The notes under the pieces: generated by a model
Database searches by the model: none
What the model saw: only the letters and a program-made list of their open reading frames with translations
Told to the model about the DNA's origin: nothing
Source: a virus
Taxonomy: Duplodnaviria > Caudoviricetes
Length of the DNA stretch: 63,645 nucleotides
IMG/VR virus record: IMGVR_UViG_3300017971_000297
Span: 1 to 63,645 of that record
Direction: 5' to 3' (one strand)
Position numbers and translations under genes: made by a program
In this document: in pieces, positions 1-63,645 of the stretch
Layout of the letters: each line of letters opens with the position of its first letter
Numbering within the stretch: position 1 is the stretch's first letter

Positions 1-201
1 AACCCCTGGGATAAGATCAAATTCAAGTGGGGTAAAGGCCATATGGTTGGTACCCTATCTAAGTATATAGGTGAAGACTACTGGTGGGTGTTATTTACAG
101 ATGGGTGTTTTGACAGGTGTGTAGAGATGAGAGGCTACATGTTCTCCCACGCCAACCCAGTTACCTACATGAGACGGAGCAAAGAATCTCGTGAGCAATA
201 A
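1..201 (+). CDS. Partial (5'-truncated) small SH3/KOW-like protein with C-terminal YM[KR] tag
   Basis: Not in the ORF track. Frame 1 translated by hand: NPWDKIKFKWGKGHMVGTLSKYIGEDYWWVLF...ANPVTYMRRSKESREQ*, stop TAA at 199-201, overlapping the next gene. Confidence 0.7.
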   Translation, partial: NPWDKIKFKWGKGHMVGTLSKYIGEDYWWVLFTDGCFDRCVEMRGYMFSHANPVTYMRRSKESREQ

Positions 202-418
202 TAAGTATAAGTTAGGTGATAGGGTTAGATTTAATAGTCAGAGGCTTAAAGGAGTAGGGGTAGTGGTGGCTATTTCTCAATTTGCTCCAGATTGTTATGT
301 GGTTCAAGGCCCGCCCCGAGCGGGTGGTCGCGGCCTCCGGATAGGCTTACACGAGAAAGAAATGAAATATGACACTATAGACTATATGAAATATATGAGA
401 AGGAAAAGGGAAGAATAG
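191..418 (+). CDS. Small SH3/KOW-like protein, YMK-tag family
   Basis: KYKLGDRVRF...GVGVVVAI...YVVQ beta pattern; ends YDTIDYMKYMRRKREE. Confidence 0.75.
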   Translation: MSNNKYKLGDRVRFNSQRLKGVGVVVAISQFAPDCYVVQGPPRAGGRGLRIGLHEKEMKYDTIDYMKYMRRKREE

Positions 419-666
419 TGGGTTGGAAACAAAAGTTACACCTATTTCAGTTGGGAGATAGAGTAAACTTTGATTACCTGGGCAGGAAAGTAACGGGGAA
501 GATTACAGGTATAAGGACCACTAAATCTCCCTATTCTGGATTCCCTCTATATCAGGAGTATACGGTAGAATTCTCGGATGGCCGCCGCATGAATATGTGC
601 TGCTGCAAAGAAAGTGACCTTATGCTGGCAGATACTATAGAGTATATGAAAAGGAAGAAACAGTGA
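418..666 (+). CDS. Small SH3/KOW-like protein, YMK-tag family
   Basis: FQLGDRVNF...TGKITGI...YTVEFSDG; ends ADTIEYMKRKKQ; TAGTG overlap with the previous gene. Confidence 0.75.
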   Translation: MGWKQKLHLFQLGDRVNFDYLGRKVTGKITGIRTTKSPYSGFPLYQEYTVEFSDGRRMNMCCCKESDLMLADTIEYMKRKKQ

Positions 667-884
667 AATATAAGGTAGGAGACAAGATTAAGCTGTCTAC
701 GGGATATGAGTTTAGCCCGCAGGTGTATATCGGAACAGTAGTAAGAGAGCCTACCAAGAAGAATAATCTCTATTTGATAGAATTCAAGGCAGATGAGAGA
801 GGTACACAAAGAATATACCTAACCGCTGATCAAATTAGGCCTTTAAATGTAATGACTTATATGAAGCGAGGTAAAAAGAAGTGA
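663..884 (+). CDS. Small SH3/KOW-like protein, YMK-tag family
   Basis: MKYKVGDKIKL...IGTVV...YLIEF; ends LNVMTYMKRGKKK; GTGA overlap. Confidence 0.75.
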   Translation: MKYKVGDKIKLSTGYEFSPQVYIGTVVREPTKKNNLYLIEFKADERGTQRIYLTADQIRPLNVMTYMKRGKKK

Positions 885-1093
885 AGTTTAAAGAGGGAGA
901 TAGTGCTTTATATACGGACGAGGAGGGTACAGTCCATAGAGTAAAGATCCTAGAAGCTTACCCCGTAACACGATGCTATATAATAACCCCTGTGATCAAC
1001 CAGGATACAGGACATACAACGGTGGCTGTAGCAGAATACTACTTAAAAATAGACTTGTTGAACTATATGGTTGATAGGAAGAGTAAAAAATGA
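881..1093 (+). CDS. Small SH3/KOW-like protein, YMK-tag family (variant)
   Basis: MKFKEGDSALY...VKILE...YIITP; ends IDLLNYMVDRKSKK; GTGA overlap. Confidence 0.72.
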   Translation: MKFKEGDSALYTDEEGTVHRVKILEAYPVTRCYIITPVINQDTGHTTVAVAEYYLKIDLLNYMVDRKSKK

Positions 1094-1362
1094 CAAAATA
1101 TGCGTTAATTCCACTTTTAGCCCTAGTGGTTTTAGGATGTTTTCTACTTAAGGCTACCAGCGAGTTAGACAAGTCAATAGATTCCTTTTCTAAATCTATA
1201 GATAACCTAGAGTGTGTCTATGAAGTTACTGAAGGCTGGCCAGAGAAATTTCCTATGGAAGAGTTCAAGGAACGGATGCCAGATGCTCCCTGGACCAAGG
1301 AGAGTATAAACTCCTTCGTGGACTTATTGGTAGAAGATTGTATGAAAGCTAAAGGCTATTAG
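1090..1362 (+). CDS. Hypothetical membrane-anchored protein or lipoprotein
   Basis: N-terminal hydrophobic stretch ALIPLLALVVLGCFLL; ATGA overlap. Confidence 0.65.
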   Translation: MTKYALIPLLALVVLGCFLLKATSELDKSIDSFSKSIDNLECVYEVTEGWPEKFPMEEFKERMPDAPWTKESINSFVDLLVEDCMKAKGY

Positions 1363-1436
1363 ATATACCCCTGAGATGCACCAGATTGCTCTGTATCGCG
1401 TTTTAATTGCTCAGGCATACCCAGATAGAGGCTAAA

Positions 1437-1673
1437 ATGATTAAGAAAGAGACTAAGATAACAAAAGTAGAACGAATACATACAGTTAGTGTTATTTGCG
1501 ATGTATGTAAGAAAGAGATCACTCCTGACGATACATATGAATGGCAGGAGATCCATTTTGTAGCCTTTACCGGAGGCTTTGGGTCAGTTTTTGGAGATGA
1601 TACTACTGTTCAATGTGAGATTTGCCAACACTGTCTGAAGAAGCTTATAGGACAATATTGCCGCTATGATTAG
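1437..1673 (+). CDS. Small Cys-rich (zinc-finger-like) phage protein
   Basis: VICDVCKK ... CEICQHC; ATG at 1437 after GAGG preferred over the TTG at 1407. Confidence 0.7.
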   Translation: MIKKETKITKVERIHTVSVICDVCKKEITPDDTYEWQEIHFVAFTGGFGSVFGDDTTVQCEICQHCLKKLIGQYCRYD

Positions 1674-1944
1674 ATATTATAATGGAGATTGCGTGAAAGT
1701 ACAGGTATTCTTTCCGGGCAATCACAAGGGACCCAATACTAAGTGGGTTTCTGGTACAGTTATATCATGTGAGTACGGGAATCCAGAAGGCGTACATATG
1801 CCTGATAGCTATACAGTACTTTTAAAGCCCAGGAACGAGGAACTGTTTTCCTTCGGCTTTGGTGAAGTAGCTCCCATCTTAAGCGTAGGACCTAAATACA
1901 TTAAGAGAGACACTTTGGGGTATATGAGGAAGAATAAAAAATGA
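1666..1944 (+). CDS. Small SH3/KOW-like protein, YMK-tag family
   Basis: RYYNGDCVKV...WVSGTVISC...YTVLL; ends RDTLGYMRKNKK. Confidence 0.72.
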   Translation: MIRYYNGDCVKVQVFFPGNHKGPNTKWVSGTVISCEYGNPEGVHMPDSYTVLLKPRNEELFSFGFGEVAPILSVGPKYIKRDTLGYMRKNKK

Positions 1945-2246
1945 GCAAAGACGATATCTTAGATGATCTTAAGGGTACTTGTGAGAAGTCTAGGCACCCC
2001 TATCTTAAAAAACCCCGATTCTATCGGGTTGTAAATAGGGGCAAAAAGCGGTGCCCCAACAGTAATAGCGGGCTTCATACTCCTGATAAATTGGAATGGG
2101 GAGTAGATTTAAGAGACGACAACCACATGGTAGACTTATGGTGCGGAGATTGCGGTAAGAAATTCAGGAAGATACCCTTCAGAGACTTACCGGAAGAATT
2201 TCAGGACCATATAAACAAGACGCTGGAGGAGAAAATTAATGTTTAA
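1941..2246 (+). CDS. Hypothetical zinc-binding protein
   Basis: C-x6-H and WCGDCGK motifs; ATGA overlap. Confidence 0.65.
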   Translation: MSKDDILDDLKGTCEKSRHPYLKKPRFYRVVNRGKKRCPNSNSGLHTPDKLEWGVDLRDDNHMVDLWCGDCGKKFRKIPFRDLPEEFQDHINKTLEEKINV

Positions 2247-2490
2247 ATTTGGGGATTTTGTGAGAGTTACCTCCGGCCATCCGGAGTATAACTTCTGGTC
2301 TGAGGCTATAGGTATGGTATTAGATTCCTCTTGGTCTCCTCAGTCGGGTAACCAAGAGTATAGAGTAAGAATGACACATCCTACACTTACAGGCATACAT
2401 TATGATGCTACATTTGAAGGATGGCATTTAAGTTCGGTAGATACTATAGACTATATGAAGTACAGGAAAAGGAAAGAGTGGCAGGTATGA
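2239..2490 (+). CDS. Small SH3/KOW-like protein, YMK-tag family
   Basis: MFKFGDFVRV...IGMVLD...YRVRM; ends VDTIDYMKYRKRKEWQV; GGAGGAG RBS. Confidence 0.75.
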   Translation: MFKFGDFVRVTSGHPEYNFWSEAIGMVLDSSWSPQSGNQEYRVRMTHPTLTGIHYDATFEGWHLSSVDTIDYMKYRKRKEWQV

Positions 2491-2813
2491 ATAAGGCTGA
2501 GAGATTACTCAAGAAAAAGAAAAAATTTGAAGATAAAGCAGATCGTATCCATGGACTTATAGAGTATAGAAAGTGGCAAAATGAGGATTCTTTAAAATTC
2601 TCTGGAAGCCCAAACCAAGATAAACCTCTAGTACACATGGCTGCTAAAAGAGATTGGAAAAATGGGTCCCTGATACCTGCCGTTATGCTAGAAAACAACG
2701 TGATAGTCTCAGGAGTTGAGGAAATTCAACAATTTAGGGACTGGTTGACCGAAATGCTATCTGATTCCCTGACTTCAGAAATGCGTGAAATTAAAGAGAA
2801 AAACAATAAGTAA
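2487..2813 (+). CDS. Hypothetical protein
   Basis: Start MNKAER at the ATGA overlap (2487) preferred over 2421. Confidence 0.62.
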   Translation: MNKAERLLKKKKKFEDKADRIHGLIEYRKWQNEDSLKFSGSPNQDKPLVHMAAKRDWKNGSLIPAVMLENNVIVSGVEEIQQFRDWLTEMLSDSLTSEMREIKEKNNK

Positions 2814-2880
2814 CATTTTTTACAGGAACAATTGTTACTATTTTGTTTAACTATGTATAAGTATTGCCCTTATTATAGAG
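2814..2880 (+). promoter_or_regulatory. AT-rich intergenic region, possible promoter for the downstream operon
   Basis: TTGTTA (2832-2837), 18 nt, TATAAG (2856-2861); weak sigma70-like match in one of the few gaps in the region. Confidence 0.25.
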
Positions 2881-3006
2881 GCATCTTTAAGGACATGTGC
2901 CTGGGTGGTTAGCTTGTCCTCCTAGCCTGTTTCTTGCGGCTTTCTGCTGCTCACAGGTAACACTTTATTTGATTCGTATCTATCCCCACCTGAAGACGGA
3001 TTAACA

Positions 3007-3195
3007 ATGAAGCCGATAGTTGACTGCCCAGGCCTAAACCAATTAGCTAGGGCCATAGAACTTTGTGATGAAATACTCTCTAGCCACACCCAGGCCAAAA
3101 TAATTTCCCTTAAAGAGCATAGATTCATAAAGGAACTGAGAGCGGAACTTATAGAAGAATTTCGCCGTCTTAGCAGAAAGATGCTATTTGGATAA
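3007..3195 (+). CDS. Hypothetical protein
   Basis: 62-aa helical ORF co-oriented with its neighbours. Confidence 0.5.
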   Translation: MKPIVDCPGLNQLARAIELCDEILSSHTQAKIISLKEHRFIKELRAELIEEFRRLSRKMLFG

Positions 3196-3204
3196 TGGGC
3201 AACT

Positions 3205-3594
3205 ATGGCATTCAAGAAATCCTTGAAAAAAGTCCTTCCTAATCCGGAAGATCAAGTCCAAATCCCCATTAAAGACGCACATTCGCTAGAAATATCCCCT
3301 ATTTGTAAAACGGAGAAAGAGTATACTGACAGGATGGTTCTTAGTATCGGCGGTCTTCACCGCAAGATAGGTATATTAAAAAGACCTGATGTATACGGAC
3401 CTGAAGATATTATAGAGGAAAAACTAGCTCTAGAGTCTGTGGGTGCTGAATTGATCATTCCGAGTATCATTAAGCCCCTAGGATTATCCAATCCTGACTG
3501 GATTACATATCTAGTACTGTTTACGCATGATAAAAAGCTGTTTGTATGCCCTGCGGACTTTGATTCATTTTCCGATATGAGGTACGGGAGGTAG
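3205..3594 (+). CDS. Hypothetical protein
   Basis: 129-aa ORF in operon orientation. Confidence 0.6.
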   Translation: MAFKKSLKKVLPNPEDQVQIPIKDAHSLEISPICKTEKEYTDRMVLSIGGLHRKIGILKRPDVYGPEDIIEEKLALESVGAELIIPSIIKPLGLSNPDWITYLVLFTHDKKLFVCPADFDSFSDMRYGR

Positions 3595-3709
3595 ACGAGG
3601 GTAACTTCGGTTACTCTCATGTGATTCCTCCCATTACTTAGTAAGCCTAAGTAACTTCCTCCTCGTCTGTTGGGTGGAGGGGCTAGTATTGCTGGTCCCT
3701 CCCCCGACA
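3586..3709 (+). ncRNA. Candidate structured RNA / cis-regulatory element (multi-hairpin)
   Basis: GAGGGTAAC-TTCG-GTTACTCTC (cUUCGg tetraloop), GGGAGG/CCTCCC, TTACTTAG/CTAAGTAA and a long hairpin at 3668-3709; G-U pairs favour the + strand. Confidence 0.5.
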
Positions 3710-3725
3710 ATTTGTGAGAATTATT

Positions 3726-3935
3726 ATGAAAATTAGGTTAGATCCTTCAAAAAATAGTGATGATTCCCGTATGATAGACGGAGCCCTAAAGATACTAAGT
3801 GCTTTAGGGGGAGGTATCCTAGAGTTAGGCCCTGGAATTTATACATCTAAAGGGATTCGTGTTCCTTCGGGGTGTGTTATTACGGGCAAGGGAATAGGTA
3901 CTCCTATCACCAGTAGTATAACCAAAAAGAAGTAA
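3726..3935 (+). CDS. Short protein resembling the N-terminal cap of a pectate-lyase-type beta-helix
   Basis: DDSRMIDGALKILSALGGGILELGPGIY...VPSGCVITGKG matches the 'AI..GGG.V.L..GTY...I.G.G' cap motif. Start could be the GTG at 3714. Confidence 0.6.
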   Translation: MKIRLDPSKNSDDSRMIDGALKILSALGGGILELGPGIYTSKGIRVPSGCVITGKGIGTPITSSITKKK

Positions 3936-3944
3936 GGAGTCGCC

Positions 3945-4115
3945 ATGACGCTCAATACTAACGCCATTTTAAGACATGTGGTGGTTGCTGGTGATGTCCA
4001 TATCGTAGGAAATAATGTACGTGTGGAAAAGTGTACTATTACCGGCAATATCTTGGTCAAAGATACAGCCAAAAACTCTAAAATACGTAATAATCGGTTT
4101 TTATTAAGGAGGTAG
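3945..4115 (+). CDS. Short beta-helix-coil-like protein (56 aa)
   Basis: Hand-translated MTLNTNAILRHVVVAGDVHIVGNNVRVEKCTITGNILVKDTAKNSKIRNNRFLLRR*; AAGGAG RBS; below the ORF-track cutoff. Confidence 0.6.
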   Translation: MTLNTNAILRHVVVAGDVHIVGNNVRVEKCTITGNILVKDTAKNSKIRNNRFLLRR

Positions 4116-4124
4116 AGAGTCCAG

Positions 4125-4319
4125 ATGGACCCTGCTAGTTTATCAATTGTAGAAGAAGGGGTTTCAGACCCACCTAGAGGAAGCGAATTAGTGGAGTGGT
4201 ATGAATTTTTGGGTGTTATGATCCTTTGGGACCTAGCCCGCTCGGTGTTTACAGCTTGGTTGACTAAATATTGGCTTAGTAAGCGTCCAGCGAAGGAAAG
4301 GAAAGCCCAGGATGCCTAA
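4125..4319 (+). CDS. Small putative membrane protein
   Basis: AGGAGG RBS; Trp-rich hydrophobic segment followed by a basic tail. Confidence 0.55.
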   Translation: MDPASLSIVEEGVSDPPRGSELVEWYEFLGVMILWDLARSVFTAWLTKYWLSKRPAKERKAQDA

Positions 4320-4638
4320 GATTCGCCACAGAGGGTCTATTAGATACTCGGAACCTACCGATATTGAGAAGCCAGATAAGCTTATCGATACAGACGAATT
4401 ACATATTGAGCGGCAGAAGCCTAATCGTGTAAAATTAGGCATCGAAGAGGGTGAGACCCGCTTTCCACCCGAGTCCGTAGCGCCTAATAAGCGGAAGTAC
4501 GACGAAAAAGGGCGTTATGTCAAGCACCAAAAGAGTGTTCAGAAGAAAAAGGAGGAACGAAAAGTTCCTTCAATGACGGAAATTATGAAAAATTCCTCTC
4601 TTTCTAACCCATACCGGAAGAAAAATGGCGGAAAGTAA
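4312..4638 (+). CDS. Basic hypothetical protein (HRG motif)
   Basis: K/R-rich; begins MPKIRHRGS. Confidence 0.6.
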   Translation: MPKIRHRGSIRYSEPTDIEKPDKLIDTDELHIERQKPNRVKLGIEEGETRFPPESVAPNKRKYDEKGRYVKHQKSVQKKKEERKVPSMTEIMKNSSLSNPYRKKNGGK

Positions 4639-5179
4639 GCAAAAAGATGTAAAATTGGCCGAAATTCCAGTGAATGCTAGTGAAGAGGCAGCTAAAAAGC
4701 GCCTTAGAAACCTATCTAAAGACGGCTGGAGTGTTGTACAGCTATTTTTACAGGAAATTCAAGCCAACGACCTGGTCAAAGAGGTGTTAGGGGGTACTAA
4801 AGTTACTCTCACTAACCAAATTGAGGTATTGAAAGAGAGAATCGAGTTAGAATTCGAAGACGACGAAGAGGTTAAAAAGTTAATTCAGGCAACTTTTCCT
4901 ACATATAACACTATTCGTAGGTGGACTAAGGCCAAAGACTGGCAAGACGCTGTGTATGGTAGCATTAAGTATGCTAATTTATTCGATAACTTCCATAAAG
5001 CGAAAGTTATTGAGGGCGTATATAAGAAAGCTACGGCAGATGGACGCCAGGATATGAAAGCCGCAGAGCTTTACTTTAAGATCGAGGCTGATGTGTTCGG
5101 TAAAAATAAAGATAAAGGGGCTGAAAGTCTGCAAGACGAGTTGACGAGCGTGGTATTAGGGAAAAAGAAGTCTAAGTAA
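4625..5179 (+). CDS. Putative terminase small subunit
   Basis: Helical 184-aa protein immediately upstream of TerL, with HTH-like PTYNTIRRW and D.KAAELYFK. Assignment is mainly positional. Confidence 0.55.
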   Translation: MAESKQKDVKLAEIPVNASEEAAKKRLRNLSKDGWSVVQLFLQEIQANDLVKEVLGGTKVTLTNQIEVLKERIELEFEDDEEVKKLIQATFPTYNTIRRWTKAKDWQDAVYGSIKYANLFDNFHKAKVIEGVYKKATADGRQDMKAAELYFKIEADVFGKNKDKGAESLQDELTSVVLGKKKSK

Positions 5180-5188
5180 GGATGAGGA

Positions 5189-6682
5189 ATGGAAGCCTAC
5201 GTTGAGTATGGTGAACCTTTAAAATTACATGAGCTGCACATTGAGGAGTTGGTCAAAACTCTAGAAGCTAAGGGCGTTAAGCTTGTTTCTTCTAAAATTG
5301 GCCCCCTGACTCCTAAGCAGGCACTGATTTGCAATGATGAAGCTCGGTTTAAGGTAGTAGCGTGCGGACGTAGGTTTGGGAAGTCGATGCTATGTACACT
5401 TATCGCCCTGGCAGTACTATTACAGCCGGGACGAAAGGTGTGGGTAGTAGCTAAAGACTACGGACTCACGGATAGGGTCTTTAAAGAACTCTATCATTTG
5501 GTGGTAAATGAACTAAAGCTCGCTAAGAGTAAGTCCATGTATCACCGGTTTGTTACCCTAAACAACGGAAGTGAGTTTAGGGGCAAGTCCTGCACCAACC
5601 GAACCTCTTTAGTTGGTGATGCTGTTGATCTCATAATTTGGGATGAGGCTGCTCTAGAAGAGCAAGGAGAAGATATATGGAACCAGGAGCTTCGGCCCTG
5701 TTTAACTGACCGAAAAGGTTCAGCTATCTTTATTTCTACTCCTAGGGGCCGTAATCACTTTTATGAGTGGTATAAGCTAGGCAAAAAAGGTGAATTTGTA
5801 CGCAATGCTTTAGAAGAAGCAGATTCAGAACTATCGGAAGAAGACATTGCTATCTCTGACTGGTCTTCATACAAGTTTACCTCTTATGCCAACACTACTG
5901 AAGAAGGGGGATATTTAGATAGGGCTGAGATTGATGCGGCTAGACTGACTCTACCGCCGCTGAAGTTTCGTCAGGAGTATCTGGCAGATTTTACGGCTGT
6001 TTCTGATAGAACCTTTCCAGAGTTTAATTTCGACACACAGCTTATAGACGAAGACTTTGGTGGAAATATCATACAGCCCAATAATCCGGAAGTTTACGCC
6101 AGCATGGACTTTAACTATTCTACACCATGTACTACTCTCTACGCCCAAATGGATGGAAACTTAAATATTTTCATTTTCGATGAGTTTGTCCCTCCAGAAG
6201 CTCAAACTACAGTTCATGCCCAAGCGAAGCAATTGTTAGAGATGGATGCTAAATTAGGAGGGGCAATAAAAGTAGTTGTAGCTGATATTGCGGGCAAACA
6301 AAAAGATTTGGCTGGAAGAAGTGCCTGGGATGATTTAAATTCTTGGGGAATCTATCCCACAGGCAGGAAGCAAAGGATAGAGACGGGCTGTGACCTGATC
6401 CGCCTCTGGTGTAAGTACCCTGTCATAGATGAGAAGGGGAAAATACTCTTTGAGGAAGATGGATTAACTCCCATAACATATCCTAAACTATTTGTACATA
6501 AGAGATGTGAAAGTCTTATTTATGCCCTAGAAACTGCCACTGCGCCAGAAACCCAAGGAGGATTGCTGAAAGAGGGATATAAAAAGGACGGTAAAACGGA
6601 CGGACCCTTGGATGCTCTCCGGTATTTATTGGTATATTTGCTCCATGATTCCGGTTATGTAGGAGCAGTTCCAGTAATTTAA
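5189..6682 (+). CDS. terL: Terminase large subunit
   Basis: Q-motif LTPKQ, Walker A GRRFGKS, Walker B LIIWDEAA, motif III FISTPRG, FRQEYLADF, nuclease motifs SMDFN and DGPLDALRY. Confidence 0.95.
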   Translation: MEAYVEYGEPLKLHELHIEELVKTLEAKGVKLVSSKIGPLTPKQALICNDEARFKVVACGRRFGKSMLCTLIALAVLLQPGRKVWVVAKDYGLTDRVFKELYHLVVNELKLAKSKSMYHRFVTLNNGSEFRGKSCTNRTSLVGDAVDLIIWDEAALEEQGEDIWNQELRPCLTDRKGSAIFISTPRGRNHFYEWYKLGKKGEFVRNALEEADSELSEEDIAISDWSSYKFTSYANTTEEGGYLDRAEIDAARLTLPPLKFRQEYLADFTAVSDRTFPEFNFDTQLIDEDFGGNIIQPNNPEVYASMDFNYSTPCTTLYAQMDGNLNIFIFDEFVPPEAQTTVHAQAKQLLEMDAKLGGAIKVVVADIAGKQKDLAGRSAWDDLNSWGIYPTGRKQRIETGCDLIRLWCKYPVIDEKGKILFEEDGLTPITYPKLFVHKRCESLIYALETATAPETQGGLLKEGYKKDGKTDGPLDALRYLLVYLLHDSGYVGAVPVI

Positions 6683-6702
6683 GCCAAGTAAAAGGAAAAA
6701 AC

Positions 6703-7029
6703 ATGACTGACAGTATTATTCAAAATAGACGTATGATACGTCAAAGATTTGACCCGACAGCTTTTCATCAGACAGTAGAACTAGACGCGGTCACTACTTC
6801 CGACAAGGTAAAACTTGATGTCGTAGCGACAAAGATCACTGTTCAGCCCCCAACCGGTATGACTATTACGGTAGATGTATCCTTGGACGGAATTCGGTGG
6901 ACCCAAGTAGTTACAGGCCTCACAGCCCTGTTTACTTATGGAGACGCCATTGGTGATCATCTAGTTAAACATGTGAGAATAACGAGAACTGCTGGTTCTT
7001 CGGGGAAAGTAATAATTGTTGGAGCCTAA
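6703..7029 (+). CDS. Hypothetical beta-rich (possibly virion) protein
   Basis: VDVSLDGIRWT...HVRITRT pattern typical of small jelly-roll domains. Confidence 0.65.
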   Translation: MTDSIIQNRRMIRQRFDPTAFHQTVELDAVTTSDKVKLDVVATKITVQPPTGMTITVDVSLDGIRWTQVVTGLTALFTYGDAIGDHLVKHVRITRTAGSSGKVIIVGA

Positions 7030-7031
7030 GT

Positions 7032-7262
7032 ATGCCAGATCCCATCCCCAAATTAGTGATATATGTGAACGGAAGGTTTAGGCTTATCAAGTCCAACCTG
7101 CCTAGTTCTGTGCAGGGCGATGCGGATATGCAACGTAAGTTACTATTGCTCATGGCTCACAAATATCGCTTCTTCGATTGGGGAAACAAGCTTCCAGAAG
7201 AAAAATTTGAAGAAATTAACACTTATGTATATAGTTTAGTTCAAGACTTATACGAGGAATAA
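7032..7262 (+). CDS. Hypothetical protein
   Basis: 76-aa ORF with GGAG RBS. Confidence 0.6.
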   Translation: MPDPIPKLVIYVNGRFRLIKSNLPSSVQGDADMQRKLLLLMAHKYRFFDWGNKLPEEKFEEINTYVYSLVQDLYEE

Positions 7263-7265
7263 ACA

Positions 7266-7571
7266 ATGCCCAAACGTGCAGATAAAGCTACAGGAAAGAG
7301 TACGCTGAAACATAGGGGGCAAAGCCGCAAACAACAGGGAAATCCAGGAACTAAGGCTTATAAGGCAGAGACTGAAAAAGTCAAGCCTAAGACTATGAAA
7401 GACCGTGGTCCTGGTTCAGCGTTTGCCAATGCTCTCTATAGGAGCGAAGCTGCTCGTCTTAAGGAAGAGTCAAAGAAACCAGGAAATCTGGGCTATAAAG
7501 AAACACTTCCTGTTGGCCCGCAAGCAAAGAATAAATCTTTGACTAAGTATTTGAAAAAAGGCAAAAAATAA
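7266..7571 (+). CDS. Highly basic protein (HRG motif)
   Basis: Lys-rich; STLKHRGQS; GAGG RBS. Confidence 0.65.
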   Translation: MPKRADKATGKSTLKHRGQSRKQQGNPGTKAYKAETEKVKPKTMKDRGPGSAFANALYRSEAARLKEESKKPGNLGYKETLPVGPQAKNKSLTKYLKKGKK

Positions 7572-7829
7572 ATGCTTGAGGATAAGAAGAATTCTCCTAA
7601 AGATAAAACCCCGGATAACTCTACTCAGCAGACTCCAGTAGTTAGGCCAACGAGGACTTCTACTAAGAAGAAAATCCTGACAGCGCTTAAAAACAAGGAT
7701 GCTCTGGAAAGCAGTCTATATGTGGATGCTCATAAACTTGTCAATGTTTATAAAGAGTTATTTAAGAAAAAAGGGCACAATATTATCGAGAATTCTAAAA
7801 ATCTAAAGAAATCAAGGAGTAAAAAATAA
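7572..7829 (+). CDS. Basic hypothetical protein
   Basis: Lys-rich ORF abutting both neighbours. Confidence 0.6.
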   Translation: MLEDKKNSPKDKTPDNSTQQTPVVRPTRTSTKKKILTALKNKDALESSLYVDAHKLVNVYKELFKKKGHNIIENSKNLKKSRSKK

Positions 7830-8347
7830 TGGGTGTCGGACGTAGACTTGTTCAACTACTCCATAAAATTGTGGATGATGTTAGAGACAATATTCCCCGC
7901 AGAAGGCGTGTGGATCTCCGAGAAGAAACTCTCCAGGATTCTCGCGGCGCATACGGGGCTATCAGAGGACTGCGTCGGAGACAGGAAAGAGATCTGGGTC
8001 AGGATTTTTTCGAGGCCAAGATTCCTAGAGCCTGGGAAGCCGATGTAGATATTGAAAGAGTAGACTTTGGTGGTGGTGACTTTGGTCTCCGCATTACCTT
8101 TAGCGAGTCTATTCAGGCTATCGACAGAGGTTTCATTGCTGGTGACGAACTACAGATCATCGAAGACGATTCAGCTCTTGAGGGCCAACGTTTCGTGGCA
8201 GTTGAAGAGGTGAATACGGGCGATGTCGCCGCTGGTAAGGTTCGCGTTGTTTCCGCAACGGTTCTAAGACTTCCGGATGACGCTGGTTGGGTAGATGAGT
8301 TGGGACCAAGGGTTCAAGCTCGTTTAGCGGCTGGTGCTCGCCAATAA
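7829..8347 (+). CDS. Hypothetical protein (Arg-rich N-terminus, acidic beta-rich C-domain)
   Basis: AAGGAG RBS; TAATG overlap. Confidence 0.65.
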   Translation: MGVGRRLVQLLHKIVDDVRDNIPRRRRVDLREETLQDSRGAYGAIRGLRRRQERDLGQDFFEAKIPRAWEADVDIERVDFGGGDFGLRITFSESIQAIDRGFIAGDELQIIEDDSALEGQRFVAVEEVNTGDVAAGKVRVVSATVLRLPDDAGWVDELGPRVQARLAAGARQ

Positions 8348-8374
8348 TAGTCAACTTTCGAAAGGAGATAAATA

Positions 8375-8518
8375 ATGGCAGAGAAACGTAAAGTTTCGGA
8401 TAAGGCTTTTGCGCTTAAGCATCGTGGCAAAAAGCTTCATCAAGGTGAGAAGGTCGGTATGCCCGAGCCTCTGGCCAAAGAAGAAGTTGCCAAGAGCCTG
8501 AAAAAGAAAAAGAAATAA
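8375..8518 (+). CDS. Small basic protein (47 aa, HRG motif)
   Basis: Hand-translated MAEKRKVSDKAFALKHRGKKLHQGEKVGMPEPLAKEEVAKSLKKKKK*; AAGGAG RBS. Confidence 0.65.
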   Translation: MAEKRKVSDKAFALKHRGKKLHQGEKVGMPEPLAKEEVAKSLKKKKK

Positions 8519-8528
8519 CTTTAGGAGA

Positions 8529-8592
8529 AGGGGAGTTAGGTTGTAGTTCGATAGACCTGGTACCGGGCAGAACAAAACAATGCAACTCCCCT
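8529..8592 (+). promoter_or_regulatory. Structured RNA stem upstream of the portal gene
   Basis: AGGGGAGTT (8529-8537) pairs with AACTCCCCT (8584-8592); inner TTGT/ACAA and GTTC/GAAC pairs. Confidence 0.45.
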
Positions 8593-8617
8593 CCCTTTAA
8601 TTTAGGAGAGAGGAAGT

Positions 8618-10486
8618 ATGTCCTTTAATCTCGGTGTTCAAAACTATCCTGGTGGTTATCTAGGGGGATTTGGATTTGGTACAGTAGGTATCTATCTATA
8701 CGAAGATATTTATTATCGCCAGTGGATCACCGAAATTGCTTTAGCCTTTTATGAGGGTCGCCAAGACGAATTCGTGTGGTTGGATCTACTAAAGCAGTTT
8801 AGGAATCCTGAAAAGCAGCAAATTCTGCCCCTTAATCTTACTAAAGAGATTATAGATGAAACTGCTATTTTGTACCGAGAGCCACCTATCTATGCAGTGA
8901 AAAGTCGCAATACTGGTAAGCCTCTGAAAAAAGATCAGAAGCTTTGGGAGAGAATCCAGAGAGATAGCCGGTATCTGCAAACTATGGATAGGGTGGACAG
9001 ATGGTGTAGGCTTTTAGGTACAGTTCTACTGAAAGTATCATTTATTAATGAATCCACCGGGCAGGTAGTAACCAAGAATGAGGGGGGAAAAGTCCAGCTA
9101 GATGTGCTACACGGTGGAGTATATGATATCAAATATATAGATAGCCCTTATTATATTTCAGAATTATTGATCGGATTTGGTCAAGGATTTTTGGGATTTA
9201 ATAGAGGAGCAGGCGGAATGGGCCAGACCCGAAGAGGTCCTTTAGGACAACTTACGGGCGTTGGTGCCGGAGCTGTAGGTAAAGTTGGTGGTTCTAAACA
9301 CGGACAAATAAGTACTATCTACTGGTCACCTACCTCCCATAAAGTAGAGGATGAAGAGGGTAAAACGCTGCATGACGGTGATAATCCTTATGGAATGATC
9401 CCCGCAGTACCATTCTTTAATTCTGATCCAGCTCATTATTATTTTCTACCTATTAATGAGCCTCTTATATATGCAAATCATGCTATAAATATGCGTATTA
9501 CGGATCTGAACCATATTGCTAAGTTCCAATCATTTGGTATTCCAGTTCTTTCGGGAGTTGAAAGAGGCACTTCTATCCGTAGAGGTAGGCCAGTGGATGA
9601 CTTCAATTTCTTTAGGGCTGGCTCCGCTACTCGCAGCCACGTTGGAGCTATAGCCAGATTTGGTCAGGGAGCCCAGTTTCGCACATTCGATAATAGCTTT
9701 GGTTTCTTTGCTGACGGCAATGCAGATGCAAACGCTGTTGGAGCAAGTATCGGACCAGATACAGCCATCGCTGTTGGGGAAAAAGGTGATTTCAAATTTG
9801 CCCACCCCCAGGCAGATATCGTTGGTTTGACCAAAACTATCCAGCAATTTCAAGACTGGGTGCGTGTAAATCATGGTTTAAATCCAAAAGGTGGATCGTT
9901 TGATCAACCTCAAAAAGAGTCTGGTTTCAGCAAGATGCTGGAAAAGATTGGTGTTCTAGAAGAAAACGTTCGCCGTCAGAAACTATTTATGGAAAGGGAG
10001 CAACAGCTCTTTGATACCATTAAAAAGTTGTGGAATACTCACTATTCTTCTGGCTCTGACCGTTTTTCGGAGGATGCTTATCTAGAAATCAACTATGTAG
10101 AACCCCATTTTCCTACTGATCCTCTGACCAAAATCAACCTCCTTGAGGGGGAGAGAAAGATTATTGAGTCGGGAGATCGCAGAGCTATTCATGAGCTATA
10201 TAAGCATAAATCGCCCGATGAGATCGATGAGCTTATTATACAATATCACAAAGATAGAATGGAGCAAATGGATAGGGAGCTGGAGTTGATGAAGAAGCAG
10301 TCCAAGGCTATGGATGCTATGGGCCTACAGTATAACGCTGCTGAGACTCAGACACAGTACAATGCGAGTGTTAAAGCCAAGGGAGCAGACCCTTCTGCGT
10401 CGAGTCAGGACAATCGTACCAAACACTCTGTAGATAGTTCTAAACAGAAAGGTAAGAATCTAGATACTCGTAAAAAGCAGAAGTAA
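8618..10486 (+). CDS. Portal protein
   Basis: Located between TerL and scaffold/MCP; LNLTKEIIDETAILY, NPYGMIPAVPF, FQSFGIPVLSG, ESGFSK and YLEINY patterns typical of SPP1-like portals. Confidence 0.85.
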   Translation: MSFNLGVQNYPGGYLGGFGFGTVGIYLYEDIYYRQWITEIALAFYEGRQDEFVWLDLLKQFRNPEKQQILPLNLTKEIIDETAILYREPPIYAVKSRNTGKPLKKDQKLWERIQRDSRYLQTMDRVDRWCRLLGTVLLKVSFINESTGQVVTKNEGGKVQLDVLHGGVYDIKYIDSPYYISELLIGFGQGFLGFNRGAGGMGQTRRGPLGQLTGVGAGAVGKVGGSKHGQISTIYWSPTSHKVEDEEGKTLHDGDNPYGMIPAVPFFNSDPAHYYFLPINEPLIYANHAINMRITDLNHIAKFQSFGIPVLSGVERGTSIRRGRPVDDFNFFRAGSATRSHVGAIARFGQGAQFRTFDNSFGFFADGNADANAVGASIGPDTAIAVGEKGDFKFAHPQADIVGLTKTIQQFQDWVRVNHGLNPKGGSFDQPQKESGFSKMLEKIGVLEENVRRQKLFMEREQQLFDTIKKLWNTHYSSGSDRFSEDAYLEINYVEPHFPTDPLTKINLLEGERKIIESGDRRAIHELYKHKSPDEIDELIIQYHKDRMEQMDRELELMKKQSKAMDAMGLQYNAAETQTQYNASVKAKGADPSASSQDNRTKHSVDSSKQKGKNLDTRKKQK

Positions 10487-10494
10487 GAGGAGAG

Positions 10495-10510
10495 AGCGGC
10501 AATAGCCGCT
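10495..10510 (+). promoter_or_regulatory. Intergenic hairpin
   Basis: AGCGGC-AATA-GCCGCT immediately before a GGGAGG RBS; no U-tract. Confidence 0.4.
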
Positions 10511-10524
10511 AAAGGGAGGATCGC

Positions 10525-10851
10525 ATGTCAGTTACTCATCAATTAGTGTTGGATACTGTTCCAGCTACTTTCGCTATAGACGAAGGCACTGAAGATCAGA
10601 TGATCAAACTCCATAAAAAGTGGAGACAGAAAGTCTTCTATGGAAAAAGTAAGACTATCAGTATCCCAAATCCGGATGATTTGCCTGCCGATGTTCGCCC
10701 AGAGTCCATTATTGGTATCAGGGTGGTCAGGATTCCGGAAGAAGAGCTATTAAGACGGCGGGCACTAAAAGACCCTAGAGCCAGGATGTTCTTAGAAAAG
10801 ACAGGTCAGTTTGAGGAGGGCATCGACTTACTGGACCAGGGTATGAAATAA
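10525..10851 (+). CDS. Hypothetical protein in the head module
   Basis: Strong RBS GGGAGGA; 108 aa. Confidence 0.7.
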   Translation: MSVTHQLVLDTVPATFAIDEGTEDQMIKLHKKWRQKVFYGKSKTISIPNPDDLPADVRPESIIGIRVVRIPEEELLRRRALKDPRARMFLEKTGQFEEGIDLLDQGMK

Positions 10852-10911
10852 ATCCGAGTAGACCTCGGTAAGGGTTAATTTTAAACCAGGGTAGACCCCA
10901 AAGGAGGCGAA

Positions 10912-11790
10912 ATGCCAGATCTGCTTGACACCCTCGGAAAAGAAGCTGAAGGCGCTAAGGCTGATGCTAAAGCGGCTAAAGCTGACAACGATATGTTGGA
11001 TGGAGAGCCTAAAAAAGTCGATTTAGAGACTGTAAAGCCTACTCCACCCACGGACGAGGGAAAAGAGAAGAAGACCGCTGAACCAGCAGAGGACAAGGAC
11101 AGTCCTTATAAGGATTGGACGGTCAAAGATTTCGAGAAAGCTCTTAAGGACGCACGCAAGGATGCGGGTAAGTATCGTACCAAAGCTAAAGATCTCGAAG
11201 AGCAAATGGATTCTAAACTGGAGTCTGTTATTCAAGAAATCGATAGTAAATATGCCCCTCTTAAAAAGAAAGCTGCTGAGTTTGACAAAATCAAAGCTGA
11301 GCAGGAAGATAAAAAGAGGGACATGTCGGAAAAGCTGGCTCACCGGGAATCTCTAATTCGTGAATTAGAAGAGCAACTGGAAGCAGCCAAAGACTCTTCT
11401 CATAAGGAGAAGGTCGCATTACAATCAGAGCTAGACAAAGTAAAGGGCTCTCTAGAGGGTCATTTGGCCTACTACAGAGAGCAGCTTGACAAAGAGATGG
11501 AAGCAATTCCAGCTCAATGGAAAGAAGTTGCCGATGCTATGGTAAAAGGCACAAATGATACAAGAGAAGCTCTGGCTCTCATTCGTGATGCCAAAAATAA
11601 GAATTTCTTCGGAGATAAAAAGGTAGAAGTCTATCATGGAACTCCTAATAAAGCCAGTGATGGTGCTAGAATGAGTTCCCAACCAACCGAAGACCAAAAG
11701 AAAGATATGAAGTCAAAAGATAAGATTAAAGCCGGTCTAAAAGGTTTAGTTTCCGAGGTAAAGACAACAAGAGGTAAGTTCGGTATCTAA
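10912..11790 (+). CDS. Capsid scaffolding protein
   Basis: Acidic disordered N-terminus, ARKDAGKYRTKAK and a long coiled coil, directly upstream of MCP. Confidence 0.8.
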   Translation: MPDLLDTLGKEAEGAKADAKAAKADNDMLDGEPKKVDLETVKPTPPTDEGKEKKTAEPAEDKDSPYKDWTVKDFEKALKDARKDAGKYRTKAKDLEEQMDSKLESVIQEIDSKYAPLKKKAAEFDKIKAEQEDKKRDMSEKLAHRESLIRELEEQLEAAKDSSHKEKVALQSELDKVKGSLEGHLAYYREQLDKEMEAIPAQWKEVADAMVKGTNDTREALALIRDAKNKNFFGDKKVEVYHGTPNKASDGARMSSQPTEDQKKDMKSKDKIKAGLKGLVSEVKTTRGKFGI

Positions 11791-11812
11791 CCTAGACAGA
11801 GGTAATTAATCA

Positions 11813-13180
11813 ATGGCACAAGTTGTGACTCTCACAGAAGCTGCAAAACTCTCTAATAACCTTCTGGTTGAGGGCATTATCGAGGATATCGTTACGGTTG
11901 ATGATTGGTATCAATATCTTCCGTTCGTGGTGTTTGAGGGCTTAGCCTATACTTTCACCCGTGAAGCGACTCTCGCTAAGGCCGATTTTGCGGCTCCCGG
12001 CACTTCCCTAGCTGCGGCTAAATTTCAGGGCGGTGCTACGTTCCAAAATGTGAACGTTAACCTAGCAGCTATTATTGGCGACATCATTCTCGATGGTCAA
12101 ATCGAGGATCAACTCTCTGATCACAATGATCAACTTCAGGTACAGATTTCTTCCAAAGCGAAGCAGATCGCACGTATCTACATGAACGCGATTATCAATG
12201 GTCGTAGGGTTCCAGGTGGCGCTTTAACGCAAGCCAATAGTGGTCCTATCGGCATCGAAGCCAAATTCGACGGCATGAAGAGAATTCTTGAAGCCGAAGC
12301 TGGCAACGTCGATGACGTCAACCATCCTTTCTACAATGCTGGCGCGTCTACTCAGACTTTGGCGCTCGTTGAGGATGATCCTTCATCTTCGCGTAATGGT
12401 CGCCCAGGCCGTGTGTTCGCACTCGAAGATTTGGACAATCTGATTGACCGTATTACGGTTGGTCGTCCTGACTTCTTGATGATGAACGCTCGTGAGATCC
12501 GGACGCTACGTGTTCTCTTGAGGAACACCGGCGGTGGTACGGATGCGTATCAAATTCAACAGCAGGGTCTTGGTAATATGAAGCCTATGCTTTTCTATCA
12601 AGATATTCCTATTTTCCGTAATGACTTTGTTTCTAAAGAAGACGGCGTCAACTTGGTTGATACCGGTGCTGTTGCGGCTGTTGGCGCTACTAGCATTACT
12701 ACAGCTGAAGACTATAGTGGTGGTGTTCCGGCGGCTTTGTCCGACGGTATCACTGCTGGTACGGCTGAAGTCCGTGTTCGTGACGACGACGCTATTCTCC
12801 GGCGCTGGAAAATTACGGCAGCTACTGCGGCTAACCCGTCAGTGTTGACCGTGACGGCGACTGGGCAGTTCTTGGATGTCGAGAACAACCGTGTGGAGAG
12901 CGTGTTGGCTCCTAACAACGCTTCTCTCAGTCTCGTGGCAGAAACGTATGAGATTTTTGAGAGAGCTGACGGCTCTACTGTTTACGCTGGTAAATGGGGT
13001 GAGTACGAAGGCGTTGTGGGCTTTACGTCCGCTCAAAATGCTGGTCTTAAACTTGAGTATGTCGGTCCTCGTGAAGATGAGAACGCCTACCAATATCGTC
13101 TCAAATGGTATTGTGGTTTCGATCTTTACAACCGTCTTGCTCTTGCTAGGGCTAAAGACGTTCTTCCGCTGGAGGCTTAA
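11813..13180 (+). CDS. Major capsid protein (HK97 fold, epsilon15 gp7-like) with an inserted domain
   Basis: TLTEAAKLSNNLLVEGIIEDI...LPFVVFEGLAYTFTRE N-terminus and YRLKWYCGFDLY...LAR C-terminus; followed by a terminator. Confidence 0.9.
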   Translation: MAQVVTLTEAAKLSNNLLVEGIIEDIVTVDDWYQYLPFVVFEGLAYTFTREATLAKADFAAPGTSLAAAKFQGGATFQNVNVNLAAIIGDIILDGQIEDQLSDHNDQLQVQISSKAKQIARIYMNAIINGRRVPGGALTQANSGPIGIEAKFDGMKRILEAEAGNVDDVNHPFYNAGASTQTLALVEDDPSSSRNGRPGRVFALEDLDNLIDRITVGRPDFLMMNAREIRTLRVLLRNTGGGTDAYQIQQQGLGNMKPMLFYQDIPIFRNDFVSKEDGVNLVDTGAVAAVGATSITTAEDYSGGVPAALSDGITAGTAEVRVRDDDAILRRWKITAATAANPSVLTVTATGQFLDVENNRVESVLAPNNASLSLVAETYEIFERADGSTVYAGKWGEYEGVVGFTSAQNAGLKLEYVGPREDENAYQYRLKWYCGFDLYNRLALARAKDVLPLEA

Positions 13181-13197
13181 TCTAGCGTAGAATTTAT

Positions 13198-13240
13198 AGT
13201 AGGGGCGGGGTATTAAGCCCCGTCCTTACTTCGTTTGTTT
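13198..13240 (+). terminator. Rho-independent terminator after MCP
   Basis: AGTAGGGGCGGGG / CCCCGTCCTTACT 13-bp stem (2 G-U) followed by TCGTTTGTTT. Confidence 0.7.
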
Positions 13241-13252
13241 CGAGGAGGGAAA

Positions 13253-13879
13253 ATGTACTGGAATCGCAAGGTTACCGACAAAGAATATATTGTCGTGAAG
13301 CATCCCTTGCGGGATTCTTCAAATACCTATTATCATGGTATTAAATTTACTAGAGGCTACGCTGTAGTCGCCAAGGGCTCTAAGAGCCATACTTTTATCA
13401 AGAGTGCTCCGTTTCTTAAACATCATAAAGAATTCGATCTATCCTACCTAAAAAATATCTTTAGACTTAAAGAAGTTAAGTTAATCTTTGGCCACGATGT
13501 TTATCATCATTATCTACAGTCTATAGGTCTAGATAATAATGGATTACCTACAGAAACAACGGAGGAAAAACCACAAGAAGAACAAATTGTCCAAGAAGAA
13601 AATTTAGTAACAGAGGCTACCGAAGCAGAAACTGTATCTGAGGTACCTGAGTTGGTGGAGGATGATTCTCCCCAAGACGTCTTAGAAAAAGAGGAAGAGA
13701 CGCTGGATTTCGAGAGTTTGACACCAGATCAGAGAGCAGAAGCTCATAAAACTCTAGGACTTTGTTCCTATATCCGTAAAAAAGACGGTAAAGTATGTGA
13801 CAATAAGGCATTAAATAGCAGTCCATCAGGTTACTGTTTTGCTCACGTAAGATTTGACCCAGAACGAAGGAAGAAATAA
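13253..13879 (+). CDS. Hypothetical protein with acidic linker and C-terminal C3H zinc finger
   Basis: GAGGAGG RBS before ATG 13253; C-terminal CSYIRKKDGKVCDNKAL...GYCFAH. Confidence 0.7.
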   Translation: MYWNRKVTDKEYIVVKHPLRDSSNTYYHGIKFTRGYAVVAKGSKSHTFIKSAPFLKHHKEFDLSYLKNIFRLKEVKLIFGHDVYHHYLQSIGLDNNGLPTETTEEKPQEEQIVQEENLVTEATEAETVSEVPELVEDDSPQDVLEKEEETLDFESLTPDQRAEAHKTLGLCSYIRKKDGKVCDNKALNSSPSGYCFAHVRFDPERRKK

Positions 13880-13888
13880 GGAGGAATC

Positions 13889-14230
13889 ATGGGACTTTTA
13901 CGACTTGACAGACAACGTCTGGAAATTAATATGATTTTGGGTGTGCTGGAAGAGTACAAGCCTACTACCCAAGTAAAACGGCTTCAAAAACGCTTAGAAC
14001 TTCTTCGTAAAAGATATACAATTGCGATGGAAGAGTTTCGTAAGGTTACTCAGGAGGAAATTGCTCCTGAATTGACTACTATCGAAGAAGAAATCAATGA
14101 AATCAACAATGCAGCTTATCCTGAACTCGCTAAGATCCAGAATGGCGAAGTAGCAGAGCCTATTAAGCTTAAAAGAGATAAGCCCGAGGACAAACCAGCA
14201 AAGAAAGCTAAAAAGAAAGCCAAGAAATAA
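13889..14230 (+). CDS. Coiled-coil protein with basic tail
   Basis: AGGAGG RBS; heptad pattern. Confidence 0.7.
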   Translation: MGLLRLDRQRLEINMILGVLEEYKPTTQVKRLQKRLELLRKRYTIAMEEFRKVTQEEIAPELTTIEEEINEINNAAYPELAKIQNGEVAEPIKLKRDKPEDKPAKKAKKKAKK

Positions 14231-14241
14231 GAAGGTAAATA

Positions 14242-14979
14242 ATGGGATCTAAGGGTAGCACGGGAGCCGGAGTTCAACATACTTCTAGAGGTCCCACCCA
14301 GGGCGTAGCTCTTGTAGGGCCTAACGGAAGACACGTAGATGTTGTAATCGATGGAGACGGCAAAGTTCGGCTCCTCGTTGACGCGAACGTGACTGTTGAA
14401 AACGCTACCATTAACGTAGATTTAGATTCCGAGTCTGGCGATAATGTTGCTATCGGAAATATTACTAATTCTGATAAGTTATTTGTACATTCCGATGGAA
14501 CAGTTAGTATACGCTTGCTAGATGAGTCCGGAACTGCCTTCTCTACCCTTAATCCGCTACCTACTGAGATAGTTACCTCCCCTGGGGGCCTAGAAGTTAA
14601 AGTTGAGGCTTCATCTGGGGATACTATCGCTATATCAGGCCACCAGACGCAAGTATTTGACGAGAACGAAGTAACTGTTAATACAGGTGGAAGTTATACT
14701 AACGTCCTTACATATGTGGCCCCATTCGATGATACGCATATAACTTTTGCAGAAGTTACAGGTCCAGTAGATTCAGTAGTTCGTATGAGACTAAATGGAA
14801 CCACTATACGAAAAAGACACCTAACCGCAGGTGCTCCTAACGTAGAATTTCCATTTATTGAACCACGACGGCTCACTTCTGGGCAGTCCTTAACAATAGA
14901 TGTAAAACCTGACGCAACTCCTCCAGCCCATTTTTCTGGGGTTGAATTCTTTGCGTCAATTCAAGGATTTATCGGCTAA
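14242..14979 (+). CDS. Putative virion decoration/fibre protein
   Basis: Beta-rich; shares the NVDLD...D.VAIG...DG....RL.D segment with the next gene. Confidence 0.6.
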   Translation: MGSKGSTGAGVQHTSRGPTQGVALVGPNGRHVDVVIDGDGKVRLLVDANVTVENATINVDLDSESGDNVAIGNITNSDKLFVHSDGTVSIRLLDESGTAFSTLNPLPTEIVTSPGGLEVKVEASSGDTIAISGHQTQVFDENEVTVNTGGSYTNVLTYVAPFDDTHITFAEVTGPVDSVVRMRLNGTTIRKRHLTAGAPNVEFPFIEPRRLTSGQSLTIDVKPDATPPAHFSGVEFFASIQGFIG

Positions 14980-15038
14980 ATAGTTGGGAGGATTGGAATC
15001 AAGCACAATGAATATTTATAGTAATTTAGGAGAAATAA

Positions 15039-16100
15039 ATGGCTGATTTCAATCAATTTGGAAACCTTGTAGGTGAGTATAATTCATCTTTACCTACTTT
15101 ATCAGATGGTGATAAGAGATCTCTACAGGTAGACTCTAGTGGTCGCTTAATAGTGGCAGCTAATCTTAATGTAGATCTCGATCATACAGAAGATTCTGTA
15201 GCAATTGGTGATGGTACTGATCTTTTAGATATTAATTCGGACGGTAGTTTAACTGTCCGCCTAAGTGACGGCACAAACTCGGCTGTCATTGATGGTTCTG
15301 GAAATCTGCAAGTTGTTGAAACTAATAGCGCAGATATCTTAACTTCCCTTCAACTTTTAGACGACGCGGTTTTTGCAGTTGATGATGCTGCCGGTGCTAC
15401 GGATGCTGGCTTCCAAATCTTGGCAGTCAGAGATGATGCACTAGCAACACTCACTGAGGTGGATGGGGATTATACCCGTCTACGCACCAATGACCGTGGA
15501 GCTTTGTGGATTAAACCTGATGGTGACATTGCAGTTACCGCAACTGATCTAGACATTCGAGACCTTACACATGTAAGTGATAGTGTATCTATTGGTGATG
15601 GCACCGATACATTAGGAATCGAAGCTGATGGATCTATTTTAACACGTCTTTATGATAGTGGGGGTACTGGATTGACCAGTACTCTGGTAGGTGCTGACCA
15701 GGCTCTAGATGTTAATGTTGTTCAGACAGTTGAAACCCATGGTACAGAGGCTGATACCGCTTCCGATAGTGGTGATGATGGCTTAATCGCTATGACTGGT
15801 GGTGTGGATACTCTAGTGTCTATTGCTGTCGGTGCTGGCGTGACTTACCACATCAAGGCTTTTCATTGGGCTGCTAGTGAACAGGCAGACTTTAGATTAG
15901 AAGTTAGGGATAGTGGTGCTCTTACAGAAACTATACGCAGAAGCCTAAACTCTGGTGCTGTACCTAGCGGAGAGTTCACCTTTCCTACAGATATAGAAGT
16001 GACTGGAGCTGCAAACCGTACTTTGGAAGTTCGGGTGAGAAATGCGGCTGGTGATGCTACCGGCCTAGCTCATGCAGCTATTAATGGTTATACAACTTAA
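15039..16100 (+). CDS. Putative virion decoration/fibre protein with internal repeats
   Basis: Two copies of DSV[AS]IGDGTD.L.I..DGS...RL; acidic, G/T/D-rich. Confidence 0.62.
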   Translation: MADFNQFGNLVGEYNSSLPTLSDGDKRSLQVDSSGRLIVAANLNVDLDHTEDSVAIGDGTDLLDINSDGSLTVRLSDGTNSAVIDGSGNLQVVETNSADILTSLQLLDDAVFAVDDAAGATDAGFQILAVRDDALATLTEVDGDYTRLRTNDRGALWIKPDGDIAVTATDLDIRDLTHVSDSVSIGDGTDTLGIEADGSILTRLYDSGGTGLTSTLVGADQALDVNVVQTVETHGTEADTASDSGDDGLIAMTGGVDTLVSIAVGAGVTYHIKAFHWAASEQADFRLEVRDSGALTETIRRSLNSGAVPSGEFTFPTDIEVTGAANRTLEVRVRNAAGDATGLAHAAINGYTT

Positions 16101-16112
16101 TAAGTAGTTAAT

Positions 16113-17501
16113 ATGGCGGATTTTGGTCCTACAGAACAAGAGATAAAAAATGTAGTTAATCCTGAAGAGAACTATTTTGTTCTTATTGACGGGACTAACC
16201 CGACCCATAAAGCTGTAGTAGATTCTACTGGGGCTTTGAAAGTTACTGGCGCGGGCGGTGGGGAGCAATACCCCACCGGCCAGGCCGATACCGGAGTCGA
16301 AAAAGGCAATATAGCCCTAGGAAGCGACGGGAGTAACTTTTATTACCTTCTCACTAACAATCTGGGTAGACTTCAGGTAGACGTTATTGGGGGTGGGGGA
16401 ACCTCTGGTCAGCTAGTTCAGGATGGTGACGCGGTCCAAGCAGGCGATGTTGGTCGTATTATAGTAGGTACAGATGGCTCTAATTATCAACATATTGCTG
16501 TAGATTCTGCTGGACAATTGCAAATAGATGTTCTTAGTTCTGCACTGCCTACTGGAGCTTCCACATTAGCAGAACAGCAGACGCAGACTACCGCTCTGCA
16601 AGCTATTCAGACAGCAGTAGAGATACTGGATGACTGGGATCAAAATGATAGAGCTAAAGTTAGTCCTATTCCAGGCCAAAATGGTATTTCTGCTGGTTCT
16701 GGAGTGATTGATGCTTTGACTCCAAGACTTACTCTGGCTACCGATGATCCTGCTGTAGTCTCTTTATCAATACTTGATGATTGGGATGAGACGGACAGGG
16801 CTAAAGTAAATCCAGTTGTTGGACAAGCAGGACTAGCTGCTGGTACAGGTATAGATGTAGCCAACGCATTACGGGTATCTTTAGCCACAGATGTGCCGCT
16901 TCCTGTGGGCACCAATATTCTCGGTAAAATCGGATTAGTAGATCCAGCAGGAGATCCTCTAGCCAAACAAGAAGGGGCATCTGTCGTAGGAACTCCTTAT
17001 GGAATTCCTATGGTAGGTACGGATGATTCTACGGAGTACCATATAATTACGGTAACCGAAGATATTCAGGACTTTAAACATAGATTAGCTATAGAGGGTA
17101 AGGTTTCTGTTAGTGCTCCTACAGCTCCCCCGGCTGCTACTTCTGTTTCTATTCCAGCAGATACACCGCTAGAGGTATCTAATACAGAGACTACAGAATG
17201 GACTATCCCTAACGGAGTTACTTTTACGTTAAGTCAAATAACTTATGGGGCAGAGGGTGATCCCAACGAAAAGGGATCTAAGATTACTGTCTATTATGTA
17301 GATTCAGGTGGTACGCCACATGTCATTGATAGGGCTTATTTTACTGGATTTAGCGGACAAATTTTCCCGGATACCAGTGAAGCTAGAGATGGGACTAGTA
17401 TGACAGGCAATGGCACTTCCACCCTAATTCGTATAGTTAGGGAGAGATTAGGTGGAGCTACTTTAGAAATAGACTGTGTAGCAAGAGGATACTACGCGTA
17501 A
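16113..17501 (+). CDS. Putative head fibre protein with tandem repeats
   Basis: ILDDWD..DRAKV.P..GQ.G..AG.G......R..LATD twice; G.DGSN.......G.LQ.DV twice. Confidence 0.62.
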   Translation: MADFGPTEQEIKNVVNPEENYFVLIDGTNPTHKAVVDSTGALKVTGAGGGEQYPTGQADTGVEKGNIALGSDGSNFYYLLTNNLGRLQVDVIGGGGTSGQLVQDGDAVQAGDVGRIIVGTDGSNYQHIAVDSAGQLQIDVLSSALPTGASTLAEQQTQTTALQAIQTAVEILDDWDQNDRAKVSPIPGQNGISAGSGVIDALTPRLTLATDDPAVVSLSILDDWDETDRAKVNPVVGQAGLAAGTGIDVANALRVSLATDVPLPVGTNILGKIGLVDPAGDPLAKQEGASVVGTPYGIPMVGTDDSTEYHIITVTEDIQDFKHRLAIEGKVSVSAPTAPPAATSVSIPADTPLEVSNTETTEWTIPNGVTFTLSQITYGAEGDPNEKGSKITVYYVDSGGTPHVIDRAYFTGFSGQIFPDTSEARDGTSMTGNGTSTLIRIVRERLGGATLEIDCVARGYYA

Positions 17502-17827
17502 TGGCACAAACACTCCATAAATATTATTATAAAGAGGTTTCAGAAAATACTGAAGATTATGATGCCTATGTAATCCCCAATGGGGAAGTATGGGAGATTG
17601 GTTTTTGGAATGGGTCTGCGAATGCTTACCGTGAAACCCATGTCTGTCTAATTTGGGATTATGATGGTTCATCCCCAGAGATAATTGCTATTACCTATAA
17701 TTCAGAAAAAAGACACATTTTACGTCAATTTACTGGCGATGGAACCAAGAAAATAGCTATTGTGCTAGTCAACGACTCTCCTAATGTAGAGAGGTTGGGA
17801 GCCGAATTTGAATATAAGGTGCTCTAA
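17501..17827 (+). CDS. Hypothetical beta-sandwich protein
   Basis: YVIPNGEVW and FTGDGTKKIAIV resemble the C-terminal domain of the preceding gene (WTIPNGVTF, MTGNGTSTLIRIV). Confidence 0.65.
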   Translation: MAQTLHKYYYKEVSENTEDYDAYVIPNGEVWEIGFWNGSANAYRETHVCLIWDYDGSSPEIIAITYNSEKRHILRQFTGDGTKKIAIVLVNDSPNVERLGAEFEYKVL

Positions 17828-18429
17828 TGGGAACTAAAGCGAGACCTAGAAAAGCTGATAGAGCCGCAGATGGCAGGCAATTAGTACGTTCAGATAGCCG
17901 TCCTATAGATGCCACAACCTATTTTACTAGCCGGGGAGATACAGCTTCTACTCTCGGTAATGGGGAAATTATACAGTGGGATTTCTCGACTGCCGATGAT
18001 GAAGTTACGGATTCTATTACTACTACAATTCCAAGTGGTTTTAAAAGAAAGAGATTAAAACTTAGTTTTTCAGATGATGTAAGAGTTAAAGAGGGTACTC
18101 TATATTGGTTGAACGCTCCTTTCGGAACTTTTGTAGATTTTTGGGTTGTATGTCCAGACGGCCAATATTATTATGATCGAAGTGGTACTCCTCAGCAGGC
18201 TAGTGGTGATACTCCTATAGTACATTATGTTAATCACCATATGATTATGGGCGATTGTCCTATGGGTGACGAGATGAATACTGAGGCAGCTAATGAGAAT
18301 CCTATTCCCCCAAACTATGAGTTGTGGGTAGAGGTGACTATTGATGAGAATGACACGAGCTGCGTAGGGTCGGGGGAATTAGAGCTATATAGAACGCGTA
18401 CCCACCTCCTTCCTGGAGAATCAGCATAA
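17827..18429 (+). CDS. Hypothetical virion-associated protein
   Basis: 200-aa beta-rich ORF with TAATG overlaps. Confidence 0.65.
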   Translation: MGTKARPRKADRAADGRQLVRSDSRPIDATTYFTSRGDTASTLGNGEIIQWDFSTADDEVTDSITTTIPSGFKRKRLKLSFSDDVRVKEGTLYWLNAPFGTFVDFWVVCPDGQYYYDRSGTPQQASGDTPIVHYVNHHMIMGDCPMGDEMNTEAANENPIPPNYELWVEVTIDENDTSCVGSGELELYRTRTHLLPGESA

Positions 18430-18809
18430 TGTTACAGCTATGGTCTCTTATAAATACTTTAGCTATGTTCCCTATAATGGCTGCACAACTTATTCTAGGG
18501 GCACTCATACATGTAATTGGAAAACTGTTTAAAAGTCATAAACTTAGAACTCATGGAAAAGATCTAGCTATAGCCGTGGATCAATACATGAATGTAGTTT
18601 GGTTAGGTAATCCGGATGAAACCATTAGCTCTAGGACGGGAAGAGCGATAAGATCTGGAAAACCTAAATGGTATATTAAGTACTTGTTACATCCCTTCGT
18701 AGACAACGCAGCAAAATTCTTTGGCGATGGACCAAACCACTGTATAAACGCCATTGAAGAAGATGAATATGAAGAAGGACAGTACGAAGTTTGGAAGTGG
18801 TATAAATAA
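18429..18809 (+). CDS. Conserved phage membrane protein (G.PDETISSR motif)
   Basis: N-terminal TM segment; DQYMNVVWLGNPDETISSRTG...HC motif recurrent in phage hypothetical proteins. Confidence 0.7.
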   Translation: MLQLWSLINTLAMFPIMAAQLILGALIHVIGKLFKSHKLRTHGKDLAIAVDQYMNVVWLGNPDETISSRTGRAIRSGKPKWYIKYLLHPFVDNAAKFFGDGPNHCINAIEEDEYEEGQYEVWKWYK

Positions 18810-18832
18810 CCCTTAGATCATTGGGAGAGATC

Positions 18833-19006
18833 ATGAGGAAAATAGAGACTAAAAAGAAACCAAAGTCTCTGGAAACTAAGGGCAAAATACGTATATTGAA
18901 AAATACTCATCATAAATGGATGCAGTTTTCCGTATTTCTGCAACTTATCCAGGTTACTCTCCTAGTATTTATAGCTGGGAAAATTTTTGGATATTTTAGT
19001 TTCTAG
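18833..19006 (+). CDS. Small basic protein with C-terminal TM helix
   Basis: ATG 18833 after GGGAGAG; hydrophobic C-terminus. Confidence 0.55.
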   Translation: MRKIETKKKPKSLETKGKIRILKNTHHKWMQFSVFLQLIQVTLLVFIAGKIFGYFSF

Positions 19007-19014
19007 GAGGGATT

Positions 19015-19365
19015 GTGAAAACTGGGAAACTCATCAAAAAGATGGCAAGTCATAGGGACGTACAGCCCAAACAAATAGGCCAACCACCTACTCCAGGGGA
19101 GCAAGTTCAGGTGAAAACTGATAGTATTAAAGAAGAAGTGATGGCAGAAGTAGAGGAAATGTTGGTGCAAAAAGAAGTGGCTGATGCAGAATATTTCGAA
19201 GGAGAATTCAAAATCCTACGTAATGAAATAAGGTCCCTAAAAGCTAGTTATAGCGCTCTCATATCTGAAAATGCAGAGTATAAGAAAAAGTTAGATACTC
19301 TCTTGGATACTATTGAGAAAGCTAAGGAACAAAAACCTAAAGTTTTTGAAAGGTTATTTAAGTAA
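19015..19365 (+). CDS. Coiled-coil hypothetical protein
   Basis: AGGAGG RBS, GTG start. Confidence 0.65.
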   Translation: MKTGKLIKKMASHRDVQPKQIGQPPTPGEQVQVKTDSIKEEVMAEVEEMLVQKEVADAEYFEGEFKILRNEIRSLKASYSALISENAEYKKKLDTLLDTIEKAKEQKPKVFERLFK

Positions 19366-20657
19366 TGTCAGTTATTATTGATTTTACCTCCCCCGGCAAT
19401 CCTCCTAATAATATTGCCAGTTTTCAGGTAGAGAGAAGTGCGAGAGCAGCAGACGGCACTATCGCTAACGCAGGAGACGTAAACAACGTAACTAAAGTTA
19501 TCACAGTTACTTTTAGTGGTACGCCACCTGCTGATAATGTCCTTCGAGGGGATCAAATGGAAATTGGGGGCTTGCTATATAATATTATAGCGAATACCTC
19601 CACTACTATAACTTTCTCTGCTACAACCGACTTATCTACTATTACCACATTTCCTGCTTCTTTTATAGTTTTAAATGATTTAGCAGAATTTAGTACTTTT
19701 GAAGTTATAGGAAGTGTTACTCCAGACGTTCCTTTTACAGGAAGCACCATCCACCAATATACTGATACTGCTGGTACTATTTATGATTTCTATCAGATTA
19801 AAACCGTTGACTCTGGTGGAACTGTAAGCGCCGATCCTCTCACAGATCCTTTTCGTCCAGGGCAGGTTGTAAGCCTAGCTATTGATGAAAAGAGACTCAC
19901 GCCCAAAGACCAACTCGCTGGAATTATAGGAGGAAGTCTTTCTTTTGAGGTTACAGTTATTATTGGAGGTCGTAGACAAGATCCTAAAGATAATAGAGTA
20001 GTTGCTAGCGTATTTTCTCCACCCCATATATCTCCTCTGGGAAGGATGACAGAGATTGCAGAAATAGAAATGACTCGGGTAGGCTTAGGACAATACAGGA
20101 CTACCTGGACGGTACCCACGGAAGCACCGCAAGCTGTTGGTGGATTTACGCTATATCCAGACGATCAGTATATAGTTGCTTATAAGGGCAATTTTACTGG
20201 ACTTATCGGGGGAGCCCCTGATACTTTCAGAGAATTTGATAGTGAATTATTTTCATTGCGTTTCTTGGATGGACCCATTCATGGTCGATTCCCAGCTTAC
20301 GCAACCTTAGAAGATCTAAGACAAACTTTCTTTGAAATTGATGCATATCTTCCTGAATCCCTATCTGAGAAGACGGATGTGGAAGCTAGAAATAAGATAT
20401 TACAATATCACCTGGAAAGAGCTTCTGATAAGCTAAATGAAGAGCTAAATATGCACCAAATTAGAGGCAATTCCCAAGACCGCCGAGAGTATGTGACGTC
20501 TAGGGCTGTATATACTATCCTTATGGCTGCCAGGGGCCAGAACTCTTCTGCCATTTCGGACAAAATGCTGGAGTTTTGGAAGGATAGAGCTGAATACGTC
20601 CTAGCCCAACTCAAACGCGAGGGGATTGCCCAAGGATATCCGCTAGGTAGGGGTTAA
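19365..20657 (+). CDS. Head-tail adaptor (Mu gp36/DUF1320-like C-domain) fused to N-terminal beta domains
   Basis: C-terminal helical domain begins YATLEDLRQ...LERASDKLNEEL; position at the start of the neck module. Confidence 0.6.
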   Translation: MSVIIDFTSPGNPPNNIASFQVERSARAADGTIANAGDVNNVTKVITVTFSGTPPADNVLRGDQMEIGGLLYNIIANTSTTITFSATTDLSTITTFPASFIVLNDLAEFSTFEVIGSVTPDVPFTGSTIHQYTDTAGTIYDFYQIKTVDSGGTVSADPLTDPFRPGQVVSLAIDEKRLTPKDQLAGIIGGSLSFEVTVIIGGRRQDPKDNRVVASVFSPPHISPLGRMTEIAEIEMTRVGLGQYRTTWTVPTEAPQAVGGFTLYPDDQYIVAYKGNFTGLIGGAPDTFREFDSELFSLRFLDGPIHGRFPAYATLEDLRQTFFEIDAYLPESLSEKTDVEARNKILQYHLERASDKLNEELNMHQIRGNSQDRREYVTSRAVYTILMAARGQNSSAISDKMLEFWKDRAEYVLAQLKREGIAQGYPLGRG

Positions 20658-21283
20658 TGGCTAAAAAAGCTTTTGATATAAAATTTGAAGGCCTTGAAAG
20701 CTTGGACGGTTTTATTCAGGCTTTAGAACCAGCCTTAAGGCATAGAATACCTAGAGAGATAAAGAAGTACGTTAGTAGAAATCTAGTTCCTCGTATCAAA
20801 ATGAGACTTTCCCAGGCCACGCAGGCGCGTACATATACGCCCACAGCGAGCGGAGCTGGAGCCCCTACAGGAGGGTACGGAGTACCCAAAAATGCTCCTG
20901 GGTATAAGGAGTGGAAAGATACTCGGGTCAATTTACCCCAAACAGGTGGACTTTCTACTCGTGAATTTGTAGCTACGGGGCATTTCGTAGAATCTATAAG
21001 TCTCATAAAAGTAGAAAAAATACTAGATAAGATAACCTTTGAAGTAGGTGCTGCGCCAGGACCTAGAGCAGCAGCTAAACCTTTTTCTGACGACGGAACG
21101 GGCGGAGCAGATATCAGCCGGGTAATTGAAAATGAAGAATTATCTCAATGGCTTGAAGATTCTGACTATAAGTTCTGGGCAGCAGAGTATGAAGATGTTA
21201 TTAGGGATGTAGGTCCAGTAATTACTCGTATAATTGTACAGACTATAGATAGCCTTGTTAGGGCTTTCTCTAGGAAGAAATAA
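20657..21283 (+). CDS. Putative neck/tail-completion protein (HK97 gp10-like)
   Basis: FDIKFEGLESLDGFIQAL N-terminus, ATGHFVESI; position. Confidence 0.5.
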   Translation: MAKKAFDIKFEGLESLDGFIQALEPALRHRIPREIKKYVSRNLVPRIKMRLSQATQARTYTPTASGAGAPTGGYGVPKNAPGYKEWKDTRVNLPQTGGLSTREFVATGHFVESISLIKVEKILDKITFEVGAAPGPRAAAKPFSDDGTGGADISRVIENEELSQWLEDSDYKFWAAEYEDVIRDVGPVITRIIVQTIDSLVRAFSRKK

Positions 21284-22731
21284 TGGCAAGAAACTTTATA
21301 CGTATTATTGAAGATATAGAAGAGGCTCTATCTAGAGAGGTTCGTCGGATGGTCTTTTTTGAAAGACGCCAGCGGGGGAATCCCGGGGTTACTTTTAGAG
21401 AGATGTTTGACCCCTTTACTGGTGAGTTTGTACGTAAACCTATAGAACCACGATTCTTTGATGATACTGCTGACAGCCTTCTTTCTACTAGTCCTAGATT
21501 TACCCTAGAACTCCTTAAATTATATGAGGATTTAGAGACTAGCAGACTTTTGCCATCTATAGGAAATGAGTGCGTAGAGGCCTTAGAGGGAGGCCCAGCA
21601 GCTTATGCAACTCTTTTTGGAGGGAATGACCTACTAACTACCAATGGTGGTACGTCTAGTACAGTAGCTTTAAATAATCGTAAAATTAGGTCTTTGACTA
21701 CCAGCCATCTAATTAGAATTCTAAGTGGGGAGAATCAGGGTACTTATAGGATAGATTCTATATCCTTAGTGGGTAATGGACCCCATACAGTTACCCTGAG
21801 TAATGACCTAGTCATAGATTTACCCACCTTTAAGTATAACCCTGCGGCTGGAATTCTATCCTTTGATAGTTCTGTGGATTTGACCTCAGTGAAAGCAGGG
21901 GATGTAATCGAAGATGTAGCTGCTAACCTCATCACAATTACCGCCGTAAACGCATCAGATTCGTCTCTAGCGGTCTCTCCGGGCAGTATTATAGTCTCGG
22001 GTTCAGGAGCCAAAATTACGCGCTCTGGGGATGTTTTACAGGGAGATGATGCTGGGGATGCCCAATACTACCTTATTCTAGATCCCAGCCAGCCGGTAGA
22101 GGGAAAAAGTACTACCTATCGTAAAAGAAGTTATCCTATTCCATATACCTTTGTCTATTTTATTAAGATTTCTAGTAGGGAGAGAGATGACCATAACGCC
22201 ATAGCTAACCGCATGATGCAGGTATTTAACCCAGCTAGAGGCACCCTACCAGTATTAGTAAGGTCTGATGAATCGTTCGAATCATCTACTATCAAGGGGG
22301 TATTGGCTGGAGACACTACTATTTTTGTTGAGGATGCTACTCATTTCTACGTTAATGAAAAGGTTCGTCTTTTCGATAACTTAGATTTAGGAGAAGAACT
22401 AACGATAGAAAGTGTCAACGTGGCAAGTAATACGGTGACCTTTACTACCCCAGCTACTAAAAACTATGTGTATGATAACTGTCCTATGCTGGTTAGTAAC
22501 TATCAACTTTGCTACTTTGAGAGAGATTTCAGGAACCATATAACAGAGAATAAACAATCTGAGCAATTCTGGATTCATCGGTTTACCTATAGGGTTGAGG
22601 GTTGGATTGAGTCTCGAATTCCGGATTACTCTACAGAACAAACTTTCGAAGACGTTGGGGACGTTAATTTTGTTGAATATGTAATGGAGGACATGGAGGG
22701 TAATGAAAGAAGTGACCCTCTCATTCCATAA
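21283..22731 (+). CDS. Putative tail terminator with inserted beta modules
   Basis: Upstream of the sheath; PIPYTFVYFIKISSRERDDHNAIANRMMQVF and HRFTYRVEGWI patterns. Confidence 0.5.
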   Translation: MARNFIRIIEDIEEALSREVRRMVFFERRQRGNPGVTFREMFDPFTGEFVRKPIEPRFFDDTADSLLSTSPRFTLELLKLYEDLETSRLLPSIGNECVEALEGGPAAYATLFGGNDLLTTNGGTSSTVALNNRKIRSLTTSHLIRILSGENQGTYRIDSISLVGNGPHTVTLSNDLVIDLPTFKYNPAAGILSFDSSVDLTSVKAGDVIEDVAANLITITAVNASDSSLAVSPGSIIVSGSGAKITRSGDVLQGDDAGDAQYYLILDPSQPVEGKSTTYRKRSYPIPYTFVYFIKISSRERDDHNAIANRMMQVFNPARGTLPVLVRSDESFESSTIKGVLAGDTTIFVEDATHFYVNEKVRLFDNLDLGEELTIESVNVASNTVTFTTPATKNYVYDNCPMLVSNYQLCYFERDFRNHITENKQSEQFWIHRFTYRVEGWIESRIPDYSTEQTFEDVGDVNFVEYVMEDMEGNERSDPLIP

Positions 22732-22743
22732 TATGGGGGAATC

Positions 22744-23025
22744 ATGAAATTTTATAGAAACATTTCTGGGAGTATGCTTCCTCTAGACTGTCTTAGGCAT
22801 GGCACGAGATATGTAATGCCTGGCGAGATAGTAGCTCTTCCCGACTCACGGGACGTAAGACACAACGCCAGGCAAGGTAAATTGGTCCTTGTCAGGGGCA
22901 TGGTGGAGACTAAACCCAGGAAAAAGAAGAAAAAGTACAGGCCTAGGAAGAAGAAAACTCAGGTACTGGAAAAGAAATCTAAACCCAAAAAAGAGAAACA
23001 ATTAGAAAAAACGGAGAATGAATAA
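22744..23025 (+). CDS. Small basic protein upstream of the sheath
   Basis: YRNISG...L.L...V.PGE.V.L pattern with a Lys-rich tail. Confidence 0.6.
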   Translation: MKFYRNISGSMLPLDCLRHGTRYVMPGEIVALPDSRDVRHNARQGKLVLVRGMVETKPRKKKKKYRPRKKKTQVLEKKSKPKKEKQLEKTENE

Positions 23026-25607
23026 TGGCCATTAATACAAATACTGGTCCAGAAAGAGTTGAAGTCACTCCGGTAGCTACTGGTAGCATTCAGGTCCCTG
23101 GGGCACCTACTGCTATTACTGCTTTCGTCGTTCGATCTACACTTGCCGGTGCTCCTGCTGATACGCCCGTGGAGGCTTTGAGCCTTGAGGCCGTAGTGGA
23201 GCAGTTTGGCGATGTAGAGTTAGGCGATGCTTATTATGCTATTCGAGGCTTTTTCGCTAATGCAGGTACTGGCAATAAGGTCATTATCGTGAACGTTGCT
23301 CCGACTGCTTCCGGCACCACTGTGGATGATCGCGGTGTTGCAGAGGCGGCTGGCGCTGGTTTTGTTGAAGATGAGGGAGAGATTGTCACTAGTTTGGCGG
23401 TTTCTGGCTACACTGCAACTACTGGCGTGTTGGCGTTCAGTGGTAGTCCTGATCTTTCCGAAGTGAAAGTAGGGGATTACTTCAAAGATGATGATGGGCG
23501 TTTGTTCCAAATTACCGCTGTCAGTGATTCTGCTGATACAGTCACCATTGATACTGGTCTTTTTACGGTTGCCGGTGAGGAAGTTTTCTCAACTGGCGGT
23601 CTGAATATTACTTCTACGGCTGGCAAAATCTTGCGGCTATATGAAGTTGACGAGCATAATGGTAAAGCTCTGGTTCAAGAAGGGACTTCTAAGGGAGCAG
23701 TTACGGTTGACAGTTCTGTGTCAACTACAGTTGGTGCTTCTGCTGGTGGGTTCCTAAATATCGGTGCTAAAGTTGGTGATATCCTTGTAGATTCTGCTAG
23801 TGCAGTTTTCTATATTACTGCGGTTGTTGATGATGATCAAGTTACTGTGGATAGGGCTGGAGCGGCTCTGGGCGCAGCTACAATTTATACGGGCGTTGTG
23901 GAAATTATCCAGGACACCCTGAGAGCGGCTGGAAGTAATGCTTCCGTGGCTCCTCAGAATGCAGTTGCTTTCGAGAGTTCTGGTGCTGGTTTCGGTATCC
24001 TCCCGACGACTGTGGGTCCATGGCCTGCGGACGCTCTAGATGGACACTTTGCCCTTATCGGCGGAGAAGAGAAACAAATTCTTACCTCGGCTGTTGTGGC
24101 AAGCGGTACCGTGAATGCAACTTTTGGTACCTCGGCCAATACCCTGGTTTATACGGCTGCTACAGGCGTTATCCAGTTCGGTGGGGCTGAGGATCTTTCA
24201 ACTGTCAACCCTGGCGATGTTTGGAGAGACGCTGGTGGAACAGATTTCGTTATCAGTAAAGTTGATGACGGAGCTGATCAAATTGTTATTGCTCCTAACC
24301 AAACAGTCAATACGGCAGTTGGCTCTACTATCCGAGATGGACAGGTAAGGGTTAATTTCGTAGATACTACGTTTATTCCTGGTACTACGAATGTTCCTAC
24401 CTTCTTTGAGCCTGCCAGTAAGCTGGAAATTCCCTCAGATGCAGTTGGCTTAGCCGACGATTATTTCGTTGCTGACGCTGTGTCTCAGGATTCCGATTAT
24501 CTTGGTGACTCTGCGGATGGTAAAGGACTTCATGCTCTGGATGACGTTGATGATGTAAACCTGGTGACTATTCCAGGCGTTACTTCTCGCGTGGTTCAGA
24601 ACGGTTTGATCGACTATTGTGAGACTTTTAGGGATGACTGCTTTGCTCTGTTGACCGTTCCTCAAGCTGTTCGCTATGCGGCAGTTGATCGGACTTTAGT
24701 CAATGTGGTAATCAGCTCTATTGTAAATGGGGCAGTTTATAGCACAGTTACCCTGTCTGGCAACCCAAGTCTTGCCAGTGTTTCCGAGGGCGATCTGTTA
24801 AGCTTTAATAGTGCTAAGTATCTAATCGTTGATGTGGATGATACTGACAAAAAATTGACAGTGGAATCAACCTCAATTAGTGGTTCTGGTGCGGCTGTAG
24901 TGGTTGCTCCTAGTGCCATTTCTTACAAAGAGACTATTATCAATAATCCCAGTAAGAGAGCTGCTTGGTATTTTAACTATGTTAAGGTTCTGCGTTCGTC
25001 TGATAGCGCAGTCTTGACAGTTGATCCTATCGGCCATGTGGCTGGTGTTATGGCTCGTATCGACGGTCAGATTTCTCTGGGTGGCGTGAGTCATGCTCCT
25101 GCGGGTATTGGTCCGGCTGGATTGGCCGACACAGTTGGTTTGGATCTCAGTATATCTGAGCGTACTGAAGCAGGTCCTCTGCGGCTTAACTTCATTAACC
25201 GGATTACGGAGTTTCCTGGCGCTGGTCGAGTTATCTTTGGACCGTACACGGCGGATAGCGGTACTTCCCCAGCTTTTACGGCGGAGGAACAGCTCATTCA
25301 GGTACAAAGATCAATTCTATTTATTAAAAAATCCTTAGAGCCTGGTCTCAGGTCGTTTATCTTTGAGAACTATTCTCCTCTGACTCGTGTTCAGATTGAG
25401 AATGCTATCCTTTCGTTCTTAAGGAATAATTCGTATCTGTTCCCTGCTGGATTGCCCGAAAGTGCTCAATTTAAAGTGGTTAGTGTTGAGCCAACCGCTA
25501 CGCAGGAAGCCGTTGGGTTAATGAAATTCCGAGTTCAAGTGAATTTCAATACCCCGGTCAGGTTCATTGACATTGATCTGGAATTTCCGATTCCAGAGGC
25601 TGCATAA
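23025..25607 (+). CDS. Contractile tail sheath protein (860 aa, with inserted modules)
   Basis: PTAITAFV N-terminus; GLHALDDVDDVNLVTIPG, DCFALL, AAWYFNYVKV, PIGHVAGVMARID, VSHAPAG, FIFENY and PVRFIDI C-terminal sheath motifs. Confidence 0.92.
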   Translation: MAINTNTGPERVEVTPVATGSIQVPGAPTAITAFVVRSTLAGAPADTPVEALSLEAVVEQFGDVELGDAYYAIRGFFANAGTGNKVIIVNVAPTASGTTVDDRGVAEAAGAGFVEDEGEIVTSLAVSGYTATTGVLAFSGSPDLSEVKVGDYFKDDDGRLFQITAVSDSADTVTIDTGLFTVAGEEVFSTGGLNITSTAGKILRLYEVDEHNGKALVQEGTSKGAVTVDSSVSTTVGASAGGFLNIGAKVGDILVDSASAVFYITAVVDDDQVTVDRAGAALGAATIYTGVVEIIQDTLRAAGSNASVAPQNAVAFESSGAGFGILPTTVGPWPADALDGHFALIGGEEKQILTSAVVASGTVNATFGTSANTLVYTAATGVIQFGGAEDLSTVNPGDVWRDAGGTDFVISKVDDGADQIVIAPNQTVNTAVGSTIRDGQVRVNFVDTTFIPGTTNVPTFFEPASKLEIPSDAVGLADDYFVADAVSQDSDYLGDSADGKGLHALDDVDDVNLVTIPGVTSRVVQNGLIDYCETFRDDCFALLTVPQAVRYAAVDRTLVNVVISSIVNGAVYSTVTLSGNPSLASVSEGDLLSFNSAKYLIVDVDDTDKKLTVESTSISGSGAAVVVAPSAISYKETIINNPSKRAAWYFNYVKVLRSSDSAVLTVDPIGHVAGVMARIDGQISLGGVSHAPAGIGPAGLADTVGLDLSISERTEAGPLRLNFINRITEFPGAGRVIFGPYTADSGTSPAFTAEEQLIQVQRSILFIKKSLEPGLRSFIFENYSPLTRVQIENAILSFLRNNSYLFPAGLPESAQFKVVSVEPTATQEAVGLMKFRVQVNFNTPVRFIDIDLEFPIPEAA

Positions 25608-25621
25608 GGAGATAGAAGACT

Positions 25622-26182
25622 ATGGCTAGAAGTTGTAAAGTAGACGCAATTGAAAAATTTCGCTTTACGGTTTCCTTTGATGGGCTAACCAGAGCGGGTT
25701 TTCATGAAGTCTCTGTCCCTAAGCAGACCACAACCAAAGGTGAATACAGAGAAGGCAATGCTCCGGAGAATATGCAGTTGTTCGCTGGTTTGCATCGGAT
25801 GGAAGACGTTGTGATGTCTCGTGGCGTCACGACTAATAAGAATTTCTATGACTGGGTAAAACTTGTTTTTGACCCTGAGAAAGTTCCTGAAGGTCAACCG
25901 AACGTGCAAGGTCCGGACGTTGTTCCTCTTGGTAATTCAGAGCTTTATCGCAGAGATATTACCATTACACTTTGGCAACGTAAAGGTGTTCCCGCCAAGC
26001 AGTGGATTCTCTATAATGCTTTTCCAGTAGCGTTTCAACCGGGTTCGGATATGAACGCTTCTGAGGACGGCGAGAAATCCATGGAGCAATTAACTGTGGG
26101 CTACGAGTCCTTTGTGGAACTTAGTGGTTCGGAGATTAAGGCTCCAGAGGCTGGTGAAGATCAGGATTCGCCTGTTACGTAA
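25622..26182 (+). CDS. Tail tube protein 1 (T4 gp19/Afp1-like)
   Basis: FRFTVSFDG..AGFHEVS, EYREG, VVMSRGVT, FYDW, RRDITITL, W.LYNAFP, EQLTVGYE. Confidence 0.9.
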   Translation: MARSCKVDAIEKFRFTVSFDGLTRAGFHEVSVPKQTTTKGEYREGNAPENMQLFAGLHRMEDVVMSRGVTTNKNFYDWVKLVFDPEKVPEGQPNVQGPDVVPLGNSELYRRDITITLWQRKGVPAKQWILYNAFPVAFQPGSDMNASEDGEKSMEQLTVGYESFVELSGSEIKAPEAGEDQDSPVT

Positions 26183-26194
26183 TATTTCTAGAGA

Positions 26195-26271
26195 AGGAGA
26201 GGACGGTTTTATTGGCGGCCTATTTGGTTAAGACCTCATAGAGATGATTCATCCCGTCGCTGTCCTCTCCT
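26195..26271 (+). promoter_or_regulatory. Structured RNA stem after tube gene 1
   Basis: AGGAGAGGACGG (26195-26206) pairs with CTGTCCTCTCCT (26260-26271), 12 bp with one G-U; inner TGGCGG/CCGTCG. Confidence 0.5.
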
Positions 26272-26289
26272 CTTTACTAGGAGAGTGGT

Positions 26290-26475
26290 ATGGCTAAGAA
26301 GTGTACAGGACAGAAAAAAGTAAAAAAAGTTATGAAAGAGTGGAAAAAAGGTAAACTTCACTCTGGTTCGAAAAAAGGGCCAAAAGTGAATAGTCAAAAA
26401 CAGGCTATTGCTATAGCTCTAAGTGAGGCTGGATTATCTAAATCTAGTAAAAAAGGAAGAAAAAATAATGGCTAA
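26290..26475 (+). CDS. Small basic protein, DUF6496-like
   Basis: KVKKVMKEWKKGKLHSGSK.GPKVNSQKQAIAIALSEAG. Confidence 0.75.
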   Translation: MAKKCTGQKKVKKVMKEWKKGKLHSGSKKGPKVNSQKQAIAIALSEAGLSKSSKKGRKNNG

Positions 26476-26662
26476 AAAGAAAAAGGGTAAATACATAGGA
26501 TTTGCTAAATTAGCCAAAAAAATTGGAGCAAAGGGAGATGTTAAAGATCCCAAGGCTGTTGCTGCTGCTATTGGGCGCAAAAAGTATGGTAAAAAAACTA
26601 TGCAAAAAGCTGCCGCAAAAGGAATTAAAGTTCCAAACTTAAAGAAAAAAAAGAAGAAATAA
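26468..26662 (+). CDS. Small Lys-rich protein
   Basis: MAKKKKGKYIGFAKL...KDPKAVAAAIGRKKYGKK; ATG 26468 after AAGGAAG. Confidence 0.7.
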   Translation: MAKKKKGKYIGFAKLAKKIGAKGDVKDPKAVAAAIGRKKYGKKTMQKAAAKGIKVPNLKKKKKK

Positions 26663-26664
26663 CT

Positions 26665-26898
26665 ATGGCTACTGCTTCGAAAAAGTATAAAGATCGTCTT
26701 AAGGGGGGCCTAGCGGATAAAAGTAAGCCCTCGGATTTTAATAGGAAACAACTATCTAAAGGTATCAAAGTAGAGTTAGAGCATACTAATGATAAAAAGA
26801 TTGCCAGAGAGATAGCTATGGATCACTTAAAGGAAGATTCTAAGTATTATACTAAGTTAGCAAAAATGGAAAAAAAGAAATCAGGGAGAAAGAAATAA
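26665..26898 (+). CDS. DUF5661-like small protein
   Basis: GIKVELEHTND...AREIAMDHLKEDSKYYTKL. Confidence 0.78.
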   Translation: MATASKKYKDRLKGGLADKSKPSDFNRKQLSKGIKVELEHTNDKKIAREIAMDHLKEDSKYYTKLAKMEKKKSGRKK

Positions 26899-27038
26899 TG
26901 GCTTTCAAACGTAGAACCAAACAAGAGATGGAAGAACGTAAGCAAAAAGCTAAAAAGTCTCTTAAAAAAATTGAGAAAAAAGAGGAAAAGTTAGAGAAGG
27001 TTGTAGAGGAAAAACCTAAAAAGAAAAAAAAGAAGTAG
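26898..27038 (+). CDS. Small Lys/Glu-rich protein (46 aa)
   Basis: Hand-translated MAFKRRTKQEMEERKQKAKKSLKK...KPKKKKKK*; TAATG overlap. Confidence 0.6.
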   Translation: MAFKRRTKQEMEERKQKAKKSLKKIEKKEEKLEKVVEEKPKKKKKK

Positions 27039-27046
27039 GAGTTTAA

Positions 27047-27742
27047 ATGGCTCGCTCATCTAGTGTAGATGCCGTTGAAAGATTCAGATTCAACGTATAT
27101 GTGTTTAATATTGGGTTTGATCTGTCCAATATAGCTAAAAATTTCACGGGGTTCCTACGGGCAGGTTTTACAGAGGTTACTCTTCCCAGACAAACCACTG
27201 GGGTAATGGAGTACCGCGAGAATGTAGACCAAGCACATCCACAGTTAATCCCAGGTATAACTAGATTTGAGCCTATAGTTTTGAGGAGAGGAGTTACCTC
27301 TAGTTCCGATTTTTTTAGATGGGCTAAAGATACCCATAATCCCTCTAGCATAGTTTCTACTGCCATCCAACGGCTCAATGGAGATGCTTCCGCAGCTCCT
27401 CCCGCCCAAACAGCAGATTTTCGCAGAGACGTTCTTATTATAGTATATGGTAGAGGTGGTGGAGTACAGACTGAAGATCCAACAGGTATTAGTCAAAGAA
27501 TTACTGGAGTTGCTGGAGCAGCTTCATCCGCTTTTGGACTTAATGCGCTGGGAGACGTAAAAAAGGCATGGCTCCTTAGAGATGCGTGGGTATCCTCATA
27601 TAAACCTGGGGATGATTTATCTGCTACGGAAGATACAACTAAGCTTGTAGAAGAAATCGAGCTACGTTATGAATCTTTTGAAGAAATCTCTCTTGAAGCC
27701 CTTACTAGTCAAGCCCTATCACTTGGTACAGGTATCCTTTAA
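27047..27742 (+). CDS. Tail tube protein 2 (gp19-like)
   Basis: DAVERFRFNV, AGFTEV, EYRE, PGITRFEPIVLRRGVT, FRRDVLI, W.LRDAWV, EEIELRYE. Confidence 0.88.
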   Translation: MARSSSVDAVERFRFNVYVFNIGFDLSNIAKNFTGFLRAGFTEVTLPRQTTGVMEYRENVDQAHPQLIPGITRFEPIVLRRGVTSSSDFFRWAKDTHNPSSIVSTAIQRLNGDASAAPPAQTADFRRDVLIIVYGRGGGVQTEDPTGISQRITGVAGAASSAFGLNALGDVKKAWLLRDAWVSSYKPGDDLSATEDTTKLVEEIELRYESFEEISLEALTSQALSLGTGIL

Positions 27743-28284
27743 TGGCTAGAAGTAATAATGCAGATCCATTAGATAGATTTAGGTGGAAGGTATACATTGT
27801 GGCACCGGCTGGAACTCAGTTTGCCCGAGCAGGATTTACTACCTGTTCTAGCCCGGGGATAACCCTAGATTTCGCAGCTTATGCTGAAGGGGGAAGCCAC
27901 ATGGTCCCTAGAATGATCCACAATGGTGCTACCTTTAAGCCCATAACTCTTACTAGAGGAGTTATATCCCAAACTGGAGTAGATGATTTCTCTAAATGGT
28001 TAGAGGATGCGTTTAAGGCCCTAAATCCGGAACCGGGCTCTGCCCCAGTACAAAACTACCGACGAGATATAGTTTTAGAACATTTAGATAGGGATGGAGA
28101 TGTAGTTAAACGGTACACTATGAGAAATTGTGTTCCCACGGCTTACGAACCAGCCTCAGATTTCGGAGCAGACGACGAATCTGCTCTGAGTGTCGAGACT
28201 CTAACCTTCAATTATGAGGGATTTGAAGAAGAAACAGGGGGCGATTTAACCTCAGTTTTAGATAATCTTAGAGGCCTATTCTAA
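27742..28284 (+). CDS. Tail tube protein 3 (gp19-like)
   Basis: DPLDRFRWKV, AGFTTCS, YAEGG, ITLTRGV, YRRDIVL, ETLTFNYE. Confidence 0.88.
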   Translation: MARSNNADPLDRFRWKVYIVAPAGTQFARAGFTTCSSPGITLDFAAYAEGGSHMVPRMIHNGATFKPITLTRGVISQTGVDDFSKWLEDAFKALNPEPGSAPVQNYRRDIVLEHLDRDGDVVKRYTMRNCVPTAYEPASDFGADDESALSVETLTFNYEGFEEETGGDLTSVLDNLRGLF

Positions 28285-28299
28285 TATCAAGGAGGAATT

Positions 28300-29040
28300 A
28301 TGATTATTGAATTACCCTGCGGCATCGTAAAAGATGGCGTGGTATACGACCATGTTCGGATTAAGGAACTTACCGGCAAACAGCAAAACTACTTAATGGA
28401 CTTTGATCTAGTGAGTGATACTCTGGGGCATATCCCCAAACTACTTACAGACCTTGCTGTTGAATACCAAACTAAAGATGGTAAAGTAGCCGATATTAAA
28501 CCAGAAGAGACTGTATGGCTGATTAGCACGGATGATATAGAAGTTATCCTTGTCAAGATTCGTCAGGCTACTTTTGGAAAAATGTTGGCCATGCAAGTCA
28601 CCTGCCCCCGTTGTGGGAAACAACAAACCGTTAGTTTGGATCTTTCTAAACTTAAAATTAAGAATCTGAAGGATAAAAAGAAAAGGTCTGTATCGCTTAC
28701 TCTTAAAAAGTCTAAGAAGAAAGTAGTCGTGAGGTTGTTGGGATTGCAGCAACTCTTTGATTTGAATGCTGCCATTAGAGAAGCCAATAAAGAGTTCTAT
28801 ACTACTACGGTGGCGCTCTCTTTGGAAGAGATAGACGGCAAAAGTCCAGTTAAACCAGAGGATATTGAAGATATTCCGTTAACCGACTTACAGCAAATTG
28901 ATAAGGCCTTTGATAAAATTAGAGGATCAATCGATAATAAAATAGAGCATGAATGTGATGCTTGTAAGTCTGAGTTTGATACCCCGCTCCCAGTTGTGGA
29001 ACCGGGTTTTTTCGCCCCGTCGCAGACCCTTTCAATATAA
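28300..29040 (+). CDS. Tail assembly chaperone (T4 gp26-like, two CxxC)
   Basis: IELPCG, VTCPRCG, HECDAC, ends PGFF; lies between the tubes and tape measure. Confidence 0.75.
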   Translation: MIIELPCGIVKDGVVYDHVRIKELTGKQQNYLMDFDLVSDTLGHIPKLLTDLAVEYQTKDGKVADIKPEETVWLISTDDIEVILVKIRQATFGKMLAMQVTCPRCGKQQTVSLDLSKLKIKNLKDKKKRSVSLTLKKSKKKVVVRLLGLQQLFDLNAAIREANKEFYTTTVALSLEEIDGKSPVKPEDIEDIPLTDLQQIDKAFDKIRGSIDNKIEHECDACKSEFDTPLPVVEPGFFAPSQTLSI

Positions 29041-29219
29041 TACCCACCGAATATATAGATCATCGATCTGATTTGCTATGTGATTATGGGTATTTAGGTG
29101 AAACCTACAAATGGGGTCCGGATCAGATAGATGTACTTCCGTGGAGTTTTCGGAAGGAATTAATAGAAATAGATAAAACTGCTAGACAGGAAATGACACG
29201 AGATGGCAGGAGCGCATAG
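29004..29219 (+). CDS. -1 frameshift extension of the tail chaperone (G/GT-type)
   Basis: Slippery heptamer G-GGT-TTT at 29004-29010 in the chaperone frame; the -1 frame is open to TAG 29217-29219 (FRPVADPF...YLGETYKWGPDQIDVLPWSFRKELIE...) and has no ATG near its 5' end. Confidence 0.75.
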   Translation, partial: GFFRPVADPFNIIPTEYIDHRSDLLCDYGYLGETYKWGPDQIDVLPWSFRKELIEIDKTARQEMTRDGRSA

Positions 29220-31203
29220 CGTAACTATAGTTATTAGCGCCCACAATAGGGCCTCTAAACCAATTAGAGCTGTCCACAAGGACTTGAATAGGTTTCGTAC
29301 TGAAGTTGTACGTTTCAACCGAAATCTATTTACAGCTAGTGCTATTATAGCCACTTTTGCGGCTGGATTTAGGAGAGCCTTCAACCTTACGGGTGTGGGA
29401 GCCCAATTTGAGTTTGTACGACAACAGTTTTTACAAACATTTGGAGAAGGGTATTTGATGACTCTTAAGAAGGCTTCTAGATATACCATGGACGCAATGA
29501 CTACCATGCAATTAGCCGTTAAGAATCATGCTAGAGGTCTTAAGAAGTGGGAAACTGAGAAGATATTTACTCTATCTGTAGGTGCTGCAAAGATTCTAGG
29601 TACCTCCACTGCGAATGCAGCCAAGCAGATGTCTGCCGCTTTTACTAACCTAAGTGTCAAGGGCTTACAGACCTTCCTTGTTGCTCTAAATACCAATAAC
29701 CAGTTCTCTAACATGAATGTATTAATTCAGAAACTTACCAAGGGCTTAAATGCGGCTGGTAGGATGACGGAGAACTTTCGTAGAGTAGCCTTAGCAGAAC
29801 TATCCAAGACTCTCATGAGATTTGTAGATACTGGAGACAATGCTCTTCAAGTGATAATGATGACTAAGGCTAGTTTTCAAGATCTTAAATCGGTTATTGG
29901 TTCCTTTCTTGGCAGAGCCATAGCTCCTCTGGCTAAACAGATGGCTATGCTAAACTTTAGTATTTTTGCTAAGTTACTGCCTATTTTAGATGGTACAGAC
30001 TCTAAGATGCGTAGTCTTAGGAGTGGTATAGTAGCTCTAACGCAATCTATAGGAGGTTTAGTAGCCACTATTGGTGGTGTTGTGGGAGGTTGGTCCCTAC
30101 TTCGTCTCCTATCTGCTACTCTGGGTTTCAGATTATCCACATTCGCCGGTATTGTGGGTCTCCTAGCTGGAGCTTTTATGTCAGCCAAGGATAGTTCTAA
30201 AGGATGGATGGAGACTCTGGCTGATATAGGCGCTGAAATGAAGTTTTATTTTCAAGCCTTTATGACTTATAAGGACGGAGTATCTACCTTTTCTAGGGAC
30301 GTAGCAACCCGTATTGGGGGTATGAGCCAGGAGTCCCAAGAACGAATTCTGATGATAGCTAAGGCTCTAGTTCAGGCTAAAGAAATTATGTTAGGTTTCT
30401 TTCAAGGCCTAAAAGCAGTTATGACCTGGGTAGGTAAGGCAGCCACTACAGTAGTTGATTGGACTCTGAAAGTAGCCAAGTTTTTTGGTCTGATTGATGC
30501 CAAGCAATTTTCTGCTGGAAGAGGCAAGCTTCTACGTGGTGTGGGGATGGTAGCTGGAGGAGCTTTGGGCGTAGGTCTTTTGGGTAATCTAGTAGCTAAA
30601 GCCTTTGGACGGAATTTAAACGTATTTAAAGGAGGTCTTTTTGGAAAAAGAGGAAGTAGCCCTACAAGGCCGTTATTTGTAATCGATGTCGGGGGCAAAG
30701 GAGCTGGAGTTGCTGGCGGACTACTAGGTAAAATACCTGGAGCTGGTGGAAGTGTTCTTAAAGGATTAGGTATTGTGGGGGTTCTAGGAGCCCTAGGAGT
30801 AGCGGTCTATAAGCTTACTAGCTGGTTAGATAAAAAGTGGGGAATGAGTACCGCCATCGGAGAAGGATTGGCTAAAATAACCCATCGACCACAGCTAGAA
30901 GGACATGTAGGAGCTAAAAAACTAGAAAATATTCTCTCTGGAAAAGCTACCGTTAGTGGAAAAAGATTAGATATTTCTCAACTTACTGAGCAAACTAGAA
31001 AATCTTTAGAACTGAGAAGCCAGCAAATGAGTAAGGGGTTAGGTTCTATAGATATGAACTTACTTTATAAAATTATGGAAGATGGAGTAATTACTCAAAA
31101 AGAGGCTAATAGGCTTTTAGATAGTATTGATCATAAAATTAGACTAGACGCTTTTGAAGCAGCAAATACCAAACCTACCGCCGCAAACTTCTTAGGTAAA
31201 TAA
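29203..31203 (+). CDS. Tape measure protein
   Basis: VTIVISAHNRASKPI start; helical A/G/L-rich with hydrophobic segments; GSSPTRPLFVID motif; position after the chaperone. Confidence 0.85.
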   Translation: MAGAHSVTIVISAHNRASKPIRAVHKDLNRFRTEVVRFNRNLFTASAIIATFAAGFRRAFNLTGVGAQFEFVRQQFLQTFGEGYLMTLKKASRYTMDAMTTMQLAVKNHARGLKKWETEKIFTLSVGAAKILGTSTANAAKQMSAAFTNLSVKGLQTFLVALNTNNQFSNMNVLIQKLTKGLNAAGRMTENFRRVALAELSKTLMRFVDTGDNALQVIMMTKASFQDLKSVIGSFLGRAIAPLAKQMAMLNFSIFAKLLPILDGTDSKMRSLRSGIVALTQSIGGLVATIGGVVGGWSLLRLLSATLGFRLSTFAGIVGLLAGAFMSAKDSSKGWMETLADIGAEMKFYFQAFMTYKDGVSTFSRDVATRIGGMSQESQERILMIAKALVQAKEIMLGFFQGLKAVMTWVGKAATTVVDWTLKVAKFFGLIDAKQFSAGRGKLLRGVGMVAGGALGVGLLGNLVAKAFGRNLNVFKGGLFGKRGSSPTRPLFVIDVGGKGAGVAGGLLGKIPGAGGSVLKGLGIVGVLGALGVAVYKLTSWLDKKWGMSTAIGEGLAKITHRPQLEGHVGAKKLENILSGKATVSGKRLDISQLTEQTRKSLELRSQQMSKGLGSIDMNLLYKIMEDGVITQKEANRLLDSIDHKIRLDAFEAANTKPTAANFLGK

Positions 31204-31205
31204 TT

Positions 31206-31928
31206 ATGAGAAAGTTCTTATCCTATACTTCTAAGCCCTCTTTACTAAAGGCATTTTTAATTCCAGTAGAAGAGAGAAATAATAGAATTCCAGTCTCTCA
31301 ACAGGACCAGAATATTCTAGAACTAGGTCAGTTTTATCTTAATCCCAATACTTGGAACGACAGTAAAGAAACTAAGTGGGTTAAGCATCTGGTTCCTGGC
31401 ATGAGCGATCCTCATCAGCAGTGGGTTGCTGGTGGTCCTAGAACTATTACTTTTGAGGCTCTCATTACAAGAGATCTATCCTTTAGTGAGGCAAAGAGTA
31501 AAAAAAATAAGACATCTATTGTAAATACCAGTAAAAAAAACTCTGTAGTAGCAGGTATAGCTTCTCTAGTACAAAAAATAGGTGGTCTTAGTGATTCTGA
31601 GTCTATTTTACAGCAAGGACAAAGAGAGGGCACATTTCTCAACTTAGATATTACCGAAAAGTTGAATTATTATAGAAGTTTACTCTATCCTAATATTTCT
31701 TCTTCTGCTAATCGTATATCCTCTCCTCCTAACTTAGTACGTCTAGTAGTTGGTAGTACGCTTGGAAAACGAGCCCAAACAGCTAGATTTGTAGTAGATA
31801 AGATAGAAATTAGAATAACTAAGCAATTTCCAGATCTAAGACCTATGGAAGCAGTCGTAGCTTTCACACTTACAGAATTCGTAGATAGGCCCCTATCTTC
31901 TAAAAATGATATCTTGACGGATGTGTAA
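31206..31928 (+). CDS. Tail tube initiator / CIS tube-like baseplate protein
   Basis: FYLNPNTW...W....VPGMSDP..QWVAGGPRTITFE; P.EAVVAFTLTE. Confidence 0.75.
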   Translation: MRKFLSYTSKPSLLKAFLIPVEERNNRIPVSQQDQNILELGQFYLNPNTWNDSKETKWVKHLVPGMSDPHQQWVAGGPRTITFEALITRDLSFSEAKSKKNKTSIVNTSKKNSVVAGIASLVQKIGGLSDSESILQQGQREGTFLNLDITEKLNYYRSLLYPNISSSANRISSPPNLVRLVVGSTLGKRAQTARFVVDKIEIRITKQFPDLRPMEAVVAFTLTEFVDRPLSSKNDILTDV

Positions 31929-32245
31929 TGGCTAATTTTAAACCAGGATCTAGATATACTAATGGTACTTTTACTCTTAGTCCGGAAGACAGTGAATTCC
32001 TTATTCTAAGAGAAAAATTAGATATTCCGGAATCTAGCGAAGATATATTTTTTATAGTGGAGGGAGAACATATATACAGACCAGAACTTATTGCTATAGA
32101 AGTATATGATAGGCCCGAACTTTGGTGGGCTATTGCAGATATCAATAATATCAAAGAGCCTATGTTTGACCTAGAGGTAGGGCAAGAACTACGAATTCCT
32201 CCCCTGTCTGCTGTATTACAGGCTCTAGACGTAATCAATAAGTAA
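31928..32245 (+). CDS. Baseplate LysM-like (gp53/P2 X-like) protein
   Basis: RPELIAIEVYDRPELWWAIADINNI..P..L..GQELRIP. Confidence 0.82.
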   Translation: MANFKPGSRYTNGTFTLSPEDSEFLILREKLDIPESSEDIFFIVEGEHIYRPELIAIEVYDRPELWWAIADINNIKEPMFDLEVGQELRIPPLSAVLQALDVINK

Positions 32246-32250
32246 AAGAT

Positions 32251-33942
32251 ATGTTAGCCAATTTAAACGAAATGAAAGCCCCCTACTTTGAAGTTAGAGT
32301 AGGTCCTCCATATGCTACAAGTGATCAACTGGTGCTACTACCGCCCCATATCCATAAACTCATTAATGTTTTTGAATATAGGGAGGTTGTAGACGGGGGT
32401 AAGGAATCTGCTAGTCAGGTCCGTATCCTTATCTATGAAGATAAAAATCAGTCTGGTTCTGTATTAGACTTGACTTTTGACAATCAGGCAGGGGTAAAAT
32501 CTCTAACTCCAGAAGAAGTACGACAGGGTAAGGTTTTAGCTGATAAAATTAAAGAAGAAGAGGAAATCCTTGCTAATATCTCCTTAGATGACATTAAAAA
32601 GAAAGAGTCCCAGGCTAAGAGAGTGGTTGCTCTAAGAAAAGAGCAGGAAGAATTGGCTTCTCAAGCTAGGTTTGTATTCCAGGAAAGAAATACTATAGAG
32701 GTTACCTGGGGTTATAAAAATACTGGTAAATATCCAGATTTTAGTCCTAGGACAGCTAGAGGAGAAATTCTTCAGGTTAGGCAGAGATTTCCTAACGCAG
32801 ATATGCCCGCTACGGAAGTTCTAGCCGTGGATCAGGGTTTAGGAGAAATGTCTAAAATCTATCCTCAAGAGGCTATTAATTTTACGGTGGGGAAAGTTAA
32901 ACAGCTCCTGAAAGATAAGGCTATTCCGGAAGGTACAACCGTAGATGAGGATAACCGAAAGAATACAGCTCCAGCTAGAGTAGATCACATACTACAGGCA
33001 CTGACCTATGGTGGTTTTCTTAAAAATGTGAGTTTACGTCTGTATCTGACTCCAGAAGAACTGGCCTTAGATATACAGGATGAACGTAGTGGTAGAATCT
33101 GGGGATTAGGTATGAATCTCCATGAATTTATTAGTGAGATGGCAGAAAAACTCTTTGCTCACTACTATATTACTACAGAGGGTAAGAATAACACGACCGT
33201 TATTAATTTTGTATCTCGACGCAAGTTTGAATCTGAAGCAGCTTTTCATTTCTTATGGAAGGGTGGTATCAAAGATAGGGGTATAGAAACAGACGGCAAG
33301 AATGTTATATATAATACAGTCAAAAGTCTGGATTTAGCTCTGTATCCCAGTGGAGGTTCTGGAGCAAGTTCCTCTGGAATATGTGGGATTACCAAAAAAC
33401 CTACTGGTCATATCGCGGGAGCCTCGGTCATATTTTCTCCCAGGCATGGTGAGTTGGAAAAGTTGAGGGTAGAACTTAACAAAGCGCATAATATTAGGGC
33501 TGTCCAGCCTCAAACTGCTGACCCCAAGAATGCGGAGCAGAATAATTCTACTGGACTATCTACCTACAAAGAGAACTGTGGATCTAATGACCATGTCGCT
33601 TCGGTGGATAGGTTAGCCGGTAGAATGGAAAGAAGTTTAAAACTATCCTTTCAAACTATTGGAATTCCTCTACTTACTCCGGGTACCATAAAGATGTCCA
33701 ATATAGGACTGAGGTATTCTGGTATTTATTATATGTTGTCGGTTCATCATCGGATTACCCCAGAAGAAGGATATACTTGCACTTGTGTGGGTGAATCTAA
33801 CTCCGTAGCTACCGGGGGAACTTCTATAGAAGGACCTCCAGTACGTACTGATTTGGCTGGGAATCTGAAAATACAAATAAGAGCAGACGTAGGCAAAGAG
33901 AGAAAAGATCTAGCGATATTTAAAAAAGCTCTAGGAAAGTAA
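32251..33942 (+). CDS. Baseplate hub protein (gp27/P2 D-like)
   Basis: IEVTWGY; IGIPLLTPG.I....IG.RYSGIYY..SV.H.I...GY.C. Confidence 0.78.
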   Translation: MLANLNEMKAPYFEVRVGPPYATSDQLVLLPPHIHKLINVFEYREVVDGGKESASQVRILIYEDKNQSGSVLDLTFDNQAGVKSLTPEEVRQGKVLADKIKEEEEILANISLDDIKKKESQAKRVVALRKEQEELASQARFVFQERNTIEVTWGYKNTGKYPDFSPRTARGEILQVRQRFPNADMPATEVLAVDQGLGEMSKIYPQEAINFTVGKVKQLLKDKAIPEGTTVDEDNRKNTAPARVDHILQALTYGGFLKNVSLRLYLTPEELALDIQDERSGRIWGLGMNLHEFISEMAEKLFAHYYITTEGKNNTTVINFVSRRKFESEAAFHFLWKGGIKDRGIETDGKNVIYNTVKSLDLALYPSGGSGASSSGICGITKKPTGHIAGASVIFSPRHGELEKLRVELNKAHNIRAVQPQTADPKNAEQNNSTGLSTYKENCGSNDHVASVDRLAGRMERSLKLSFQTIGIPLLTPGTIKMSNIGLRYSGIYYMLSVHHRITPEEGYTCTCVGESNSVATGGTSIEGPPVRTDLAGNLKIQIRADVGKERKDLAIFKKALGK

Positions 33943-33943
33943 T

Positions 33944-34801
33944 ATGTCAGTAAAACTACATGACTGGACAGGAGATACGGCTTATCTTGGTAAGTCTAAA
34001 GCTATCGTTGTAGATAATAAAGATCCAGACTACAAGGGTAGAATTAGGGTTCAGAGTCCAGTTTTTGGTATAACTGGTTGGATTCCTTTTCTAGTTCCAG
34101 ATGATGGATTTTATTCTGTACCTGATATAGGAAATGTGGTCTATGTGGAACCTGCGGGTGGAGATCTGCGTTATCCCATAGCCACGGCTCTTATAAATGG
34201 GGGAGAACTGGGAAGTAGGGATATTCCCCCAGCTTTTCAAAGAGAAGTTCCTACCAACAGAGGTTGGTTCAGTCCTGGAGTGCTTGGATCTACGGGCAGA
34301 CCAGAAGAGCTGAATAGTGGGCATTCTCTAGAACTAGATGACGGACTTGCTGTATTGGATGATGGATCAGTAACCCATACCGCAGAAGATAGGGGAGTCA
34401 GAGTAACCACTTCTGGTGGACACACCATTCGGATGCTAGAAGAGGCTTCGGACGGCGAACAACAGAATAGGGTAGATATTAAGACTTCGAAAGGCCTGAC
34501 CATAGAACTAATCGATGATAATGATGGCTCAGAGCCTAACAGGATTAGGATTAAAAATAGTACAGGCACTATTTATATAGATATCGATATGGAAAATGAT
34601 ATCATAGAGATAGATGCAGAAAATGTAAAACTAGGGACTAATGCGGCTGAGGCTATTGTAAGGGGAGACACTTTTAGGGACCTGTTTAATAGCCACCGGC
34701 ATGTATCTTCTGCTCCAGGCGTACCTACCGGGAAGCCTATTCAGCAGATGGACCCGTCTTCAGCAAATACTCACCTCTCAAGTAAACATACGGTAGAATA
34801 A
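33944..34801 (+). CDS. Baseplate central spike (gp5/gpV OB-fold)
   Basis: AIVVDNKDPDYKGRIRV, GFYSVPDIGNVVYV, SGHSLELDD, C-terminal FNSHRH. Confidence 0.88.
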   Translation: MSVKLHDWTGDTAYLGKSKAIVVDNKDPDYKGRIRVQSPVFGITGWIPFLVPDDGFYSVPDIGNVVYVEPAGGDLRYPIATALINGGELGSRDIPPAFQREVPTNRGWFSPGVLGSTGRPEELNSGHSLELDDGLAVLDDGSVTHTAEDRGVRVTTSGGHTIRMLEEASDGEQQNRVDIKTSKGLTIELIDDNDGSEPNRIRIKNSTGTIYIDIDMENDIIEIDAENVKLGTNAAEAIVRGDTFRDLFNSHRHVSSAPGVPTGKPIQQMDPSSANTHLSSKHTVE

Positions 34802-34811
34802 GGAGTAATCT

Positions 34812-35036
34812 ATGGCACTGTCAGCTTCCAGCATGAAAGATAAAATTAAGGCTAGACTCACAGCTCTGGGCGTTACGGATACAGATTTTGGAGAGACTGC
34901 TGACGGAAGCGTGACTATGGAACAGATTCTCGAAGCTTTCTGTCAAGGTGTAATCGATGAAATAACTACTAACGCCGTTGTTAATCAACCTAATGATGGT
35001 GGCGGTGATGCTGAAGCCCCAGGAACTATCGTATAA
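34812..35036 (+). CDS. Small spike-associated protein
   Basis: 74 aa between spike and gp25; AAGGAG RBS. Confidence 0.65.
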   Translation: MALSASSMKDKIKARLTALGVTDTDFGETADGSVTMEQILEAFCQGVIDEITTNAVVNQPNDGGGDAEAPGTIV

Positions 35037-35425
35037 TGGCTATTAAAAAGTATTTAGGAAAAGCTTTAAAATTTCCCATAGATACAAAGTTTGTACCAGA
35101 GGATGGTATTGATTTGGTATTGCAAGATGTGCAGCTTTTGCTACTAACCCGCCCTGGAGAAAGAGTCATGAGACCTACCTTTGGGTGTGGTATAAATACT
35201 CGTTTATTCGACAACATAGATACCGTAGCTAGTGTAGGAGCTGTAGATATAGCCGAAGCTATTAGGGATTTTGAACCTAGAGTAGATCTGTTAGAGGTTG
35301 TCCCTGTTATTCGAAGATCACAGGGGATAGTACTATTTACTATAAGAATGTTAATTAAAGACGCGAATGTAGAGAGGAACCTAGTCTTTCCTTTCAAGCC
35401 TGCATCTGAACTTAGTAACAGATAA
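35036..35425 (+). CDS. Baseplate wedge / sheath initiator (gp25-like)
   Basis: LLLTRPGERVMRPTFGC...AIRDFEPRV. Confidence 0.92.
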   Translation: MAIKKYLGKALKFPIDTKFVPEDGIDLVLQDVQLLLLTRPGERVMRPTFGCGINTRLFDNIDTVASVGAVDIAEAIRDFEPRVDLLEVVPVIRRSQGIVLFTIRMLIKDANVERNLVFPFKPASELSNR

Positions 35426-35435
35426 GGAATAAGAC

Positions 35436-38321
35436 ATGGCTAATTCTTCAATAGACTATATCGCCAAAGATTTTGACTCCATTGTGGATGCGTTAATTAC
35501 TTTCGCAACAGTCAACTATGGGGAAGATACGGCTGGGAACCGCCAATGGACTAACTTCAATGAAGATGATTTTAGTCGTACTTGGTTAGAAATCGTAGCC
35601 TATGTTGGTGATCTTATTTTCTATTATTTGGATGTTCAAGCTACTCAGAGTAACCTAGAAACGGCAACCATTAGATCGGCTGTGTTGGATATAGCCAAAC
35701 AGTTTGGGTATGTGGTTCCTACCGCTTCTTCTGCTTCTGGTCTAGCCACTTTTACTCTAAACACCAGTGAAACAGTCCCTGTAGGATTTAGAGTCTCCGC
35801 AGATAATGGGGCTGAATTTTTTACTACTAGCAGTTCCCCGCAGGCTGGGTCTACTGCCCTGAGCGTTATTTTACCCGTTATTCAAGGTGAACAAAGAGAT
35901 GAGACTTTTTCTGCCAAGGGAGTCCAAAATGAGGAAGTAGTGTTGGGATTTACTCCTTTAGTAGTTGATACTAGCAACTCAGTCACTACTCTCAGATCGC
36001 CTAGAGTCACGGTTAATGGTAATTCCTATAGTCTAGTGAATACTTTTATAGATAGTTTACCTTCTGATAAACACTATCAAGTGGTAACTAATACTGATGG
36101 ACAAACTGTTATTCGTTTTGGAGATGGTATTTTTGGTGAATCCTTGGCTCCGAATGATACGATTGTTGTCAATTATAGGACTGGGGGCGGTACTTCTGGA
36201 AATATACCGGCCAGCACCTTGACTACACTAGAGGATGACGCCACCTTTATTGATTCGGTGATAAATACATCGTCTTTCAGTGGAGGATCTGATGAGCCCA
36301 CCATTGATCGGCTTCGCGAACTTATTCCTGCCTCACTACAAACACTAGAAAGAGCTGTTGCAGTAGATGATTATGGTGATATTATCGTAGCGAACTTTAG
36401 CAATGTTCTTAAAGCAGCCGCTGAGGAAAATATCACAGACAGTGGTGTAGATGTGGACATCTATGTAGTTCCTTCTGGAACTTCGATAACTCCTATTACC
36501 ACGAATTTATCCCTTTTTAACAGTATTACTGATTACATAGATAAACGGAAAACAGTCACTACTACCTTCCGACTGTTGGATGCTAATGGTATAGATGTGG
36601 ATTTTAAAATAACCGCATTTCTCCTAGAGGGAGCTTCACGGACTGAGATTTCTCAAGATATTACCACAGCACTAGAGACATTTTTTGATCTCTCCGAGGG
36701 GGATACAGACGGAGCCGGGACTAAATTTGGTCAGCGGGTTCTCTTAAATGATCTGTATGCTTTATTGGATGATATTGAAGGTATAGATAGATTTGAAATC
36801 ATAAGATTCAATTATATTCCTAGAATTGAGCCTACCACAGCGTCTGGAACTAATTATCTAACCAGCACTATTGAGGTTATGCCTGAATCTGAACCATCCG
36901 AGTGGCTCGTGGCATCTGAGTATAATGCGGGATCTCCGGATTATAACCCATTTACAGTGTATAAACGACTTACTGGATCGGTATCTAACCTTAGCGCTGA
37001 CAGCCTAGCTGATGATAGTTTAAATCTAGCGGTGGTAGAAAGTGAAACCTCAGCTATTAATGTGGATGGTTCAAACAACGTAGTGTTCGATAAAAACAGG
37101 ACTTTTGTAGCAGATGAGTTTGTGGGAGGAGGATTCCTATTAGTAGACTCCTCCGGGAATATATGGAATATTACCGACAATGACGCTCACTCTATTATCC
37201 TAGGTCCTAATGCAATTAATAATACTGTGGTTTCGGATGTATCTGCTGGCAGTTATAAGATTGTCAGAAGCTTGATTGGACAGAATCTTATTTTTAGAAA
37301 TCTGGTCTTTTCCAACATCGACTATAATACTCATAATACTATTTATAGGATTGGATCGAGTTTCAATCTAGTCGGAACTATTGGAGATTCCTTTGATATT
37401 TCTATTCCCCAAACCAATACGGGCAATTTTGGTGTACCCGTAACCATCGTTGGATTTACTTCAAGTACACCTACTGCCGGTACTGGTAGAGTTTCCTTTG
37501 CCGGTAGTCCAGATCTATCCAGCGTAACTACTGGACCGGGTAGTGATTACTTGCTCATAGACAGTAATGAACAAGTCTTTGAAGTAATCACGGTGGATGA
37601 TACTAACAAAACCGTAGATATTATTCACCAAGCAGGGGTGACTACAGCTCCTGTGGTATCAGGTGGCCAGCCAGGATCTCTAGCACCAAGGTATTATAGT
37701 GATGATGGTGAAGTGAGTTTTGTTATTGGTCAAGCAAATCAAGCAGTTGGTATTGGATTTCAAGCCCAAGGTAATATACAGACTGTAGATCCCGCCAATA
37801 TCAGTGATGCGGAAACCTTTATACTTAATGATGGAATTAATCCTGCGGTTACATTTGAATTTGAAAAGACTGGTGGAGTAGCAGGAGGCAATGTAGCGGT
37901 AGACATTTCAGCCGCTGCTGATGCCGAAGATGTAAGAGATGCTATTGTTTCAGCAATCAATGGAGCAGCTTCTCTAGCTATTACAGCAACTCCAGGTACT
38001 CCCACAAATATGGTACTTTTACAAAATGATAATGTAGGTACACAGGGAAATCAAACTATTATCAATGGTGTAGCTGATACTGGATTTATCACTACCGGCC
38101 TAACTGGTGGTCTTAGTGTAGGAAGTATTCCTACCCCAGTAATTCCGGCTGTAGGTAAATCTTCCACAGATACCGGATTAGACACTGACGGAAATGTTAT
38201 AGATATCTTTGTTTTTAAGGTATCTGGTTATGTAGATGATATTGTGAATTTAAGAAAGAGCGAAATTCCTGAATTCTCAGAAGATAATTTAGAATTAGAC
38301 CTTAGAGGGGGCGTAGCCTAA
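35436..38321 (+). CDS. Baseplate wedge protein (gp6/J-like)
   Basis: IDYIAKDFDSI, LEIVAYVGD, LETATIRSAV..IAKQFGY, IRFGDG..G, YRTGGG.SGN, ERAVAVDDY. Confidence 0.9.
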   Translation: MANSSIDYIAKDFDSIVDALITFATVNYGEDTAGNRQWTNFNEDDFSRTWLEIVAYVGDLIFYYLDVQATQSNLETATIRSAVLDIAKQFGYVVPTASSASGLATFTLNTSETVPVGFRVSADNGAEFFTTSSSPQAGSTALSVILPVIQGEQRDETFSAKGVQNEEVVLGFTPLVVDTSNSVTTLRSPRVTVNGNSYSLVNTFIDSLPSDKHYQVVTNTDGQTVIRFGDGIFGESLAPNDTIVVNYRTGGGTSGNIPASTLTTLEDDATFIDSVINTSSFSGGSDEPTIDRLRELIPASLQTLERAVAVDDYGDIIVANFSNVLKAAAEENITDSGVDVDIYVVPSGTSITPITTNLSLFNSITDYIDKRKTVTTTFRLLDANGIDVDFKITAFLLEGASRTEISQDITTALETFFDLSEGDTDGAGTKFGQRVLLNDLYALLDDIEGIDRFEIIRFNYIPRIEPTTASGTNYLTSTIEVMPESEPSEWLVASEYNAGSPDYNPFTVYKRLTGSVSNLSADSLADDSLNLAVVESETSAINVDGSNNVVFDKNRTFVADEFVGGGFLLVDSSGNIWNITDNDAHSIILGPNAINNTVVSDVSAGSYKIVRSLIGQNLIFRNLVFSNIDYNTHNTIYRIGSSFNLVGTIGDSFDISIPQTNTGNFGVPVTIVGFTSSTPTAGTGRVSFAGSPDLSSVTTGPGSDYLLIDSNEQVFEVITVDDTNKTVDIIHQAGVTTAPVVSGGQPGSLAPRYYSDDGEVSFVIGQANQAVGIGFQAQGNIQTVDPANISDAETFILNDGINPAVTFEFEKTGGVAGGNVAVDISAAADAEDVRDAIVSAINGAASLAITATPGTPTNMVLLQNDNVGTQGNQTIINGVADTGFITTGLTGGLSVGSIPTPVIPAVGKSSTDTGLDTDGNVIDIFVFKVSGYVDDIVNLRKSEIPEFSEDNLELDLRGGVA

Positions 38322-41300
38322 TGTCTACTTTGACTATTACTAGACCACCCCAATTTCTAGATCCTTGGTTCGTAGAGATCGAACAGGTTTGGGACGAGAT
38401 TGAGGCGGCTACTAACGACCAAGAGACGAGGATAGGAAACTTAGAAACTGCTATTGTTTCAAGTGTAGTAACTTCCTTGTCTGCTCAAGGGGAACCTGCT
38501 CTCACAGGCCCCGTGGTCTTAGATAAAACAGACGATATTACCCTTACCCAAGTAGGTAATACTATTACTATTGGCGGGGGTATTACCGACCACGGTGGTT
38601 TAGCCGGACTCCTAGACGACGATCATACTATCTATCTATTGGCAGATGGTACGAGATCTCTCACTGGAGATATGAGTCATGGTCTTACCCAAGCCCTAAA
38701 TTTTAGGGTAGAGGGCTTTGCTACTCCTCCAGCGGCGGGAAATCAGGGCAGATTAATTTTTAATCAGACCACTGGCAGGTTAATGGTAGACAATGGTTCT
38801 GCCTTTATAGACTCCGGTATTACCGTACATGCGGATCTGGGTGGTTTAACTGCTGATGATCATTTACAGTATGCTAGAACAAATGGTACTAGAGATATCA
38901 CAGGAGATCAGACATTTCTTCAAGATATTATAGTGACTGGTCAGTTCCAAGCTCCTTTGAATGAGACTTGGGAAGCCTATTCTCAAGAAGATGATGGTGC
39001 TTCTTCGTTAGCTTTCCTGTTTGATACCGCCAATCTTATGGATACTGCTGGATCAAAGGTACTAGCAGTTAGAAACGCTACCAACGAAGTTTTTGCTATT
39101 CTTAGAGATTCTGATCCTAGCCCCCTGGGAACCTTCTCTGATGAGCATGTGATTAAGTTGACTGAGAAAACAGGTAGTGATGTTGGTTATATAGCTATGA
39201 CCACTGATCCCGCCCTAGTCCTACTCGGAGCAGATGGAGTAGCGGTTAATGCTCTTTCTACTGATACTGCGGGTGACTACTTAGGTGCAATGCAGTTGGA
39301 TGGAGATGGTCCTACTCATGCAGCCCTTTTAGCCCAAGACCTAGCTGGTACTGGTTCTCCCAAAGCCGAAGTTTCCGCAGAGGATACTGTGGGTGGAGGA
39401 GAAAAAGCGGAATTTACAGCTAGTTTAGCTGCTGGTGTAGATCCTTTAGGTAGAGTACGAGCTGCCAACGGAGCTATAACCTCGTATGCTGATCATGTAG
39501 CCCAGCTCAATGGAATTAATCCCGAAGCCTGGTTAAAAAGTACTTCTGGATCGGAAACTGCCACAGTTGAAGGTAGTTTCGACGGATCGACCGTGCCTTT
39601 TGTAGAACTAGAGGTGGCAGCCACAGCAGGGACTGATAAGTTACTGTTAAAGAATGCAGAATTTGATTTTCAAATTAATTCTAACTCTGAGTTGCAGGTT
39701 AGAGCTGGCGAAGTTGAGGTTTTAGGTACTTTAATTGGTGGATCTTCTCCTTTTATTCTAGAATCAAAAGAAACTGATGGAGCTTCTGCAATAGGGTTTA
39801 CTCTAGATACCCAAAATGATTTAGCAGATGCGGGAGCAAAAATCCTCAGTCTACAAAATAATTCTATAGAGAAAGCCTACATTGGAGAAGATGGTAAGGC
39901 TTGGCTTCCAGCAGTTATACTAGATAGGCAAACAACTACGCCTATAGGTACATCTGAGGGAGAAGGCCTATTTGCCGATACCAATGGGGATCTTCAGTAC
40001 TATGGACCTAATAATAATTTAATTCAAATAACTGATGGAGATATTCTTTCTGGTAGCTTTGTTAAAATTGTGCCCCCTTCTGCTGGCGGTGCGGGCATTG
40101 AAGCAGCTATATTGGAAGTTATCTCAGCCGGTGGGGGTATAGTTCAGCTTCTAACCGGGACTTATGCAATCACATCTGAATTAAAAGTAGACGGTACGGA
40201 TGCCTTAAATAATGTAACTATTCGTGGTATAGGTGATGAAACAATTCTAGATATTCAAACTACTGGAGTAAATTATCCTATTGCTTTAGGTGGCAGACTT
40301 AATACTTATGATGATCTATTGAATGATGTAACTAAAGGAGATACATCAATCTACACAACAACTCCAGGCGATGCCTCTGCGGTACTGGAGGGAGATCTTA
40401 TTTATATTGTATTTACAGATGATGATGGTTATATACGAACAGCTCTGTTAAAGGCCGCTGGAGATGGAGTAGCCTTAACCGGTGAAATTCCAATTGTTGA
40501 TCCAATTACAAAAAATGGGACATCTGCAAGAATTTTAAGATGCACGAGATATGGTAACAATATAAAACTTCAAAATTTTAAAATTACTAAAAATGCCAGC
40601 TCAACTGATGCCTATGCTGGAATATATATTACATATCTCAATAGTTTTATTATTGAAGGCGTTAATGTATTTGATATTGATGCGGGTGATGCTTTTGACA
40701 CTGGTACTGGGATTTATGCAATTAACTGTTATTTTGGCACTATAAGAGATTGTCGTACTCGTGGCTGCGTAGAAAGCGGAATAACATTATATGGTACTTA
40801 TGATGTTGTTATGGAAAGATGCGCGGCTATAGAATGTGCTTTGAAAACAAATGCCCACAGAAATGGATTAAGAATTAGAAATTTTGCTTCTAAAACTACC
40901 ATTAAATATAGTTATGTAAAAAATTGTGGCCACAGAGGAATTTATTTGCATCCGCAATCCAGCACAGTCTGTTCTGAAATATCTCTTATAAATAATAGAA
41001 TTGAAGATATTGATGGCTATGGAATTTATGCTACTGGGTGTGTAGATGTAGAAATTGCAAGCAACGTCATTTCAGTAGTTGAAGAAGACGGAATTTATAC
41101 TGGAGATACAGACCACATTAGATGCTCGAATAACTTGATTTCTGATGCAGGAAGATCTGGTATTTACAATCAAACTAACGGTAACTATGGAACTTATACT
41201 GGAAATGTAGTTAGAAATGTTGTATCTACCGGAATTACTATTACCAGTGGAGAAGGAAACGTAGTAGCAAATAATAGTGTATATGATTGTGTAGCGTATG

Positions 41301-41548
41301 GATATAGTTTAAACTCAACTCAAGGATCAACTCTTACTGGAAATTTTGCTAAAGATTGTGGTCGTGGGGCATTTATTCATAATGCAACAGATTGTATTAT
41401 CAATGGAAATGTATTTTTTGGTTGTACTTACGGAATTTATCTTTCGGATTCATCCACATATTGTATGATAGCCAACAACAACTCTAGAGGACAAACCCTA
41501 TGGACTGGCGCTGGTGTTGGCAATGATTTTGTTAACAATAAGGAGTAA
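38321..41548 (+). CDS. Tail fibre/spike with C-terminal right-handed beta-helix (putative depolymerase)
   Basis: H..L.GL..DDH..Y....GTR twice; GGGIVQLLTGTY cap; many GIY and N-x-I beta-helix coils. Confidence 0.8.
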   Translation: MSTLTITRPPQFLDPWFVEIEQVWDEIEAATNDQETRIGNLETAIVSSVVTSLSAQGEPALTGPVVLDKTDDITLTQVGNTITIGGGITDHGGLAGLLDDDHTIYLLADGTRSLTGDMSHGLTQALNFRVEGFATPPAAGNQGRLIFNQTTGRLMVDNGSAFIDSGITVHADLGGLTADDHLQYARTNGTRDITGDQTFLQDIIVTGQFQAPLNETWEAYSQEDDGASSLAFLFDTANLMDTAGSKVLAVRNATNEVFAILRDSDPSPLGTFSDEHVIKLTEKTGSDVGYIAMTTDPALVLLGADGVAVNALSTDTAGDYLGAMQLDGDGPTHAALLAQDLAGTGSPKAEVSAEDTVGGGEKAEFTASLAAGVDPLGRVRAANGAITSYADHVAQLNGINPEAWLKSTSGSETATVEGSFDGSTVPFVELEVAATAGTDKLLLKNAEFDFQINSNSELQVRAGEVEVLGTLIGGSSPFILESKETDGASAIGFTLDTQNDLADAGAKILSLQNNSIEKAYIGEDGKAWLPAVILDRQTTTPIGTSEGEGLFADTNGDLQYYGPNNNLIQITDGDILSGSFVKIVPPSAGGAGIEAAILEVISAGGGIVQLLTGTYAITSELKVDGTDALNNVTIRGIGDETILDIQTTGVNYPIALGGRLNTYDDLLNDVTKGDTSIYTTTPGDASAVLEGDLIYIVFTDDDGYIRTALLKAAGDGVALTGEIPIVDPITKNGTSARILRCTRYGNNIKLQNFKITKNASSTDAYAGIYITYLNSFIIEGVNVFDIDAGDAFDTGTGIYAINCYFGTIRDCRTRGCVESGITLYGTYDVVMERCAAIECALKTNAHRNGLRIRNFASKTTIKYSYVKNCGHRGIYLHPQSSTVCSEISLINNRIEDIDGYGIYATGCVDVEIASNVISVVEEDGIYTGDTDHIRCSNNLISDAGRSGIYNQTNGNYGTYTGNVVRNVVSTGITITSGEGNVVANNSVYDCVAYGYSLNSTQGSTLTGNFAKDCGRGAFIHNATDCIINGNVFFGCTYGIYLSDSSTYCMIANNNSRGQTLWTGAGVGNDFVNNKE

Positions 41549-41551
41549 TGG

Positions 41552-43495
41552 ATGTCTATTAATTTAAAAAGTGGTAATCCTGATGGTGTTGGTGCTGAAG
41601 GCGTAGTTGTCGATACTAATGAAACGTATGCAGATGATGGCTCTAAAATACTAGTAATTAACAATAATGGTAATGAAGTTGCCCACATAAAAAAAGATGG
41701 ATCGTATTCTAATAGTTCCATCATACCCGTACTACCTAGTGAGGGTGGAGCAGGTATAACAGCAGCTATTAATGCTTTACATACTTTGGGAGGCGGGATA
41801 GTCCAACTATTGGAGGGAACTTATAATGTTACTTCTAATATTACTCCCACTCTAGGGGCCAGCAATATTGACATTCGTGGTATGGGCGATTCTACTATTC
41901 TTAAAGTATTTGGTACTAATGTCAGTTGTTTTAATTTTTCCGCATCAAATGGTGGGAATTGGCCCCTAAATAATCCGACTGCTGGAGATACCAGTATTTA
42001 CACCACTACTGCTTCTCATGCAGGGTCTACTTTAGAGGGAGAATGGATTATCCTATTCGGAACAGATTCTAGTGGAAATCCTGTACGGGAATGGAACTTT
42101 GCTGCTGCGGACGGTAATGGGACTACTGGAGAAATACAATTAGTAAATCCAGTAGTTACTACTATGACCTCCGTGACTTTGTATAGTGGTACAGGCAATA
42201 TTAACAATTCCTTTAGAGATATGAGAATTGAAGCAGATTCAGCCACTTATTCATCCGCCATTACTAATATCAACCCCATTCGTCATAGATATGAAAATCT
42301 AAATCTTGTTGGTAAGTTTGAACACGGACTTCGTTTAACTGGGCCAGGTTTTAGCAATACTATTTCTCGATGTTTAATGAATGATATTGATAAAAATCCC
42401 ATACAACTAAGTAATCAATTTCAAGTAGTTGTAGAAAAATGCTGGCTACGAGATTGTCTAGCGTTAAACTTAGAAGCCTCTCACGACGTAGATGTAGAAA
42501 AATGTTTTATAATCGATAGTAGGTCGTCTGGTATCGACGCCACTGGCGGTAACCGTAGAGCAAAAATTCGTGGTTGTAGTATCATTAATCCTACTGGAAC
42601 TTTAATAGACGCGGGAGATTTAGAATGTACTGTGGCAGATTGTCATTTTGTGGATGGAACTAGTGTTACAGCAGGAGCAGCCAAACATCTTGACGTTGTA
42701 GGGAATATGTTTCTGCGATGTACCGGCATGGTGAGTGGCGGCACTGGAGAATATATAACTGCTGTAGGAAATACCGGAAAAGAAATTGTTGGTTCTGCCT
42801 TTACTGGAGGTACTAATTACTTTGTAATCAAAGGAAATAATGTAGACTTAGGTGGAGATGTTTATGAAGGAAGCTGCGACTACGTTATTTTTGAGGGAAA
42901 TACAGTTCAGGGCGGTTTTCGAGGTGTCCGGCTTCTAGGTGATTACGGTATGGTACAGGGTAATACTTTTATTGGAAATACTCAAGATGTCACAGTTGTA
43001 TCTGGTGTGGGTCACTATATTGGGCCTAATCAGTTTGGTACAACTAGGAATTTTGTCAACCAAGGGCAAGTTGATGCAGCTCAGGTGGTTTCAAAGAGAG
43101 TGACAAAAGAGTTTGATTACGCAGATTTTGCTACCGCAGCCACTACTAATGATATTGAAATTTTCTCCCTTCCGGCTAAAGCAAGTTTAGTAGACATTTA
43201 TGCAGAGGTTACCCAAGTTTTTGCTGGTGGAGGAATCACGGCATATACTATCTCAGTAGGAATAGCTGGAAGTCTCACTAAGTATATGTTGGCAAATGAT
43301 GTTCTTACAGCAACCACCCTACATGAGGATAATACTAAAAAAGGTGCTGCTTTAACTACGGCTGGGAATTCTAACGTAGAGAGTGCTTCAGCTTCTACTA
43401 GTATTAGGGCACAGGCTACCTCTACTACCGCCAATCTAGATCAAGCCGCAACTGGCAGAATAACTTTTTATATAACCTATAGAGATATCGTATAA
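41552..43495 (+). CDS. Second tail spike with beta-helix, paralogous to the preceding gene
   Basis: GGAGITAAI...GGGIVQLLEGTY, IRGMGDSTIL, GDTSIYTT, TGEIQLV.P shared with 38321-41548. Confidence 0.8.
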   Translation: MSINLKSGNPDGVGAEGVVVDTNETYADDGSKILVINNNGNEVAHIKKDGSYSNSSIIPVLPSEGGAGITAAINALHTLGGGIVQLLEGTYNVTSNITPTLGASNIDIRGMGDSTILKVFGTNVSCFNFSASNGGNWPLNNPTAGDTSIYTTTASHAGSTLEGEWIILFGTDSSGNPVREWNFAAADGNGTTGEIQLVNPVVTTMTSVTLYSGTGNINNSFRDMRIEADSATYSSAITNINPIRHRYENLNLVGKFEHGLRLTGPGFSNTISRCLMNDIDKNPIQLSNQFQVVVEKCWLRDCLALNLEASHDVDVEKCFIIDSRSSGIDATGGNRRAKIRGCSIINPTGTLIDAGDLECTVADCHFVDGTSVTAGAAKHLDVVGNMFLRCTGMVSGGTGEYITAVGNTGKEIVGSAFTGGTNYFVIKGNNVDLGGDVYEGSCDYVIFEGNTVQGGFRGVRLLGDYGMVQGNTFIGNTQDVTVVSGVGHYIGPNQFGTTRNFVNQGQVDAAQVVSKRVTKEFDYADFATAATTNDIEIFSLPAKASLVDIYAEVTQVFAGGGITAYTISVGIAGSLTKYMLANDVLTATTLHEDNTKKGAALTTAGNSNVESASASTSIRAQATSTTANLDQAATGRITFYITYRDIV

Positions 43496-43506
43496 GGAGA
43501 TTTACG

Positions 43507-43800
43507 ATGGCTTTGGAAAAGATCCTAACTACTCCTGAATCCCAATCTGCTATCGACAAGGTACGCATGTACATTAAAAATGTAGATCCCGACAAGAAGC
43601 TATTAAAAGTAGAGCTTCATAAAGGATTTCTTGATAGTGGAGAATTTAAAAGTGTTAAAATTGTTACTGTATATATTACCAAGGATGAATATGATGCAGT
43701 AATGGATACTGAGGGAACTACAGGTATTACTGTTCGCGAGACTTTGGCAGAAGCCATTTGGACTTGGTTGCAGACAAACGGTCACATCGACGTACAATAA
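43507..43800 (+). CDS. Hypothetical protein (possible fibre chaperone)
   Basis: AAGGAG RBS; directly follows the spike gene. Confidence 0.65.
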   Translation: MALEKILTTPESQSAIDKVRMYIKNVDPDKKLLKVELHKGFLDSGEFKSVKIVTVYITKDEYDAVMDTEGTTGITVRETLAEAIWTWLQTNGHIDVQ

Positions 43801-43810
43801 GGAGTAATCT

Positions 43811-45835
43811 ATGTCCGGTTTCGGAGGTGGACCATGGGGTTCCGGACCATGGGGTGGAGGAGTATCTGATCTCTATTTAGTTAGAGAATTCTTTGCTAGA
43901 AACTCCAATCCTAATGAAATTTCTCTTACTTGGAAAAAGCCTTTAGGCCTATCCAGCGATCAAGAAATTGTAATTGTAAGGCGCAAAGACGCTTTTCCCA
44001 TGGAACTCTACAATGATGATCCTTTATTTTCTTCTAAAGTAAATGTCTCTGGATTCACGGATGTGGTCCAGGTAGAGATATTTCGAGGATCTCTTATACG
44101 TGGGAGTAATGGAGTAGGGACTACGGGCAAACTAACAGACGCTTTAGCCTCTTTTCCGACTTCTCCCTCCTTAAAAGGAAGGATACTAAGAGATTCTTAT
44201 AGTCGAAATTATAGAATTTCTAGTAATACATCCACAGAGATTTTTATTGAAGGAACAGAAGTTCCCGCTAATGGACAGTATGTTGTACTTATAGATTTCC
44301 CCAACTCTAATGAATCGGCTATTACTGGAACATCCACCTCTGTGGGAGCGGGATTTCTAAGAGATACTAGTCAAAATTTTGAATTAGAGTCTCTGAAAGA
44401 TAGAATCCTAGTCGATCAAGCGGGAAATAGATTTGTCATTATTAATAATACCCTAGACTATATCTCTGTATCTGGCACTCCTTCAGCCGGGGATTATACA
44501 ATTCTACAAGAGTTTGCAGATTTTGTGAGTCCTTCTGATACAGTCAAGGGACAATTTAGTTATGTAGATACATACTTAAATAGTAGTGAGGCCTCTTCAC
44601 GGACTGGGACAGGACTGGAAGATAGTCAATTTTACTATTATACTGCTTTTACTCATAAAACAGGAGAAAATGTCGCACAGTCTGTATTTTCTACCTTTGG
44701 TACGGCTGATTCTACCCAGAGTGCAGCCCTATCTACTTTTGATAGGGAATTTCAGGAAATACTTCTAAGATATTGGCCCAATGTATTTAAGTTGGGTGAT
44801 CAGACTGGAGATTTCGAGGACCTTATGGCTGTATTTGGCTTCGGCTTCAATGAAATCTATGGATTTGTTCATACTTTTAATTTGACTAATCCAGATAGAA
44901 TGTATCATACTGTTTTATCAAGTTTTACTGAACAGTTAGGTATTTCTGTAAGACAGGTGGGGATAGATACTAATCGAAGAATTATACGCGATCTGCTTCC
45001 AACCCTAAAACAAAAGGGATCAAAGGAAGGAATCGTAGACTTTATAAGAATTATTACTACTTGGGATGTAACTAATGGAACTAAAGATGCAGGATCTATT
45101 ATAGATGATGCTCCGAACTTAAATTCACTAAGATTATACAGTGATACTTTGGGTTCTAATAATACTCGTCTATTTGGATTTCAGCGGGCTTTTGGTAATG
45201 ATCCTTTCATCTCGTATACATATACTTCAGGTACAGGCATTATGCAGTGGTCATCTACAGTAGATCTCTCTGATGTGGAGATTGGAGATTTTTTTATAGA
45301 TGGCGCAGGTTCGTTCTTTGATGTTCTGGGAGTAGATAATTCTTCTAACAATATTACTATAGATACAGGACAAACAGTAAATACGTCTTCAGGTGGGGAT
45401 ATATACAAGAAGACGGCTCTAGCAGACGTGGGAACCTTTTTCGATACCCTTCCAGGGATTATTATTCCAGGGTTCTTTACGTTCAGGGAATTCGTGGTAG
45501 AAGCCCAAGATATAGCCCTATTTGTAGGAGAGAGTACTAATATAGAGATCTTTGAAGATAGTACTCGTCTTACAGACTCAGGGGCAAATTTTGGAGGAAC
45601 TAATAATCTTTTAGGTAATTTTTTGATTCCTAAACAGGGTCAAGTTAATGATATCTTTGAGATTATCTCTAATACTTCTACCACAATCACTGTTACAGGA
45701 GTTGTTAGAGATTCAGATCCGGTGGGAGATTATGCAATTCTCTCACCCCTAAATACTGCACGATTTAGACTTATTTTATCTTTAATGACTAATTTTGCAC
45801 CATCAAATTCAAGAATGGGAATTCAATTTACGTAA
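43811..45835 (+). CDS. Baseplate wedge protein (gp7/P2 I-like) with FN3-like and beta modules
   Basis: RRIIRDLLPTLKQKGSKEGIVDFIRIITTW; ISLTWKKP...YYYTAF; N-terminal GFGGGPWGSGPWGGG. Confidence 0.72.
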   Translation: MSGFGGGPWGSGPWGGGVSDLYLVREFFARNSNPNEISLTWKKPLGLSSDQEIVIVRRKDAFPMELYNDDPLFSSKVNVSGFTDVVQVEIFRGSLIRGSNGVGTTGKLTDALASFPTSPSLKGRILRDSYSRNYRISSNTSTEIFIEGTEVPANGQYVVLIDFPNSNESAITGTSTSVGAGFLRDTSQNFELESLKDRILVDQAGNRFVIINNTLDYISVSGTPSAGDYTILQEFADFVSPSDTVKGQFSYVDTYLNSSEASSRTGTGLEDSQFYYYTAFTHKTGENVAQSVFSTFGTADSTQSAALSTFDREFQEILLRYWPNVFKLGDQTGDFEDLMAVFGFGFNEIYGFVHTFNLTNPDRMYHTVLSSFTEQLGISVRQVGIDTNRRIIRDLLPTLKQKGSKEGIVDFIRIITTWDVTNGTKDAGSIIDDAPNLNSLRLYSDTLGSNNTRLFGFQRAFGNDPFISYTYTSGTGIMQWSSTVDLSDVEIGDFFIDGAGSFFDVLGVDNSSNNITIDTGQTVNTSSGGDIYKKTALADVGTFFDTLPGIIIPGFFTFREFVVEAQDIALFVGESTNIEIFEDSTRLTDSGANFGGTNNLLGNFLIPKQGQVNDIFEIISNTSTTITVTGVVRDSDPVGDYAILSPLNTARFRLILSLMTNFAPSNSRMGIQFT

Positions 45836-45850
45836 GTAGGAGATTAATCG

Positions 45851-48800
45851 ATGGCTCTGCCTACCAATACATTTAGACCACTAAGATACTTTAGGAGCAA
45901 ATTCCGAGAAGGTAAATACCTGCTTGCTGCTGAAGCTACTGACATACAACTAGAGTCTTTTGAAGACCTTAGACGTTTTATTTTAAATACTTATGGCAAT
46001 GTAGCTGTGGGTCCGGCGTTTAGGCCAGATCAAATCAGTACTACCGAGATACGACTTCGTCCAGGAGAAGCCTGGGACGGGGGAGTTCCATATCAAATAA
46101 AGTCTGGTACAGATGCCAGGGTAATTGCGGGAACTGTTCCTACTGGAGTCAGTCTAACCGACGTTTCCGCTACTGCTGTGGACGTGGGTGGAAAAAGCCT
46201 TGATCTATCTGGAGGTTTAGCTGATGGAGCATATTCTATAGTCGTAGAAGCCTATGAAGAGATTGTTAAAGAGGCTGGTACAGGAGCTGTAGATAACTTC
46301 TTAGCTGGTACCAATGTTGGAGAGGGTACAGAACATAAATTTAGGCTAGTCTATAAGGTTCATGTGGTCGAAACCTCGGACTTAACTCAAACTCCTACCT
46401 ATCCTCTTTCGGGAGCGGGTATTGATAATCATTTTGTGAATGAGATTTTACTTACCCCTTCCGGGACAGAGAACTTTCTAGTCTCAGCCATCGATATTAC
46501 TCCAGATGTAAATGGAGCTGATAGACGGATAGTTCTTAATAACTCCGCCAGTAATATCCCATTCTCAGTGGACGCCGAAGACTTTATTTTCGGTACCTTA
46601 GAAGATTCTGATGGTAATATATTTACTATTACCAGTATCTCTACTAGTGACGGAGGTGCAACTGTCACTATGCTTCTCGATAGAGAAGTAGACATTAATA
46701 CTAACGTTCCAAAGGCTAATCTACCCGTAATTACTAATGGAGTAGACTATAAACTCAAAAAGAGAGATTTCTTTGTTACTGATGCTACGGGTGCTCCGCA
46801 AGGTAAGCGTTACTTCCGGGTAGCCAATTTTACCTTTGCTACTGGGGCTTTAACTGATTTGGACGATCTCCGGACAGTTACTGAGATTAATAGTTTTGGA
46901 TTTGATCCCAACGTTAGACTCTCTGGTGGGGGCGAGATCTCTTGGAGTCTGGTAACTAACGTCCTTACTCATAGCCAGGACTTTGACATCAGTATTCCAG
47001 GATCAGCCTATCTAGGAAGTGTTCCAACGCCTCCTGGTAGTATTACTCTAACCAATGACGGAGATGTTGCGTATATTCTCTTGGATCGAGAAGCTACGGC
47101 GGACTATAGCTCTACGGCTACTGTGGTACCTAAAGCCGATGTTCCTAGTAATGTGGATGTATATATACTCGCTGAGAGGCGTGGGAGTCGAGTATACTTC
47201 CCACACAATGGTTCTATTGGTGATGGAGAAACTGGTATTTTAGGAGCATTCGGGGCAGCCTTTAATAAGGATCTGTCTCTAGACCTATTAACTGATGCTA
47301 TCACGGAAAACCAAGTAGACGAGGTCTTTGCTGAGACTTTTGACACTCAGCTATATGTAGATGCTGCGGCTACTATTGGTATGAATTTTGAACCATTTCT
47401 CAAGCGGTATGTAGGGACAACCTCAGCCAGATTTGTAGACTATGACGCAGATGTTGTTCCTGCGTCAGATCCTCAAGACCCGTGGACAAAACTTGGTACC
47501 CAAGTAGAAGCCGTGGCCGCAGGTATCCTAACACTTACGGATAGTTCTATTGGTGATCAAATTGCCTATAGACGTACTGAGTCCAGTTTAGTACCTAATT
47601 CTCAGAGTATAGGTAAAATGAAAGCCCGTATTACTGCGGAAGGTGGAACTGGAAATCCCTTTACTTATGAAGTTAGAGATGGAGCTAGTGGAAAACACTT
47701 CGGTTTTGCTTTAAGTACTACTGCGGTAGATCTTATAGATGGTTCTGGAGCTTCTCTAGCTACCTATGCACTTGATGGTACTCTATTTCATACCTATGAG
47801 TTGCAGAAGATCGGACAACTAGCTGTACAACTATGGGTAGATGGTGAATTAGTTGCAGTCCAAGATTATGCTTCTATATCAACTGGTTCTAGTGGAAATA
47901 CAGATATCACCTGGGGAACTTCTGTTACCGCTACAGCTACAGTAGAGGTAGATTGGATTACCTTTAATATCTATCAGTCCATTCTTCAGACTATAGATAT
48001 TTTTAAGAAAGTAAGTGTATTCTTTCCTGGGGATATCGTTCCGTCTTCTGATCCAGACAATCCCTGGACAGTACAAGACGGTGGAGGAGGCATCTCTGAA
48101 GCGGCATCCGGTGGTAGGTTGACTATCACAGATAATGTAGGAACGAATAGAATTGCTTACGAGCGGTCAGAGAGTAAACTTGCTAGACATGGTAGTTTTG
48201 AAGCAGAAATGCGTGTAGAGATCGAAACTGCGGGTCTTTCTAGCTTTGATACTTTCGGCCTGCGTTTTGCGGATGGAGCTAAAGACATAGCCGCCTATCT
48301 AAGAGATGACGCCGGTCAGTTAAAGGTAGGTCTCTATGATGGAGCGAGTGTAGTCTTACGAAGCTCTGAAATTAGTCTTAATAATGATGAAGAATACGTT
48401 ATTAAGATTGTTAAGACTAGAGATGAAGAATGCGCCCTTTATGTGGACGGAGTTTTAAGAGATCAAGTATCATATGATTCCTTTAAAGATATTACTACAG
48501 ATAAAAAGATATACTTTGGTGGATTTACCATTGCATCTCAGTATGTTGCTAATATCGATTGGGTTCAATATGCTCTCCCTGGAGAAGGCAGTCTAGCTAA
48601 GACCCCCGTGGTAGAATTACTTGCCTCGGTGAATGGAGATGATCCAGCATACTCAGTATTTTTGAGTACAGATGGTGGAGTTACTTGGTTTGAAGCTCCA
48701 GAACGAGAGTTCGTTGAAATTGCGGATAAGACTAAGGTGGGTGCAAGTCTTATAGCAAGAATTGCTCTCTCAACTATAAACTCTACCCTCACCGATTTCG

Positions 48801-49135
48801 GTGTATACTATAATCGTACTGACCTTTCCCAGGTTGAAGCCCTAGATGTTGGACAGATTATTTACCGTAAAGTAGTAAGTAACTCTGATCCAATACCTAC
48901 AGGAGCTACTTATATAGAAGTTTCTGGGTCTGGTACCCGTACATTAGATGATGGCACTACTGCTGGCCAATTACTTGTACTGACTGGTGAGGCTGGTGTA
49001 GGAACCGCAGTTTTAATTCAGTCTGCTGGGGCTAATGTTAAGATGCCCTCAGACTTCACTATCAGTGAATTTGACTCTATTGGGTTTATTTGGAATGGAA
49101 CCTATTGGGTCGAACTTCATAGATCAAATAACTAA
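45851..49135 (+). CDS. Tail fibre/baseplate protein with two lectin-like repeats
   Basis: N-terminal RY...FREGK.LLAAEATDIQ fibre-anchor pattern; two P.SDP..PWT....G.LT.TD....IAY.R.ES.L...L[WY]VDG...DW repeats. Confidence 0.7.
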   Translation: MALPTNTFRPLRYFRSKFREGKYLLAAEATDIQLESFEDLRRFILNTYGNVAVGPAFRPDQISTTEIRLRPGEAWDGGVPYQIKSGTDARVIAGTVPTGVSLTDVSATAVDVGGKSLDLSGGLADGAYSIVVEAYEEIVKEAGTGAVDNFLAGTNVGEGTEHKFRLVYKVHVVETSDLTQTPTYPLSGAGIDNHFVNEILLTPSGTENFLVSAIDITPDVNGADRRIVLNNSASNIPFSVDAEDFIFGTLEDSDGNIFTITSISTSDGGATVTMLLDREVDINTNVPKANLPVITNGVDYKLKKRDFFVTDATGAPQGKRYFRVANFTFATGALTDLDDLRTVTEINSFGFDPNVRLSGGGEISWSLVTNVLTHSQDFDISIPGSAYLGSVPTPPGSITLTNDGDVAYILLDREATADYSSTATVVPKADVPSNVDVYILAERRGSRVYFPHNGSIGDGETGILGAFGAAFNKDLSLDLLTDAITENQVDEVFAETFDTQLYVDAAATIGMNFEPFLKRYVGTTSARFVDYDADVVPASDPQDPWTKLGTQVEAVAAGILTLTDSSIGDQIAYRRTESSLVPNSQSIGKMKARITAEGGTGNPFTYEVRDGASGKHFGFALSTTAVDLIDGSGASLATYALDGTLFHTYELQKIGQLAVQLWVDGELVAVQDYASISTGSSGNTDITWGTSVTATATVEVDWITFNIYQSILQTIDIFKKVSVFFPGDIVPSSDPDNPWTVQDGGGGISEAASGGRLTITDNVGTNRIAYERSESKLARHGSFEAEMRVEIETAGLSSFDTFGLRFADGAKDIAAYLRDDAGQLKVGLYDGASVVLRSSEISLNNDEEYVIKIVKTRDEECALYVDGVLRDQVSYDSFKDITTDKKIYFGGFTIASQYVANIDWVQYALPGEGSLAKTPVVELLASVNGDDPAYSVFLSTDGGVTWFEAPEREFVEIADKTKVGASLIARIALSTINSTLTDFGVYYNRTDLSQVEALDVGQIIYRKVVSNSDPIPTGATYIEVSGSGTRTLDDGTTAGQLLVLTGEAGVGTAVLIQSAGANVKMPSDFTISEFDSIGFIWNGTYWVELHRSNN

Positions 49136-49146
49136 GAGGGCTTAAT

Positions 49147-50040
49147 ATGGCAATTGTTAAAGGTTCGGGGCAAAATTTTAGTAAAAAGCCCACTAATATT
49201 GGGATTCCGGTTGTCACCCAGCCCAGAGAGTTGATTACAGCCCTTGCATTAGTTGGCTGTCAGGATATTGACGAGAATACTCCAGAAGTTTTGTATTTTC
49301 ACGTATTTGGAGGAGTTCCTGGAGATATCCGACTCTTTTTGTATGGGGAGGAATTTAGTCCAATCCATTATTCGGAATTACCAGAACACGATCATGGGCC
49401 AGGTAGTTATCAGACTGGAAACGTAAATGCTGGTTCTACTAGCCATGCCCATGGTCATACATTTTCGATTAATAATACTAATTTAGCTCATATACATTCG
49501 TGGAGTACTACGGGAGGTAGTCATACACATAATCTGATTATTAGTGAGAATAGTACCGCTGGAGATGATGGTGTAGATACTAATAATGAGGGTGTAACTT
49601 CTATTGATTCTCGCTTTGTTCAAAGTTCTTCCCACTCTCACTCAGGAAATACAGGATCTTCATTAGGTAATCATGGTCATGGACTTAGTGGTGGTATAAG
49701 TAGTAATAGTGTAGACTCTCATCAACATGGAGTTACTGGTGGTCTTTCCTCGACCAAAGGGCTAACTGGTAGTGCTGCCTTAAATACATCCTCTGTAAAA
49801 GACTACTTTGATGATCTCCAGATCTCTGTAGATGGAGTAGATCGAACTGCTACCTTGAAAGGTCAAGCAGGAGTAGCTAAGTTTGGTGATGGGACTTCTG
49901 GGGATGGAATCGTAACATCAGGTGTGGAACTTCAACTTGCTCCTTTTATTTCGACTCCAGGGCAACATAAGGTTACCTTTAGTCTTGGTGGATCACAGAA
50001 TGGTGGCAAATTGAGGTATAATCTTTATCTATTAGCGTAA
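49147..50040 (+). CDS. Fibre-tip-like protein with His-x-His repeats
   Basis: ELPEHDH, SHAHGH, AHIH, SHTH, SHSH, NHGH, SHQH; this pattern is typical of T4 gp12/gp37-type metal-binding tips. Confidence 0.72.
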   Translation: MAIVKGSGQNFSKKPTNIGIPVVTQPRELITALALVGCQDIDENTPEVLYFHVFGGVPGDIRLFLYGEEFSPIHYSELPEHDHGPGSYQTGNVNAGSTSHAHGHTFSINNTNLAHIHSWSTTGGSHTHNLIISENSTAGDDGVDTNNEGVTSIDSRFVQSSSHSHSGNTGSSLGNHGHGLSGGISSNSVDSHQHGVTGGLSSTKGLTGSAALNTSSVKDYFDDLQISVDGVDRTATLKGQAGVAKFGDGTSGDGIVTSGVELQLAPFISTPGQHKVTFSLGGSQNGGKLRYNLYLLA

Positions 50041-50044
50041 GACA

Positions 50045-50215
50045 ATGAATAAAGAAAAAGTAAAAGAGCAATTAGAAACTTTAGAAGAGATGGTTGAAGA
50101 GGATCTTTCTAATGGACGTGCAGTCCAAAGAAAACTTCGAGAAAAAATTACTAAAAAGGGTAAAAACCCTTATACTATAGCCCAGGAATTAGAACTTCTA
50201 CGGAAAGAGAGCTAA
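50045..50215 (+). CDS. Small helical hypothetical protein (56 aa)
   Basis: Hand-translated MNKEKVKEQLETLEEMVEEDL...LELLRKES*; fills the gap exactly. Confidence 0.5.
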   Translation: MNKEKVKEQLETLEEMVEEDLSNGRAVQRKLREKITKKGKNPYTIAQELELLRKES

Positions 50216-50218
50216 GCT

Positions 50219-50497
50219 ATGGTTGTAACTTGGCCCATTGCGGTAGGCTTTATTGCCTCCGTAGGTACAGTATGTCTAACTGTGCTGAAAATTATCCAAA
50301 TGAGAAAACAAGATCCTGAAGAATCTTCTGCTGCCAAATGTGAAAAGATTCGAGACAGAATTACCTCTTTAGAGAAAAAACAAGCTGTTTTAGAAGCTCA
50401 CATGGAAGAGTGTAGAAAAGATAGAGAAGAACTTGGTAACCATATAGAGAAACTCAGTGATCTATTAATCAAACTCTTGACAGATAATAGGGATTAA
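50219..50497 (+). CDS. Putative holin (N-terminal TM plus coiled coil)
   Basis: WPIAVGFIASVGTVCLTVLKII followed by heptads; directly upstream of the amidase. Confidence 0.55.
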   Translation: MVVTWPIAVGFIASVGTVCLTVLKIIQMRKQDPEESSAAKCEKIRDRITSLEKKQAVLEAHMEECRKDREELGNHIEKLSDLLIKLLTDNRD

Positions 50498-50541
50498 ATT
50501 TTTCCTACGGCGAGGTCCCTTTTTAGTTTTATGGAGGAATC

Positions 50542-51126
50542 ATGAAACTGCTAGATATCCTTATAAAAATTATGAATGCCCTAACCAAAAAAACTATCCC
50601 CGAACCTACTAAACCCGAGATTGTAGAGTTAGGGTATCAAGATAAGGATAGAGAAATTCGATGGGTCAAAAGTCCTAACTATAGTACTAGGCAAAATAGA
50701 GAGATATCAGCTATCATTTTGCACCACACAGCTAGCTGGAACTTCGAGAATACGGTTTCATGGCTAGCTGACCCTGCTGCTAAAGCCTCAGCCCACTATG
50801 TCATTAGTAGGGGAGGGGAGATAGTCCAAATGGTGCTCGACCAGCACAGAGCATGGCACTCTGGTGTCTCAGAACTTGATGGGGAAAAGCACGTAAATAA
50901 TTTCTCTATTGGAATAGAACTGATGGGAAATACGTGTGAGAAACCTCTTACAGAGGCTCAATGGAAAGCTATGGTGTGGTTGGTTAAAAAGTTGATGGAT
51001 GAATATGACATTCCAGCCCACCGAGTAGTAGACCACCGTAAAGTTAGTCCTGGTCGTAAGGTAGACTTAGACCCCGCTAATTTTGATTGGACCCAATTCT
51101 ATAAAGACATAGGGGCCATAGACTAA
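50542..51126 (+). CDS. Endolysin, N-acetylmuramoyl-L-alanine amidase (Amidase_2/AmpD-like)
   Basis: SPNYS.R, IILHHTA, ASAHYVI, RAWHSG, NNFSIGIEL, VVDHRKVSPGRKVD. Confidence 0.92.
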   Translation: MKLLDILIKIMNALTKKTIPEPTKPEIVELGYQDKDREIRWVKSPNYSTRQNREISAIILHHTASWNFENTVSWLADPAAKASAHYVISRGGEIVQMVLDQHRAWHSGVSELDGEKHVNNFSIGIELMGNTCEKPLTEAQWKAMVWLVKKLMDEYDIPAHRVVDHRKVSPGRKVDLDPANFDWTQFYKDIGAID

Positions 51127-51157
51127 AAAAGGGAGCTAGAGATTAACCCTAGCCCCC
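51125..51157 (-). terminator. Rho-independent terminator at the convergence point
   Basis: On the - strand GGGGGCTAGGG-TTAAT-CTCTAGCTCCC-TTTTTT (11-bp stem, 2 G-U). Confidence 0.75.
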
Positions 51158-51193
51158 TAAGTTATGCGGAGATTCCTAATGCTATTCTCCGCA

Positions 51194-51682
51194 CTACCCT
51201 CCAAACTCCTCTTTCAGAAACTTACGTAAGTCCTCGAAAGACTTAAACACTTCTTCGCAGCACCCCTTTGCCCAAGCTGGCAACGGAGCTGCCTGTATGC
51301 AATATACAGGCTTACCTGCTCTATAAGCGATAGTCATTTCGCTATGGGTACCTGCCCCGCTCTTACATCCCTTATCCCAGTACACTATCACTGCATCGGT
51401 TTTATTTTGCACTAGATCGCAATCGAAGTCTATGACTTTTCTCATATACCTGACTCCGCGTTCTACGTGCAGAGGATCTTCTGAGTCGAGTAGGTCATAC
51501 CAGTGAGTCATTCCTTCTGGAAGTCTCCCTGGGCGCAAGCCCTTTAACTGTAACGGCTCTAATTTATAAGGATTTAGAACCGTGAATCCCAGTTCTTCGA
51601 GGAAAGGAGTAATATCCTCTCTCCACTTAGCATCGTGGGGATTCTTAGACATACGGCCTGCTAAATAGACTTTAGTTTTCAT
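51194..51682 (-). CDS. Nucleoside 2-deoxyribosyltransferase-like protein
   Basis: VYLAGRM, VLNPY, D...V...DAVIV, GTHSEMTIAY..GKPVY. Confidence 0.8.
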   Translation of the reverse strand: MKTKVYLAGRMSKNPHDAKWREDITPFLEELGFTVLNPYKLEPLQLKGLRPGRLPEGMTHWYDLLDSEDPLHVERGVRYMRKVIDFDCDLVQNKTDAVIVYWDKGCKSGAGTHSEMTIAYRAGKPVYCIQAAPLPAWAKGCCEEVFKSFEDLRKFLKEEFGG

Positions 51683-51701
51683 TTCCTGTATCTAACCCCG
51701 T

Positions 51702-51845
51702 TTAAAAGGTGAAATAGAGGTACATAAAGCCCATCTGGGCTAACGCACCAAGTAGACTAGCAACCATCCAACCTAATCCGCCGAAAACTCCAAGCACAAA
51801 AGCTGTAACTGCTAGTCCTGCCAATGATTTAATAGTTTTTTTCAT
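51702..51845 (-). CDS. Small hydrophobic membrane protein (47 aa)
   Basis: Hand-translated MKKTIKSLAGLAVTAFVLGVFGGLGWMVASLLGALAQMGFMYLYFTF*; GAGGAGG RBS; ATGA overlap. Confidence 0.6.
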   Translation of the reverse strand: MKKTIKSLAGLAVTAFVLGVFGGLGWMVASLLGALAQMGFMYLYFTF

Positions 51846-52123
51846 TTATCCTCCTCTAATCTAGGCAGACATTGGTATTTTACTCTAGTTGAATCTTCAC
51901 TAGCATTGTGATAAATTTTAACTGACATGACACCAACTCCATGATCTTTCTCGCACTTTTCATCACACTGATTGACAATAAAATCAATAGTTGGTTGTGG
52001 TACCTTATCACCGTAGACAGTTACCGGAACCTTACGTGGTATAATAAGTGTTATAGTGTCTGTCTTAGCGGCACATCCCACAAATGTTAATGCCAATAGT
52101 ATAGAAACTAACAACTTCCTCAT
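51842..52123 (-). CDS. Putative lipoprotein
   Basis: MRKLLVSILLALTFVG-C lipobox-like signal. Confidence 0.68.
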   Translation of the reverse strand: MRKLLVSILLALTFVGCAAKTDTITLIIPRKVPVTVYGDKVPQPTIDFIVNQCDEKCEKDHGVGVMSVKIYHNASEDSTRVKYQCLPRLEEDK

Positions 52124-52281
52124 TCACTTCTCCTCCAAAATTCAAATAGGTAGATATTAAGACCTAATAGACCTACGTCATACACCACTCTAACTGTGTG
52201 TCCTGAGTAGGCATTTAAGCCCGCCGCAATAACTGCTAAGGCAGCTCCAAGTGCGGCAATAAACATCATCGTCTTTCTCAT
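52120..52281 (-). CDS. Small membrane protein (53 aa)
   Basis: Hand-translated MRKTMMFIAALGAALAVIAAGLNAY...VGLLGLNIYLFEFWRRSE*; ATGA overlaps on both sides. Confidence 0.6.
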   Translation of the reverse strand: MRKTMMFIAALGAALAVIAAGLNAYSGHTVRVVYDVGLLGLNIYLFEFWRRSE

Positions 52282-52526
52282 TTGCTTTCCTCTAACATTT
52301 TTTTAACTTTCCAGACGTTAACATCGACCTCTACACTATCTCCACCTATTAAGAAAATCTTTGTTTTATGGGTAACCCACAGATCCGTATCCTCATACTT
52401 AGTGGAACCACCAATTCCTTGAATCCTCACAATCTTTGAGGGATCAACGCACGTATGCCAAGGGTCCCCTTCATTGAAGCAAAGTAGGGTTAACCCAAGC
52501 AGTAATAATGACGATAGCTTTCTCAT
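52278..52526 (-). CDS. Hypothetical protein with hydrophobic N-terminus
   Basis: GGAGG RBS; MRKLSSLLLLGLTLLC. Confidence 0.62.
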   Translation of the reverse strand: MRKLSSLLLLGLTLLCFNEGDPWHTCVDPSKIVRIQGIGGSTKYEDTDLWVTHKTKIFLIGGDSVEVDVNVWKVKKMLEESK

Positions 52527-52930
52527 TTCTTACTCTTCCTCCACCTCTTTATATGAAAATACTGATTGCTAGCTTTGTATTCTTCCTCCAGCTCATCCAA
52601 CTTTTTATCGTACTCTTCGGAACACCTTTCACAATTATCTACCACTTTTCTAGCTATAACCCCTACATCCGACCACCACATGCTTGTGTTAGTAGCCAGG
52701 GGACACACTCTATTATAGACTCTAAGAAACTCATCGGGATCTTGTTTATCCATAAGATCAAAGACTTCTACGCTAGAATCCTCTGCTTTGAGGGCATTGT
52801 AATAGGCTTCGGCCTCATAGAAGTTTTTAAACTTTACCCCCTCTAGTCCCACCGAAGAATCCTCGGAATCGTATACAATTTCATATGGTTGAATCGCATA
52901 GTTGGGAGTATATATAACTATTACTCTCAT
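52523..52930 (-). CDS. Hypothetical protein
   Basis: 135 aa with ATGA overlaps. Confidence 0.62.
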   Translation of the reverse strand: MRVIVIYTPNYAIQPYEIVYDSEDSSVGLEGVKFKNFYEAEAYYNALKAEDSSVEVFDLMDKQDPDEFLRVYNRVCPLATNTSMWWSDVGVIARKVVDNCERCSEEYDKKLDELEEEYKASNQYFHIKRWRKSKK

Positions 52931-53385
52931 CTTCCAGTACTCCCGAACCCTCCCGAACCTCTCAAGGTGGGCCTAAGTTCCTTAACTTCCTTAATAGCCA
53001 AGGGCCTAGCAACCTTAGCTAGGACCAACTGGGCAACCCTGGTACCGGGCTTTAGATGCAGGGGCGAGTTATACTCACCAGAAATATACATAGGATTTAT
53101 GGTAGTTAATAAAATCTTAATCTCTCCTCTATAGTCGGAATCAATAGTCCCAGGGGAATTAACAACCATAACGCCGTGGTCTCTAGCCAACCCGGATCGT
53201 GCTCTCACTTGAAGCTCATAGCCTTGGGGTATTTCTACAGCTAGGGCGGTGGAAACTTCTGTTACCTCCCCGTAATGTACCTGGTTATGGTATATGTTAC
53301 AGATGTCCATACCAGCAGCTCCCTTAGATTTGTACTCCGGAATCTGCGCTTTTGGGCTTAACTTCTTGAAGCATAAAATTGCCAT
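52927..53385 (-). CDS. dut: Trimeric dUTPase
   Basis: All five motifs present: AGMDI, RARSGLA, GTIDSDYRGEI, RVAQLV, RGSGGFGSTG. Confidence 0.96.
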   Translation of the reverse strand: MAILCFKKLSPKAQIPEYKSKGAAGMDICNIYHNQVHYGEVTEVSTALAVEIPQGYELQVRARSGLARDHGVMVVNSPGTIDSDYRGEIKILLTTINPMYISGEYNSPLHLKPGTRVAQLVLAKVARPLAIKEVKELRPTLRGSGGFGSTGR

Positions 53386-53465
53386 CTAAAACCTCGTTAA
53401 AAAGGGGGTTATAGCGCCCCAGATTGGCCTATAAGAGCCTAAGTAAGGTCCAGGTATACCCAGGG

Positions 53466-53672
53466 TTACCCTTTTTTCTTGATTAAAAGCCTACATGCAG
53501 TTAACTCATTGTTTTTCTTGAGTCTTCCGGTCACCATCTTGTGGCCTCCGGGGATGTTTACTGTCTCAAATTCCTCAGGTTTAAAATCCTCTGATTTGAT
53601 GCCAGGAAACGAATAGTGCATATAGTCATCAGTCTCATGGACCTTCTCTAGTTCATCTTTCTTTCTAACCAT
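53466..53672 (-). CDS. Hypothetical protein
   Basis: 68 aa, overlaps the upstream gene. Confidence 0.58.
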   Translation of the reverse strand: MVRKKDELEKVHETDDYMHYSFPGIKSEDFKPEEFETVNIPGGHKMVTGRLKKNNELTACRLLIKKKG

Positions 53673-53922
53673 TGTTTATCCCTTTAGTGGCTTTCATAGT
53701 TTTTATAGTACATACGAAGAACTCTGGTCCTTCCAGGTAACCTCCAGATATTGTTAATACTCCGCTCAGGTCTCCTCTAGATCCCATAGTCTCAACTATA
53801 TAGCTTGCCTCTTCCTCTAGACAGTCCACTATATGGAAGTACTTATAGGGAGAGGTTTCATCCGCGCACTTAAATTCCAGCACCGTACCCGGTTTATATT
53901 TTAGTTTAAAGCACGTTTTCAT
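53665..53922 (-). CDS. Small SH3/KOW-like protein, TMK-tag subtype
   Basis: LKYKPGTVL...FHIVD...SYIVE; ends VCTIKTMKATKG. Confidence 0.68.
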   Translation of the reverse strand: MKTCFKLKYKPGTVLEFKCADETSPYKYFHIVDCLEEEASYIVETMGSRGDLSGVLTISGGYLEGPEFFVCTIKTMKATKGINNG

Positions 53923-54193
53923 CTTTAATATTCTTCATTGTTTTTATTACATCTACTGAACATCTCTCCTCCAGGAACTCCCTGGGGACTTCTTCTACTT
54001 TCTTCTTTTCTCTCACTTGACCATTGAGAGTTTTTAAGATGTTGACTATATAATTTTCTCCCGCCTCATCGAAAGCCACTATCTCTATTAGGATGCAAAA
54101 ATCAATGACCGGGGTTGTATACCTCTGCCTAGTAACCAAGTTTTCCAAGGGCATCTTAAGTATCTGTCCGGGTAAGTATTTAGGTTCTTTCAT
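53906..54193 (-). CDS. Small SH3/KOW-like protein, TMK-tag subtype
   Basis: PKYLPGQIL...IEIVA...NYIVN; ends VDVIKTMKNIKDE. Confidence 0.7.
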   Translation of the reverse strand: MKEPKYLPGQILKMPLENLVTRQRYTTPVIDFCILIEIVAFDEAGENYIVNILKTLNGQVREKKKVEEVPREFLEERCSVDVIKTMKNIKDENVL

Positions 54194-54411
54194 TGTTTCC
54201 TATTTTTCATGGTTCTGATTATATTCGGCTTGAATAGCTGGTTGAGAGTTTTCTCATTGTACCCACGCCTAAAGGCCTCTCCAGAGAATTTTCGGCACTT
54301 GCAGAGATAGATTCCTATGGTAGGAAAAATGGACTCTATTCTTACATGCTGTATATCATTATCCCAGCTCTTTTTCTTGGCTACAAAACAGTCACCTACT
54401 TGGTATTGCAT
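54190..54411 (-). CDS. Small SH3/KOW-like protein, TMK-tag subtype
   Basis: [10 protein letters not shown]...VRIES...IYLCK; ends PNIIRTMKNRKQ. Confidence 0.7.
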   Translation of the reverse strand: MQYQVGDCFVAKKKSWDNDIQHVRIESIFPTIGIYLCKCRKFSGEAFRRGYNEKTLNQLFKPNIIRTMKNRKQ

Positions 54412-54911
54412 TTAAGTATCCGAATATACTTGGTAAGACACTGAGCCTTTACTTCCTCAAAATTTAACTGAAACTCTAGAAAGAATCCTAGAGGCCCTAT
54501 CCTATGGATAGCTTTGTCCCCAAGTGTGTGATGTTCAGGGCACAGCGGAATGGCAGAATAATCTGATCCCTTAGTGCCCATGCCCCCAATTTCCAGATGG
54601 TGCGGGTGGCAGCCATATTTACCACAAGCGCAACAAGGAAGGGATCTAATTAAGTTAAGGTAGTCCTTATCTTGCTCTTTAGCCTTCTGACGTGGCTTGT
54701 AAGACCTGGACTCACCTATATCAACGTCTTTTTGTTTAGGAAGAAACCGTTTAAAATCAAAAGATTGATTATCTTCCTCAGGTTGCTCTATCACCTCATT
54801 TCTATGAGCCGCAAAACAGGAGAAACTACAAAAGTAATTCAACCCATGTCTGAAGACTTTACTGGTCCCTATAGCTTGCCCACACTGTTTACATCTAACT
54901 TTGAGGCCCAT
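54396..54911 (-). CDS. DUF968-like / HNH-type zinc-binding protein with N-terminal zinc finger
   Basis: CKQC...YFCSFSC; [14 protein letters not shown]...HPHH...GMGTKGSD...IPLCPEHH. Confidence 0.75.
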
Positions 54912-57900
54912 TTAACTCCTCCGTCACTTGATGCAACCACTCCTCGTTGTTGGCGAGAGTTTCACAAGCGTTATTTCTACCTTGTCCCAGCTTCTCTCCC
55001 TTGTAGGAATACCAAGCTCCAGCCTTGTCAATAATTTTTTTAGTGACGGCTAAATCAAAAATATCACCTACTATATCTACTCCCTTACCATACAGGAGAT
55101 TAAAGGTGGCCTTCACGCCGGGGGCAGATAATTTATTCTTCTTAACCGTTACTTTCATTTCATGTCCGATGATCTCTTCTCCTTTTTTAAGTTTTTGACC
55201 TGAACGAATATCTAAACGTAAAGAGGCATAATACTTTAAAGCATTACCTCCAGTGGTGGTTTCTGGACTATTGTGTACTAATACCTTATCTACTAAATAG
55301 TTTGAGTTATCTTCCACTTGTAAATCATATTTATAAAGAGATCTTGTCATAGGTTTTTCATACTTATCTAATACATAGGATTCTATCAAAATAGGAGTTT
55401 TGTCTCCTTGGGGTATTTCTGCTAATGTTCCCATAATACTATGTAGCTTAGGATGTATCTTATAGGACATACACTTAGGTAGATAAGGAGCAATATTTCT
55501 CTGAAACTCAAAAGAATCTTTAGATAAGTTATAAAACAAACCCTTTCCTTCTTTAATTGCAGGAATAGGTAGGTTTAATTTTGAAAATATTTGCTGTATT
55601 TTGGCTAAATCTCTCAAAGGCAATAACTTAGCGGAGATAGAACATTTCCCCTTTCCCCACTTTTTATAGTTCCCATTAAATGTTCCATCGTCTGCATACC
55701 AAATGGCAACAGCTCTTTTGGAAAGATTGGAAAGTATCTTGGGGTTAAGATTAATTAGTCCTTTTGACTTTATATTTTTAAGCCACATAAGTTCTGAAGT
55801 GTAGAAGCTTTCAAACCAGAATTGCCCCTTTGCGTTAAATCCGCTGGAAGCTATAAAATTTTCTAATTGCCTTTTCTTCCATTGACAATACTCATTCTGT
55901 TTAATGGAGTGTGTTTCTCTAAATCGTCCAGTTAATTCTTTAAATTTTATAGAGCCATCTCCTAAATAGGAACCCAGTAGAAGTTCTTCTTGAGCTGGAG
56001 ACAAATATTTTGTACTATATACATATACAGAATCTCCTTTATGCAAGGTAGAGGCTTTACGTTCGCCATTAGGAGTAAGAATTACATGATCATCTCCTAT
56101 AGGCAGATTAGATTTCCCTCCATCATGTGGATTTCTTACAACTAATTGAAAAAATTTATTAGCTTTACCATTATTAAAATAATTTATAATTTTTTTTGGA
56201 ACTAACCTATTAGTTTTAGGATCATAAGACATTACTTTTACTGGTAGTTTTTGGTTTACTATTTTGCCTATTTTTTCAGTGGTGCCATTTTCTAATAGCA
56301 CTCTAGCGTTATAATGAAAACAGCCAAACATTACCCCTATTTTCATACGTAGTTGATTAATCCAAATAAGAGAAGTATTAGTTTCCGCTAAAATAGGAGT
56401 AATTTTTCTACAAGCTTGGGACATTAGTCGAGCGGTTAACCCTATATGAGAAGACCCCATGTCCCCATCTACTTCCGCTTGTGGAACCAGAGCAGCAATA
56501 GAATCTAGAACAATCACACTTACTTTACCACTCTTAGCTAAATATTCAATTAGATTTAAGGCTTTTTCAGCGGTGTCAGGCTGAGAAATAAGTAGCTCAT
56601 CTACTTTTACTCCTAAAATTTTAGCTAATCCTAAATCTAAGGAATGTTCTGTGTCAATATAGGCCACAGTTCCCCCCAGTTGTTGGGCTTGAGTAGCCAT
56701 GTATAGTGCCAAAGTGGTTTTGCCGCAGTTGTGGGTAACAAGATAATTGTCTGTAATATACCACTGTGATGGGGAATCCAAAGTAAAACCATATACCATT
56801 TGAGGTTTCGCGGGCTCTATAGTAAATCCTTGATGAGTAACATTTGTTCGCTTGCGTTCTAAAAATAAACATTTTTTCCTTTTTAAGGCAAGAGGAATTT
56901 CTCTATTTAGACTTATATAAAGTCTATAACTAGGAAAAGTTGTGTTTCCTTTATTATAAGAAGTCTGACGTAATGTAATTTTGGCGTATCCTCCCAGACT
57001 GTGTACTATGAACTTTACATCTTCCGCTAATTGGGGAGAGGTTGTAGCATATTCATAGGCATTATTGTTAGATCTACTTCCATCCGTGTCTAGTAATCCC
57101 GCCAACATTTGTAAACGGTAATTAAAGCTGCTATATTTAGCTTGCTTGGGTATATATTTCTCAAAACTATTTTTACGTAGTATTCCCAACTCTTGAAAAT
57201 GATGATGGTACTTACTTTTTTTACTTAGTCTAAGAGTAAGGGCGTTGGCATTTCTCTGATCTACCGTTGCTTCGGAAGTAAATTGGGTTCCAAGTTTAAC
57301 TAATTTATTTACCAAAGAAGGATCTTGAGAATTTGTATGAAAAGTAATATTTCCCCCATCTTTAGGAAATGACCCGTCTCCTAAAAAAGCTCCAAGGACG
57401 TAGCCCGGAATATCTGGGTCTTTACCATATCCCTCGAAGGTCTTAATTACAGGAGAAGTGAAAAGATGACTGTCATTTATAAACTGTTTTGTAGAAAAAG
57501 ATATGTTTTTCGCGGTCATTTCTTTGAGAGTCTTAAAATAAGCAGATTGCTTAGTTTTTGGAATTTTGCGTGCCTCTATATGTGTTAATGGTATTATATG
57601 ACTATGAGAACACTCGTATAATAATTCCCCATTTCGTCTAGATAATAATCTATAGTTTTCTTTACTATAGTAAGAAGTAGTATGGACTACGGTAGAAAAT
57701 AAACTCTCCCCATTCTTTTGTGGGGAGAGTACCCTATCGCCAACTTTAATGTTTTCTACATTTTTCCACGTGCCATTGGACATCATAACTTTTGAACCTG
57801 CTGGTTGACAGGATTCTGGACCAAATAATTCAATCATCCTTCCTCGCGGAATACCTCCAATACCCAAAGCCTTGTCTAATGATAAAATACCTGTGGGAAT

Positions 57901-58002
57901 AACGTCTATATCAGTACGTCCTTCTTCATCATATAAAAGGACAGAACCTTCCCCAAAATGCTTATTGGCAGCCTTCTGTAATTCTTTTAATTCTTTACTC
58001 AT
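54895..58002 (-). CDS. recA: RecA recombinase precursor with two inteins (mature about 323 aa)
   Basis: [22 protein letters not shown]|[48 protein letters not shown]|[22 protein letters not shown]. Confidence 0.97.
55270..56322 (-). mobile_element. Intein 2 (351 aa) with LAGLIDADG endonuclease at the KIGVMFG|SPETT site
   Basis: Starts [23 protein letters not shown], ends [20 protein letters not shown], +1 Ser; LGSYLGDG and IWYADDG motifs. Confidence 0.94.
56728..57810 (-). mobile_element. Intein 1 (361 aa) with LAGLIDADG endonuclease, inserted in the RecA Walker A loop
   Basis: Starts [10 protein letters not shown], ends YLVTHN, +1 Cys; LGAFLGDG and LAGLLDTDG motifs. Confidence 0.93.
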
Positions 58003-58213
58003 TGTTTTCCTCTGGGTAATTATACAGCATTTTTGCTGCTATCATGACATCCTCTGTTAATCTGCTCTCATACTCCTCATCTGTCTCATTCTCTTCTCTA
58101 GGGGGTGGACCAGCTTTTTCCAGCACAGTTAGAACGCACTTTATGGGTTTAGGGAGAGTGGGGTCATCCCGTATAAATTCTGCTTTACCGCCAATTATTT
58201 TAACAACTTTCAT
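57995..58213 (-). CDS. Hypothetical protein
   Basis: 72 aa, overlaps the recA start. Confidence 0.58.
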
Positions 58214-58572
58214 TATGATCCCTTTGCTACTGTACGTTCTGTTGCCATTATACTTCTACGGGCCTCAAATGCGTTAGACCACGAATCCATATCGTTTTTG
58301 GCTGTTAACATCTTTTCCGTAGCCTGGTTATAATCGTCAATAAAAGTTTTCCAATCTTGGCTGGCGTAGGCAACTTCCTCTAAGTCGTCCCTGGTCCAGT
58401 ATTTCTTACCATTGGGGGGAGTAGTTTTACGCAGAGCTTGTTTGATGCTAGCCAGCTTATGTTTTTCCCCCACCTGAAAGCGGTGGTGGAGGGTCTTAGC
58501 AGCTACCCACTTCTCCCCAGCCTTAAATAGATTCTGTACAATCTCATCAATACCCAAAACCTTGGTTGACAT
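58213..58572 (-). CDS. Helical protein, possibly a UvsY-like recombination mediator
   Basis: All-helical 119 aa, E..AYAS..W...FEARRS..A.ER pattern, two genes upstream of recA; start MSTK after GGGAG. Confidence 0.45.
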   Translation of the reverse strand: MSTKVLGIDEIVQNLFKAGEKWVAAKTLHHRFQVGEKHKLASIKQALRKTTPPNGKKYWTRDDLEEVAYASQDWKTFIDDYNQATEKMLTAKNDMDSWSNAFEARRSIMATERTVAKGS

Positions 58573-58978
58573 AATACATAACTCCCGCAAAAATGTTTAA
58601 AATATTCCATAGAACCACTGCTGAAAGCAAGATGGTTGCATATTTTAATATAAAGTAACGTTTCTTCCTTAAAAAATAGATGGTTATAAGGATGCCTAAA
58701 AGAGCCTTAACTACCAAGAACCATATAGGTCCGGTTTCCAACAGAGCTTTCATTAGAGGGTTAACCTCCAACGCCCCCATACGCATGGTGGCCATTACTG
58801 TTAAAAACGCATCAGCGAGGTTAAAGTAGTTTAGTCCTATTACCCATACCCACTTATTTTTTGCTTCTTTTTCGTTTTGGTCCTTTACCTTTGATTCTAA
58901 ACTCTGACCAAAAGACCTTACCCTCTTGAACAAGCCTTTTAATCTTTTTTTGATTGTATGATAGATGGCTTTTACCAC
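58547..58978 (-). CDS. DUF5658-like membrane protein (start uncertain)
   Basis: NLADAFLT...GALEVNPLM..LL..G...FLVVK with three TM segments. Confidence 0.7.
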   Translation of the reverse strand: MVKAIYHTIKKRLKGLFKRVRSFGQSLESKVKDQNEKEAKNKWVWVIGLNYFNLADAFLTVMATMRMGALEVNPLMKALLETGPIWFLVVKALLGILITIYFLRKKRYFILKYATILLSAVVLWNILNIFAGVMYYVNQGFGY

Positions 58979-59399
58979 TTTTTACCTCTATGAAATAGAC
59001 TCCGTTATCCTCGAAGGAAATGTAATCGATAGGTTGCCCCAGCCATTTCATGTTTCTGGGGGTGTATTCTTCCATCATTAGGGGGGCTAGGTGTTCTACT
59101 ACGTGCCCCGTTCTGATCTCTGAACTCTTTTTTAAACTCAGGATCTTACGATTATTCTCCATCTCTTTGTCTAGAAGGGCCTGTTTTTCCTCTACTTGCC
59201 TGTTACTATTACTTAGCTCCTTCTCTTTACCACCAAGGAGTGTCTGTAATCCCCCGACTGTCTCTCTGAGGGTGCCGACTTCATACCTTAGTTGGCTATT
59301 TTCATCTTCTAGGTGAGATGGGGAAGATCGTCTTAACAGTAAAGTGATAAGAATTCCTAATAGGGCACCGATCACTAAACCAAAAACTATTTCTCCCAT
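58854..59399 (-). CDS. Membrane-anchored PD-(D/E)xK endonuclease related to archaeal Holliday junction resolvase (PF10107-like)
   Basis: N-terminal TM plus coiled coil; G.VVEHLAP, LGQPIDYISF, FIEVKSGKS.LS.NQKKIK..V.EGKV.W. Confidence 0.8.
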   Translation of the reverse strand: MGEIVFGLVIGALLGILITLLLRRSSPSHLEDENSQLRYEVGTLRETVGGLQTLLGGKEKELSNSNRQVEEKQALLDKEMENNRKILSLKKSSEIRTGHVVEHLAPLMMEEYTPRNMKWLGQPIDYISFEDNGVYFIEVKSGKSHLSYNQKKIKRLVQEGKVFWSEFRIKGKGPKRKRSKK

Positions 59400-59408
59400 A
59401 TATTCTCC

Positions 59409-59798
59409 TTAGTTAGCTGCTCCTAGTGCAAATCCTGCCGCCACGGTTAAGCCTATACCAACAATGGTGTAAAGTAGCTTGTCTCTATTATGAGCTTTTA
59501 TTACCTTTAAAAGATTGTCCTCTGAATCTTCCCAAGCTGTTTTATAACGTTCTTCGGCTAGGATGTGAAATTGAATCTGATCCTTGTAATTCAATATGAG
59601 ATTGTCTTTAAGTAGAACCTGTTGCTCCATATATTTTAGCTTAATAATATCTAACCTTACCTGCTGCTCTTGGTCTACTGTGAATAGATATCCATCATAC
59701 GGAGCTGGTTCTCCTTTCTTTAACTTCACGGGTCCGCCCGCAAAGGCAGACGTAGTGAGCATAAAGAACAAGGCAATAGTAGTAATTAGCTTCTTCAT
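59409..59798 (-). CDS. Exported protein with signal peptide, coiled coil and C-terminal TM
   Basis: MKKLI...SAFA signal; KGEPAPYDGYL; hydrophobic C-terminus. Confidence 0.7.
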   Translation of the reverse strand: MKKLITTIALFFMLTTSAFAGGPVKLKKGEPAPYDGYLFTVDQEQQVRLDIIKLKYMEQQVLLKDNLILNYKDQIQFHILAEERYKTAWEDSEDNLLKVIKAHNRDKLLYTIVGIGLTVAAGFALGAAN

Positions 59799-59799
59799 T

Positions 59800-60342
59800 T
59801 TATTTGCCTTTTAGTAAAACTTTTAGCATCTTCTCTGCTTTTTCCAACTTAACTCTATCTTTGTACGAGAGCCTAATAGAGACTTCACTGTAGGGGTGGC
59901 TAATATCGAGCACTTCCCAATCTCCTCGTCGTTTAGGAACGAAACTCAGCCTGCTAACCACACAATCTTCCAGAGTGTAGACATATCTCTTAGGATTTCC
60001 CCCCTCTACTATATGAATGTTTCCTACTTTCTGACCAATTTGTAGCTTTTCAAACCCCTCCACATCTGTTGCCAGGTCTAGGGTTTTCTCAGTTTCAGTT
60101 TCCAGTATAGACATCTCCGAAGGATACACGGTAGGGAAATCATCGGACATTATGTAAAATTCATATCTAGTCATTGTGGAAGTAGACCCAGATAGAGTAT
60201 TCCCAACTGATACGGGAACTGAGTGGGTATGGCCAGCAGCTACACCTGTCATTCCTGTAAGAGGAGACCCCCCGTTTATCTGATTTGGAGGATCTCCCGT
60301 GCTAGAGAAAGATTTACATATATTCTTAAATATGTTACTCAT
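59800..60342 (-). CDS. Hypothetical protein
   Basis: Start MSNIFK at 60342 preferred, overlapping the upstream stop. Confidence 0.6.
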   Translation of the reverse strand: MSNIFKNICKSFSSTGDPPNQINGGSPLTGMTGVAAGHTHSVPVSVGNTLSGSTSTMTRYEFYIMSDDFPTVYPSEMSILETETEKTLDLATDVEGFEKLQIGQKVGNIHIVEGGNPKRYVYTLEDCVVSRLSFVPKRRGDWEVLDISHPYSEVSIRLSYKDRVKLEKAEKMLKVLLKGK

Positions 60343-60634
60343 TAAAATACCCATCCCAGAATTCTTGGATCTCACTCTCTGTAGCTTCCTTTGCTTTTTT
60401 CTCTTCTTCCCGCATTTTTTCAGCAATTTCAATAAGTTGTTCCTCTTTTTCTTTTGCTTCTTCCTCAGAGATTTTTAGCTTAGCCTTAATCTCATTGACA
60501 TCCTCTTCTACTTTTTTGCGCCTTAAGATGGACTTTAGATTGGCAACAGTATTCTGATCTCTTAGGACCATTGCCACAAAGATAACGGCCAGCCCAATGA
60601 CGCCAATCCAGAAATATTCCTTAATTTTGGACAT
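60335..60634 (-). CDS. Membrane-anchored coiled-coil protein
   Basis: FWIGVIGLAVIFVAMVL followed by E/K heptads. Confidence 0.68.
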   Translation of the reverse strand: MSKIKEYFWIGVIGLAVIFVAMVLRDQNTVANLKSILRRKKVEEDVNEIKAKLKISEEEAKEKEEQLIEIAEKMREEEKKAKEATESEIQEFWDGYFNE

Positions 60635-61367
60635 TGTATTTCCTTAATGGATTAGTTATTGTATTGCCATCTTTCTCATCTGAGCTGAAGAAAAAGATAC
60701 CCCTAGTTTGGGCCGGGAATGGTTCAGCAGTGTAATACAGCTCATTTATAACACCATCCACTACACCATACTTTGCGGCATCGGTAGCAGTTAACCACCA
60801 ATTTTTCTTAGCCATATACTGATAACTGTGGGTTGAAATACCCATTTGATGCGCCACATCTTTATCTAGATCGCCTAAATATTTAGTAACAAATTGAACC
60901 AACTCAAATATACGTGCTGCTGAGTCATAGGGCACTTGATAGGAAGCTTCATGAAACATTATCGCAGCGTGCTTATGAATCAGAGTTCGATAACAGAATT
61001 GAGAAAGGATAGCAGCCATAGAGTAGGCTTCGCTCTCAATAGCGCAATAGACCCTTGATTCTAATGCTTTAATAGTATCAATAAGCTCTAACCCATCAAC
61101 AACAGAACCACCGGGACTGTTAATAATAATAAATATATCCTGGTGGGTGAGTTCATTCATGCCCTTAATTGCCGAAATAATTGGGGCAACACTGGCAGCA
61201 GTAATAGGACCTTTCAGAACAACCGTGCGATCATTGTTAACTTTCAAAGTATAGTTAATAACCTTTCCGGGCTTGTCCAATGTCACTTTGGTCATATCTG
61301 AAGCATAGCTGTTGGCGGCCCCAAAAAGAATCACCGCAGACAGAATTCCCAATAATTTCTTTACCAT
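60621..61367 (-). CDS. ClpP/crotonase-like serine protease with N-terminal signal peptide
   Basis: IIINSPGGSV, AYSMAA (Ser), IMFHE (His), WLTATDAAKYGVVD; MVKKLLGILSAVILFGAANSYA signal. Confidence 0.85.
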   Translation of the reverse strand: MVKKLLGILSAVILFGAANSYASDMTKVTLDKPGKVINYTLKVNNDRTVVLKGPITAASVAPIISAIKGMNELTHQDIFIIINSPGGSVVDGLELIDTIKALESRVYCAIESEAYSMAAILSQFCYRTLIHKHAAIMFHEASYQVPYDSAARIFELVQFVTKYLGDLDKDVAHQMGISTHSYQYMAKKNWWLTATDAAKYGVVDGVINELYYTAEPFPAQTRGIFFFSSDEKDGNTITNPLRKYNVQN

Positions 61368-61606
61368 TACTTACTCTCCTTGCCATTGAGTTTAAGATCC
61401 GAATACTTCCTGGCTGTATAAGACGCCAAAGATGGGGTAAGAATAGCAGCATCAATAGCAGCTAAATGTTGAACAAAGACTGAATTTCCGGTTAACCAGG
61501 CAGCCACAAAACCCGTGACTGTGAGAATACCTGCTAAAACAAAGCCAGCCACGGCCAGGCTTAGCATAGTATCCGGCTTTTTAGTTCTTGGGTGCTTTAA
61601 CCACAT
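61367..61606 (-). CDS. Small two-TM membrane protein (holin-like)
   Basis: Two hydrophobic segments; Y.ARKY near the C-terminus. Confidence 0.62.
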   Translation of the reverse strand: MWLKHPRTKKPDTMLSLAVAGFVLAGILTVTGFVAAWLTGNSVFVQHLAAIDAAILTPSLASYTARKYSDLKLNGKESK

Positions 61607-61862
61607 TTCTTAATTTCCTCCTCAATCTCTTCATATAGGTTATTGGCTCTTCCTCTTCAAGTGTTATAGTGACTTTCATAAGCCTTCTGTCCGTTGAGCA
61701 CACTGTTAAAGCTTCTGTCTTTGTACGAAAGACTCCATAGATATGCCCCGGAAAAAGACCCACTTCCATATTGTGTACATCGTTAGAAGTAAAGTTCGGC
61801 CAGTTAGATTGCTCTGCTACGAACCGGGGTACCCAACCATGCAGTTCTTTCTTCCACGACAT
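61581..61862 (-). CDS. Hypothetical protein carrying the YMK tag
   Basis: Start MSWKKE after GGAGG; ends EEPITYMKRLRRKLRNVVKAPKN. Confidence 0.65.
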   Translation of the reverse strand: MSWKKELHGWVPRFVAEQSNWPNFTSNDVHNMEVGLFPGHIYGVFRTKTEALTVCSTDRRLMKVTITLEEEEPITYMKRLRRKLRNVVKAPKN

Positions 61863-62476
61863 TATAACAAAACCTCCGGATCTATCCGAAATAGAGTACA
61901 ATTATTAGGATCTTTGGTGAACCAGGCTAAAGCTATACATATAGCGTCATACAAGTCTGTGGGCGTAGCTCTTTCCTTGCCCGTAATATTTGATACCATC
62001 TTTTTAGGAAAGGTGTCTGGAAAAATCGTGTTTACATACTTTTTTGCTGGATCTTTCCAAGCAGCACTTCCCGCCTTAGTCTTGTCTTTCTTAATTCCCA
62101 AGGCTGCTCGCCAGGTTTGAGGCAATATGGAGTCAAATGTCAGAGGGGGCTCTAGCTCATAACAGCAAGATTTGATAGCCCCGGTAGCCTCCGGAATTAC
62201 CAAAACACCACACATACGTTTTCGGTTAACCATGTAGCCCTCAGCCACAATACCATCCACTTTATATTGAATATAGGCTATATTCTCAATAAATTTGGTA
62301 AGATAGTTATACTTTTCCCCGTGGCTCCATTTAGGGTCAAACCAGATAACTCCAGCTTTGTGGATTGTTGCCTCTTTCCTACCCACATGCTGGGAAGCCA
62401 CAACCCAGCCCGTACAGCTACTAGAGATGTCTAGAAATAGTATCCGGTTATCCCCATAGTTCTTTATGTTACTCAT
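61862..62476 (-). CDS. RuvC-like Holliday junction resolvase
   Basis: ILFLDISSSCTGW, IVAEG, PQTWRAALG, DLYDAICIA (RNase H-like catalytic D/E/D/D). Confidence 0.82.
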   Translation of the reverse strand: MSNIKNYGDNRILFLDISSSCTGWVVASQHVGRKEATIHKAGVIWFDPKWSHGEKYNYLTKFIENIAYIQYKVDGIVAEGYMVNRKRMCGVLVIPEATGAIKSCCYELEPPLTFDSILPQTWRAALGIKKDKTKAGSAAWKDPAKKYVNTIFPDTFPKKMVSNITGKERATPTDLYDAICIALAWFTKDPNNCTLFRIDPEVLL

Positions 62477-62696
62477 TGGATTCCTTTTTATCTTTCATGT
62501 ATCTAATAGGGTCTCGAACAATTCTAAATTCTCTATGGCGGACCACCCTACCATGAGAGTACAACTGCTCTATCTCTCTTCTCTGAACTTTTAAACCACT
62601 ATCTACCAGCAAGATTCTGATTGCTTCGACCAGTATGCCTACATTTACATCAGAGTCTAGCGGGCAATCTTCCCACCTACTTGGATTCTGCTCCAT
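62469..62696 (-). CDS. Hypothetical protein carrying the YMK tag
   Basis: Ends RDPIRYMKDKKESNE; overlaps both neighbours. Confidence 0.62.
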   Translation of the reverse strand: MEQNPSRWEDCPLDSDVNVGILVEAIRILLVDSGLKVQRREIEQLYSHGRVVRHREFRIVRDPIRYMKDKKESNE

Positions 62697-63519
62697 CTTT
62701 TTTATCCTCAGCTTGTCCTAACATTTCTAGCTGCTCTATATCATTCGGTTGTGGAGGTAGTTCTGGTTCAAACTCCTCTTTTCTCACACTAATGACAATT
62801 TCCTTTGGCATCTCCATCTGTATTCGGGTATATAGAGAAGTTACTAATTTCTTAATCTTACTCTCTGAAGGAGGTTTACTAAACGTTTTTCTGCGTACAC
62901 CCTTTCTGAAATTCCCCCTCTTTCTGGGGGAGGTGATTTTATCTGCCAAGCCTAGCTGGATGGTCTCTTCTGCCGTTAAGTATAGATCTCTCTGGCAAAC
63001 CTTAGCCCAGAATTCAGGGGACATAAATGAGTTATCAGCAAAAACCTTACACAGCATGTCTTTGAGTCTCTTATCCTCATCTTGGAGAATAGTCATGTCT
63101 GTACTGGATGCCGTGTTTCCCCACCATCCGTCGTGAACCATAATGACTGTGTTTTCAGCTAAATACCTTTCATCGCATACTGCCATAATCCAGGTAGCCG
63201 CGCTCATAATAAACCCAGAACCTCGGAAGATAAATTTGCAAGGAGCTTGTTGTATCTTATCCATCAAGGCTAACATAGCGTATGGATCTCCCCCATAGGA
63301 CGATACAACTAATTCTATAGGCTCAGTTTCATTGATATCCAGCATCTTATCTATAGCGCGTAGCGCATAGGAGATTGTGCTGAAATCAAACTCATCGCCA
63401 TCCGGGAAAGCAACATCCCCGAAGTATATCCGACGCTTGTAGAGATCTATACCATACCGTAGATAGTTCTCTAATGCATCGTTTTCTTTCTTTATCTTAG
63501 CCTTTTCACCCTTGTTCAT
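62677..63519 (-). CDS. clpP: ClpP-like protease with C-terminal extension
   Basis: RRIYFG, PIELVVSSYGGD, IMSAAT (Ser), IMVHD (His), RDLYLTAEE..LGLADKI (Asp). Confidence 0.88.
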   Translation of the reverse strand: MNKGEKAKIKKENDALENYLRYGIDLYKRRIYFGDVAFPDGDEFDFSTISYALRAIDKMLDINETEPIELVVSSYGGDPYAMLALMDKIQQAPCKFIFRGSGFIMSAATWIMAVCDERYLAENTVIMVHDGWWGNTASSTDMTILQDEDKRLKDMLCKVFADNSFMSPEFWAKVCQRDLYLTAEETIQLGLADKITSPRKRGNFRKGVRRKTFSKPPSESKIKKLVTSLYTRIQMEMPKEIVISVRKEEFEPELPPQPNDIEQLEMLGQAEDKKDGAESK

Positions 63520-63645
63520 AATTCCTCACTTGCCCAAACAGCCAGCCTTGACCGTTCAGATTTTAACAGGTGTATATGCCCAATGAAGTCAGCTTTTTTG
63601 CCAGCTTTAACAGCACCCACCAACCCGTTGTTAGTACCATCCAGC
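63516..63645 (-). CDS. 3' end of a PhoH-family ATPase (truncated by the window edge)
   Basis: Hand-translated LDGTNNGLVGAVKAGKKADFIGHIHLLKSERSRLAVWASEEL*, matching the PhoH/YlaK C-terminus (LD...NGL...GHI.L.K.ERS.LA). Confidence 0.65.
   Translation of the reverse strand, partial: LDGTNNGLVGAVKAGKKADFIGHIHLLKSERSRLAVWASEEL

Follow-up and report, generated by a model that had tools for sequence, protein, structure and literature searches.

Why should a dozen small proteins of one uncultured, contractile-tailed phage end in nearly the same short peptide? The initial annotation of the DNA analysed here (the window; 63,645 nucleotides) proposed that this C-terminal motif was a portable tag, carried by unrelated proteins with highly divergent bodies and read by a single partner as a signal for sorting, docking or degradation. 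We followed up this proposal in the window, a record that is 55% complete, together with a 94%-complete relative used for comparison. No tRNA genes were found in the window. The sequencing runs listed are DNA from sediment and seawater metagenomes, with no RNA run among them, and two of these metagenomes may be the source of the record.

Occurrence and Conservation of the C-Terminal Motif

All 12 open reading frames (ORFs) put forward as carriers of the tag, seven on the plus and five on the minus strand, are present and end exactly as described, confirming the presence of a near-identical C-terminal motif on 12 small proteins. They are listed below, where barrel-type denotes assignment to the predicted barrel family treated in the following sections.

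Carrier 1, 1-201, plus strand: tag NPVTYMRRSK at 154-183; 5' end cut by the end of the record; barrel-type by its orthologue
Carrier 2, 191-418, plus strand: tag DTIDYMKYMR at 371-400, with YMK/YMR duplicated; barrel-type
Carrier 3, 418-666, plus strand: tag DTIEYMKRKK at 631-660; barrel-type
Carrier 4, 663-884, plus strand: tag NVMTYMKRGK at 846-875; the modelled barrel member
Carrier 5, 881-1093, plus strand: tag DLLNYMVDRK at 1052-1081; weak barrel signal
Carrier 6, 1666-1944, plus strand: tag DTLGYMRKNK at 1909-1938; weak barrel signal
Carrier 7, 2239-2490, plus strand: tag DTIDYMKYRK at 2440-2469; barrel-type
Carrier 8, 53665-53922, minus strand: tag CTIKTMKATK at 53712-53683; barrel-type, T-M-K subtype
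Carrier 9, 53906-54193, minus strand: tag DVIKTMKNIK at 53953-53924; barrel-type
Carrier 10, 54190-54411, minus strand: tag NIIRTMKNRK at 54225-54196; barrel-type
Carrier 11, 61581-61901, minus strand: tag EPITYMKRLR at 61649-61620; likely start at 61862
Carrier 12, 62469-62696, minus strand: tag DPIRYMKDKK at 62513-62484; predicted fold not that of a canonical barrel

A strict pattern, [DNEC][TPVILM][ILMV]x[YT]M[KRV], gave 12 matches in a six-frame scan, each of them one of the 12 ORFs, and the gap from its last position (K/R/V) to the stop is 4-15 residues. Across the 93 called proteins (20,548 aa in total) the motif was confined to the last 25 residues (2,325 aa), where it occurred 12 times; the 18,223 internal residues held none. 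When each protein's own last 25 residues were shuffled, which keeps the Lys-rich composition, 2,000 shuffles gave a mean of 0.01 and a maximum of one motif, so that the comparison with shuffled, Lys-rich controls favours the motif. Enrichment of K/R at the ends is likewise seen in the 81 non-carrier proteins (0.25 vs 0.14). The carriers make up 12 of the 53 small proteins of this half-complete genome; the relative has 28 carriers, or about a sixth of its genes (on an estimated gene number). In the set of 32 distinct tags that window and relative together provide, both the Met and the K/R four positions after it are invariant (32/32 each), which yields the consensus [DN]-T-[IL]-x-[YT]-M-[KR]-x-x-K.

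The tag is selected as protein. Its Tyr is encoded by TAT in 16 and by TAC in seven cases among the 32 distinct tags, the third codon positions at D, T and I hold little information (0.23-0.38 bit), and dN/dS is 0.00-0.27 in seven of eight orthologue pairs (0.13 for ORF 418-666, 0.19 for ORF 53665-53922). The codon variation and the low dN/dS thus back the view, first drawn from the use of both Tyr codons, that selection acts at the protein level.

Most Carriers Belong to One Protein Family

Relatedness of the bodies was assessed by a leave-one-out profile in which the tag was removed and the target and its orthologue were left out, with 300 shuffles per target. Nine of the 23 proteins tested scored above all 300 shuffles and five more were reached by 1-6 of them. 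Within the window, four carriers beat every shuffle (among them carriers 2, 3 and 8, each 0/300), four were reached by 1-6 (including carriers 7, 9 and 10, by one, three and four), two were reached by 10-21 (carriers 6 and 5, by 10 and 21) and two were without signal, with 277/300 shuffles scoring as well as the body of carrier 11. The N-terminus of the orthologue of carrier 11 nevertheless resembles ORF 418-666 (BLASTP E 8e-4 over 46 columns), and the full orthologue of the truncated carrier 1 begins MRFEVGDKIKF. When the 1,591 open frames of window and relative were searched with the profile, each of the 25 hits at E < 0.003 proved to be tagged, and the next-ranked frames bear degenerate tags (DVIEHMRKNKK, DTVTMMKEGK, DIINQMKVKR); the first of these is the tag of the orthologue of carrier 6, with Y changed to H. 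Every detectable barrel member in the two genomes bears the tag or a degenerate form of it, and only one barrel residue is invariant across 18 members. The gene bodies, earlier regarded as highly divergent, are by these tag-removed profiles mostly those of one family.

The initial annotation had itself named a counter-reading, in which the motif is an integral helix of one shared fold and the non-SH3 carriers are chance matches. The first half largely describes what was found, because most carriers form one family and all detectable barrels are tagged. The second half does not, since ORF 62469-62696 differs in predicted fold and retains its tag relative to an orthologue at only 30% body identity. 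In the relative, six strict carriers show no body similarity to the barrel profile by HMM or HHalign, which calls for one of two assumptions, that the tag has in some cases moved to other bodies or that the bodies have diverged too far to be recognised; the carrier at 105288-105509 of that record has weak zinc-ribbon-type matches.

Outside the two genomes, a profile search of 1.84 billion representatives returned 279 hits. Among the 150 hits listed, 15 were short and full-length, all 15 of them from the present phage clade, and the long hits, confined to profile positions ~3-69, were untagged barrel repeats. When ORF 2239-2490, ORF 62469-62696 or the family alignment served as the query, only homologues from the present clade were found. 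Nothing significant was returned for the 12 carriers by Pfam (best E 0.024, below its cut-off) or PHROG (best E 0.015), nor did 12 further carriers of the relative score above the cut-offs of either, in agreement with the earlier remark that the motif was not recognised as a described one. An IMG/VR scan for D-T-I-[DE]-Y-M-K gave 31 stretches, three of which are known relatives; near-C-terminal matches in other proteins of two further records (L054, L063) were judged to be due to chance, ~1.7 being expected from position (an estimate). As judged by these searches, the family is restricted to the present phage clade. No publication on a C-terminal motif of this kind came up in a general literature search, a thin basis for calling it absent from print; to our knowledge, a 28-copy expansion with one conserved tail has not previously been described.

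Predicted Folds and the Tag Helix

Two of the 12 carriers were modelled with AlphaFold2 (ORF 663-884 and ORF 62469-62696), the other barrel members being linked to the former by profiles. The model of ORF 663-884 (pLDDT 80) has strands at residues 8-12, 21-28, 36-43 and 47-54, a short fifth strand at 59-60 and the tag as a helix at 63-71. It matches Tudor, chromo-barrel, PWWP and KOW structures, with Foldseek TM scores of 0.55-0.61 to SGF29, SMN, MSL3 and PWWP and VIA-align Z scores of 6-7.2, a range that the tool itself gives as common for small barrels. ORF 663-884 is thus, by its model, a five-stranded SH3-like small barrel of the Tudor/chromo-barrel class. The resemblance to this "Royal family", whose reader domains bind methylated Lys/Arg in an aromatic cage, extends to the C-terminal helix that follows the barrel in chromo-barrel and PWWP domains: such domains align over residues 1-71/73 of the model, and the chromo-barrel chains MRG15 and MRG701 over 1-71, tag helix included. 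However, no significant sequence match to the Royal family or KOW was obtained, and the D-T-I-x-Y-M-K-x-x-K helix is not theirs.

Phage SH3-like proteins of 50-90 residues in BFVD are similar in size and fold class, the best 50 viral matches being almost all unnamed (TM 0.45-0.68), but none matched at E <= 0.001 and the tagged form was found in the present clade only. The best sequence match among solved structures in the PDB was the ribosomal protein bL19, aligned end to end at a non-significant E of 0.044; it shares an SH3-like barrel, a first strand with K/R-x-G-D-x-V and a basic C-terminal extension. SH3-like barrels with a basic C-terminal extension are also known from proteins of the Sso7d/Sac7d type. 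Neither Ribosomal_L19 nor 7kD_DNA_binding was matched by the 12 carriers in Pfam.

The model of ORF 62469-62696, built from two sequences (pLDDT 76), has a strand at residues 2-5, a helix at 21-32, a hairpin at 35-45/51-61 and the tag as a helix at 63-74. No PDB match was found at E <= 0.001, and for carriers 11 and 12 the ESM Atlas gave low-confidence models with no SH3-like neighbour. This protein is predicted to adopt an alpha+beta fold of a helix plus a hairpin and not a barrel, so a limited portability of the tag is possible. In both models the tag begins 1-2 residues past the last strand, and the earlier idea that it forms a helix thus holds in the predictions. AlphaFold2 confidence over the tag is low, with block means of 53 and 45 for ORF 663-884 and 65 and 60 for ORF 62469-62696, against 77-92 and 60-87, respectively, over the first six blocks.

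Breakpoints and Gene Coupling at the Tag

Two breakpoints between the window and the relative fall inside tag codons. The 3' end of ORF 1-201 is a chimera of two adjacent paralogues of the relative: it corresponds to one gene up to ATGAGACG, where the crossover lies, and to the tail of the next paralogue beyond. ORF 663-884 and its orthologue run collinear as far as TATATGAA and diverge thereafter, placing a breakpoint directly after this sequence. ORF 191-418 is 95% identical to its orthologue in the body while its tag agrees at 3/10 positions, a mismatch that points to a swapped tail. Gain and loss of whole genes is also seen: carrier 7 is a whole-gene indel (window 2231-2486 is unmatched in the relative), and carrier 5 is absent from the relative, where window 866-1434 has no DNA match.

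The genes are tightly coupled to their neighbours. The downstream start codon precedes the end of the carrier's stop codon by 0-25 nt in every one of the 12 cases, and in 11 of them a Shine-Dalgarno-like tetramer is found within the last 20 nt. The K/R tail therefore overlaps the ribosome-binding site of the coupled downstream gene; its AAR/AGR codons double as the next gene's Shine-Dalgarno region, which makes the tail partly a by-product of coding. In a more distant relative (L077; TerL 61% identical, 21.5 kb examined), small genes upstream of the terminase carry a different, acidic C-terminal motif, NDExIEEFDNE, which coincides with GAGGA and the ATG of the overlapping next gene. A possible copied junction of tag tail and next-gene start, shared by ORFs 1-201/191-418 and by ORF 62469-62696 with a RuvC-like gene, was rejected, as 528/2,000 shuffles scored as high.

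Early-type and replication regions, and not the neighbourhood of the capsid genes, harbour the carriers, which lie 9-50 kb from the major head gene (11813-13180). Carriers 11 and 12 are near the two ClpP-like genes, and one of the ClpP-like proteins has a hydrophobic segment resembling a signal sequence at its N-terminus. No AAA+ unfoldase turned up when 55 proteins of the window and 48 from the extra regions of the relative were scanned with Pfam.

Discussion

What emerges is a real and new family of mini-proteins, expanded in copy number and ending in a conserved helix. We consider it probable (about 60%) that the tag is the C-terminal helix of one duplicated, hyper-diverged, lineage-specific family of Tudor/SH3-like barrels and is shared mainly by descent; because most carriers are fast-diverged copies of one family, it would mainly have been inherited with that family, not pasted on. 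Members would comprise 66-95 residues, with the barrel followed by an N-cap D/N, a T-[IL]-x-[YT]-M-[KR]-x-x-K helix and a K/R-rich tail, and would be encoded in tightly packed, translationally coupled small-gene arrays, for the most part in the replication module or flanking the divergent early-type region. Gene duplication would have supplied the copies, followed by whole-gene gain, loss and tail swapping with breakpoints in tag codons, and the same recombination may occasionally have set the tag helix on a different body. The helix may well be the functional end that stays constant across the family. Through its small hydrophobic face (I, M, and Y or T) it probably packs on the barrel, like the C-terminal helix of chromo-barrel, PWWP and Sso7d-type proteins, and the invariant Lys and basic tail would present a positive patch to a common acidic or polyanionic target, possibly nucleic acid or one host machine, with the fast-evolving barrel surfaces giving each paralogue its own specificity. 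The invariance of Met and of K/R at +4 in 32/32 tags, set against a single invariant barrel residue, fits a specific reader better than plain packing.

Three further observations speak against this reading by descent: the predicted non-barrel ORF 62469-62696, the six carriers of the relative without body similarity (one of them with the weak zinc-ribbon matches) and the low confidence of the tag helix. The same three favour the original proposal that the peptide is an independent helical address label, by which one reader sorts, docks, encapsidates or times the degradation of unrelated proteins, as do the invariant Met and Lys on very divergent bodies, the divergent orthologue pairs that keep 6-10/10 tag positions at 30-68% body identity (carriers 10, 11 and 12: 10/10 at 68%, 8/10 at 46% and 6/10 at 30%) and the proximity of carriers 11 and 12 to the ClpP-like genes. 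Of this proposal, the occurrence of the tag on a second predicted fold stands, but a general spread over unrelated proteins is not supported, most carriers being of one barrel family in which all detectable members are tagged or degenerate-tagged. Encapsulin cargo-loading peptides, which are likewise short and C-terminal and dock cargo proteins inside an HK97-fold shell, follow a flexible linker and are encoded in genes that adjoin the shell gene, whereas here no linker separates the last strand from the helix in the two models and the carriers are distant from the head gene. The capsid targeting sequence of T-even phages is N-terminal and removed by the prohead protease, unlike the present motif, which is C-terminal in 12/12 proteins, sits straight after a strand, is found mostly on one fold and is encoded away from the head genes; what the two have in common is a short conserved peptide on diverse small phage proteins, as described for T-even internal proteins (PMC3012670). 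In ssrA- or MuA-like degrons for AAA+ proteases, the recognition residues stand at the very C-terminus of an unstructured tail; here 4-15 residues separate the conserved core from the C-terminus, and the final residues are variable. The tails are basic, as is the MuA-type degradation signal. The Pfam scans returned no AAA+ unfoldase, one ClpP-like protein has a signal-like start, and a host enzyme might serve instead. We regard it as rather unlikely that the dodecapeptide is a true label through whose Met/Lys face one host or phage reader gathers, delivers or times the ~28 early mini-proteins. Were it so, recombination inside the tag codons would let the phage plug in new bodies, and the acidic motif in the same genomic position in L077 would suggest that each lineage has its own pairing of tag and reader.

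It is very improbable that the stretch is kept as DNA or RNA, for translation initiation of the next gene or as a recombination joint, with the peptide secondary. The overlap of the tail with the next gene's Shine-Dalgarno region and start codon in all 12 carriers, the two breakpoints and the coincidence of the L077 motif with GAGGA and an ATG would all fit such an element, but synonymous sites vary freely with the motif in frame every time, dN/dS is well below 1, and the spacing between the tag ATG and the following start differs by tens of nucleotides from case to case. A precedent is offered by the PeSL cassettes of T4-type phages, conserved junctions where close relatives acquire, lose and exchange small accessory genes (PMC2839356, PMC4122927); they resemble the present case in having breakpoints at the junction, here inside the tag, yet the PeSL is a non-coding promoter plus stem-loop, whereas the tag junction is coding, conserved as protein and formed by overlapping genes, with no promoter or terminator above chance (nine promoter-like sites vs 10.9 expected and no terminator-like site on the plus strand of 1-5200). 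Equally hard to credit is an assembly handle by which the helices of different paralogues bind one another into mixed oligomers. One common helix on many paralogues would suit it, and oligomerisation is known among small SH3-like proteins (Sm/Hfq, R67 DHFR), but the hydrophobic face spans only two to three residues and is followed by like charges that would repel; a two-copy complex prediction for ORF 663-884 with the family alignment scored 0.01 and was counted neither for nor against.

Small accessory proteins form much of the unexplained gene content of phages, and here one family contributes dozens of genes, of which the only well-conserved part is a C-terminal helix of 10-12 residues. The breakpoints inside the tag illustrate concretely the way in which small-gene arrays acquire, drop and reshuffle genes. 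Should the helix prove no more than a structural cap, the family would be an ordinary, though unusually large, lineage-specific expansion. If it is a constant handle for one target, the family would be a natural collection of barrels that vary while their anchor stays fixed, and finding that target would assign a role to dozens of orphan genes together.

The C-terminal motif

The initial annotation described 12 small ORFs in the window that share a C-terminal tag, and all 12 of these carriers are present with exactly the ends quoted. The consensus of the tag is refined here to [DN]-T-[IL]-x-[YT]-M-[KR]-x-x-K.

Carriers in the window: coordinates, strand, and shuffles (of 300) reaching the real score in the body test (value or range of the group to which the carrier belongs)
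1-201, +, 1-6
191-418, +, 0
418-666, +, 0
663-884, +, 0
881-1093, +, 10-21
1666-1944, +, 10-21
2239-2490, +, 1-6
53665-53922, -, 0
53906-54193, -, 1-6
54190-54411, -, 1-6
61581-61901, -, 277
62469-62696, -, 82

The reported closeness of the motif to the stop was borne out by a six-frame search with the strict pattern, which returned 12 matches, all in these ORFs and 4-15 residues before the stop. The 93 called proteins have 12 occurrences of the strict motif within their last 25 residues and none in 18,223 internal residues, whereas shuffling the last 25 residues of each protein 2,000 times, with its own lysine content kept, yielded 0.01 occurrences on average and 1 at most. Both the Met and the K/R at Met+4 are invariant across 32 distinct tags of the window and of G002, a near-complete close relative. 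Tyrosine in these tags is encoded by TAT (16) and TAC (7), in line with the earlier argument for selection at the protein level; Thr replaces it in nine tags, using three different codons, and the information content at third codon positions is 0.23-0.38 bit for D, T and I. Values of dN/dS were 0.00-0.27 in seven of eight orthologue pairs. On the basis of the shuffles, the codon variation and dN/dS, the C-terminal motif is real, far above chance and under selection as protein.

The phage genome and placement of the carriers

The window is the entire IMG/VR record, a linear sequence of 63,645 bp estimated by CheckV to be 55% complete, with genes on the + strand up to approximately 51.1 kb and on the - strand beyond. 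Pfam and PHROGs identify a contractile-tailed phage with a T4-type large terminase, a major head protein and baseplate proteins, together with an amidase, RecA with two inteins, a dUTPase, a RuvC-like resolvase and two ClpP-like proteases.

Further features of the window
25622-26182, 27047-27742, 27742-28284: three T4 gp19-like tail tube paralogues (Pfam/PHROGs)
51194-51682, -: nucleoside 2-deoxyribosyltransferase-like gene, replication block
54396-54911, -: DUF968 protein gene, replication block
54895-58002, -: RecA split by two inteins that contain LAGLIDADG homing-endonuclease domains
60621-61367 and 62677-63519, -: two ClpP-family proteases, both outside the structural module

PHROGs labels both ClpP-family proteins as head maturation protease or ATP-dependent protease, and the N-terminus of the one at 60621-61367 is hydrophobic and signal-like (MVKKLLGILSAVILFGAANSYA). 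Pfam scans covering 55 proteins of the window and 48 from the extra regions of G002 turned up no gene for an unfoldase. Several small proteins have lipoprotein-like or membrane-spanning N-termini (e.g. MTKYALIPLLALVVLGC, MRKLLVSILLALTFVGC; 1090-1362, +; 51702-52526, -), four of which adjoin the amidase gene and one of which lies within the tag-gene array. ORF 1090-1362 (+) is missing from G002.

A TerL search returned three records with 90% identical TerL, including G002 (107,565 bp, 94% complete), whose region absent from the window adds ArdC-like, macro-domain, RNA ligase, ThyX, class II RNR and peptide deformylase genes. No DNA matching window positions 55267-56323 and 56725-57811, both within RecA, is present in G002, and its RecA therefore lacks both inteins. 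G002 has 21 strict carriers. A position matrix built from 28 tag segments, with a cut-off of 9.5 (the top score at any of 23,625 positions inside long frames), raised this to 28, seven of them outside the training set, and recovered the 12 known carriers and no further ones in the window. With the record read as circular, 20 of these 28 G002 carriers surround the point of transcription divergence, between 103 kb and 14.4 kb, and the remainder lie in the replication and nucleotide-metabolism block.

Relationship of the carrier bodies

The bodies are indeed divergent, as originally noted, but the tests do not support a portable tag on mostly unrelated proteins. Nine window carriers, judged by eye, share the start K-[YF]-K-x-G-D-x-V, which the full orthologue of the truncated ORF 1-201 also supplies. 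In the body test, tags were removed and each target was scored against a leave-one-out profile, seeded from members picked by eye, from which the target and its orthologue were excluded. None of 300 shuffles reached the real score for four carriers (191-418, 418-666, 663-884 and 53665-53922), 1-6 did so for 2239-2490, 53906-54193, 54190-54411 and 1-201, and 10-21 for 1666-1944 and 881-1093; the counts were 82 for 62469-62696 and 277 for 61581-61901. The orthologue of this last ORF has an N-terminus in common with ORF 418-666 (BLASTP E 8e-4). Across 1,591 open frames of the window and G002, all 25 body-only matches with E < 0.003 are tagged, those next below carry degenerate tags, and no untagged barrel member (barrel denoting a Tudor/SH3-like small barrel) was found. 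Six strict G002 carriers showed no body similarity by HMM or HHalign, two of which are the orthologues of the undetected window ORFs 62469-62696 and 61581-61901.

Two carriers were folded with AlphaFold2. ORF 663-884, run with 18 family members as input, gave a model (pLDDT 80) of four strands and a short fifth, after which the tag itself forms a helix (63-71), with confidence falling to 53 and 45 in the blocks covering it. Foldseek matched this model to Tudor, chromo-barrel, PWWP and Agenet domains (TM 0.55-0.61, E 0.02-0.2), and VIA-align to a designed SH3 barrel, PWWP, Tudor, NusG KOW, chromodomains and the Lon factor entry 5ycq at Z 6-7.2, values which VIA-align itself flags as common for small models, so that a fold class is assigned and no function. 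Viral models of this shape are common, and the best 50 are nearly all unnamed proteins. The model of ORF 62469-62696, folded with its single orthologue (pLDDT 76), is unlike that of ORF 663-884: a short strand precedes a helix (21-32), and a long hairpin then leads to the tag helix (63-74). It had no PDB match at E <= 0.001, and none of its neighbours in the ESM Atlas is SH3-like. Only 1-2 residues separate the last strand from the start of the tag helix in both models.

Translational coupling and recombination at the tag

In all 12 carriers the start codon of the next gene precedes the end of the carrier's stop codon by 0-25 nt, and in 11 of them an SD-like tetramer falls in the last 20 nt, i.e. 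within the tail codons. In the 81 non-carriers the K/R fraction is 0.25 in the last eight residues compared with 0.14 elsewhere in those proteins, and 15 of them have at least four K/R among the last eight. The basic tail of the carriers is thus in part a by-product of translational coupling, and lysine-rich ends probably mirror the purine-rich ribosome-binding sites of closely coupled genes downstream. The same explanation does not extend to the tag core, which lies at variable distances from the next start and whose codons vary synonymously. Lysine-run ends (KKKKKK, KKAKK) are seen on many unrelated window proteins (e.g. 8375-8518, 13889-14230, 26423-26662 and 26898-27038). In positions 1-5200, promoter-like sites were not in excess, and the + strand had no terminator-like site.

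Comparison with G002 revealed that one whole paralogue is missing from the window, and that the 3' end of ORF 1-201 corresponds to the upstream G002 gene up to ATGAGACG and to the deleted gene's tail thereafter. ORF 663-884 follows its orthologue collinearly until TATATGAA and diverges beyond, where a 569-bp segment found in the window and not in G002 has its left boundary, and ORF 2239-2490 is a whole-gene indel. ORF 191-418 is 95% identical to its orthologue in the body and keeps 3 of 10 tag residues; its tag (371-400, DTIDYMKYMRRK) consists of tandem TATATGA(A/G)A units with a YMK-YMR duplication, and the orthologue has a very different tail, SVIGYMVRKK. Together with the indel and the probable tail swap in ORF 191-418, these breakpoints mark the tag codons as recombination points.

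Distribution of the tagged family

In 1.84 billion representatives, a search with the family profile yielded 279 matches. Among the 150 listed, 15 short end-to-end matches all came from the window phage's clade, and the long ones were multi-repeat proteins aligned over the barrel part only; 13 long matches that were scanned resemble SH3-fold Pfam families, in many cases with scores under the cut-off. Word-index searches found nothing beyond the same clade. On these searches, the tagged form of the barrel family is restricted to one phage lineage. The C-terminal tag is absent from the 21.5 kb examined of L077, a more distant metagenome contig (TerL 61% identical), which has a small-gene array (5558-7463, +) upstream of the terminase, the same position as in the window. 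Its genes share an acidic C-terminal motif, N-D-E-x-I-E-E-F-D-N-E, and the following gene overlaps, with its GAGGA and its ATG inside the motif; this is either a parallel tag system or an example of overlapping start regions creating shared C-termini.

Interpretation

The best-supported reading is that the carriers form one hyper-diverged, expanded barrel family in which the C-terminal helix is the most conserved part. Alternatively, the helix could be an independent module, an address label read by one partner. The predicted non-barrel fold of carrier 62469-62696, the G002 bodies without detectable similarity and the invariant Met and Lys keep this alternative alive, and we regard it as unlikely though far from negligible. 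Under the single-family reading, the helix would have spread via duplication plus recombination inside the tag, and would represent the constant working end of the family. By analogy, it may pack on the barrel and expose a basic patch to an acidic or polyanionic target common to the family.
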